DNA from: a virus | Lineage: Duplodnaviria; Caudoviricetes | DNA: 36,362 nucleotides | Direction: 5' to 3' (one strand) | Virus record (IMG/VR): IMGVR_UViG_3300046778_000227 | Location: 1-36,362 of that record | Part shown: in pieces, positions 1-36,362 of the stretch | Numbering within the stretch: position 1 is the stretch's first letter | Layout of the letters: each line of letters begins with the position of its first letter | The notes under the pieces: generated by a model | What the model saw: only the letters and a program-made list of their open reading frames with translations | Told to the model about the DNA's origin: nothing | Database searches by the model: none | Made by a program: the position numbers and the translations under genes

Positions 1-299
1 AGTGGATGCAGCCTGCGACTATGCAGCCCAAGAAATTGATTGCTATTTAGCGTTGCGTTATGCGTTGCCGATCGCATCAGTGCCGATGGTGCTGACTAAC
101 AAAGCCGCCGATATTGCTCGTTATCAGTTAGAGCATAATGACCCTCGCGAGGACGTGCGAAAACGCTACGAAGACGCGATCGTCTGGCTCAAGTTCGTAG
201 CAGCCGGAAAGATTGGTCTAGGGCTAAATCCGATCGGTGAGGAAGTGGAAAGTGACAGTCCCACCTACTCCGTCGAAGCCTTGCACCCGGAGCCTATAT
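1..299 (+). repeat. Terminal direct repeat (circular assembly overlap), copy 1
   Basis: 1-299 equals 36064-36362 except for 3 substitutions. Confidence 0.95.
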
Positions 300-328
300 T
301 CACCGATGTCGCACTATCGGGGTACTGA
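1..328 (+). CDS. Mu gp36-like (DUF1320) head-tail connector, 3' part; the gene starts at 35960 and spans the circular junction
   Basis: EIDCYLALRYALP...DIARYQL...RKRYEDAIVWLKFVAAGK matches the gp36/DUF1320 pattern; in frame with ATG 35960 through the terminal overlap. Confidence 0.85.
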   Translation, partial: VDAACDYAAQEIDCYLALRYALPIASVPMVLTNKAADIARYQLEHNDPREDVRKRYEDAIVWLKFVAAGKIGLGLNPIGEEVESDSPTYSVEALHPEPIFTDVALSGY

Positions 329-329
329 T

Positions 330-770
330 GTGATTGAGGACGTAGAGCAGCTCCTAATCGATCGACTTAAAACGGCTCCCAACCTGGGCGATCGGGTTCA
401 TGTCCTGGGGTTCCCTGGGAAGCCCAATGAAGATGCAGCTCGGATTCGTGGCAGTGCTGCAATCCTTGTCAAATTTGGCCGATTAAAACTCGAACCCGAA
501 GGTGGCAACGGATATCAAACGGTTCAGGCTGGAACTTTAGAATTTGAGTTTCGATTGCTGGTCAAAGACCTTCGATCGCACGTCGGAGCCTACGACCTGA
601 TTGAAATCATCGTTGATCGCATCTCACGATACCAACCGCCGAATCTGGGACCCTGGGGTTTTGGGGTATCGGGGTTTCAGGTGAGTGAGGCGGTGTTAAT
701 CGATCGGGGTGAAGCAATTTGGGACTGGGGAATGACGGCAAAAATTGATTTGATTTATCACAAGGAATAG
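330..770 (+). CDS. Mu gp37-like tail terminator/neck protein
   Basis: GTG start just after the gp36 stop; IEDVEQLLIDRLK and LRSHVGAYDLIE motifs; position after gp36. Confidence 0.65.
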   Translation: MIEDVEQLLIDRLKTAPNLGDRVHVLGFPGKPNEDAARIRGSAAILVKFGRLKLEPEGGNGYQTVQAGTLEFEFRLLVKDLRSHVGAYDLIEIIVDRISRYQPPNLGPWGFGVSGFQVSEAVLIDRGEAIWDWGMTAKIDLIYHKE

Positions 771-775
771 ACATT

Positions 776-1576
776 ATGAGCGGAATTGCGATCGGTTTTG
801 GGGATGCAGATGTTCGATCGACTTCGATCGCGGGCGGTCCCGGTAATCAAAAATTATTCAGATATCCTCTCTTCAGTTTTGAATTAGACCAGGAATCTAA
901 AAACGAAGAAGTCCTCGCCTATAACGCAGGCATCCACCAAACAGAAGACATCCTAGAGGGTACCACCACCACCACCCTCAAGCTGTCCACGGAGGTCGTC
1001 AACTGGGGCATGATGGGGCTTGCTCAAAACCAAATCGAACGAACGCTGACAAACTTCAGCCTGCCCCGACTCAAGCGGTCAACGGTCCCTTTGACCGCGC
1101 CCTACGAAATTGTAGACACAGACCTTACGACGGCAAACACGGCTAAGACATTGGTAAGTATCGATCGCTACGGCACCTGGGGCCAAACCGGAACCCTGAC
1201 GCTCTCGGCCACGGCACCCGCTGCCCGATCGGTTCAAATCGTCACAGCCTCCACCAAGCTGGTCTTTAACGCGGCTCAAGCGGGCGCACCTGTCACCTAC
1301 ATCACAGACCAGGTTATCCCGGCTGCAAACGTCTACGGCGGTCCTGGACAATCGGCGCAAATTGGTGAAATGGAATTCTGTGGAACCATCTACGACAACT
1401 CAAACGACCCCAGCAATGGCCAGTACATTTGGATTCCCCGCATCAAACGGTTCACCGCACCAAAGCTGAACTTTGCAGGCGGTAAAGCGAAACTTGAAAC
1501 CGAGTTTCGCTGTCTATCGGTGCCCGGTTGGACCAATCCGTTCATGCAAATTGACCTCCATTCGATCGTTTCCTGA
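776..1576 (+). CDS. Probable major tail (tube) protein
   Basis: 266 aa, beta/Thr-rich, lies between the neck gene and the chaperone/tape measure; no sheath gene seen. Confidence 0.55.
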   Translation: MSGIAIGFGDADVRSTSIAGGPGNQKLFRYPLFSFELDQESKNEEVLAYNAGIHQTEDILEGTTTTTLKLSTEVVNWGMMGLAQNQIERTLTNFSLPRLKRSTVPLTAPYEIVDTDLTTANTAKTLVSIDRYGTWGQTGTLTLSATAPAARSVQIVTASTKLVFNAAQAGAPVTYITDQVIPAANVYGGPGQSAQIGEMEFCGTIYDNSNDPSNGQYIWIPRIKRFTAPKLNFAGGKAKLETEFRCLSVPGWTNPFMQIDLHSIVS

Positions 1577-1587
1577 TTAATCGTCTA

Positions 1588-2139
1588 ATGAAGTGGATTG
1601 ACCTAGACCTAGACACCTACACTTTCGAGGGCGTAGACGGGGAAATTCATACCTTTCCCGGCTGCTCCCTTGTCGGTTTTTTCGAGTTTGAAAACCGACT
1701 GATCGAGCTGCAAAGTTTGCTATCGGACGCGGCGGAAGTGATGCCTGTGCAATCGCTTTACCAATCGGATAACCGATTTAGATGGACGATCGATCGATGT
1801 TTAAAGCTGAATGGCATTAACCCCGATTGGTGCAATTGGCAGATTGTAGAACAGATGCTATTCACGCCCGGACTCTTGCGGGAGGTGAACAGCCCCAAGT
1901 CCTCAAACACTACGGGTGAAGGGAAGGCACCCGATCTGGCCGAATTGATTGCGGGAATTGCCCATGCGACGGGTTCAATTACGGAGGCGATCGAACTGGC
2001 AAAGTCCCAGCCGCTGAATGCTTTGGTCGATATTATCGAAGCCTATACTCAGGCTCAATTTCCGCCTGATGAACAGCATAAAAAGGGCTTTGATGAGTGG
2101 ATGGAAAACGCGAGGAATGAAGCCTTTGGGGTGAATTAA
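1588..2139 (+). CDS. Probable tail assembly chaperone
   Basis: Acidic 183-aa ORF immediately upstream of the tape measure; synteny only. Confidence 0.45.
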   Translation: MKWIDLDLDTYTFEGVDGEIHTFPGCSLVGFFEFENRLIELQSLLSDAAEVMPVQSLYQSDNRFRWTIDRCLKLNGINPDWCNWQIVEQMLFTPGLLREVNSPKSSNTTGEGKAPDLAELIAGIAHATGSITEAIELAKSQPLNALVDIIEAYTQAQFPPDEQHKKGFDEWMENARNEAFGVN

Positions 2140-5063
2140 TGGCAGGTCAGCAAATTACTTTAGGGCTGCTAATTTCCGCGACGGGTGGTCAAAGAACCGT
2201 TGCGGAATTGTTGGCATTGCAGGCCGCTGCTAGACGGATCGCTGATGAAGCGCCGGGGATTGCTCAATTGGCAAATGCTTTTGGTATTACTGGAAATGCC
2301 GCAAGAAGGCTGATGACTGATATTGGAAAAACGCCAGAAGAGATTTTAGAAATTGCTGAATCTTTAAAGGCAATGCGATCGGCTGGAGCGTCCAGTGCCG
2401 AACAAATTTTAGGTTTATCGGCGAGATTTGGTCTCACAGCAGATCAAGCAAGAAGACTACAGGCAAGCATAAGAGGGACTTTTGACAATGAAAATACTAG
2501 AATTTCTCAGTTTGGCGATGGCGTGGGGGCTTTGGCTTTTAAATTTAACAATGTTATTACTGCTATCCAATCCCTCGCCGCCGCTGCAAAACCAGCCTAC
2601 GACCTGCTGATTGGAAGTAACGAAAAATTAAATGCTCAGCTACTAAGCAGCCAAACAAATCTGGCAAGCTCCACCCGAATTTCCCAGGGTGGTCAAGACA
2701 TTACCGACCCGATCGCAAAAATCCAAGCAACGCAACCAGCACTGAAAGCAGCACTGAAGCAGGTTGAAGAAGACACCCGATCGCTGGTCGGTGTGACCAG
2801 CTCCCAAGTCAATGAGCTGTTCCAAATCACGCTGACCAATGCCGCATCACTCAATAATCAATCCAAACAATTCCCGGACCCGATCGCTGCTGCAACGTCC
2901 CTAACTAAAGGCTGGGCGGCATCGCTAAAAGTGATTGGGATTCCGCTGGACCAAGCGCGACAGGAAATCAATTCGATCGTCAAAGGGCAGGTGGATCAGA
3001 ATTCCCTCTTGGCTAAAAACCTGAACATCAGCAATGAGCAGGTTAATAAATGGAAAGGTCAAGGCATCCTGGTTGATGAGTTGAATAAAAGGCTTGAGGT
3101 CTTTGTCGCCGGGAACAAGATTGCATCCAATAGCATTGAGGGTATTGGCTCCAATATTCAAGAATTGTTTGAAGTCTTTGGTCGCAATGCAGGCGCGCCA
3201 TTTTTGCAGCCAACGATCGATGCTCTGCAAGCGGTGTTTGAATACTTGGATGCGAACAAAGCTGCGATCAATCAGTTCCTGTCTGAGATTGCCACGGTGC
3301 TACTGTCCACAGGTCAAAAACTTGGCACAGCCCTAGAACCCTTTGGCCGAACGTTGCTCAGTATTGGAGAGCAAGCGGGACCGATTTTGCTCAATGCCTT
3401 TGAAGGGTTGTCGTCAGTGTTGGCTGGTCTGGTTACGGCACTCGCCCCGATCGCCAACTTCATTGCCCAAATCATCGAACAGATTGCCCGATTCGCGAAT
3501 ACAGACATCGGAGGCATTGTCGTTCAAGCCGTAGCCGTAACCGCTGCTTTCGTTCAACTGGGAACGATCGTCGCCGGATTTGCCGCAGCCACGATGCCAG
3601 CGGCCTTAGTCGCGGTAACAGGTTTGAGCGGTGCTTTTGCCACATTGTCTACAGGAGTAGTGGCACTCGCAACAGGTGGGATTCCCGGATTGATTGCGGC
3701 GTTCCCTGGATTGATTGCGGGGCTTGGTGCGGTTTCGACGGCCGCTTTACCTGTCGCGGCTGCATTGGCACCTTTAGCTGGGGCGATCGCCTTAACCTTC
3801 ATTGTCAAAGGAACTGAGGACTTAAAGAAATCCCAGGAAGAACTAGACCTGATGCGCAACGGAACAGAGCAGCTCGCCGATGAATCCATCCAGTATGCTT
3901 CCAAGCTTCGGAACCTTGCCCAAGCCCAAAAAGAAAACGGCTCTCTTACCGCAGAGCAGACTAAAGAACAGCGGCTTTACTCCGACCTTGCCAAACAAAC
4001 CATCAAAGCCAATGAGGGCCAAATTGCTGCACTCAAAGCCCTAACTCCAGCCAGTAAGGAACAAATTTCTCAACAGCAAATCCAAATCGCTGAACTTGAG
4101 CGGATGAACAAGACGCTCAGCAGCGCGTCGGGTGGGATTAAAATTCAGGGGAAAGAGCTGGAGGTTTTGGGCAGTTCCTATGAGCAGCTTGCTAAGAAAG
4201 TAAATAATTCTAATAACGCAATTAACAACGCTCAAACCAATGAGGAAGCAAGTAAAGCCGCGACGGAATTAATTAAAACGATCGAATCCCAACAGGAACT
4301 TGCTGCAAAATCTGGAAAAATTACAACAGATGCCGCTGTCGAACAATTGCGTGCGATCGAGGAAAACGCAAAACTTGAAGTCGATGTAAAAGAGGCCGCA
4401 TCCGAAGCGATTGTCAAAATCCGTAAAGGCGAAATTAGCAAAGTCAAGGACCTTTTAGATCAGGGTAACTTAACCGAAGTTGCAGCGATCGGACGGCTTC
4501 AAGAGTTGCGGACAAAGGCTGAATCCCCTGAAATAGCAAAAGCCGCCTCTAATCAAATCATTGCCGTTCGGAAGTCTCAGGTGGATGCGGAAGTTGCCGT
4601 CATTCAAGCGGGACTTGCAGAAATTGAAGCCGCCAAAGCTAAGGGCGAAATTAACGAGATTGAAGCAGAGCAACAAACAACTAAACTAAAGCAAGAGGAA
4701 ATCAAAAAACGGATTGACCAGGCTCGTGAGGAAGCGAACCTCGCCACCGGAGCCGATCGCGAGAAAGCCCTTGCCAATGTGAAAAAATTGAATGCGGAAT
4801 TAGAGAAGGCTGCGGCTGAATCGGCGGCACGTATTCTGGCCATCAAAATCAAAGCGATCGAAGACGAGAATGCCAAAGCCCTCGCCCTCGTCAAATTATC
4901 CGAGCAAGAGCGTAAAAACGAGATTCAGCGAAGCCTCAACGACCAATCCACCACCCAAGAAGCAGCTCGAAAAGAACAGCTTGATGCTCAAAGAGAAAGT
5001 TTAGAAAAGGAAGTTGAAATTGCCAAAAACAATCAGCAACCCCAAAGCCCGCGAGGATTTTGA
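2139..5063 (+). CDS. Tail tape measure protein, N-terminal part (frameshifted near 5025-5029)
   Basis: Ala/Gln/Glu/Lys-rich helical protein with a central hydrophobic stretch; coding continues in another frame. Confidence 0.85.
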   Translation: MAGQQITLGLLISATGGQRTVAELLALQAAARRIADEAPGIAQLANAFGITGNAARRLMTDIGKTPEEILEIAESLKAMRSAGASSAEQILGLSARFGLTADQARRLQASIRGTFDNENTRISQFGDGVGALAFKFNNVITAIQSLAAAAKPAYDLLIGSNEKLNAQLLSSQTNLASSTRISQGGQDITDPIAKIQATQPALKAALKQVEEDTRSLVGVTSSQVNELFQITLTNAASLNNQSKQFPDPIAAATSLTKGWAASLKVIGIPLDQARQEINSIVKGQVDQNSLLAKNLNISNEQVNKWKGQGILVDELNKRLEVFVAGNKIASNSIEGIGSNIQELFEVFGRNAGAPFLQPTIDALQAVFEYLDANKAAINQFLSEIATVLLSTGQKLGTALEPFGRTLLSIGEQAGPILLNAFEGLSSVLAGLVTALAPIANFIAQIIEQIARFANTDIGGIVVQAVAVTAAFVQLGTIVAGFAAATMPAALVAVTGLSGAFATLSTGVVALATGGIPGLIAAFPGLIAGLGAVSTAALPVAAALAPLAGAIALTFIVKGTEDLKKSQEELDLMRNGTEQLADESIQYASKLRNLAQAQKENGSLTAEQTKEQRLYSDLAKQTIKANEGQIAALKALTPASKEQISQQQIQIAELERMNKTLSSASGGIKIQGKELEVLGSSYEQLAKKVNNSNNAINNAQTNEEASKAATELIKTIESQQELAAKSGKITTDAAVEQLRAIEENAKLEVDVKEAASEAIVKIRKGEISKVKDLLDQGNLTEVAAIGRLQELRTKAESPEIAKAASNQIIAVRKSQVDAEVAVIQAGLAEIEAAKAKGEINEIEAEQQTTKLKQEEIKKRIDQAREEANLATGADREKALANVKKLNAELEKAAAESAARILAIKIKAIEDENAKALALVKLSEQERKNEIQRSLNDQSTTQEAARKEQLDAQRESLEKEVEIAKNNQQPQSPRGF

Positions 5064-6405
5064 AAGACGTAAACTGGAGGCGGCCAACAAGACCGCTGGG
5101 GCAATTTCTAAACTCCTAGACAATGAAGCCGCACAAATCGAACTCCAGCGACAGAAAGTCATTCGCGCCATTGAAAAAGAACAGGATGCACGATCGAAGG
5201 CGATCGACCTGCAAATTGCTCAGTCCAACAAAATTGCTGCGGTTCGGAATGCCAATGCCACGGCAGCGGAACTCGCATCACAACGGGAAATCGCTGCGAT
5301 CGATGCGGCTAACCGGGCCTTGCAAACCCAAGGAAAAATCCTAGAAGCTCGAAGCCGACTGGAAAAAGCTCGCTTAGATGCAGCCTTGTTTCTAGCTGAG
5401 AAGTCTGGCGACCCCGATGCTGTCGCCGCCGTCAAAGCCGCCCAATTTGCCGCAGAACAAAAAGCGGCACAAACGGCCCTCGTTCAGCAAATTAAGGCCG
5501 AAGATATGGCCAATCGCCGCGCAGTGATTGAAGCCAAAATCAACGAACTCAAAGCGAAACAAGCCGTGCTTACCGCCCAACAAGCCGTAGCCGAAGCCAA
5601 TCTATCAGCCGCAAAAGCCAAGGGTGAAGCTGATGCAGCTTTGACCAAAGCAAACACCCTTGCACCCGGTGAGGCTAAGGACAAGGCGATCAATGATGCC
5701 AAACAGCAACAGCAGCTCGCGGCCGAACAAGGCGCAGCTCAGAAGGCCAATGCTGGGGCAGGTTTAGAAGTGGCGAAGCAGGGGGCGCAGCTTGCAGGTG
5801 AGGCCGTCAAGGAAGCCACTCAAAACGCGGCAGCCTCCAAAGAGTCCCAAGCATTGCAGCAACAGGCACTCAACCTCGAACAGCAGACCGCCAAGGCCCG
5901 GTTTGAATCAGAGGCCACGATCGCTCGTCAAAATGCTCTACTCTCCCAGCAACAAGCCACCCAAAGCGCCATCGCCCAGGATGCAGAACGCACCGCAGCG
6001 GCAAGGGGTAGCAGCGGTGGAACAGCCTCACCGCTTCCCGGTCGTCGTGAGGGTGGGTCCGTCGCGGCGGGTCGGGCGTATCTTGTCGGTGAAGTTGAAC
6101 CGGAAGTCTTTGTCCCCGGTGTCAGCGGCACAATTTTAAATCAATCTCAAATTGCCCGGAACCTGAGTGCATTTCAAGCGGCCCAATCGATCGGTGGCAT
6201 GAGTCCCCCCACGATCGCCGTCTCCCAAAACTCGACCGTGAGCATGGGCCAAAACGCGATCGTTGCTGAGTTGCAGGCGTTGCGAAAATTGGTAGGCGAT
6301 CGTCAACCTGTTTCGCAAATGAACGCAACTTTTGAGGCTCCTGATTCAGGGAGCTTTGACAAGTTTGCCAAGCTGCAACGATCGCTATTGAGGAATAAAT
6401 TATGA
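5014..6405 (+). CDS. Tail tape measure protein, C-terminal part
   Basis: Ala/Gln coiled coil ending in the typical TMP motif GRREGGSVAAGRAYLVGEVEPEVFVP; fuses with the upstream ORF if one A of A5 at 5025-5029 is removed (about 1421 aa). Confidence 0.8.
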   Translation: MKLPKTISNPKAREDFERRKLEAANKTAGAISKLLDNEAAQIELQRQKVIRAIEKEQDARSKAIDLQIAQSNKIAAVRNANATAAELASQREIAAIDAANRALQTQGKILEARSRLEKARLDAALFLAEKSGDPDAVAAVKAAQFAAEQKAAQTALVQQIKAEDMANRRAVIEAKINELKAKQAVLTAQQAVAEANLSAAKAKGEADAALTKANTLAPGEAKDKAINDAKQQQQLAAEQGAAQKANAGAGLEVAKQGAQLAGEAVKEATQNAAASKESQALQQQALNLEQQTAKARFESEATIARQNALLSQQQATQSAIAQDAERTAAARGSSGGTASPLPGRREGGSVAAGRAYLVGEVEPEVFVPGVSGTILNQSQIARNLSAFQAAQSIGGMSPPTIAVSQNSTVSMGQNAIVAELQALRKLVGDRQPVSQMNATFEAPDSGSFDKFAKLQRSLLRNKL

Positions 6406-6839
6406 GCTACGTTTCCTGGGTGGGGACGACGCCGACGAACCCGTACCCGATCGCCCAAAAACACATCATCCTCGCCCATCCCCTAGTGCCAGACGCGTTG
6501 ATTTTGGCCCAGTTTCAAACAGACCCCTACAGCCGATCGCTAGTCGGGTTTCCTGCTTCCGATGGGCGGTCCCGATCGGGGGGAATTCGGGTTAAGGGCG
6601 ATCGATATCCCGCTCAGCCCGAATGGGAGTTTAATTTGAGTTGCAAAACGCCGCAGCTCAATTTGTTTGAGGCGCTGCTGTCAGTGCAATCAACGTCACC
6701 TGTCCCTGTAACTTTTACCGATAATTTTTCAGGCACAGGGGCAGCGACAGTTTGGATCGATGTGGATGGACGATATGCGACTCCAGCGACGACGATCGAC
6801 CTGTGGAAATTGCAATTTAAATTAAGTAAAGAGGTTTGA
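6402..6839 (+). CDS. Probable distal tail protein
   Basis: 145 aa directly after the TMP and overlapping its stop; beta-rich; synteny. Confidence 0.5.
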   Translation: MSYVSWVGTTPTNPYPIAQKHIILAHPLVPDALILAQFQTDPYSRSLVGFPASDGRSRSGGIRVKGDRYPAQPEWEFNLSCKTPQLNLFEALLSVQSTSPVPVTFTDNFSGTGAATVWIDVDGRYATPATTIDLWKLQFKLSKEV

Positions 6840-7129
6840 TTTTGAGCGATCCGTTTGGCCCTAGAACAAAAATCATCAGCACCTATCGAGTCACCCAACA
6901 ACAGGTGCAAGCCCAAACGATCGGCAATCGAAAGTCTTGCTGTGCGGGGCAACTCGCCACCTATACCGATCGGGATCCGACGACGGGCGATCGACGATTA
7001 ATGATGTCAGACGGCGGCATGATTCGGCAAAATTGGATCACTAATTCAGCCCCTAAAGCCATTCCACCATTGACGATTCCCAGTCAGACGATCGGATTAA
7101 ATGGATACTCTAGCCAAAAACCGCGATGA
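6836..7129 (+). CDS. Small tail-tip protein (hypothetical)
   Basis: Translationally coupled on both sides within the tail operon. Confidence 0.5.
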   Translation: MILSDPFGPRTKIISTYRVTQQQVQAQTIGNRKSCCAGQLATYTDRDPTTGDRRLMMSDGGMIRQNWITNSAPKAIPPLTIPSQTIGLNGYSSQKPR

Positions 7130-8922
7130 GACTCAACTATAAAATCCCCAGTTATAAATTTAAGGTGGGTGCCTTTGATGCGTCGGATTTTTTGCGCAGC
7201 TTCGGGCTTAATTGTGGACCTTTAGAAATCAATGGTCCGGCGCTGTGGAGTGGTGATTTTGAATTAGATTACAACCGGATTGCAATGAGGCAAGGACTGA
7301 CTGAAGGTGACTTTGACCCGCTCTATACTCCAGGCCGTTGGAGACCAGGGCAAGCCCAAATCAATATCAAACTCAATAGCTATCCGTTGCCACCCCTGAG
7401 AATTGAAAACTATGTCTACGATGCGCAGACGCGGACCGGACGGGGACGACTGGTTCAGATACTTGAATTGATTGGGGGCGATCGGCCCTCAGCAGAACCT
7501 GAAGTGACCATCCCCGGCGACGGCCTTCCCTTGAACCGGGCGATCGAAGAGTTGCTCAAATCGGCCTATGCCCTGGCCAATCTCACCCCGACATTAGCCA
7601 TTTCAAACACGGCTATCACTGGCGTGATTCAATCGCCACTCATCACCCGTGACCCGATCGCCGATGCCCAAAAATTAGCGGGTGTGAACTGGCAGTGGCT
7701 AACCGTCACACAGGCCGAATCGACGACGGTGTTTAGTGGAAAGCCCAGTGATCATGCAATTCTGTTTAGCCGATCGATCGGGCAGGTGGAATGGGAACCG
7801 GACTTGGACGCAATCCATTTCGCAGCGCCTAAAGTCATTGTCACGGGTAGCCGTCAAGTCTTGGATGATGTGCCGGATTGTCCTGCCGATCCAAATCCAG
7901 CGGCGGATAGTAAGGGCAGACCAAAGCGCGTCACCACCGAACAATTTGAACCTTTTGGAAAAGTGTTCCCCAAATCGGGGACCAGTACAAACCCAGTAAT
8001 TTCCATGAGGAAAACGATCCAGTATGCTTATAACAAGGCTGATACAGGAATTAGTACGATCGGATGGTCACTCCCCTTTGACGTAGGCAGTGATTTGAAT
8101 ACGGCAACTTCGCTCAATACAAAAGACTTCGACGCAAACACGCCGATTAAAACGTTGACGATAATTGAAGAACCCTTTGGGAAAGTGTTTCCAAAATCGG
8201 GGACTAGCGCCAATCTTGTCGTTAGTAAGGCGATTGTTGAAACGCCATTTGTCCGGGCTGAATATATCCCGTTTGGCATCATTTTTCCGTCGTCGGGCAC
8301 CTCTTTAAATTTATATGCTGCTCCAAGGGAAGTTTTGACCAATCAACGTGTCGCTCAAAAGCCTGACCATGGGGGGGAAATTGACCCTCTTACAGGCAAA
8401 CCGAGATGCTTTGAAAAGCCTCCAGAACTAGAAGACGCTCAACCTGTCCCCCAAAAACCCTTAAAAACTGAGGTCGTGAAGGGAGAGGCGATCGTCACTA
8501 CCCCGAACTGGACTCCATTGATTCCGAGGCCGTTGATTGAAGAGGTGGGCTTTATTCCAACGCCGGGACATGCGACGAATTTGGCTCAGCAGATTGCATT
8601 GAGGGAGCAGGGACGACGGAGCGCGGTGCAAGTCTCTATGCCGATTCCCCTTGAGTGGCTTCAGGCTAGTTGCCCGCCCGCCTTTCGGATACTCTGTCAT
8701 GATGGTGAATTTTGGGGTGAGGGTCCGATCGTGGCGTTCTCTGAGGGGTTTGCAGAGTTCTCATTCAGCGGTGGCCGCATTGGGACATTGGCGACTGTCA
8801 TTGCTGAGGCGGCACCTTATCCAGTTTTTGAGTATGGTCAGGCATCAATATCGGTGCCGCCGAATATTGTCAGTCCGGTTGGCGCTCCGGTTAATATTCC
8901 GATCGTTGTGGGAGGTGTGTGA
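7126..8922 (+). CDS. Tail tip/baseplate hub-like protein
   Basis: 598 aa in the tail operon; three internal PFGKVFPKSGTS-type repeats. Confidence 0.55.
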   Translation: MRLNYKIPSYKFKVGAFDASDFLRSFGLNCGPLEINGPALWSGDFELDYNRIAMRQGLTEGDFDPLYTPGRWRPGQAQINIKLNSYPLPPLRIENYVYDAQTRTGRGRLVQILELIGGDRPSAEPEVTIPGDGLPLNRAIEELLKSAYALANLTPTLAISNTAITGVIQSPLITRDPIADAQKLAGVNWQWLTVTQAESTTVFSGKPSDHAILFSRSIGQVEWEPDLDAIHFAAPKVIVTGSRQVLDDVPDCPADPNPAADSKGRPKRVTTEQFEPFGKVFPKSGTSTNPVISMRKTIQYAYNKADTGISTIGWSLPFDVGSDLNTATSLNTKDFDANTPIKTLTIIEEPFGKVFPKSGTSANLVVSKAIVETPFVRAEYIPFGIIFPSSGTSLNLYAAPREVLTNQRVAQKPDHGGEIDPLTGKPRCFEKPPELEDAQPVPQKPLKTEVVKGEAIVTTPNWTPLIPRPLIEEVGFIPTPGHATNLAQQIALREQGRRSAVQVSMPIPLEWLQASCPPAFRILCHDGEFWGEGPIVAFSEGFAEFSFSGGRIGTLATVIAEAAPYPVFEYGQASISVPPNIVSPVGAPVNIPIVVGGV

Positions 8923-9368
8923 TGGGTTGGGTTTACACCATGAGTCCGATCGTCCCTGGGTTGACAATCATTGCCGATCCGGTTGACAGTCGAATCGCTG
9001 AATTAGTGGGCGTTCCGGTGGGTTCATTTAGTGGACCGATTACGATCGCGGCGACCGATGGAACGCTTGCATTAACCAGGGTGGTGATGTTGGAGAGTGC
9101 TGTTCCGGTGGTGACGAGTATTGCGTCTTTGGAATTTGATGTTGCGTTGCGGCCTACGATCGAATTTCGATTTCAGGAAGCTGACCTTGATTTGATTCGA
9201 TTGAATCTACTCTTTGAATTTAAAGAGCAGATTCCTATCAAAATGAATGTGATGCCAAAGGTTAGATTTGAATTCACCCCCATTCAACCGATCGGGCCAG
9301 TCAATTCAAATTTTGAACCTAGTATTGAGTTCTTTTTTACTGAAACCATAATCAACAACGGAAGCTGA
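8919..9368 (+). CDS. Tail protein with Ig-like segment, possibly the frameshifted C-terminus of 7126-8922
   Basis: VYTMSPIVPGLTI...ELVGVPVGSFSGPITIAATDG resembles a putative-Ig (He_PIG-like) domain whose start lies at the end of the upstream ORF. Confidence 0.5.
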   Translation: MMGWVYTMSPIVPGLTIIADPVDSRIAELVGVPVGSFSGPITIAATDGTLALTRVVMLESAVPVVTSIASLEFDVALRPTIEFRFQEADLDLIRLNLLFEFKEQIPIKMNVMPKVRFEFTPIQPIGPVNSNFEPSIEFFFTETIINNGS

Positions 9369-9371
9369 ACG

Positions 9372-10091
9372 ATGACGATTACTGGACAAGCTAGCCCGAC
9401 CTTACTTAAAAACATTTTGGATAATGGCATACCCTCAAATAGTATTGCTGGACATTTGATTTTGATTGAACCGGGGCTGCGGACGATCGCGGTGGAGAGT
9501 GTGAGTGCGGCAAATAATACCGTGACAATGGATGGGGGAATCGATCATTTTCCTGTTGGCTCAAAAGTCAGAGTTAGCGCAGGTTCAGGCGGGATTTTGC
9601 CCTCGCCTTTGGTTGCGACGCAGGATTATTTTGTGATTCTTGGCAACAGTGATGGAGAGATTGGATTGTGCTTGACGTTGGCGGATGCGATCGCCTCAGA
9701 TAATTACAACTCGTATTCCGTGGACATCACAGACGGTGGGGCGCTTCCACTCAATATTTTGGAGCAGCCGTTAGATGCAAAAGCACCGATCGCACAAATT
9801 GTTCGCCATGAAATTAAGCCGAGCGTCGTCCTCGGCTACGAACGAAAACCTATTGCATTTTCATCAGGTCAAATCGGGCCATCATCGGCGACCAAACCTC
9901 CAATCGTCGCGATGTGGACGATCGGTTCTACAGCCCTGAATTACTCAGCCTGGGCCATCCTTTGGGACGGTATTTCTATCCCTGGTGATTCGGGTGGGAG
10001 TGGCATGGTTTACGCCTCTGATGGGGTAACGCGGACGATCGCAGCGAATGACACGGGTGGGGTCACGATTAATGTTTCATTATTGAATTAA
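9372..10091 (+). CDS. Tail-associated structural protein
   Basis: Gly/Ser/Thr/Ile-rich; GSKVRVSAGSGGILPSPLVATQDYFVI is a motif type seen in phage tail proteins. Confidence 0.5.
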   Translation: MTITGQASPTLLKNILDNGIPSNSIAGHLILIEPGLRTIAVESVSAANNTVTMDGGIDHFPVGSKVRVSAGSGGILPSPLVATQDYFVILGNSDGEIGLCLTLADAIASDNYNSYSVDITDGGALPLNILEQPLDAKAPIAQIVRHEIKPSVVLGYERKPIAFSSGQIGPSSATKPPIVAMWTIGSTALNYSAWAILWDGISIPGDSGGSGMVYASDGVTRTIAANDTGGVTINVSLLN

Positions 10092-10094
10092 TCC

Positions 10095-10715
10095 ATGAAT
10101 TTACATTTTTCGATTTGCTATTGGTCTGGTGACTGGCCTAATGTCGCGCCTTTGGTCAATCAAATCAAGGCTTTATTTCCCCAGGCCACGATCGCATTTG
10201 TACCTGACGGAAGGTCGCCGTTAGCTCAAACGGGAAATTCTCACCTTAAGTCTAAGGACGGTGGGGCATGGATTGAGCGAATCCTGAATACTTGCCCTAG
10301 GAACTGTGATTTATTTTTTAAAGTCGAACCGGATATTACGTTTAAGCGGCTGCCCACGCATTGGCCGGATGCGGATTGGTTTGGGCATTGGTCTAAGCCT
10401 GTGGGTGCTAAGCATCCCCTGTTGCGCGGGGGTTTTTGGGGGTTTAGGCCCGTCGCCGTCGAGCGGATTTTGCAGTCTTGGCTATTGCAGGATGAATGCT
10501 ATTTGGCCGATCGATACAAGTACGATCGCTATGGTCGTTTTTTATTGCCCGGTGAAGTTCCAGGGCCCCCCGTCTATCACTGCGATAGCATCATGGCTTC
10601 GGTGTGCGATCGGGTGGGGATTGGGCCGACACCCTGGAGTGAGGTGTATCTGAATTTTAGGGAGCCTGTCCCTGAGAATATTGAAGATTATGCGATCGTC
10701 ACTTGTTCAGGCTAG
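10095..10715 (+). CDS. Glycosyltransferase (GT-A fold)-like protein
   Basis: N-terminal FSICYW...IKALFPQATIAFVPDG, FFKVEPD at the DxD-like position, and LRGGFWGF. Confidence 0.4.
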   Translation: MNLHFSICYWSGDWPNVAPLVNQIKALFPQATIAFVPDGRSPLAQTGNSHLKSKDGGAWIERILNTCPRNCDLFFKVEPDITFKRLPTHWPDADWFGHWSKPVGAKHPLLRGGFWGFRPVAVERILQSWLLQDECYLADRYKYDRYGRFLLPGEVPGPPVYHCDSIMASVCDRVGIGPTPWSEVYLNFREPVPENIEDYAIVTCSG

Positions 10716-10768
10716 ATAGAAGCCGTGGCTTTCGCTAGGTTAAGTGGGCCTGATTTTGGTGCCTAACT

Positions 10769-12904
10769 TTGGATCGTCCCACCTTTGACGAAATTGCATC
10801 GATCGCAGATGGCCGCGATATTACTCGGCCCTGGTTGGCTCCCTTGCTGGAGAGTCAAGATGAGATTTTGGAGACTAAAGGTGGGGGCGATTTGCTCGTC
10901 TATGAACAGGAATTGACGGATACGCAGATTGAGAGCGGCTACCAGCAACGGTTTAGTGCTTTTATTGGCTGTGAAACGGATGTGATTCCCGGTGGGAAGA
11001 AGCGCCTTGATATTAAGGCGGCTGACTTTGTGAGAGAGCAGCTTAGCGGGATTAATTGGGACGACATTTGTGAAAAGCAACTCTACGCCATCCATTACGG
11101 CTTTGGGGTGGCGGAATGTCTGTGGATGCGAGATGGGCAGAATATTGGGTTTGATGATACTCGCGATGGCATTCGGGTGCGGAATCGTCGGCGGTTTAAG
11201 TTTGCACCCGATCGCTCCCTGAGATTGATTGTGTGGGGCGATATGTTGCAGGGTGAGACGATGCCCGATCGGAAGTTTTGGGTGTTGCGAAGTGGGGGCG
11301 ATAATCACGATGAACCCTACGGACGCGGGCTAGGTCACAACCTCTACTGGCCCGTTTTCTTCAAACGCAATGATATGAAGTTCTGGCTGAGGTTTTTGGA
11401 GAAGTTTTCCCAGCCGACCGTGAAGGTGGAATATCCGTCTGGAATGCCCAAGGATGAGCAGGATAGGCTGTTGCAATCGGCCTATCGCATGGCATCGGCG
11501 TCGGCGTTGAAGGTGCCCCAAGGGACTGTGATTGATTTCTTGGAGGCGGGCAGATCTGGGACTGCGGACTATGTGAAGCTCTGGGAGTTGATGGATGCGG
11601 CGATTAGTAAGACTATTCTGTCGCAGACGATGACGACGGATAGTGGGTCGTCCTTGTCTCAGGCCCAGGTGCATGAGGGCGTTGCGGCGCGGCTGATTAA
11701 GCGCGATGCGGATTTGCTGTGCGGGTCGTTTAATCGATCGATCGTGCGGTGGCTGGTGGATTGGAATTATCCCGGCGCTGCCTATCCCAAGGTTTGGAGA
11801 AAGATTGATCCGGCTGAGGATTTGAAGGCAGTGGCCGATCGCGATCGGGTGTTGTTCGATATGGGCTTTAAGCTCACCCCAGAAAAGGTTGTTGAGGTCT
11901 ATGGCGAGGGCTATTACGATCCGTCCCAGCTTAAGGATGAGGCCCTTGATAAGCCGCCTTTGGTGAGTGTCTTGGGTGTGGATGGGACGACTGCGCTGGT
12001 GGGTTTCTTGCAGCAGATTGGACAGATGGGGTTAAAACGGGCGAATGCGATCGCGACGTTAACGGCGGTGTTTGGGATTGGGGCAAATGAGGCGGAGTTG
12101 ATGATTCCCGAACAGGCGGCGGCAGAGCCTGGTTTGGATCAGTTGTTTGATGCGGATACGGCCGCTCTACCCCCAGACGCGGCTGCAAATTCTGCTTTTG
12201 CTGAGGTGGAGTTTGCGGACAAGAAATGTAACCCGGCGAAGTCTCACCTCTGTATTGGGAAGACTGGAAAGGGGAGCTGCGTTAGTTTGACGAAGAAGTG
12301 TAGGGTTCCTGTGACGGGAGCAGCAAAGGAGGCTTCGGATTATACGGCGGCTCAGGCTAATCTTGAGACAGAGCAAGCAACCACTCTTGAACCTGCAAAG
12401 CCTCAGTCGATCGCCGATCGCATTCAATCAGGCGATTTGCCAGAACCTTTCGATCAAGAAAGATTTAATTTTGATGACCGGGATTTTGTTGTAAACGGTC
12501 CAGAAAAAGATAGCGAAGTCTCGCTTGGTGGAATTTACTACCAAAAAACGCTGGGTTTGACCGTGTTTACGATCGCGTTTGCTGTTGATGGAGAGTACGA
12601 AAGAGAAGACCCTGTAACGGGTGCTGAAAAAGCTCATAACAAAAGAGTGGCATTGGCTGTTTTGAAAGAAGCGAGAGATTGGGTTAAAGGGTTGCCGGAT
12701 GGTTTGATTGTCCACAACAATCCATCACAAGGGGATAGTGCAGCGAGTGGACGAGTCTCCATCTATTCGAGGGCGGGGTTTGGTCCGCTTGACGAAGAGG
12801 GATCGCAGTATGGGGTTGTCAAAGGTGGGAAGATTGTGCCATTAAATGAAAACGAAGCCAATCAATACTCTGAAGCTAGGGCTTCAAGGAAGAAAAAATT
12901 ATGA
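10769..12904 (+). CDS. Portal protein (Mu gp29/DUF935 family) with long C-terminal cargo extension
   Basis: AIHYGFGVAECLW, EPYGRGLGHNLYWPVFFK, WLRFLEKF, ISKTILSQTMTT and QAQVHEGV are DUF935 motifs; about 230 extra C-terminal residues. Confidence 0.9.
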   Translation: MDRPTFDEIASIADGRDITRPWLAPLLESQDEILETKGGGDLLVYEQELTDTQIESGYQQRFSAFIGCETDVIPGGKKRLDIKAADFVREQLSGINWDDICEKQLYAIHYGFGVAECLWMRDGQNIGFDDTRDGIRVRNRRRFKFAPDRSLRLIVWGDMLQGETMPDRKFWVLRSGGDNHDEPYGRGLGHNLYWPVFFKRNDMKFWLRFLEKFSQPTVKVEYPSGMPKDEQDRLLQSAYRMASASALKVPQGTVIDFLEAGRSGTADYVKLWELMDAAISKTILSQTMTTDSGSSLSQAQVHEGVAARLIKRDADLLCGSFNRSIVRWLVDWNYPGAAYPKVWRKIDPAEDLKAVADRDRVLFDMGFKLTPEKVVEVYGEGYYDPSQLKDEALDKPPLVSVLGVDGTTALVGFLQQIGQMGLKRANAIATLTAVFGIGANEAELMIPEQAAAEPGLDQLFDADTAALPPDAAANSAFAEVEFADKKCNPAKSHLCIGKTGKGSCVSLTKKCRVPVTGAAKEASDYTAAQANLETEQATTLEPAKPQSIADRIQSGDLPEPFDQERFNFDDRDFVVNGPEKDSEVSLGGIYYQKTLGLTVFTIAFAVDGEYEREDPVTGAEKAHNKRVALAVLKEARDWVKGLPDGLIVHNNPSQGDSAASGRVSIYSRAGFGPLDEEGSQYGVVKGGKIVPLNENEANQYSEARASRKKKL

Positions 12905-13083
12905 CGTTTGAACAATTTATGACAATTTTTCATGAGGAAGCGGAAAAGGCTGATGACGCGGGTCTGACCGAAGATGAGACTCTAGAAGCCTTTGACTCAA
13001 GGATAAAAGCGGAAGGCATCACTGAGGAAGAAAGCACCAAGTACCATGGAATGATGCTGGGTTCGATCTCGTACCTGATTTAA
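12901..13083 (+). CDS. Small acidic protein, candidate immunity protein for the portal extension
   Basis: 60 aa, very acidic, ATGA overlap with the portal stop. Confidence 0.45.
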   Translation: MTFEQFMTIFHEEAEKADDAGLTEDETLEAFDSRIKAEGITEEESTKYHGMMLGSISYLI

Positions 13084-13085
13084 AA

Positions 13086-13562
13086 ATGAATCTACCTAAA
13101 TCCCCCACTCCCGAACAACTCAAGACGATCGTACAAGCCATCCTCCGAGACCAATTGGAGGATGACGCGGTGGTAACGAAGTTGGAGATTCCCGGTGACA
13201 AAACCTGGACGGCTTACTACACCACCCAAAAGCGATCGTTTGTCTGTACGTACCAGGACGGCTATTTTGAAAAGGGTCCAGTGAACGCAACAGACTCCGT
13301 AGACTTTACGGAGTCTACGGACTTTGAAGAACCGGACACCGTTGATTTCTACACCGATCGCCTCCGCACCACAGCAGGCAAAGAGGTAGATGGGTGGGTG
13401 AGCCAAATATCGGGGCTACTCGACAGCGCCGGAGACCTGGCCAGTTTCAGCGAGACCCTGCTGACGCTGTACCCCGACCTGAAGGGCGATCGGTTGCGGG
13501 ATATTATGGGCGATGCAGTCTTGGCCGCGAGCATTGCGGGGAGTTTAGAAGGCGATGCCTAG
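13086..13562 (+). CDS. Protein carrying the detached C-terminal segment of DUF935 portals
   Basis: VDGWVSQISGLLDSAGDLASFSETLLTLYPDL...LRDIMGDAVLAASIAG resembles the usual portal C-terminus that overlaps the MuF start. Confidence 0.6.
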   Translation: MNLPKSPTPEQLKTIVQAILRDQLEDDAVVTKLEIPGDKTWTAYYTTQKRSFVCTYQDGYFEKGPVNATDSVDFTESTDFEEPDTVDFYTDRLRTTAGKEVDGWVSQISGLLDSAGDLASFSETLLTLYPDLKGDRLRDIMGDAVLAASIAGSLEGDA

Positions 13563-14769
13563 TTACCCGTGGCAACAACTTCCATTTCAAGAGGCGATCG
13601 ATTACTTTGCCACTAAGCAGAATATCGATACGGATTCGTGGCGGGATTTGCAGGGCCTCGACTACGACGTAGCCTTCGCGGTGGCCGGGGCGAAGGGGGC
13701 GCTGTTGCAGGATATGCGGGACGCGGTGGAGAAGGCGATCGAACAAGGGACGACGCTGCAAGAGTTTAGAAAAGATTTCGATCGGATTGTGCAGAGTCGA
13801 GGGTGGAGCTATAGCGGCGATCGGGACTGGAGAACCAATACCATTTACAACACCAATCTCCGCACGGCCTACGAGGGGGGACGGTGGGAACAGATTCAGC
13901 AGACTAAGGCCAAGCGCCCCTATTTGCAGTGGCGACATGGCGGCAGCCGTGACCCAAGACCGCTACATATTGCCCTCGATCGTAAAGTATTTAGCCTGGA
14001 CGATCCCTTCTGGCAGACCATGGGCAATCCTCCAGTGGGATATGGATGTCTTTGCCAAGTTTTTGCGTTGAGCGATCGGGATGTTGAGCGATTGGGGCTG
14101 AAGGTAGAAAAGGCTCCGGCGATCGGAACTGAATATAAGGGCATCCCTGTCGAGCCTGATCCGGGGTGGGGTGGTGGTCATGGGCGCAGCAACCCAGAGC
14201 AGCGACGTAAGCTCTTGGTCAGTATCACCCAACGACTTCAGCCTGCGTTAGCCGTCGCCGTCGAGCAAGAGGCGAGGTTTGCTTCACTTAGATTTAGCCA
14301 GGAATTTGGGGACGTTGAAAAGGCCCAGATGCAGGCGATTCGCGATCGGGTGGCTAGCGCAGCAGCGTCGCCAGATTTGCCCCGATCCGATGGGTTGTAC
14401 AGTGTGATTGATGAAATTGGCACGGCTCGGCCTGAGCTTTTTCGTGGGGTGGTTGATGGGCTAGGAGACTTGCAAGCGATGGCGATCGTGACCAATACGA
14501 ATGATGCTTTAGTTTTGAATCACTTGGTTTCAGCCCCATGGAATCTACGTGGAATGGCCATGACAGGTCAGCAGCTAAAAGGGGCAGGAAGTCGTCTAAT
14601 TGCTGATGTCGTGAGGGAAAGCATCGAGTTAGGATATGAGGGCAGAATCCGTTTGAGTCCTAGCCCTGATGTCGTTGGTTTTTATCAGAAGCTTGGGTTC
14701 ATAGGTGAGGGCGATCGGATGGTTCTGCGACCGGATGCTGCAAAAAAACTGATGGAGAGATTCCCATGA
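13555..14769 (+). CDS. MuF (Mu gp30/SPP1 gp7) minor head protein with C-terminal GNAT-like domain
   Basis: LPFQEAIDYF, AFAVAGA, TIYNTNLRTAY, RPLH, PPVGYGCLC; C-terminal KGAGSRLIADVVRES...VVGFYQKLGF matches GNAT motifs A and B. Confidence 0.9.
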   Translation: MPSYPWQQLPFQEAIDYFATKQNIDTDSWRDLQGLDYDVAFAVAGAKGALLQDMRDAVEKAIEQGTTLQEFRKDFDRIVQSRGWSYSGDRDWRTNTIYNTNLRTAYEGGRWEQIQQTKAKRPYLQWRHGGSRDPRPLHIALDRKVFSLDDPFWQTMGNPPVGYGCLCQVFALSDRDVERLGLKVEKAPAIGTEYKGIPVEPDPGWGGGHGRSNPEQRRKLLVSITQRLQPALAVAVEQEARFASLRFSQEFGDVEKAQMQAIRDRVASAAASPDLPRSDGLYSVIDEIGTARPELFRGVVDGLGDLQAMAIVTNTNDALVLNHLVSAPWNLRGMAMTGQQLKGAGSRLIADVVRESIELGYEGRIRLSPSPDVVGFYQKLGFIGEGDRMVLRPDAAKKLMERFP

Positions 14770-14915
14770 CCCCAGAACAAAAAGAACTACAAAAAGCGAT
14801 CGAAGCACTGGACGAGATCGGCGTGATTTGCACCGATGGTTCAAGTGCAGCGGACATCATCGCAAACGGCCAAGCACCAACCCCAAAAGTCAAACCAGAG
14901 CCGAAACCCGCCTAA
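14766..14915 (+). CDS. 49-aa ORF, candidate immunity protein for the MuF GNAT domain
   Basis: Not in the ORF track (<60 aa); MTPEQKELQKAIEALDEIGVICTDG...; ATGA overlap with the MuF stop. Confidence 0.5.
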   Translation: MTPEQKELQKAIEALDEIGVICTDGSSAADIIANGQAPTPKVKPEPKPA

Positions 14916-14918
14916 AAG

Positions 14919-14963
14919 TTTGCGGGGCATTTCGCACCGTAATCTGTCAAAATGCCCCGCAAA
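14919..14963. repeat. Dispersed palindromic element, copy 1
   Basis: TTTGCGGGGCAT-N21-ATGCCCCGCAAA. Confidence 0.95.
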
Positions 14964-14976
14964 CTTTGGAGCAATC

Positions 14977-15414
14977 ATGGCCCAAATCATTGTCGAAGAT
15001 ACTCAACTCCAAAGCGCGATCGATGCCCTGGTCACTCGTATGGGGGATCTGCGTCAACCGATGGCGGATATCGGGGAGTACATGCTGCTCAGCGCCCGCG
15101 ATCGGTTTGATGGCCAGAAAGACCCGGAGGGCCGATCGTGGACACCTTTGACCCCCAACTATGCCAGACGTAAGGCGAAGAGTTCGCGGGCGTTGAAGGG
15201 GATTTTGACGTACTCAGGGATATTGCGGGATACGATCGCGTACCGGGCGGATGCGGTATCGGTGACGGTGGGCAGTAACCGAATCTATGCGCCGATTCAG
15301 CAGCTCGGTGGGAAGACGGGGCGCGGTGGGACGATTCCGCCTCGGCCTTTTTTGGGGGTGAGCGCAGCCGATCGGACTGAGATTGCGGCGATCGTGGCGG
15401 ATTGGCTTAGTTGA
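14977..15414 (+). CDS. Virion morphogenesis protein (Mu gpG / tail completion S-like)
   Basis: RDRFDGQKDPEGRSWTPL, ILTYSGILRDTI, VGSNRIYAPIQQLGG, IPPRPFLGVS; start at ATG 14977 after GGAG. Confidence 0.88.
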   Translation: MAQIIVEDTQLQSAIDALVTRMGDLRQPMADIGEYMLLSARDRFDGQKDPEGRSWTPLTPNYARRKAKSSRALKGILTYSGILRDTIAYRADAVSVTVGSNRIYAPIQQLGGKTGRGGTIPPRPFLGVSAADRTEIAAIVADWLS

Positions 15415-16660
15415 TGGTTGTGACTGCTGTAATAATGGCGGCGGTGGCTGGGATTTTGGCGGCTTCGACTGTTTGATTGGTGGTGATGCGATCGAGTCCG
15501 GTGACGGTGATGGTGATGAGTCCTGGGCCTGATTTGAGGTTGTTGAGTTGAGTGAAGCTGCTGGTGATGTTGGTGAATTGACCCTCGGTGTACATGCCGC
15601 TGGGCAGATTCTGAACAGGGGTTGTGACCGTCCCTAGAAAATCATTGAAGAGGTATGGATAAAATTGGGTTGTTGGCGTTGGTGGGGTCGTTTGGTTTAG
15701 CTGTTCAAAGTATCCAGAATAGTCCCCAGTCATGTAGTCCTCAGAGTCATATCTCAATATCACTGAGGTCCGATCGACCTTGATTGTGGACCAATACCGA
15801 GTATAGGCATCGCCTGTGTTTGAGAAGCCAATATCGGCAAAGTCATTTGTTTTGGAAAGGATTGCAGTCCCAGGGAAAAAGGCTCGTGGGAGGTTGACCG
15901 AGTAGCTCCAATTGTCCCCATTCGTCGGGATGGTGAAGGCCGATCGGTTAAAGGCCCATTGCCCAGCCTTCCAGACGTAGGAGTTTCCAGCGCCCTGGAA
16001 TTGATTGGGTGACGTGTTGTCTCGTAGGATTGTGGTTCCAAATCCCACATAGCCAGAGCCTCCAGCGACTGCACCGATCGGGAAATTGTCCGGTGATGCG
16101 GGCGAGTTGTAGACGGCTCCCTCTGAGTCCACGCTACTAATCGTTCCGGATGTCGATCGTCTCGTGACAATCCAGCCTGAGCTGTCGGCCCAGAAGTCAT
16201 AGGTCCAGATTGGGTTGCCTGCGACGATCGGTAAGAGTACTTCTTCTGAGTCGTCCTGATGTCCACCAACCCAAAATCTACCGTCGTCAAAAAAGAGGAT
16301 ATGAATCGGGCCTTTGGTGCCTTTCTTGGGTTCGGGAATCTCGAAGACGCGGCCCTCTCGGTAGAGCTTTGCGGGGGCGAGGGGCTGTGGGGTGTTGGGG
16401 GCTTCGGCTCCTTTGAGGCTGTCGATCGTCCTCAGTCCATCGGTGCGATCGGTGCTGAGTACAGGTGTGCCGGGTTCGACCTGGGCGCTAAAGATTTTGA
16501 TTCCGTCGCGGCGACTGCTTCCGTCTGGGCCGATGACGCTGTATTTCCCGGTCTCGGTGTCTCGGTTTCCAATTCTACTCACGCCGTTGGCCGATCGTCG
16601 CTGTTCGATTGCTTGCTGTTGCGCTTGGCGTTGGCGGGTGCGTTGGTCGTCGATCGTCAT
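15407..16660 (-). CDS. Putative tail fibre/receptor-binding protein
   Basis: 417 aa with a Thr/Ser/Gly/aromatic-rich beta-type C-terminal half; transcribed opposite to the other virion genes. Confidence 0.4.
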   Translation of the reverse strand: MTIDDQRTRQRQAQQQAIEQRRSANGVSRIGNRDTETGKYSVIGPDGSSRRDGIKIFSAQVEPGTPVLSTDRTDGLRTIDSLKGAEAPNTPQPLAPAKLYREGRVFEIPEPKKGTKGPIHILFFDDGRFWVGGHQDDSEEVLLPIVAGNPIWTYDFWADSSGWIVTRRSTSGTISSVDSEGAVYNSPASPDNFPIGAVAGGSGYVGFGTTILRDNTSPNQFQGAGNSYVWKAGQWAFNRSAFTIPTNGDNWSYSVNLPRAFFPGTAILSKTNDFADIGFSNTGDAYTRYWSTIKVDRTSVILRYDSEDYMTGDYSGYFEQLNQTTPPTPTTQFYPYLFNDFLGTVTTPVQNLPSGMYTEGQFTNITSSFTQLNNLKSGPGLITITVTGLDRITTNQTVEAAKIPATAAIITAVTTIN

Positions 16661-16664
16661 AAGG

Positions 16665-16676
16665 TTTGCGGGGCAT
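16665..16676. repeat. Lone half-site of the dispersed palindromic element
   Basis: TTTGCGGGGCAT with no partner arm 21 nt downstream; 4 nt upstream of the 16660 start codon. Confidence 0.85.
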
Positions 16677-16732
16677 TTTGAGGGTTAAGCGATCGGCTCA
16701 ATTCGATTTCATTGATTTTGAGGAGCCATTTA

Positions 16733-16777
16733 TTTGCGGGGCATTCTCAAGATTGAATCTTTGAAATGCCCCGCAAA
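16733..16777. repeat. Dispersed palindromic element, copy 2
   Basis: TTTGCGGGGCAT-N21-ATGCCCCGCAAA. Confidence 0.95.
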
Positions 16778-16779
16778 TA

Positions 16780-17022
16780 TTACTGAAAAATGCTGGCTGT
16801 ACCTTCAATTCGAGCCTGGGCTAAAGCTGCGTAGAAATTTGCTAGACCGGGATTGTTTTCCCGATCGATCGCCTCTTGTTTTAGGTTCATGGCTTCTTGC
16901 AAATTGAGCATATTGTTAATCTGTTGAGATTGGCGAAGAGTGCCGATCGCATACTCTAAATCAAGTGGGTCGATCGATTCACTGTCAATATTTAGGGCGT
17001 TAAGAAGGTCATTGATATCCAT
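16780..17022 (-). CDS. Hypothetical 80-aa protein
   Basis: MDINDLLNAL...; starts 5 nt after the HNH stop; last gene of the leftward operon. Confidence 0.55.
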   Translation of the reverse strand: MDINDLLNALNIDSESIDPLDLEYAIGTLRQSQQINNMLNLQEAMNLKQEAIDRENNPGLANFYAALAQARIEGTASIFQ

Positions 17023-17027
17023 GATGT

Positions 17028-17354
17028 CTACCTTTGCGAGAGAAGTTTGTAGCCTAGCACTAGCCTGGATTTCGCGGCATCGGTGTTTCGGTTCCGATCG
17101 GCTTGATTCGTTACCCAGTGTGTTGACGAATGACACCCATTTGGATTGCTTTTGCTATGGCAATTTTTACAAACTGGAAAAACATGAATACCGGGTACTT
17201 CACGGTCTTTGATTGGCCCGTCTCTGTCCCTATAACAGGCATGGTGAACCTGCTCAGAATTCCGAATCAAACACCAACAACATTTTCCGCCTGTGGCTGT
17301 GTGAGCCAAGAAGAGAAATGGTCGGTCCCAATGTTCGCCATAACGATCGGTCAT
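17028..17354 (-). CDS. HNH-like zinc-binding endonuclease
   Basis: CCWC...QVHHACY...VFPVCKNCH pattern. Confidence 0.7.
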   Translation of the reverse strand: MTDRYGEHWDRPFLFLAHTATGGKCCWCLIRNSEQVHHACYRDRDGPIKDREVPGIHVFPVCKNCHSKSNPNGCHSSTHWVTNQADRNRNTDAAKSRLVLGYKLLSQR

Positions 17355-18841
17355 GGCATATTCCTCAAAACATGTTTCAGCTCTGCAAGATGCTCTCCAC
17401 TCAAGCCCTTCCCGGTCAGTCTGGTGAATTCACGGACTAGGGCAATATCTGCACCTGGATTCTTGGTCACGAAGATTTTTAGCAGGGCTAGATAGTCACC
17501 CTGAACTTGTTCATCTGCTGCCACCACTGGGTTCTCCGCAGGACGGGGAGATTCGGGACCATTGACGACGACGGGAGCCACGATCGGAATTCCTGAGATT
17601 TGCAGTTTTTTATCAGCGAATCTGACGCAGACATACCGATCGCCTGTCTTCTGGGGATAGAGCGAAACTTCGTCTACGATCGCCCCAGCCTTGCCTGGTT
17701 GTAGGCCGATGTTAACGTAGTTGTCAGACATCTGGGCCGCTCTCCAAAGCAATACAATCTCAAGCTGTTGCAGTATGTTTTTAGGGATGCACAGCGAACC
17801 TACGGCGAGTGTTTGCGTTCCGATTTTGAATGTCACTTTCTGTTTTAATCCACGTCGCAGGATGTTAGCGATTGCCCTTACAGCTTCTTTCTGTTCCGCT
17901 TCCGTCCACATCCCCATGAGTGCAGGAACTTCATCCATAATGAAAAGCGCTGGATCAAATTGTGGCTTCTGTTCTTTTTTCGATAAAGCTTTTGCCGTTG
18001 CACCAGCCCGATCGTCTACCAGTTTAGAAATTTTCACAAGGACACTGAAGCAGTCCGTGGACTTGATAAAGACGTGACGCCCAACTTCTAGGTCTAGCCA
18101 AGTGTTGGGCGGTGAATCATCGTGCGAACTCCCGTAGTCTGGGTCACAAATCCAAACTGAACCCCGATCGCCATGCTCGCGGATGAACCCGGCCAGGACG
18201 ATATTGGTCAGCAGGAACGATTTCCCGTCTTTGGTCTCGCCCACGATCGCGCCACACCGTTTCGCCCATTGGCCGAACCAATCGATCGCCAATTCTTCCG
18301 ATGCCCGATCGCTGATGGTTTGTTCTAATGTCGCCTGGGCCATCAATCTAGCCGGGATGTCTAGCCCCTCGGCAACCACCTCAGCATCGACAGCGATCGT
18401 CTCTTCTTGGGGATTCACTAGGTCTAGCAAGTTCCAGCGCCTGAGTGCCCCAAATTGCATGGATTCAGGAAGCCTTGAGACAATCTCTAGGGACTTCATC
18501 CAACCTTGGGCCTCTTTGCCTCGCATGGTTGTCTCATGCGAGATGTTCAAGTCTGCGGCGAGATGCTGACGACTGGCCTGGTCAAATTGCTGCCCCATCC
18601 GTTGCAGGGTTGTGTCCCGGCGAATGGAGTAGGCTCCGGCGAGTGGACAGCCGATCGCCCCGACATATAGCCCAGCCTTTAGCCAGTTGGGGGCTGAGTC
18701 GCGGAAGGCGAAAACGCCGCCTAAACTCACGACTCCGGCGACGATGAGGCCGATCGCGACCTTCTGACGACGATCGGCTTCGGCGGTGACACCTTCTCCA
18801 ATCTGGTAGGTCTGTTTTAGTTGGTCAAAGGACGGATTCAT
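17351..18841 (-). CDS. Membrane-anchored FtsK/HerA-superfamily P-loop ATPase
   Basis: Two N-terminal hydrophobic helices; Walker A GETKDGKS, VWICDP, Walker B LFIMDEVP, and ILRRGLKQKVTFKIGTQ (arginine finger/TQ motif); likely start MNPSF at 18841. Confidence 0.75.
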   Translation of the reverse strand: MNPSFDQLKQTYQIGEGVTAEADRRQKVAIGLIVAGVVSLGGVFAFRDSAPNWLKAGLYVGAIGCPLAGAYSIRRDTTLQRMGQQFDQASRQHLAADLNISHETTMRGKEAQGWMKSLEIVSRLPESMQFGALRRWNLLDLVNPQEETIAVDAEVVAEGLDIPARLMAQATLEQTISDRASEELAIDWFGQWAKRCGAIVGETKDGKSFLLTNIVLAGFIREHGDRGSVWICDPDYGSSHDDSPPNTWLDLEVGRHVFIKSTDCFSVLVKISKLVDDRAGATAKALSKKEQKPQFDPALFIMDEVPALMGMWTEAEQKEAVRAIANILRRGLKQKVTFKIGTQTLAVGSLCIPKNILQQLEIVLLWRAAQMSDNYVNIGLQPGKAGAIVDEVSLYPQKTGDRYVCVRFADKKLQISGIPIVAPVVVNGPESPRPAENPVVAADEQVQGDYLALLKIFVTKNPGADIALVREFTRLTGKGLSGEHLAELKHVLRNMP

Positions 18842-19145
18842 AGCTATCCTCCAGTGGAATTGTGGGGGTGTAGGTCCAGTGTCCGACGCCGATGATGGTC
18901 CAGTAGAGGACGATCGTGACCAGGGCACACAGTCCAAAATTAACCAAAATCGGATTTAGGCCACGGTTGTAGGAGATGTACGATCGGCTCTGGGTTAAGC
19001 CTGTGGCGGCAAAGATGCCCACAACAACGACGGTAGCAATCAGATGAAGCCCGTTGAGATTGGGCATTGCGGCGCTGAGAAATCCAAAAAACAGCGCTCC
19101 TGAGAACGCTGATAATCCGATGGAGAAATATTGCAGTGGGACCAT
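18825..19145 (-). CDS. Small integral membrane protein (about 3 TM)
   Basis: Three hydrophobic stretches in 106 aa. Confidence 0.7.
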   Translation of the reverse strand: MVPLQYFSIGLSAFSGALFFGFLSAAMPNLNGLHLIATVVVVGIFAATGLTQSRSYISYNRGLNPILVNFGLCALVTIVLYWTIIGVGHWTYTPTIPLEDSYESVL

Positions 19146-19148
19146 GAC

Positions 19149-19610
19149 TTAAAAATCAAAAACGTTTTTGTTTTCGCCTGTGTAACCTGCGACTGTTCCC
19201 TGTGCGCCTGCGGTGGCAACGCTATTTTTGAAGCCGATTCGGGCGTGACTGGCAACGGATCGGGTCTGGGCTGCGACTAGCTGGGAGTTGGCTTGGTTAA
19301 TGGCTACGTCGTGATTCAGCCTTGCGACTGCGGCTTTGGCATAGGCTCCAACCTTTTTCTGATTACTGCGGAGCCGAGACGAGTACACATCGGCGGATGC
19401 CATCAATTGTGCAGCGTCCCGTTCGTCTTGGATGGCGACTTCTGGGTTGGTGGAGCTGAAGGAAATATTTCTAAATTCATTCAGCCGACCGCGAAATTCT
19501 CCGTCGATTTGTCCCAGACCCGACATCCCAGCGCCGTCGCCGAAGGTGGATTTGGTTATGGCGGATCCGTATCCAAAGAATCTACTTACTAATTCGATCG
19601 CACTACTCAT
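19149..19610 (-). CDS. Hypothetical Ala/Gly-rich helical protein
   Basis: Tightly packed in the operon. Confidence 0.65.
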   Translation of the reverse strand: MSSAIELVSRFFGYGSAITKSTFGDGAGMSGLGQIDGEFRGRLNEFRNISFSSTNPEVAIQDERDAAQLMASADVYSSRLRSNQKKVGAYAKAAVARLNHDVAINQANSQLVAAQTRSVASHARIGFKNSVATAGAQGTVAGYTGENKNVFDF

Positions 19611-20123
19611 TTATTTCCCTCCTGGGCAACTAAGACTAAAGACACAAATGCTACGGTTCTCGGCGGCTTTCTCGGCAATTTTGCGAGTGGCGGCTGATTC
19701 TCTGGCTGATATTCGTTCTATCCGATCGAGTTCGGCTTTTTGCTGAGCCGCTGGGGATTGCGCCGACATAGAGGCGATCGCATAGCCTCCTATCCCGGTC
19801 AAACAAACTAACCCAAATCCAATCAGCCCTAGGGCGATCGGGTCTTGGGTGAGCCTGACTTGCGGCTGATGCTGTCCGGTGGCCCGGTTCAGGGCGGAGA
19901 TTAGGTTGGCGAATTCGTCAGGGGTGGCGACGATCGAAATACTCCCCGTCCCTGAATTTTGAATCTGGGCGGGGAGTGTGGGCAGATGGATACGGGTGGG
20001 CCGAGCGGCGAGTGATTGGCTTTTCGTGGGGACGATGGGGCTAGTGGTAGTCGATGGGTTGAACATCGTGGAGACGGGGGTGTTCTCCGTAGTCCATGCG
20101 TCCGGTAGGCCGTTGGAAGGCAT
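19611..20123 (-). CDS. Single-pass membrane protein with coiled coil and C-terminal Cys pair
   Basis: IALGLIGFGLVCLTGIGGYAIA TM segment; ends SICVFSLSCPGGK; the start may be 20066. Confidence 0.65.
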   Translation of the reverse strand: MPSNGLPDAWTTENTPVSTMFNPSTTTSPIVPTKSQSLAARPTRIHLPTLPAQIQNSGTGSISIVATPDEFANLISALNRATGQHQPQVRLTQDPIALGLIGFGLVCLTGIGGYAIASMSAQSPAAQQKAELDRIERISARESAATRKIAEKAAENRSICVFSLSCPGGK

Positions 20124-20212
20124 GATAAATGATTCCTATGACTAAGAGGGTGGTTAGTGGGACAAGGGCATACCAGTGAAGCTTTGAGCGGGGCTTGATA
20201 CAGCGGTTCAGT

Positions 20213-20518
20213 TCAGAGGAGAGTTGTGCCTGCTGTACTAATGCAGTTTGAAAAAAAGCTGGCCTCGGCTCCCGCTCCCGCCTTGAGTCCTTCCTGTAGT
20301 CCTTGGACAAATCCCCGCTGGGAGGCTTCGGTCAACGTCAGGGCGACGTTGAGGCCGAGGGTGCGTTTGGAGCTTTCGATCGCGGCGACCTGCGTGTCTA
20401 GCTCTGTCTGTGGGTCCTCGGCGGCTTGGGGGGCGTTAAAGGTGATGTCTTGACTGGCCCGTTTCGATCGGGCCTTGCGGGCTAGTTTTGAGGGCGTTTG
20501 GGGGATGATGTCAGACAT
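20213..20518 (-). CDS. Hypothetical coiled-coil protein, possibly extending to 20041 with a C-terminal TM via a frameshift
   Basis: Removing one base of A7 at 20251-20257 joins it to the frame encoding WYALVPLTTLLVIGIIY. Confidence 0.55.
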   Translation of the reverse strand: MSDIIPQTPSKLARKARSKRASQDITFNAPQAAEDPQTELDTQVAAIESSKRTLGLNVALTLTEASQRGFVQGLQEGLKAGAGAEASFFSNCISTAGTTLL

Positions 20519-20834
20519 TGAATAGCTCCTTTATTCGGGATAGGCATTCGGGATAGAGGCGTTTAAAGACGGGGGATGAGTACGATCGGGCTTGATAGCT
20601 GGAGAGTCCGGCGATCGTCCACAGCGTTGCCGCTTGGGATAGGTCGATCGGGCGTTTTTGGGTGGCGTTGAGTTCGGTTCCGATAGTCCGACGGCACCAA
20701 TCGCTCCAAGTAGAACGCGGGATTTCTCGCTCTATTTCCTGCTCGATCGCTTTTTTTAACGAACCCAGGGGGATGGTTAATTCGTTGGGCGGAGTATCGT
20801 TTTTAATACTCCGACGTGTCGGAGTTTTTTGCAT
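20511..20834 (-). CDS. Putative DNA-binding regulator heading the membrane/ATPase operon
   Basis: LKKAIEQEIEREIPRSTWSDWCR is HTH-like; palindromic sites lie at and upstream of its start. Confidence 0.45.
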   Translation of the reverse strand: MQKTPTRRSIKNDTPPNELTIPLGSLKKAIEQEIEREIPRSTWSDWCRRTIGTELNATQKRPIDLSQAATLWTIAGLSSYQARSYSSPVFKRLYPECLSRIKELFNV

Positions 20835-20879
20835 TTTTCAGTCACCGTAAGGGTTTCAAAGCTCCGACGTGTCGGAGTT
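20809..20879. promoter_or_regulatory. Twin palindromic operators
   Basis: CTCCGAC-GT-GTCGGAG(TT) at 20809-20826 and 20862-20879, identical and 53 bp apart. Confidence 0.7.
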
Positions 20880-20894
20880 GGTTTTTGACTTTTT

Positions 20895-21161
20895 TCAGGT
20901 TTTTGGCGGTTCTGGGCTTAGGGTTCTGGTCCGATCGGCCTTGCCCAAAACCTCAATCAATAGGTCAGCCTGAAGCATCGCATCTTCAATCATTAGATGG
21001 GTAGCCGTGGCCTTTTCAGGATTTGCATTCATCCCAGCCAGAAGCAGCACAGCAAAATGCTCCCGCTTACTCATGCCTACCCGATCGGCGATCCGCAAGC
21101 CCTGGTCATTCGGAAATGCCGGGACCGATCCGATCGGCCTTAAAGGTCTTTGGTCAGTCAT
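20895..21161 (-). CDS. Conserved small phage protein (PAFP...GMSKREHFA type)
   Basis: PAFP...GM(T/S)xR(D/E)xFA motif common in phage early regions. Confidence 0.7.
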   Translation of the reverse strand: MTDQRPLRPIGSVPAFPNDQGLRIADRVGMSKREHFAVLLLAGMNANPEKATATHLMIEDAMLQADLLIEVLGKADRTRTLSPEPPKT

Positions 21162-21547
21162 GAGTCAACCTCTTCATCTTCATATTCATCGCCAGAGCCA
21201 TCGCCATCGCCTGAGCCTGAGCCAGAGCCATAGCCTGAGCCATAGCCAGAGCCATAGCCAGAGCCAGAGCCATCGCCATCGCCATCGCCAGAGCCATCGC
21301 CATAGCCATCGCCATCGCCTGAGCCATAGCCTGAGCCAGAGCCATCGCCATCGCCATCGCCAGAGCCATAGCCAGAGCCAGAGCCTGAGCCATAGCCTGA
21401 GCCATAGCCTGAGCCAGAGCCTGAGCCATAGCCTAAGCCATAGCCTGAGCCATCGCCAGAGCCTGAGCCATCGCCATCGCCATAGCCAGAGCCATAGCCA
21501 TAGCCAGAGCCATAGCCTGCGCCATCGCCGATCGGAGCTTTACGCAT
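21158..21547 (-). CDS. Gly-rich repeat protein (GSGYGSGDG)n
   Basis: Imperfect 6-bp-period tandem repeat at about 21190-21530; this frame couples with both neighbouring genes. Confidence 0.7.
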   Translation of the reverse strand: MRKAPIGDGAGYGSGYGYGSGYGDGDGSGSGDGSGYGLGYGSGSGSGYGSGYGSGSGSGYGSGDGDGDGSGSGYGSGDGDGYGDGSGDGDGDGSGSGYGSGYGSGYGSGSGSGDGDGSGDEYEDEEVDS

Positions 21548-21842
21548 AAGCCTTACGCTCCCGTAACCACTTAGCTCCCACTTCTGAACAGGGGATGATT
21601 TCGATCGCTTCGGTCAACAAAATCGACTCCAGCGGCTGGCTCAACCGAGTCCCGTCTCCCGCTCCGTTCAGGGCGATCGCACTTAAGGTAAATGCGCCTT
21701 CCCAATAGTGGATCCGTCGCGCATCCTTTAAAAGAACTTCGGTGCCAGAACGCTCAGACAGAATCCCGAAATGGACCCCAGCCGAATAGGTGCGCACTAT
21801 TACCTCGCGGTTAATTCCATAGGTTCCGATCGTTTCGGTCAT
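21540..21842 (-). CDS. Conserved phage protein (DUF6948-like)
   Basis: VIVRTYSAGVHFG...LKDARRIHYWEGAFTLSAIA; this family is typically followed by a Gly-rich ORF. Confidence 0.7.
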   Translation of the reverse strand: MTETIGTYGINREVIVRTYSAGVHFGILSERSGTEVLLKDARRIHYWEGAFTLSAIALNGAGDGTRLSQPLESILLTEAIEIIPCSEVGAKWLRERKAYA

Positions 21843-21973
21843 AATTAAAAAGCCTCCAATGGCTTTGAGTAGTTTTGGAGGTAATGGGGCGGGAGAGTTT
21901 CATTCTCCCGCCTTCCACTACAAAAATTGAATCGTATCCAAAACGCCTGAGCCGTGAACTCAAGCGTTTTGTT

Positions 21974-22210
21974 TTAGTCATCAGCTTCAGGAAACGCCGC
22001 CACAAGGTCGTCAAGGGACCAATTAAGCGTTTCGCAAATCAAACGGGTTTTGAGTGGCGACAGGCTTGGAAGCTGAGTCCCTGCAACCCAACGCTGAACC
22101 GTTCTTAAGGTGACTCCTATCTTCTGAGCAAAAGATTCTTGGGTGAATCCAAGTTCTGAAAGTCTCAACACCAGCACATCTCTCCTTTTTTTGTGTTGCC
22201 TAATATTCAT
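21974..22210 (-). CDS. XRE/Cro-family HTH regulator
   Basis: LGFTQESFAQKIGVTLRTVQRWVAG; the true start may be GTG 22177 after AGGAGA. Confidence 0.85.
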   Translation of the reverse strand: MNIRQHKKRRDVLVLRLSELGFTQESFAQKIGVTLRTVQRWVAGTQLPSLSPLKTRLICETLNWSLDDLVAAFPEADD

Positions 22211-22248
22211 AATACGACATTGACGACACGCCGTCAATGTCGTATTGT
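22209..22248. promoter_or_regulatory. Overlapping divergent sigma70-type promoters inside a perfect 15-bp inverted repeat
   Basis: AATACGACATTGACG-N6-CGTCAATGTCGTATT; + strand TTGACG-17-TATTGT; - strand TTGACG-17-TATTAT. Confidence 0.75.
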
Positions 22249-22470
22249 TTAACTTGTTGGCGGCGCAAATCGTTGACCAATAAACAGCATCCGATCGGGG
22301 CTTTGATTTACAGTCCGAACCCCGATCGGCTGCCTCAATTTTGCCCCATAGTTGCCGATCGGCTAGTCCGGGGGCATCTAGCGCGGGTTTTAATATGACC
22401 AATCCGCCCGGTTTCCTTGCCTGTGGTAGGGGATGGGCGATCGGTCTACTTAAAACTTTATGGAGACGCA

Positions 22471-22674
22471 ATGGAAACACAGCCTTTAGGCCTCAGTATT
22501 TTGCTCAGGAAGCCTGATAGCCGCATTGAAATCCAGTTTGGGGAAGACATCTACGTCATCGAACCCGAAACGGCCAACGCCATAAAACAGGGAATCGAAG
22601 CCTGTCTAGACCACATCGAAACCCTCAAGCAACAGCCCGATAGCCCCTGTATCCACAAAAACATCGTCCTATGA
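22471..22674 (+). CDS. Small hypothetical early protein
   Basis: ATG preceded by GGAGA; coupled to the next gene. Confidence 0.6.
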   Translation: METQPLGLSILLRKPDSRIEIQFGEDIYVIEPETANAIKQGIEACLDHIETLKQQPDSPCIHKNIVL

Positions 22675-22862
22675 ACTATCCCTTACCGCCTAAACCGATC
22701 GGACCCAAAGACTTCAGCCTAGCCCCGCACTGGGACGGCAGCCTAGTCTTGACCATCAACGGCCAAGACTACAGCCTCCCACTCAACACCGCCCGCCTGC
22801 TCAGTCAGCGGCTAATCACCGAAGCCGCCAACACCCGCCGCCTCGTCCTGCCAGACCAATAA
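22671..22862 (+). CDS. Small hypothetical early protein
   Basis: ATGA coupling; followed by a hairpin. Confidence 0.6.
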   Translation: MNYPLPPKPIGPKDFSLAPHWDGSLVLTINGQDYSLPLNTARLLSQRLITEAANTRRLVLPDQ

Positions 22863-22863
22863 A

Positions 22864-22895
22864 AAAGGCCGACTCTGTTCTGGGAGTCGGTCTTT
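22864..22895 (+). terminator. Intrinsic terminator-like hairpin
   Basis: AAAGGCCGACTC-N8-GAGTCGGTCTTT right after the stop codon. Confidence 0.6.
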
Positions 22896-22945
22896 GAAAA
22901 ATACTTTTTGTTGAAAACTGCTTACTGAATCCAACGAGGTTAATC

Positions 22946-23338
22946 GTGACTCAGATCACAATTTCGCCACCGATCGAAACTGAAAATCTATCCATTGACG
23001 TAGGCCGATCGAATCCAACTCTCTCTCTACACGAGCAACGAAAAGATACCCGTAGAGGGAAGGCAAAACCCTTTGTCCCGGCCTGTCGATGGCATCTCAC
23101 CTACTACACCGAAAACGGGATTGAGCATCATTTCCCGATCGCCACCTGGCCCGAAGACGCAATCCTTGCCGTGGGCCGTGGCATCCCACTTAAAGCCGAA
23201 TTTGATGATTTTGGATGCGATCGATGGACCCCCATCAGCCGCCATCTCTACGCCGAATTTGCTTGCTACCCCCAGTTAAGGGAACAGCAAGCCGCGATCG
23301 ACCTCCTCAAAGCGCAGCGAGGTTGTGGCCATGCTTAA
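22946..23338 (+). CDS. Hypothetical protein
   Basis: GTG after GAGG; overlaps the next start. Confidence 0.55.
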   Translation: MTQITISPPIETENLSIDVGRSNPTLSLHEQRKDTRRGKAKPFVPACRWHLTYYTENGIEHHFPIATWPEDAILAVGRGIPLKAEFDDFGCDRWTPISRHLYAEFACYPQLREQQAAIDLLKAQRGCGHA

Positions 23339-23657
23339 CGCCCGTCAGACCTCGCCCACAGACCTGCTCATTCAAAGCGCTGCGACACTTGCCCGTGACG
23401 ACTTGCTGGAACTGAAGGCGGCGATCGATGCTTTGTTGATCGCCACCGAGCCGCCGCCCGTCATTGAACTCGACGACGAACGATCGAGGCGGCGGCCCAA
23501 ACCCAAGGCCAAGCGATCGGCTGACGGCTGGATCGAAATCACCTACAAAACCTCAAAAGGTAAGCGCTATGGGCCTTTTAGATATCTCCGCTGGAGGCAA
23601 GGCGCTATTAAAAAATCTAAGTATTTGGGGAAGGTTCCGAGCCATGAGGCCACTTGA
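23331..23657 (+). CDS. Basic putative nucleic-acid-binding protein (DUF6788-like)
   Basis: KGKRYGPFRYLRWRQGAIKKSKYLGK. Confidence 0.6.
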   Translation: MLNARQTSPTDLLIQSAATLARDDLLELKAAIDALLIATEPPPVIELDDERSRRRPKPKAKRSADGWIEITYKTSKGKRYGPFRYLRWRQGAIKKSKYLGKVPSHEAT

Positions 23658-23931
23658 AAAAGAATTGTTACGCGATCGGGATTACAGCAAATACGAAGTC
23701 ATTTCCGAACTCAAACGAGAGCTGGAAATGCGGAAAAAACTTTTGCCCTCCTGGACGGCCACAGGAAGACTCACCACTGCCCAAGCCACCGATCGGATCC
23801 GTTTGCTGGAAACAGCGCTCGCCGATCTGCAAGAGCTTTACCGAGAGAAAGCGGATCCACCGATTTTACAGGTCTCACTTTTCCCAATTGAACCCGAACC
23901 CATTTCACAATTTAGGACACACCAATCATGA
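23644..23931 (+). CDS. Conserved small phage protein
   Basis: ISELKRELEMRKKLLPSWTATGRLT resembles a common phage motif (REL.MR..VYP.WV..G). Confidence 0.6.
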   Translation: MRPLEKELLRDRDYSKYEVISELKRELEMRKKLLPSWTATGRLTTAQATDRIRLLETALADLQELYREKADPPILQVSLFPIEPEPISQFRTHQS

Positions 23932-24698
23932 CCGCACTCGGCTTCGGACCCAGCCCACGACCCCAGTACATCTATCTCAACCGTCAGTATCCACCGAGCC
24001 TCTGGTATTTCTGGAGCCATATCACCAACAATCCCATCCCGATCGACCATGGGGCACTCACAGGCGTTTTGACAAAAGTAGAAATTAACTTCAAGGAATT
24101 CCGAGGTAAATCAGACCCCAAGATTGAACTATCCATGCGGTGCGATCGATATTACAAAATTCAGATTGGCCTCAACACCGTGACGGCCAAAGGATTAATC
24201 AGCGCCCTAGCCACGATCGAAGACTTTACGCAGCCCATCACGATCGTCCCTGAAGCTGGCGATACCGAGCAAGTCCTATTTGCCAAAGTTGCGATCGATG
24301 GAGAGTTTATCTTCGCGCCCTACGACGAAGAAGCAGACTGGCCCGTGCTGGTTCAGGGGATTATCGATCGCTTAGAGGGTCATGAGGCATCCCGACCTAT
24401 CGAAGCCCCCAGACGCCCCACACTCCCAGCTCCCAGCAACAGCAAAAAGATTGACCCACGCATCATCACCGACCAACAACGATCGGCCTTCGTCGCCCTA
24501 GTGCGGTCTCATGGTTGGTCCGTTGAGGCCGTCAAAGCCTACCTTAGCTCTTGTGGCTATACCCACAGCAGTACGATCACGCCCCAGGATTATGAGGGCA
24601 TTTGTGACGGCATCCGGCAGGACGATACCCGTGAATATTTTGAGAGCAAGGTCACGATCGCCGCTAACCAACTCGGAACCTGGGAGGACGCAGCATGA
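23928..24698 (+). CDS. Hypothetical DNA metabolism protein (possible ssDNA-binding/annealing)
   Basis: Upstream of the primase; C-terminal ITDQQR...YEGIC helical domain of the type found on phage recombination proteins. Confidence 0.5.
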   Translation: MTALGFGPSPRPQYIYLNRQYPPSLWYFWSHITNNPIPIDHGALTGVLTKVEINFKEFRGKSDPKIELSMRCDRYYKIQIGLNTVTAKGLISALATIEDFTQPITIVPEAGDTEQVLFAKVAIDGEFIFAPYDEEADWPVLVQGIIDRLEGHEASRPIEAPRRPTLPAPSNSKKIDPRIITDQQRSAFVALVRSHGWSVEAVKAYLSSCGYTHSSTITPQDYEGICDGIRQDDTREYFESKVTIAANQLGTWEDAA

Positions 24699-24871
24699 GG
24701 CTCGTCAATGCCCGTCAACTGGCTAAAGAAACGCAACTCTCTGCGCGGACGATGTTTCGCATCAGATCCGCTGGCAAGTGGGAATTAGGCATCAATCCAA
24801 GCCCCAACGTAAACCCAATAAAAAAGCGGCCAGAACCGCTTCAAAGGATTTGTGATTATGCTTACCAATAA
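24695..24871 (+). pseudogene. Excisionase-like HTH, apparently internally deleted
   Basis: MRLVNARQLAKETQLSARTMFRIRSAGKWELGI, after which resemblance is lost; 58 aa, not in the ORF track. Confidence 0.45.
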
Positions 24872-27653
24872 CGGACTATCCCCAACCGAAAATCTGACAA
24901 CCGATCGGCCCATTATAGCACGGGATAAGGATTTGGAAGAATTTCGTAAGTCTGCAATCCCCGATCGGTTAACCCTCGCAAACGTACAATTCGTTGAGGG
25001 ACGTGACGCGGCAAAACTTTTTAAGCCGCTCGATACCACCTCTAAAGGTTTTGACCTAGGGCGAGGGAAAGAGCAGTGGCGAAAGTGGACTCACAGCGAC
25101 CAGGGCGGGGCGATCGTACAGGGTGGCTGGATTTTCTTTGGCTGCAATATGGACGGCACCCCGGCGACGGTTCCACTCTTTAAGCCCAACAAGCCCCGTG
25201 AGGACGATTCAGTTCCCGGGAAAACTAAGCTTATCAAGTATGAGACCCCACCCAAATCCGAGGCAACTCCACTTTTGCCCTGGGTTACTTGGGAGTTTGG
25301 TCTACAAATTGCAGCAAACATTTCAAATCAAGCGGAGAACAGTTATGTCGAAAGGTTTCAAACCTTTATCGCTAGAGAGCAGGCGGCGCAGGAAGAACCT
25401 GATAGCGATCGTCAACCGTCAGGATCGTCTAGCGTTAATTCAGTACTTTCGCCAGATATTGCCGATGTGCTCTCCAGGACTTCTTTCGGCGAACTTAACG
25501 AACCTTCTGGCGGAAGAATTGACCGAGCTTTGCGTTCAACCGACCCAACTTTCTGGCTATGGCACCAATCCGTTGGTGGCCCAGTTGCAGTTTGTGAAGG
25601 ACTTAAAAAGGCAAAATCTTTAATTGCCCATGGTGTCGCCGCCGTCGCCATTCGTGGCATCACGCAGTGGCATCAGAAGGGATCGAAACATCTGCATCCC
25701 CTGATCGCCCAACTCCTCCAACCCGACCAAACTGTCTACATCATCTTCGACCAGGACAGCAAGGAGACGACCCGCAAAGCCGTGCGAAAACAGGCCGTGG
25801 ACTTGGGAGCGGCGATCGAAGCTATGGACTGCGTACCGCTGGCAGTGGGCTGGGATGAGGCGATCGGCAAGGGCATCGACGACGCGCTGTATCTGAAAGG
25901 GCTGGGCGCTAAGAACTGGCTAGAGTACATACTAGAGAAAGCCGTTCCCCCGATCGAAAATCTCCCCGCTGCTGAGGCCAAGACTGCAAATATCGATCGG
26001 CTGTCGGCGATCGTGGCTTCTGCTCCGGTCTGGCAGACCGAAGATAGAATCGGGATGATTGACATCCCAATCAACAGCCACAAAGAGTCGATTTCCCTCA
26101 AAGACCCTCGGTTCAGAAGCTGGCTCGCGGCGGAGTTTTACGAGAAAACTGGGCGGCATTGTTCGTCTGATGCGATCGGGCAACTGACAGAACGCCTCAC
26201 CGGACAAGCTCTCTCCGCACCGACCCATAAAATCTTTCACCGCGTCGCCCGAATCGGCGAGGAAATTTTTATTGACCTAGGCGATCGGGACCACACCATC
26301 ATCAAAGTTTGCGGGGCAGGATGGGCCATTCACGAAGGCGATTGCCCCGCAAAATTCCGAAGACCGAACTCAATGAAGGCGTTGCCAGTTCCCAGTAAAC
26401 ATGGGGACTGGACTGGTTTAAAGAAACTTCTGAACCTGCGAGATGACGATTGGATTTTGCTGCTGTCGTGGCTGAGTTGGGGGTTACACCCGAACAGCCC
26501 TCACCCTGTACTCATTCTCAACGGAGAACACGGCACCGCAAAATCATCCACTTGCGAAATCATTAAGCAATTATTGGATCCGAGTAAGGCGCTTTTACTC
26601 TCAATGCCAGAGGATGCCGAAGGACTTCAGGGCCATGCCAGTAACCGTTGGGTCTTGGCCTATGACAACCTGTCAGGCATTTCCAAGAAGATGTCCGACC
26701 TGCTCTGTACCGTCGCCACAGAGTCTGGATTTGCCAAACGAATGCTGTACACAGACGCGGATGAAACAATTTTTGAAGGCGTTCGTCCGATCGTTCTCAA
26801 CGGAATTGAAGCACTGGCAACTCGCCCGGACTTGCTCGATCGATCCATCATCCTCAACCTCCAGCCCATCACCGACGAAAATCGCATGACCAAGGGGGAG
26901 CTAAACGCCTTGCTGAAAGATTGCGAATCAAACGTTTTCGCCTGCCTGCTCAACTCTCTCGCTCAGGGCCTGCGCCGACTGGACACGACTCGGCCCAGTT
27001 CCCTCGGACGCATGGCCGATTTTCACCAGTGGGGCCATTGCACCGAAACGGCCTTCGGCTTTGAACCTGGCAGCTTTGAAGCCGCCTATCAGTCGAATCG
27101 ACGAATGCTAAACGAGACCGCGATCGACAATGACGCGATCGCCACCGCACTGATTAGCCTGCTCGACACCAAGGATTTCGTAGGCACTGCCTCTGACCTT
27201 CTGACTGAACTCGGTAAGATGGTTACAGAGGAACAGCGCAAGGCTCCCGACTGGATTAAATCCCCCAGTGTCTTGGGCCGTCGTCTGGCTCGACTTGCTC
27301 CAGAGCTTCGCAAGCGTGGCTATGAGTTCTCGAAGTGCAAGCGGGATGGTCCTAACCGCATTCTCAAGATTGAGAAAATAATTGTCCCTGAGTCAGTCCC
27401 GATCGTCATCGAGGAGGTGATTGAATTCACGGCTGAGTATCACGAACCGACTGAACCCACCGAGCCGCTCGAAGTCGGTGAGGATGTGGTGTTCGTCGAT
27501 TCGGATGACGAGGAACAGAATCGCGTCCACTTCTACAAGTTGCTGGATTTTGACATCGATGTTGGCAGTTGCACGATCGAGATGGCTCTCGGAGGACAGA
27601 AGTGCGTTAGTCGCCTGGAATGGCTGAAGCGAAGGGAGGAACGATCGGCGTGA
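24852..27653 (+). CDS. Replication protein: DUF3854/TOPRIM-like primase fused to a P-loop ATPase/helicase
   Basis: FKPNKPR...IKYETPP, VAVCEGLKKA, YIIFDQD, GKGIDDAL; Walker A GEHGTAKS, LAYDNLS, RPDLLDRSI. Confidence 0.85.
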   Translation: MIMLTNNGLSPTENLTTDRPIIARDKDLEEFRKSAIPDRLTLANVQFVEGRDAAKLFKPLDTTSKGFDLGRGKEQWRKWTHSDQGGAIVQGGWIFFGCNMDGTPATVPLFKPNKPREDDSVPGKTKLIKYETPPKSEATPLLPWVTWEFGLQIAANISNQAENSYVERFQTFIAREQAAQEEPDSDRQPSGSSSVNSVLSPDIADVLSRTSFGELNEPSGGRIDRALRSTDPTFWLWHQSVGGPVAVCEGLKKAKSLIAHGVAAVAIRGITQWHQKGSKHLHPLIAQLLQPDQTVYIIFDQDSKETTRKAVRKQAVDLGAAIEAMDCVPLAVGWDEAIGKGIDDALYLKGLGAKNWLEYILEKAVPPIENLPAAEAKTANIDRLSAIVASAPVWQTEDRIGMIDIPINSHKESISLKDPRFRSWLAAEFYEKTGRHCSSDAIGQLTERLTGQALSAPTHKIFHRVARIGEEIFIDLGDRDHTIIKVCGAGWAIHEGDCPAKFRRPNSMKALPVPSKHGDWTGLKKLLNLRDDDWILLLSWLSWGLHPNSPHPVLILNGEHGTAKSSTCEIIKQLLDPSKALLLSMPEDAEGLQGHASNRWVLAYDNLSGISKKMSDLLCTVATESGFAKRMLYTDADETIFEGVRPIVLNGIEALATRPDLLDRSIILNLQPITDENRMTKGELNALLKDCESNVFACLLNSLAQGLRRLDTTRPSSLGRMADFHQWGHCTETAFGFEPGSFEAAYQSNRRMLNETAIDNDAIATALISLLDTKDFVGTASDLLTELGKMVTEEQRKAPDWIKSPSVLGRRLARLAPELRKRGYEFSKCKRDGPNRILKIEKIIVPESVPIVIEEVIEFTAEYHEPTEPTEPLEVGEDVVFVDSDDEEQNRVHFYKLLDFDIDVGSCTIEMALGGQKCVSRLEWLKRREERSA

Positions 27654-27832
27654 CCGACGGGCAACGCATCATCACCCCCACCGGAAGGACAGGCACGATC
27701 GCCCCTAACCCCTTCGACTTCCCGTTTTACACCTTCGTCAGCTTCGACGACGGCGTTTCCTGCTGGGTACGATCGGACATCCTGAAACCCCTTGAGGACA
27801 AGCCCTCTAAGAAAAAATCTAGAAATCCTTGA
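27650..27832 (+). CDS. Small SH3/KOW-like hypothetical protein
   Basis: GTGA coupling with the primase stop; GQRIITPTGRTGTI...VSFDDG...LKPL. Confidence 0.55.
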   Translation: MTDGQRIITPTGRTGTIAPNPFDFPFYTFVSFDDGVSCWVRSDILKPLEDKPSKKKSRNP

Positions 27833-27851
27833 CAATTTGCGATTAAAAAAG

Positions 27852-27897
27852 TTTGCGGGGCATTTAGGGCGATCGTCTTTGCAAAATGCCCCGCAAA
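27852..27897. repeat. Dispersed palindromic element, copy 3
   Basis: TTTGCGGGGCAT-N22-ATGCCCCGCAAA. Confidence 0.95.
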
Positions 27898-27989
27898 TAA
27901 TCGGCTATATTTTGCACTGTTTCAGAAAGGTTTCAATCCGGCTCTTGCTGGGCAAGGGTTTCAAGGTTTTAGGGCACAAGACCGAAAAA

Positions 27990-28034
27990 ATTGCGGGGCA
28001 TTAAATCACCAAATCGCGCGCGATGCCCCGCAAA
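27990..28034. repeat. Dispersed palindromic element, copy 4
   Basis: ATTGCGGGGCAT-N21-ATGCCCCGCAAA. Confidence 0.93.
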
Positions 28035-28062
28035 TAACACCAGCGTGCGATCGGAGTTAATC

Positions 28063-28506
28063 ATGGGCGACGCAAAACGGCGGAAGATTGCAGGGACTTA
28101 TCACACCCCAATCAAAACTGAAGGGCAGACACTATTGGATTCTGCACTTCAAATCACGGACGAATACACGTTGTTTGATCGATATGATGAGATCTCGTTT
28201 GAATGGGAAGGCAACATCTTTAACGTGTCAATGCTAATCACGAACCCTGGCAATGCTTTTCTTTTTACCGTGCAAACATCTGTCGAACTTTGTTTGAGTA
28301 GAGAGTTGTATAGCATTTCGGAACCTGAGTTTGAAGAAGTTGAATCAATTGTTATGGGGCTTTTCGATGGTTCTATTCGTATTTTGGAAAGTAAGCGCGA
28401 AAAAGCTTGCGGACACTATTTAAAGAGACTTATTGAAAAATCTGAGAACTTTAGAGAAAGTCTCTTAGAGCATCTTCTTCCAATTGGCCTAAAAAATTTC
28501 GACTAA
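28063..28506 (+). CDS. AT-rich accessory (moron-like) hypothetical protein
   Basis: Starts MGDAKRRK after GGAG; visibly lower GC than its neighbours. Confidence 0.6.
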   Translation: MGDAKRRKIAGTYHTPIKTEGQTLLDSALQITDEYTLFDRYDEISFEWEGNIFNVSMLITNPGNAFLFTVQTSVELCLSRELYSISEPEFEEVESIVMGLFDGSIRILESKREKACGHYLKRLIEKSENFRESLLEHLLPIGLKNFD

Positions 28507-28555
28507 AAGTGGAACCCAAATGTAAAGCGGTTCGTTACATTTGGGTTCCACTTTT
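28505..28555. terminator. Perfect 21-bp stem hairpin
   Basis: AAAAGTGGAACCCAAATGTAA-N9-TTACATTTGGGTTCCACTTTT at the stop of the accessory gene. Confidence 0.6.
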
Positions 28556-28665
28556 TCTAAGTGCAAAAAACGATCGCTGGAAAGCTTACCTACAGCGGTT
28601 TCTCAGACTTAATCAGAAACTCGCCGAAAAGCTGATGAATGCTTGACAAAAACCACATCTAAAGA

Positions 28666-28710
28666 TTTGCGGGGCATTGTCTAACCCATTCCCTCAAAAT
28701 GCCCCGCAAA
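28666..28710. repeat. Dispersed palindromic element, copy 5
   Basis: TTTGCGGGGCAT-N21-ATGCCCCGCAAA. Confidence 0.95.
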
Positions 28711-28771
28711 TAATCGCCTCGCGCTAGATGCCGATCGCCCCCGCCACCCGCCACAATCGGCCTAAAACCTC

Positions 28772-29212
28772 ATGCCCAAAGCTCGAAAGGGCACCGTCTC
28801 AGTTGCCAGCCAAGACGGAATGCTTCGTCTGCGTTGGCGACATCTCAGCAAACCCTACACCCTCTCCCTCGCCCTCGCCGACACCCCACTACACCGACGC
28901 ATCGCCCAAGGCAAAGCTTCCGAAATCCAAGCGCGATCGTCGTCAAGACGCTCTGACCTCGTATTCCCCTCCCCAACAGGCAAACGCATCAACACTCGAT
29001 CGTTCTGTCGGCGATGCTGGCGACAAACCTGCACCGATGCGGGCATTCCCTATCGCGTCCCCTACTTTGCCCGCCATAGCCTAGCCAGTCATCTCATCGA
29101 ATCAGGCGCAACCTACCCACAAGTGGCCTATGTTCTGGGGCATTCCTCCACGCGAATGGTTTCCCAGACCTATGGCCGTATGGTCCCGCCTCCTCAGCTC
29201 CCAGAATTTTGA
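28772..29212 (+). pseudogene. int: Tyrosine integrase with in-frame internal deletion
   Basis: The N-terminal arm-binding domain (GMLRLRW...LSLALADT) is joined directly to the catalytic C-terminus (LVFPSPTG, PYFARHS, LGHS, TYG); the core-binding domain and box-I Arg are absent; only 146 aa. Confidence 0.85.
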
Positions 29213-29451
29213 GTACGAACTGTGTACGAAGTTTTGGGCGATCACCTGTATCCCTATCTATTCTTGCTGTTTTGAACTTGCGTCTACCACTTTGGGGTAG
29301 TAGGGGTCGCAAGTTCAAATCTTGTCATTCCGATCGATGTTAGGCCATGCACAGAGCTAGTTCTAGCCTAGAGCATGGCTTTTCACTTCAGCCATTTCCA
29401 GATATTTTCGGACATTCGATCGCCCCTTTTGTGTACGGATTGTGTACGAAG
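29210..29451 (+). other. attP site (core plus paired arm-type repeats)
   Basis: Arm pairs TGAGTACGAAC-TGTGTACGAAG (29210-29231) and TGTGTACGGAT-TGTGTACGAAG (29430-29451) flank a tRNA-derived core just downstream of int. Confidence 0.8.
29287..29333 (+). other. 3' half of tRNA-Pro(GGG), the att core; not a complete tRNA
   Basis: Anticodon loop TTGGGGT, variable GGGTC, T-arm GCAAG-TTCAAAT-CTTGT, acceptor strand CATTCCG-A; no D-arm or 5' acceptor strand. Confidence 0.8.
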
Positions 29452-29521
29452 GTTTTGGAGGTATTAAATTTCCTAGAACGGTAACACTTGAAACCATTTT
29501 GAGGCTCTTAAACGAAATTTT

Positions 29522-29864
29522 AAAAGTCACATTCCCGACACAACCAGCAAAAAACCAGTAAAACCAGCAAGCCTTTTTTTACTGGTTTTACTGGAAGCCT
29601 TATACAGTGCAACTTTCAGAAAGACAAAACCAGCAAAACCAGTAAACCAGTAAATCCCTTACCTTTTAAGGAAAAAGAAAAAAAGAAAATAAATATAGAG
29701 CCAATAGAAAAGCCAATAAAAAGCCCGTAAAGGGAACCGAATTTACTGGTTTGCTAGGTTTGCTGGTTTGGGATGTTGCTATGACTGGGTTTGAGGCCGA
29801 CCAGTAAAAAAAGGCTTGCTGGTTGCTTCTGGTTTTTGCTGGTTGTGTCGAGAATGTGACTTTT
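29522..29864. other. Putative replication origin: large inverted repeat with ACCAG(C/T)AAA iterons
   Basis: Arms of about 65 bp at 29522-29586 and 29800-29864; inner inverted iteron clusters at about 29627-29655 and 29741-29769; A-rich centre; non-coding. Confidence 0.7.
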
Positions 29865-29958
29865 TAAAGGCTCCATCTTTCAGCCTAGAAGAAGGCCGAT
29901 CGCCTTTGTTAGAGTTAAATCCGTTGGATGAAAAAGTTTAAATCTCTCACAGAAAAAG

Positions 29959-30260
29959 ATGAACATTAACCTCTCCCCCCTGCGTCAAATTGTTGAAGTG
30001 TTGCGAACGAAAATCAGTGCCCAATGGTCTCAGGTGGGAACCTTGCAAGCTAGCGTCTACGCCCTAACAAACGAACTTGCCCTCGTGCAAAGCCAACTCG
30101 TCACCGCCCTTGCTGCCGAACCCGCTCAGCTGCCCGACTCCTCGCCGAACAAGCCCTAGCGGAGCAACAAGCCACCGCCCAAGCCGAAATTAGCGAACTT
30201 GAGCAGCAGCTTGAAAGCCTGGTTCAGGAAAACAGCCCGATCGCCGACCCGGTTTACTAA
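29959..30260 (+). CDS. Coiled-coil hypothetical protein (frameshift near 30120; 29959-30159 in the track)
   Basis: The alternative frame continues RSAARLLAEQALAEQQATAQAEISELEQQLESLVQE to TAA at 30260. Confidence 0.5.
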
Positions 30261-30263
30261 AAA

Positions 30264-30308
30264 TTTGCGGGGCATTTTGCCCCACCACCCTGCAAAATGC
30301 CCCGCAAA
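30264..30308. repeat. Dispersed palindromic element, copy 6
   Basis: TTTGCGGGGCAT-N21-ATGCCCCGCAAA between convergent stops at 30260 and 30316. Confidence 0.95.
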
Positions 30309-30315
30309 TGTTGCA

Positions 30316-31635
30316 TCACCAGCCCGCAAAATCCAACATCTCCTCACTGGCAAAATCGATCGAACTCTTCCCCACCACCTCAACCCCAGCCCAATCGATC
30401 GCACTTTCCCCCGCCGCCATAATTGCCAGGAACAAAGCCCAAGTGCGATCGGCGTGACCATTCGAGTCCCGATCGGCATCAAAGCGCGGAGTGCCGACAG
30501 CGGACACCGATTTTTTCAGCTTATGCAAATCGTCCCGTAGTTCTGGCAGCGGCGGAATCCGAAGCCCCCGCGTCTCGAATCGGCGCTTTCCTTCCGTCGC
30601 CAACGCCAACTTATTCGCCGAGCCAAAAATCACCCCCTCCACCATCGACCCATATTTTTTCTGCGCCCGCTCCACCACCATCTCCCCCATGCCCGATTGA
30701 TCGAAGCAGGCCCGACTAATCCGATAGTGTTTCCAAAGCCGATCGACGATCGCCTCCTGTTCCTCAAACGAAATCCGCCGCTCCACCACCAGCTCACGCA
30801 CCCACAAAATATCGCCCACCCGCTCCAGGACGATCGCAACCCACAGGTCATTGCGCCGAGCAATATCCACCCCCAAATAGCAGGGATAGCCCGCGTACTC
30901 ACTCGGCTTGCCCGCCTGCTCATCCTCACAGCTTGCAATCAATTCAAACCCAAGCCAAGCCGACGCTTCATCTAACCATTGCAACTCGAATTCCTGTGCC
31001 CAAGCGTCCTCATCCGCCAGAGCCGATCGCAGCTCCACCACATCCCGATCCAACCCCTGCGCCACCGCCTGATAAATATCGACCTGGTGTTTTGACCAAG
31101 TGCCGTCGTTAGACTGCATCAGATCGTAAAACTTGTTCGCCTTCCCATTGGGAGTAGACGTAATCCGCAAATCAAATCCACGAGAAACGATCGGGAACAT
31201 TGCCTTCCAAATCTCCCGACTGTCGTGATGAAACGCAAACTCATCCAGGAATACATTCGCCGAAAACCCGCGAGCTGTATCAGGATTCGCAGGCAGCGCG
31301 GTGATGCGTGACCCATTAGGGAGCTGAGCCTCAAGCGCTTTGTATTTGCCTCCCCATTCATATTCGATCGTCTCAAACGCCGCCTCATAACTCTTGAGAT
31401 GACGCATCACCCCTTCATTCAAAGCCTCGTAAGCCTGCCGTTCTCCCCGGCTAAGAATGACCCACCGATCGCGAGACCCGCGAGACTCCGCAAACAAACA
31501 GCGCTGCACAATCTCCAGCGTCGTCGTCCAGGTCTTCCCGGTTTGCCGAGCGAACATGCCGATTTTGAACCGGGACTGATCACGCAGCCAAGCCCGTTGA
31601 TAGTCATAGAGTTCGATCGCGAATTTAGATGCCAT
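30316..31635 (-). CDS. terL: Terminase large subunit (Mu gp28-like)
   Basis: LYDYQ, ARQTGKT, TARGFSANVFLDEFAF, ITSTPNG, LGVDIAR, FDQSGMG, GHADRTWALFLA. Confidence 0.95.
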   Translation of the reverse strand: MASKFAIELYDYQRAWLRDQSRFKIGMFARQTGKTWTTTLEIVQRCLFAESRGSRDRWVILSRGERQAYEALNEGVMRHLKSYEAAFETIEYEWGGKYKALEAQLPNGSRITALPANPDTARGFSANVFLDEFAFHHDSREIWKAMFPIVSRGFDLRITSTPNGKANKFYDLMQSNDGTWSKHQVDIYQAVAQGLDRDVVELRSALADEDAWAQEFELQWLDEASAWLGFELIASCEDEQAGKPSEYAGYPCYLGVDIARRNDLWVAIVLERVGDILWVRELVVERRISFEEQEAIVDRLWKHYRISRACFDQSGMGEMVVERAQKKYGSMVEGVIFGSANKLALATEGKRRFETRGLRIPPLPELRDDLHKLKKSVSAVGTPRFDADRDSNGHADRTWALFLAIMAAGESAIDWAGVEVVGKSSIDFASEEMLDFAGW

Positions 31636-32083
31636 AGATCGCCTTTGTTACACTCGCTAGCACTTCTGGATCTAAAACCTTTGGTTTACTCTCAACGACT
31701 TCGATCGTCGAAACAATCTTATCCACTCGCTCAAGCACCTTGAAAGCGACTTGAGCCTTCACATTTGGAGGTGTCTCAGGGTTTGCTAGCAAGTCGTCAA
31801 TCACGTCCATTGCGGCATCGATCGCCTTATTGTTTCGGGCCTTAATTGTCCGCATGGCATCGTCATGGGTTGCCTGAATTTGCTTGTCAAGTTCTGCCAG
31901 AAAAACAGGTGACTTTTGCCATCGTCGCAAGGTCATTGGGACAACCCCCACCTGTTCAATCACGGCTGCCCGTTTTTCTCCTAGACAAAGGAGTTCAATC
32001 GCCTTCATCTGTAAGGGCTGTAGGCGTTTGCTCCGCTGTGCGTTTTTGTGCGTTTTTGTTCCCTTTCTAGTCATTATTCCCAT
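31625..32083 (-). CDS. terS: Terminase small subunit (N-terminal HTH)
   Basis: QMKAIELL...QVGVVPMTLRRWQKSPVF; directly upstream of terL. Confidence 0.7.
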   Translation of the reverse strand: MGIMTRKGTKTHKNAQRSKRLQPLQMKAIELLCLGEKRAAVIEQVGVVPMTLRRWQKSPVFLAELDKQIQATHDDAMRTIKARNNKAIDAAMDVIDDLLANPETPPNVKAQVAFKVLERVDKIVSTIEVVESKPKVLDPEVLASVTKAIYGI

Positions 32084-32903
32084 CCCTCAACACCGGGTGA
32101 GCGAGGGGACGAAGCTCCTCCCCTCGCTCACCCGGACGCATATAAATCAAACCCGCCACACTCGCCACCATGCCTGCAATATTGGCAATCTTGCCGACCT
32201 CCTCCTGAGCCTTCGTCGCATTCCAACCGCACACCGAAAGCATCGTGACCGCGAGACCGATCGTCAGATACTTCAGATGCTCATGATGCACTTTCAATCG
32301 GTCTTCCTGCTGTTGGTCGCGTTCACTGGCCAGCGCAATCGCGGTCCGCACCTCAGTCGAAATCGATTGGAACCCGCGTTCCATATCCGCCTGGAGATCG
32401 CTCTTCAAATCATCGATCGAATCAATGCGTTGATTTAATTCCATCATGGCTTGTTGCTGCAAATTCAGCTCTTGTTGAAGTGTTTGGAGGTCGCGCCGTA
32501 GCAATGCGATCGCCTCCGCTTCAAATCCTTGAGTCGGAGGTTCGTCGCCTCCTAACTCTAAACGCCCTTTGCTAGAAAGCTCCGCTCTATAACCATCTCC
32601 AAAGAAAATATCAATTTCCATCCCATCCCCAAACGTCAACGGCTCCCGAATTCGCTCACCCAAAAACCAAACACCACTTCCACTAGGCTTGCTACCCTGC
32701 CCATCCACAACCAACCACGCATCCCCCGATCGCACCAACCTCGCCTGCACCCGCGAACAAGCCTGCACCCCTCGCCCAATTTTGTAATTCGTCTCAGAAG
32801 ATCGCCCAAAACTGACAGTAGACTGATTTTGCAAGTCAACCTTGCGAACGGTTAAAAGCGTCCCATCTTTAAATTCTTTGAGTAGCACATTGTTTTCTAG
32901 CAT
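32067..32903 (-). CDS. FHA-domain / coiled-coil / C-terminal membrane protein
   Basis: VSFGRS...CSRVQARL...WLVVDG...SGSGVW FHA pattern; heptad region; two hydrophobic segments. Confidence 0.75.
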   Translation of the reverse strand: MLENNVLLKEFKDGTLLTVRKVDLQNQSTVSFGRSSETNYKIGRGVQACSRVQARLVRSGDAWLVVDGQGSKPSGSGVWFLGERIREPLTFGDGMEIDIFFGDGYRAELSSKGRLELGGDEPPTQGFEAEAIALLRRDLQTLQQELNLQQQAMMELNQRIDSIDDLKSDLQADMERGFQSISTEVRTAIALASERDQQQEDRLKVHHEHLKYLTIGLAVTMLSVCGWNATKAQEEVGKIANIAGMVASVAGLIYMRPGERGEELRPLAHPVLRDGNND

Positions 32904-33261
32904 CTAAATCTCGGCTTTTGAACGATCGAAGAATAATAAAGATATGCCGCTCAGTTAGACCAAATTCAAGGGCCGCCTGACGACAGGAATAGAGCTTTAA
33001 AAAATCGAAAATAGCCTTATTCCGATTCCTAATCACCAAAGGACTCGACCTCCGACAATGCTTTTTAAAATTAGGAACATCAAAGGTTCCACCTCCGTAA
33101 AAGCGCTGAAGTTTTTGAGTCGATTCCTCTCCAATCAGTGAATACAAGGACAACAAGCTCTTAGAACTTCTTCGCCCGATCGGAACATACAAGCGCGTCC
33201 CACCATGCTTTTCAACGAGTTTTTCTAGAGATTCCTGGCCTAGTAATTGTTCAAGAAACAT
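32869..33261 (-). CDS. Mor/C-family transcription activator
   Basis: HGGTRLYVP / YGGGTFDVP, RNKAI, AALEFGLTERHIFIIL. Confidence 0.8.
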   Translation of the reverse strand: MFLEQLLGQESLEKLVEKHGGTRLYVPIGRRSSKSLLSLYSLIGEESTQKLQRFYGGGTFDVPNFKKHCRRSSPLVIRNRNKAIFDFLKLYSCRQAALEFGLTERHIFIILRSFKSRDLDARKQCATQRI

Positions 33262-33413
33262 GGCTTTTGAGAGATTGAATTGGAGGCTATTCGTCTTGAG
33301 AAAATATTAATATTTATTTAAGAATTAAGCTGTAATGATATCCATAAGTTCTTTCAGGCTAGAAACATTCTATACATGGGAATACCGTTTCATTGCTGAC
33401 GTATGGCAGTCCT

Positions 33414-34346
33414 ATGAGCAAATTAGTAGAAATTTTTCGACAGGGAACGCACATTGATAGTGCAGGTGTTACCCGTACATTTACGGAAGATACCCTTAAA
33501 CAAATTCAAGATTCCTACAATCCTGAAAAACATGCGGCTCCATTCTTGGTTAATCACGATGAATCAAAGCCCAACCGAGGAATTGTCGATCGCCTGGTAA
33601 AGATTGGTTCCTCGCTCTATGCCGCCGCGAAAAATATTGATGCCGATTTCCAAAAGCAGATTAACAATCGGAGACTGCCTGCGCTATCAGCCGCACTCTA
33701 TTCCCCCGAAGACCCTCGCAATCCCAGACCGGGAATGTGGGGACTTCGGCATGTCGCAGCCGTTCAGATTCCAGCGGTTAAGGGCATGAAGCAACCCGAA
33801 TTCAAAGAATGCGATAAGCTTTTGACGATCGAGTTTGCAGAGCTAGCCGTAGAAGAGGAAGAACCTGAAGAGGAAGAACCTGAAACTAAACCTGAAACAA
33901 CGGAGCCACCAATGACTGAGGAAGAACTCAAGGCCCTTAGAAAACGATTAGACGAGCGAGCGGCAGAACTGGATATAAAATCCGCTGTCTTGGACGCAGC
34001 AGAGTTTCAAAGCTTTGCTGAAGTCTTGCTAAAGGAAGGCCGTGTCTTTGATGCCAAACTCGCCGCATCGATCGCCACCATGCTTCCCAATGAAGCCACC
34101 AGTACGATCGCATTCGGTGAAAAAGCAGAACCGATTCAAACGCGATCGGCTTTTAAAAAATTCCTAGAAGCATTGCCCAAGAGCGTGGAGTTTGGTGAGG
34201 TATCAGCCGGGACAACCCCAGGAACCTACGACCCAAATACGATCGCCCTGGCCGCCCGTGAATACAAATTAAAGCAAGCCGCTTTAGGCAATGAAATCAG
34301 TTTCAGTGAAGCCGTTGCCCAAGTTGAAAAAGGAGTGAAAAGCTAA
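33414..34346 (+). CDS. Mu-like prohead protease/scaffold
   Basis: VEIFRQGTH, YNPEKHAAPFLVNH, LRHVAAVQIPAVKGM, VEFGE. Confidence 0.85.
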   Translation: MSKLVEIFRQGTHIDSAGVTRTFTEDTLKQIQDSYNPEKHAAPFLVNHDESKPNRGIVDRLVKIGSSLYAAAKNIDADFQKQINNRRLPALSAALYSPEDPRNPRPGMWGLRHVAAVQIPAVKGMKQPEFKECDKLLTIEFAELAVEEEEPEEEEPETKPETTEPPMTEEELKALRKRLDERAAELDIKSAVLDAAEFQSFAEVLLKEGRVFDAKLAASIATMLPNEATSTIAFGEKAEPIQTRSAFKKFLEALPKSVEFGEVSAGTTPGTYDPNTIALAAREYKLKQAALGNEISFSEAVAQVEKGVKS

Positions 34347-34735
34347 TGACTCAAGCAACACAAATTATTATTCCAGTTCAGGGCGATGCGTCAGGAATCC
34401 CGCCCTATCGCATTGCCATGACCAGCAGCACTCAATTGAATCGCGTGGTTTTGGCCAATACCGCAACGAGCGCAAGCCTAGGCTTTTCGCTGTTGGGAGT
34501 CACGGGGGAATTGGGTCTTGATCCAAATGCGATGGGAGACCTAACCGTCATGGGAGTGGGCTACGTCCAGACTTCGCAAGTTGGGATGCCGATCGGATCG
34601 CCCTTGACCTCTGAAGTTCAGGGCAAAGCCGTGATTGCCAATGCAGTCGGCCAAAGAATCGTTGGCTATTTACTGGAACCAACCACGGTTCTAGATCAGA
34701 TTTGCAAAATTTTAGTATGTCCCGGAGTCTTCTAA
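34346..34735 (+). CDS. Capsid decoration/cement protein (DUF2190-like)
   Basis: LLGVT...GDLTVMG...GSPLTSEVQGKAV...IVGYLLE; lies between protease and capsid. Confidence 0.7.
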   Translation: MTQATQIIIPVQGDASGIPPYRIAMTSSTQLNRVVLANTATSASLGFSLLGVTGELGLDPNAMGDLTVMGVGYVQTSQVGMPIGSPLTSEVQGKAVIANAVGQRIVGYLLEPTTVLDQICKILVCPGVF

Positions 34736-35695
34736 ATGCCTAGACAGCCGTTTGTCGTATCGCCGCAATTAACTGCCGTCGCGATCGCCTACAAAAATCT
34801 CAAATTAATTGCGGATGAAATCCTTCCCTTAACTCCCGTTCCCGCCTCTGAATTCAAGTGGATACTGCACCCTCCTGAAGAGGGATTGACCGTCCCAGAT
34901 ACCCGCGTATCCCGTCGCGGCTCCGTCAATCAAATCTCATTTAGTGCCACAGAACAAACCAGTTCCGTTGAATCTTACGGGATTGAAGATCCAATCCCCT
35001 ACAGCGATATTCTCAAGGCTGAGGATGGCCGCCGTGCAGGGCTAAACAACTTCGATCCAAGGGCACATTCCACCGAAATGCTGTCGCGGTTATTGGATCT
35101 CGATCGTGAGGTCCGCGTCGCTAATTTAGTCAATACAGCGACAACTTACCCCATTAATCGCCGAATTATTTTGTCCGGCACTTCACAGTTTTCCGATTTT
35201 AATAACAGCAATCCACTGCGATCGATCCTCACCTGGCTCGATATCCCCCTCATCCGCCCCAATATGCTTTGGATGGGGCAAGATGTGTGGCGAATTGTTC
35301 GGCAGCATCCGCGTATTGTTGAAGCAATCAAAATGACCGGGGCTGGACTGAACGCTCAAGGGACGATCGCCCGTGAAGCGCTCGCTGAATTGCTTGAAAT
35401 TGAAAAAGTCATCGTCGGTGAAGGCTGGGTTAACACGGCCCGTCGCGGCCCCAGCCCCACCTATAACCGAGTCTGGGGCCGGAACATGGGGTTCTTTTAT
35501 TGTGATGTCCTGTCCGGCGCTCAATCCGGTCTAACGTTTGGTTTCACTGCCACTTGGAAAGGCAAATTTGCAGGAACCATTCAAGATCCAAATATTGGAC
35601 TTGAAGGCGGTGAAATCATCCGCGTCGGTATGAATTGCCGCGAGATTATTTCCGCACCTGATGCAGCGTTCTTTGTCCAAGAAGCCGTTGCTTAA
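34736..35695 (+). CDS. Major capsid protein
   Basis: LTAVAIAYKN..IADEILP, LDREVRVA, RPNMLWMG, HPRI, TFGFTA. Confidence 0.9.
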   Translation: MPRQPFVVSPQLTAVAIAYKNLKLIADEILPLTPVPASEFKWILHPPEEGLTVPDTRVSRRGSVNQISFSATEQTSSVESYGIEDPIPYSDILKAEDGRRAGLNNFDPRAHSTEMLSRLLDLDREVRVANLVNTATTYPINRRIILSGTSQFSDFNNSNPLRSILTWLDIPLIRPNMLWMGQDVWRIVRQHPRIVEAIKMTGAGLNAQGTIAREALAELLEIEKVIVGEGWVNTARRGPSPTYNRVWGRNMGFFYCDVLSGAQSGLTFGFTATWKGKFAGTIQDPNIGLEGGEIIRVGMNCREIISAPDAAFFVQEAVA

Positions 35696-35723
35696 TTACT
35701 AATTTATTTGATGAGGAATCACC

Positions 35724-35957
35724 ATGGCAGATAAAAAAATCACTGAACCCACTGAACCCACTGAACCCACTGAACCCACTGAACCCACTGAACCCACTGA
35801 ACCCGCTGAACCGATCGTAGAACTAAAGCCCTATCGCGCCCTCAACATGATTGAGCATGATGGCCAATCCTACCGCCCAGGACAGACCATCATGCTCACG
35901 GAAGAGTTTGCCCAGGTGCTGTTACGAATGAGTGCAGTTGAACCCATTGAGGAGTAG
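35724..35957 (+). CDS. Small head-associated protein with TEP repeats
   Basis: YRALNMIEHDGQSYRPGQTI domain following the capsid gene. Confidence 0.65.
   Translation: MADKKITEPTEPTEPTEPTEPTEPTEPAEPIVELKPYRALNMIEHDGQSYRPGQTIMLTEEFAQVLLRMSAVEPIEE
35742..35813 (+). repeat. 9-bp tandem repeat (ACTGAACCC)x7 plus GCTGAACCG
   Basis: Direct reading; encodes (TEP)7AEP. Confidence 0.95.
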
Positions 35958-35959
35958 TC

Positions 35960-36362
35960 ATGTATTGCACCGAAGCCGATTTAATTCGATTGTTTGGATT
36001 GTCTGAGATTGAGAGTTTGTCTCAGCTCGACTATCCCGGTAACCCCGCGATCGACACGGTGCGAGTGGATGCAGCCTGCGACTATGCAGCCCAAGAAATT
36101 GATTGCTATTTAGCGTTGCGTTATGCGTTGCCGATCGCATCAGTGCCGATGGTGCTGACTAACAAAGCCGCCGATATTGCTCGTTATCAGCTAGAGCATA
36201 ATGACCCTCGCGAGGACGTGCGAAAACGCTACGAAGACGCGATCGTCTGGCTCAAGTTCGTAGCAGCCGGAAAGATTGGTCTAGGGCTAAATCCGATCGG
36301 TGAGGAAGTGGAAAGTGACAGTCCCACCTACTCCGTCGCCGCCTTGCACCCGGAGCCTATAT
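35960..36362 (+). CDS. Mu gp36-like (DUF1320) protein, 5' part plus overlap
   Basis: MYCTEADLIRLFGLSEIESLSQLD... after GGAG; open to the window end. Confidence 0.85.
   Translation, partial: MYCTEADLIRLFGLSEIESLSQLDYPGNPAIDTVRVDAACDYAAQEIDCYLALRYALPIASVPMVLTNKAADIARYQLEHNDPREDVRKRYEDAIVWLKFVAAGKIGLGLNPIGEEVESDSPTYSVAALHPEPI
36064..36362 (+). repeat. Terminal direct repeat (circular assembly overlap), copy 2
   Basis: Matches 1-299. Confidence 0.95.

Follow-up and report, generated by a model that had tools for sequence, protein, structure and literature searches.

An operon of membrane proteins and an FtsK/TcpA/Tra-like ATPase in a probable cyanobacterial phage-plasmid as a candidate double-stranded DNA translocation system

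Background

In the parts of the conjugation reviews covered here, FtsK-type transfer of double-stranded DNA is placed in actinomycetes. According to the available portion of the source, the Streptomyces TraB/Spd systems (pSVH1, pIJ101 and AICEs), which serve conjugation with double-stranded DNA and spreading within the mycelium, consist of a single membrane-anchored FtsK-like ATPase, small, diverse and coupled membrane genes and a regulator, work in filamentous hosts and have no relaxase or VirB4 (PMC4447253). The Streptomyces phage-plasmid ZL12 (pZL12, NC_013420) exists both as a tailed phage and as a circular plasmid; besides membrane genes and a regulator it has a tra gene of the FtsK/SpoIIIE-like kind. 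Its transfer requires tra and two adjacent genes, as stated in the section of the report consulted (PMC3583192). TcpA of the Clostridium perfringens plasmid pCW3 is described, in the pertinent part of the source, as a coupling protein whose partners are a relaxase and VirB4 (PMC4027160). For cyanobacteria, MPF_C is the only conjugation class described in the consulted portions of two sources (PMC4027160, PMC12282955).

The operon analyzed here resembles TraB/Spd in its single membrane-anchored FtsK-like ATPase, its small and diverse membrane genes, its probable regulator, its lack of relaxase and VirB4 matches and the filamentous genera of its named carriers. It resembles ZL12 in combining an FtsK-like ATPase gene, membrane genes and a probable regulator on a circular tailed phage that is probably a plasmid as well. 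It lies in a window of 36,362 nucleotides, the whole stretch of DNA that was analyzed (IMG/VR virus record IMGVR_UViG_3300046778_000227).

Organization of the operon

The window phage, a circle of 36 kb, has a replication gene of the plasmid type, and its integrase is truncated. These features fit its earlier reading as a phage-plasmid; no ParA, ParB or ParM match was found in it. The initial annotation had noted eight tightly coupled leftward ORFs and proposed that they may form a DNA-translocation module; the operon lies downstream of a phage repressor-like gene. The window ORF list confirmed the eight genes (A to H, Table 1), whose junctions from A/B to G/H measure, in order, -8, 89, 0, 3, -17, -4 and 5 bp. 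The cluster is kept as a unit, with all eight genes in the same order, in loci L005 and L009. The phage does have a separate terminase (30316-32083), and the reported lack of relaxase and VirB genes held as well, with zero family matches among the 51 window ORFs scanned; no WXG100 match was found among the window ORFs scanned either.

Table 1. Features of the operon and its borders in the window
Feature	Position	Strand	Remarks
Inverted repeat, operon end	16731..16779		Seven dispersed copies in all; L005 has it behind H as well
H, helical, 80 aa	16780-17022	-	Conserved in L005 and L009
G, HNH-like protein, 108 aa	17028-17354	-	CxxC...HH...CxxCH
F, N-terminally anchored FtsK/TcpA/Tra-like ATPase, 496 aa	17351-18841	-	Fold, motifs, family profile
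E, small three-TM membrane protein, 106 aa	18825-19145	-	Hydropathy; homologs
D, Ala/Gly-rich, no TM, 153 aa	19149-19610	-	One continuous 90-residue helix predicted
C, single-pass membrane protein, C-terminal helix, two-cysteine motif, 170 aa	19611-20123	-	Hydropathy
ORF x, +1-frame membrane tail, no ATG	20041..20310	-	Predicted to form the C-terminal end of a membrane-anchored B of 158 aa
B, small helical protein, basic N-terminus, soluble form, 101 aa	20213-20518	-	Sequence and homologs
Predicted +1 frameshift site AGC UUU UUU UCA	20249..20260	-	13-14 codons before the B stop
A, probable DNA-binding regulator, 107 aa	20511-20834	-	Homologs in L005, L006, L009
Palindrome site 2, operator-like	20809..20824		Within the first codons of A
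Palindrome site 1, operator-like, 7-bp arms and 2-bp spacer	20862..20877		Upstream of A

Protein A gave no Pfam match, GntR included, and aligned only weakly (14-16%) with the position-equivalent genes of other loci, one of which, in Nostoc, matches HTH_17. The palindrome is present in two exact copies in the window against 0.10 expected, with no other copy at up to two mismatches. Both copies, upstream of and in A, are putative operators; in six related loci the palindrome was not found among the leading repeats. The clt locus of TraB/Spd systems is a cluster of direct repeats of 7-9 bp; near the operon no 8-bp direct repeats were clustered in this way, and the repeats grouped at 29540-29850 could belong to an origin and not to a clt.

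The ATPase and its family

All three motifs initially ascribed to F (GETKDGKS, LFIMDE and GTQ) were found in it. Of its two proposed membrane segments one is clear, the second being weak (19-residue hydropathy mean of about 1.0); by hydropathy, the Nostoc homologs have two. F has a motor domain (residues 180-426), which is its single ATPase domain, and a small predicted three-helix C-terminal domain (450-494), and could be assigned no Pfam name. The motor matched TcpA best (Z 17.8, rmsd 3.2, 219 residues aligned), followed by FtsK (Z 15.6, 3.9, 213), EccC (14.5), VirB4 (14.2), HerA (13.3), TrwB (12.0) and STIV B204 (11.8). Foldseek agreed with the FtsK/HerA placement, with EccC/EssC domains among its top matches, and the modelled motor has the core fold of the FtsK-HerA superfamily. 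Searched against six reference proteins, the profile of the F family (A2) scored 40 bits with TcpA, 27.5 with pIJ101 Tra, 13 with ZL12 Tra and 0 with the VirB4-like TcpF, and no VirB4 model matched F. Judged by structure comparison, family profile and PADLOC scan together, the ATPase groups with FtsK, TcpA and Tra and not with defence HerA, as the first reading required. The deep affinity of F is not settled by the motor-domain tree, where the three outgroups (TcpA and two Tra proteins) were not monophyletic. Sequence searches against solved structures found no match for F or for alignment A1, pattern scans were not feasible with alignment A2 because of its divergence, and an Atlas structure search with the C-terminal domain returned no match above the bar and no clear DNA-binding match. 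TraB, for comparison, has a C-terminal winged helix that binds DNA repeats.

The Walker A lysine (K207) and the glutamate of the Walker B DE pair (E304) are invariant in 145/145 family sequences. The sensor position 343 is Gln in the window and His in 76/145 members. At the arginine-finger position 332 the clade of the window has Leu, whereas 62/145 members have Arg there, as do TcpA and pIJ101 Tra. Arg330 may replace the lost finger. Since both 330 and 332 lack Arg in 34 of the 145 members, some or all ATPases of the family may be weak motors.

The family is unnamed and comprises at least 313 protein clusters, and the main texts of the open-licence literature searched yielded no earlier description of it. 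In all the contexts examined, the element carrying the ATPase gene was a plasmid, an integrative element or a temperate phage of cyanobacteria. F had no match among GenBank phages, one other carrier was found in IMG/VR, and three further members of the family gave no match when searched against plasmids. The carrier genera are filamentous, for all 17 named plasmid carriers as for the four named genomes; cultured carriers include Oscillatoria acuminata PCC 6304 and Nostoc punctiforme PCC 73102. The initial proposal of a phage translocation module is supported in part, as regards the FtsK-like class, the conservation of the unit, the occurrence of relatives on plasmids without relaxase or VirB4 and mostly beside a peptidoglycan hydrolase gene, the phage-plasmid look of the element and the filamentous genera of the named carriers. 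The ATPase family is plasmid-wide and not phage-specific.

Two types of operon were distinguished. One adds a membrane-anchored M23/lysozyme gene: a homologous gene lies just downstream of the ATPase in 38/52 loci, and in 25 of the 26 such loci scanned it matches M23, lysozyme, SLT, NlpC/P60 or glucosaminidase. The type of the window has instead the long-helix protein and the HNH gene and is found, minus the HNH, on Nostoc megaplasmids; this HNH is missing from 44/52 loci, most of which have a wall hydrolase. The accessory genes of the two types gave no profile match to each other.

Two small replicons with the operon are informative. L013, a circular plasmid of 11,264 bp with the hydrolase type of operon, has a recombinase, an HTH gene, a DUF3854 replication gene and the operon, with no relaxase or VirB match in its 11 main ORFs (a novel relaxase is possible). 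The complete plasmid pOSCIL6304.01 (64 kb) is typed as non-mobilizable, and its annotated stretches (7,817-64,128) contain no relaxase or VirB4. On some Nostoc plasmids the operon coexists with full MPF_C systems, and 8/15 Nostoc/Halotia plasmid carriers are typed as conjugative, which would fit a separate job of the operon such as spread along the filament.

A predicted frameshift in gene B

The membrane segment tentatively attributed to B is absent from the B frame and present in ORF x, the overlapping +1-frame ORF that fills the 89-bp gap. A ribosomal frameshift in B likely produces a second, membrane-anchored form of the protein. In both operon types the B genes have a conserved membrane tail that lies out of frame and follows a slippery site, with a +1 site at UUU_Y in the type of the window and a -1 site at G_GGA_AAG in the other; the length of the T run at the slippery site is constant in the contigs. 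According to the consulted part of one source, UUU_Y is prone to +1 shifts in bacteria (PMC5009743). The B genes of L098 and L127 have no such tail, and neither do L106 and most other upstream genes picked by position. The B-like genes of L014 and L127 have HTH-like N-termini. The out-of-frame tail of B is a new observation of this work; the initial annotation had overlooked the probable frameshift, the replaced arginine finger and the plasmid-wide family.

Other genes of the operon

Proteins B to E, G and H gave no Pfam match above the cut-off. C has a profile match to the C proteins of four distant phages (E 3.6e-5), three of which contain a bacterial SH3 domain. For D, of which distant homologs exist, the AlphaFold2 model contains a helix at residues 56-146 (mean pLDDT 67), and the complex prediction of D with residues 1-185 of F scored 0.00 in two runs, which argues neither for nor against contact. 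HNH endonucleases combine zinc-binding cysteines with His/Asn residues for catalysis and metal binding. Residues C25, C28, H37, H38, C62, C65, H66 and H75 of G are invariant in 8 homologs, and from its motif G may be an HNH protein. G was considered as a terminase helper because in L002 and L009 the operon is followed by the terminase. This role was set aside: in the window the terminase is about 13 kb away (about 21 kb in the other direction of the circle), and it is the operon that the HNH accompanies.

Proposed function and alternatives

The operon probably encodes an inner-membrane complex similar to TraB/Spd that translocates double-stranded DNA from cell to cell, a reading to which we give a probability of roughly 0.55. 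Its observed support is the fold, the gene order, the membrane segments, the mobile-element contexts and the lack of relaxase and VirB4 matches on two small replicons. The replaced arginine finger and the failure to find TraB-type binding repeats near the operon count against it, and TcpA, the best structural match, belongs to a relaxase-dependent system. Further points against it are the C-terminal domain with no clear DNA-binding match, the small margin of TcpA over the protein exporter EccC, the motor-domain tree and the accessory genes of the two operon types, which do not match each other. In the mechanism that we propose, A would bind the two palindromes and keep the operon repressed while the element is a prophage or plasmid. 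The ATPase would form a ring, possibly with Arg330 standing in for the arginine finger, and would pump the circular double-stranded DNA of the element into an adjacent cell, probably the neighbor in the filament, with neither a relaxase nor a type IV secretion system. The soluble B and a membrane-anchored form made by low-rate frameshifting would jointly act as a DNA tether or as a scaffold for the other proteins. The passage would consist of C, D and E, with C extending to the wall. The membrane-anchored M23/lysozyme would open the wall in the sister type; in the window's type, which has no hydrolase, existing septal nanopores or host enzymes would be used instead. The HNH would be an accessory of the phage-borne version and may nick or open DNA. 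Transfer between separate filaments is left unexplained, because a wall hydrolase is missing from the type of the window and no component for the outer membrane was seen.

An FtsK fold would also suit a segregation or stability device that, with no horizontal transfer, clears the element's DNA from the closing septum or holds it at the membrane during division, as FtsK and SpoIIIE do for chromosomes. In favor of it, the window phage is circular, its integrase is truncated and it has no partition gene match; the HTH-like N-termini of some B-like genes and the predicted anchored form of B speak for it as well. We consider such a device unlikely, however, because a ParM-like gene is already in the operon in 16/52 loci and ParA/ParB are present in other carriers, and because a dedicated wall hydrolase would be unneeded at an open septum. 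It is improbable, too, that F exports D or another helical substrate in the manner of type VII secretion, or builds a contact structure in remodeling the envelope, with no DNA moved. The protein exporter EccC is only about 3 Z below TcpA, the arginine finger is replaced and D is a long helix without TM; yet F has one ATPase domain and not three, TcpA and FtsK outscore EccC, and D has 153 aa, no WXG motif and no homolog found in the hydrolase-type operons.

ATPase and HNH pairs are common in defence, and the operon could serve anti-phage defence or superinfection exclusion, with membrane sensors and an ATPase-HNH pair that cuts DNA or kills the cell. The HNH is indeed tied to phage-borne copies (head genes are nearby in 6/8 loci with HNH), the homolog P0023 is fused to an HNH, and the operon follows a repressor-like gene. 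Against this, the PADLOC models matched 0/8 window proteins and only weakly 2/17 proteins scanned, HerA ranked below TcpA and FtsK, and most loci carry a hydrolase in place of the HNH, so that we give defence a low probability. Least probable appears the extrusion of DNA in vesicles or non-tailed particles, where F would serve to package the DNA and the coat would be made of D or the small membrane proteins. The STIV packaging ATPase B204 matches F and some carriers are small circles such as L013, but B204 scored well below TcpA, the operon also resides on plasmids of 150-800 kb and in tailed phages with their own terminase, and no capsid-like gene is common to the two operon types.

A wider proposition, that filamentous cyanobacteria share a widespread and unrecognized DNA pump free of relaxase and type IV secretion, and that the frameshift evolved twice in opposite directions and sets the ratio of soluble to anchored adaptor, is offered tentatively, and we lean somewhat against it. 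Were cell-to-cell translocation true, it would explain the movement of many "non-mobilizable" cyanobacterial plasmids and how an element entering one cell takes over the filament. Temperate phages would gain a non-lytic spread by which a prophage colonizes a whole filament without virions, and the machine could be a tool to spread engineered DNA through filaments. The predicted, conserved frameshift of B is a result separate from the translocation reading.

Comparison with described systems

Type VII secretion (EccC/EssC) is built on three tandem FtsK domains and WXG100 substrates, whereas F has a single domain. The cyanobacterial MPF_C systems are compact loci that contain VirB4 together with homologs of VirB3/6/8/9/10, and the operon has none of these genes. 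The pCW3 Tcp system (MPF_FA), with the best structural and profile match to the motor, also has an N-terminal anchor and a wall hydrolase in its operon; it differs in having the relaxase TcpM and the VirB4-like TcpF, both absent here. The frameshifts of lambda G/GT and dnaX, in the part of the source consulted (PMC5009743), are similar to those of B in their slippery sequences (G_GGA_AAG, A_AAA_AAG, UUU_Y), their position near the 3' end and their minor extended product. In B, unlike in these genes, the added part would anchor the product of a putative translocase operon in the membrane, and the direction of the shift differs between the two operon types.

The precedent is ZL12, which differs from the window phage in its actinomycete host, its size of 90 kb, its ParAB, its GntR regulator and a Tra that scored 13 bits. 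F is not a member of TraB. Its family has ATPases of 400-540 aa against 650-725 aa in Streptomyces Tra, and only a distant Tra profile match (27.5 bits). Compared with TraB/Spd, the cyanobacterial operon occurs in diderm hosts, has no GntR-type TraR/KorA regulator and no clt-like repeats found near it, and adds M23/lysozyme or HNH genes and the frameshift-type tail of B. If true, a machine similar to TraB/Spd in diderm filamentous bacteria would extend FtsK-type transfer of double-stranded DNA beyond the actinomycetes.

The operon and its ATPase

Eight leftward ORFs with coupled junctions (A to H) lie where the initial annotation had placed them, and the operon is conserved as a unit, all eight genes being present in two related loci, L005 and L009. 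The membrane segments held as described for C (one) and E (three), but the ATPase, claimed to have two, shows one clear segment and a weak second one. Two identical 16-bp palindromes are found at the start of the regulator-like gene A (0.10 expected by chance).

ATPase F has no Pfam or NCBIfam name, and its profile recovers at least 313 clusters at 50% identity. In an AlphaFold2 model built from a 27-sequence alignment (mean pLDDT 79), a helical N-terminal part precedes the motor (180-426), and the C-terminus forms a small domain of three helices. A structure search of 48,161 chains gave TcpA of Clostridium perfringens pCW3 as the best match (Z 17.8, rmsd 3.2, 219 aligned), with FtsK (15.6), EccC (14.5), VirB4 (14.2), HerA (13.3) and TrwB (12.0) ranking lower. 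TraB is absent among the structural matches listed; to our knowledge, no TraB structure has been solved. With a 145-sequence profile, TcpA scored 40 bits, pIJ101 Tra 27.5, ZL12 Tra 13, TcpB 12 and the VirB4-like TcpF 0. TcpA and FtsK outrank HerA, and PADLOC defence models matched none of the eight operon proteins of the window, which favours the FtsK side of the FtsK/HerA-like assignment made initially. The arginine finger of TcpA and Tra falls on Leu332 of the window ATPase, which counts against an ordinary motor. Among the 145 family sequences, arginine is found at 332 only in 57, at 330 only in 49, at both in 5 and at neither in 34; because this pattern is largely a between-clade split, it is no more than a hint that the finger has shifted position within the family. 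One homolog, P0023 (613 aa), is fused with an HNH domain at its C-terminus.

Predicted frameshift in gene B

Gene B probably carries a programmed ribosomal frameshift, predicted from sequence and overlooked in the initial annotation, that would add a membrane tail. An ORF in the +1 frame, encoding a membrane segment but lacking an ATG (a TTG is located at 20310), fills the 89 bp that separate B from C and overlaps the end of B at AGC UUU UUU UCA. Computed read-through yields a 158-aa product whose residues 116-134 are hydrophobic. Of 11 genes examined, 8 have a membrane tail out of frame; L098 and L127 have none, and in the L115 gene the membrane segment is in frame. All eight Nostoc-type plasmid loci show the out-of-frame tail, at UCC UUU CGU in six, with a +1-frame stop two codons ahead of the site in five; UCC UUU CGU is the influenza PA-X motif in the excerpt of PMC3498833. 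In the hydrolase-type operons, an upstream family was defined by sequence (8 members, 29-57% identical). Six of its members carry, in frame and close to the stop, a G_GGA_AAG or A_AAA_AAG heptamer that precedes a -1-frame membrane tail; one has a near-motif and the other none. Two further genes, chosen by position, also have G_GGA_AAG. Among 601 background ORFs of the same loci such a heptamer occurred in 4, none of them with a tail, and UUU_Y in 106, one of them with a tail. The frameshift motifs found here are shift-prone in E. coli, according to an excerpt of PMC5009743. Alternatively, the membrane tail could be made by independent initiation, for which the Nostoc loci, L006, L009 and L095 offer a shifted-frame ATG.

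The phage genome carrying the operon

The record (36,362 bases, completeness 85%) is classed as linear; nevertheless, bases 1-299 are repeated at the other end with 3 mismatches, so the element is most likely circular, with a length of about 36,063 bp. It contains Mu-like head genes, tail-region genes, a two-subunit terminase, an Xre-type HTH gene and a gene for a 933-aa DUF3854 replication-type protein. No ParA, ParB, ParM, relaxase or VirB family matched any of the 51 window ORFs scanned, as the initial annotation had noted for relaxase and the VirB core set. Window DNA is present in freshwater metagenome runs, of which two are its possible source, and we infer a cyanobacterial host from the relatives and from 237 CGATCG sites.

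Other contigs diverge just after the tyrosine recombinase gene, at a segment whose pattern resembles a tRNA gene's 3' half; the site may be an attP next to a broken integrase. Clustered AAAACCAG/ACCAGTAA repeats in both orientations, with an A-rich core in the middle, form a candidate replication origin. The head protein after the portal region has a GNAT-like match at its C-terminus. A 45-bp inverted repeat (13-bp arms, spacer of about 19 bp) is dispersed at seven sites (14 arm matches versus 0.17 expected), and further copies lie behind H in L005 and on two other IMG/VR contigs. Between two copies, 814 bp are missing from a relative's contig, which suggests recombination; the repeat may be a terminator, a binding site or a small mobile repeat.

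Features of the window and of related loci
Feature	Position	Strand
Terminal direct repeat, 299 bp	1-299 and 36064-36362	
Portal (long, 711 aa) and second small ORF matching the tail of the portal profile	10769-12904 and 13086-13562	+
45-bp inverted repeat sites	14919-14963, 16665-16777, 26308-26353, 27852-27897, 27990-28034, 28666-28710, 30264-30308	
129-aa ORF, Gly/Ser/Tyr/Asp-rich, made of 6-bp repeats, directly after DUF6948 gene	21158-21547	-
Tyrosine recombinase, 146 aa, family match restricted to C-terminal half	28772-29212	+
Possible attP	29290-29340	
Candidate origin repeats	29540-29850	
FHA-domain gene and Mor-type activator, directly upstream of terminase genes	32067-33261	-
Telomere resolvase	L121:4801-6555	-
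Cas3-containing CRISPR-Cas set	L015:14160-19650	+
'Four helix bundle protein' genes	L161:8322-8687, L163:1617-1982, L166:2144-2383, L168:4605-4961	

Operon types and distribution

The strongest ATPase matches on long contigs gave 54 loci, including two duplicates and several close relatives, and 52 contain the ATPase ORF. A homologous membrane-anchored gene lies directly downstream of it in 38/52, with an M23, lysozyme, SLT, NlpC/P60 or glucosaminidase match in 25 of the 26 scanned. The HNH-like gene occurs in 8/52 without overlap with that set, and the accessory genes of the hydrolase and window types show no match to each other. Neighbours include replication genes (DUF3854, DUF3987, VapE-like or DUF5906), tyrosine recombinases and ParM (16/52) or ParAB. 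A single telomere resolvase, next to the L121 operon, places the operon also on a probable linear replicon. L013 is an 11,264-bp circle bearing the operon with no relaxase or VirB match among its 11 main ORFs; likewise none was found in the annotation of pOSCIL6304.01 covered (7,817-64,128), and pOSCIL6304.02 has a relaxase distant from the operon. Head genes are close to six of the eight HNH loci and to four of the hydrolase type (L100, L109, L112 and L113), thus both types ride on phages. Profiles detect C and D homologs in distant phages, and a bacterial SH3 domain forms the C-terminus of three distant C proteins. The order A-B-C-D-E-ATPase, with neither HNH nor hydrolase gene, was found in all eight Nostoc/Halotia megaplasmid loci read, which match the window's genes only weakly in sequence; 8 of 15 such carrier plasmids are typed conjugative. 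A 'four helix bundle protein' gene recurs in or beside the Nostoc operons, and a CRISPR-Cas set directly follows the operon on a Leptolyngbya contig.

The ATPase profile matched 5/401 genomes of a phylum-wide sample (E up to 1e-20) and, within three orders, 11/57, 23/173 and 29/401 genomes (E up to 1e-18), counts whose weakest matches may be other FtsK-like proteins; the two large genome searches scored 4 candidates per genome. Named genome carriers are two Leptolyngbya, 'filamentous cyanobacterium CCT1' and an Oculatellaceae bin, and 17 records from Oscillatoria, Nostoc and Halotia carry it among 72,556 plasmids searched. All named carriers belong, as far as is known, to filamentous genera.

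Proposed function and relation to known systems

We consider the operon a putative pump for the element's own dsDNA, spread between filament neighbours (probability about 0.55). An FtsK/Tra-type motor with small membrane partners would drive the dsDNA across the cell boundary, with a wall hydrolase alongside in most copies. A pump is the simplest reading given the motor type, the membrane partners, the hydrolase, the strict linkage to mobile elements and the absence of relaxase. Spread between neighbours in a filament fits best, given that no component for the outer membrane is seen and that partition genes or a complete conjugation system are already present in many carriers. Anabaena filaments have one common outer membrane and septal nanopores (excerpts of PMC9426583 and PMC10653889). 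The complex might instead serve segregation, which is unlikely as many carriers already have partition genes. Protein export is still more doubtful, and equally so is defence, against which the PADLOC result argues; particle extrusion appears the least probable.

The operon is real, conserved and apparently undescribed, with a predicted function: searches of the main texts of open-licence papers found no prior description of the ATPase family, its cyanobacterial range, the hydrolase/HNH variants or the frameshift, nor do the excerpts of PMC12282955 and PMC7159879 describe the family. The concept of a phage-plasmid that carries a transfer gene of the FtsK-like kind is not new, since Streptomyces ZL12 is a tailed example (excerpts of PMC3583192 and PMC4487206). 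The operon is neither MPF_C nor Tcp, because both need VirB4 (excerpt of PMC4027160), which it lacks. In Streptomyces, TraB and 3-7 diverse, coupled spd genes move dsDNA and spread plasmids through the mycelium (excerpts of PMC4447253 and PMC12857230). Where TraB has a winged helix that binds DNA repeats, the predicted three-helix C-terminal domain of F gave no clear DNA-binding match, and a search for clustered direct repeats of the clt type found none close to the operon; the repeats at 29540-29850 may be an origin instead. The operon is not classed with TraB/Spd because the GntR regulator is absent and the similarity is remote, yet we propose that it would work alike.
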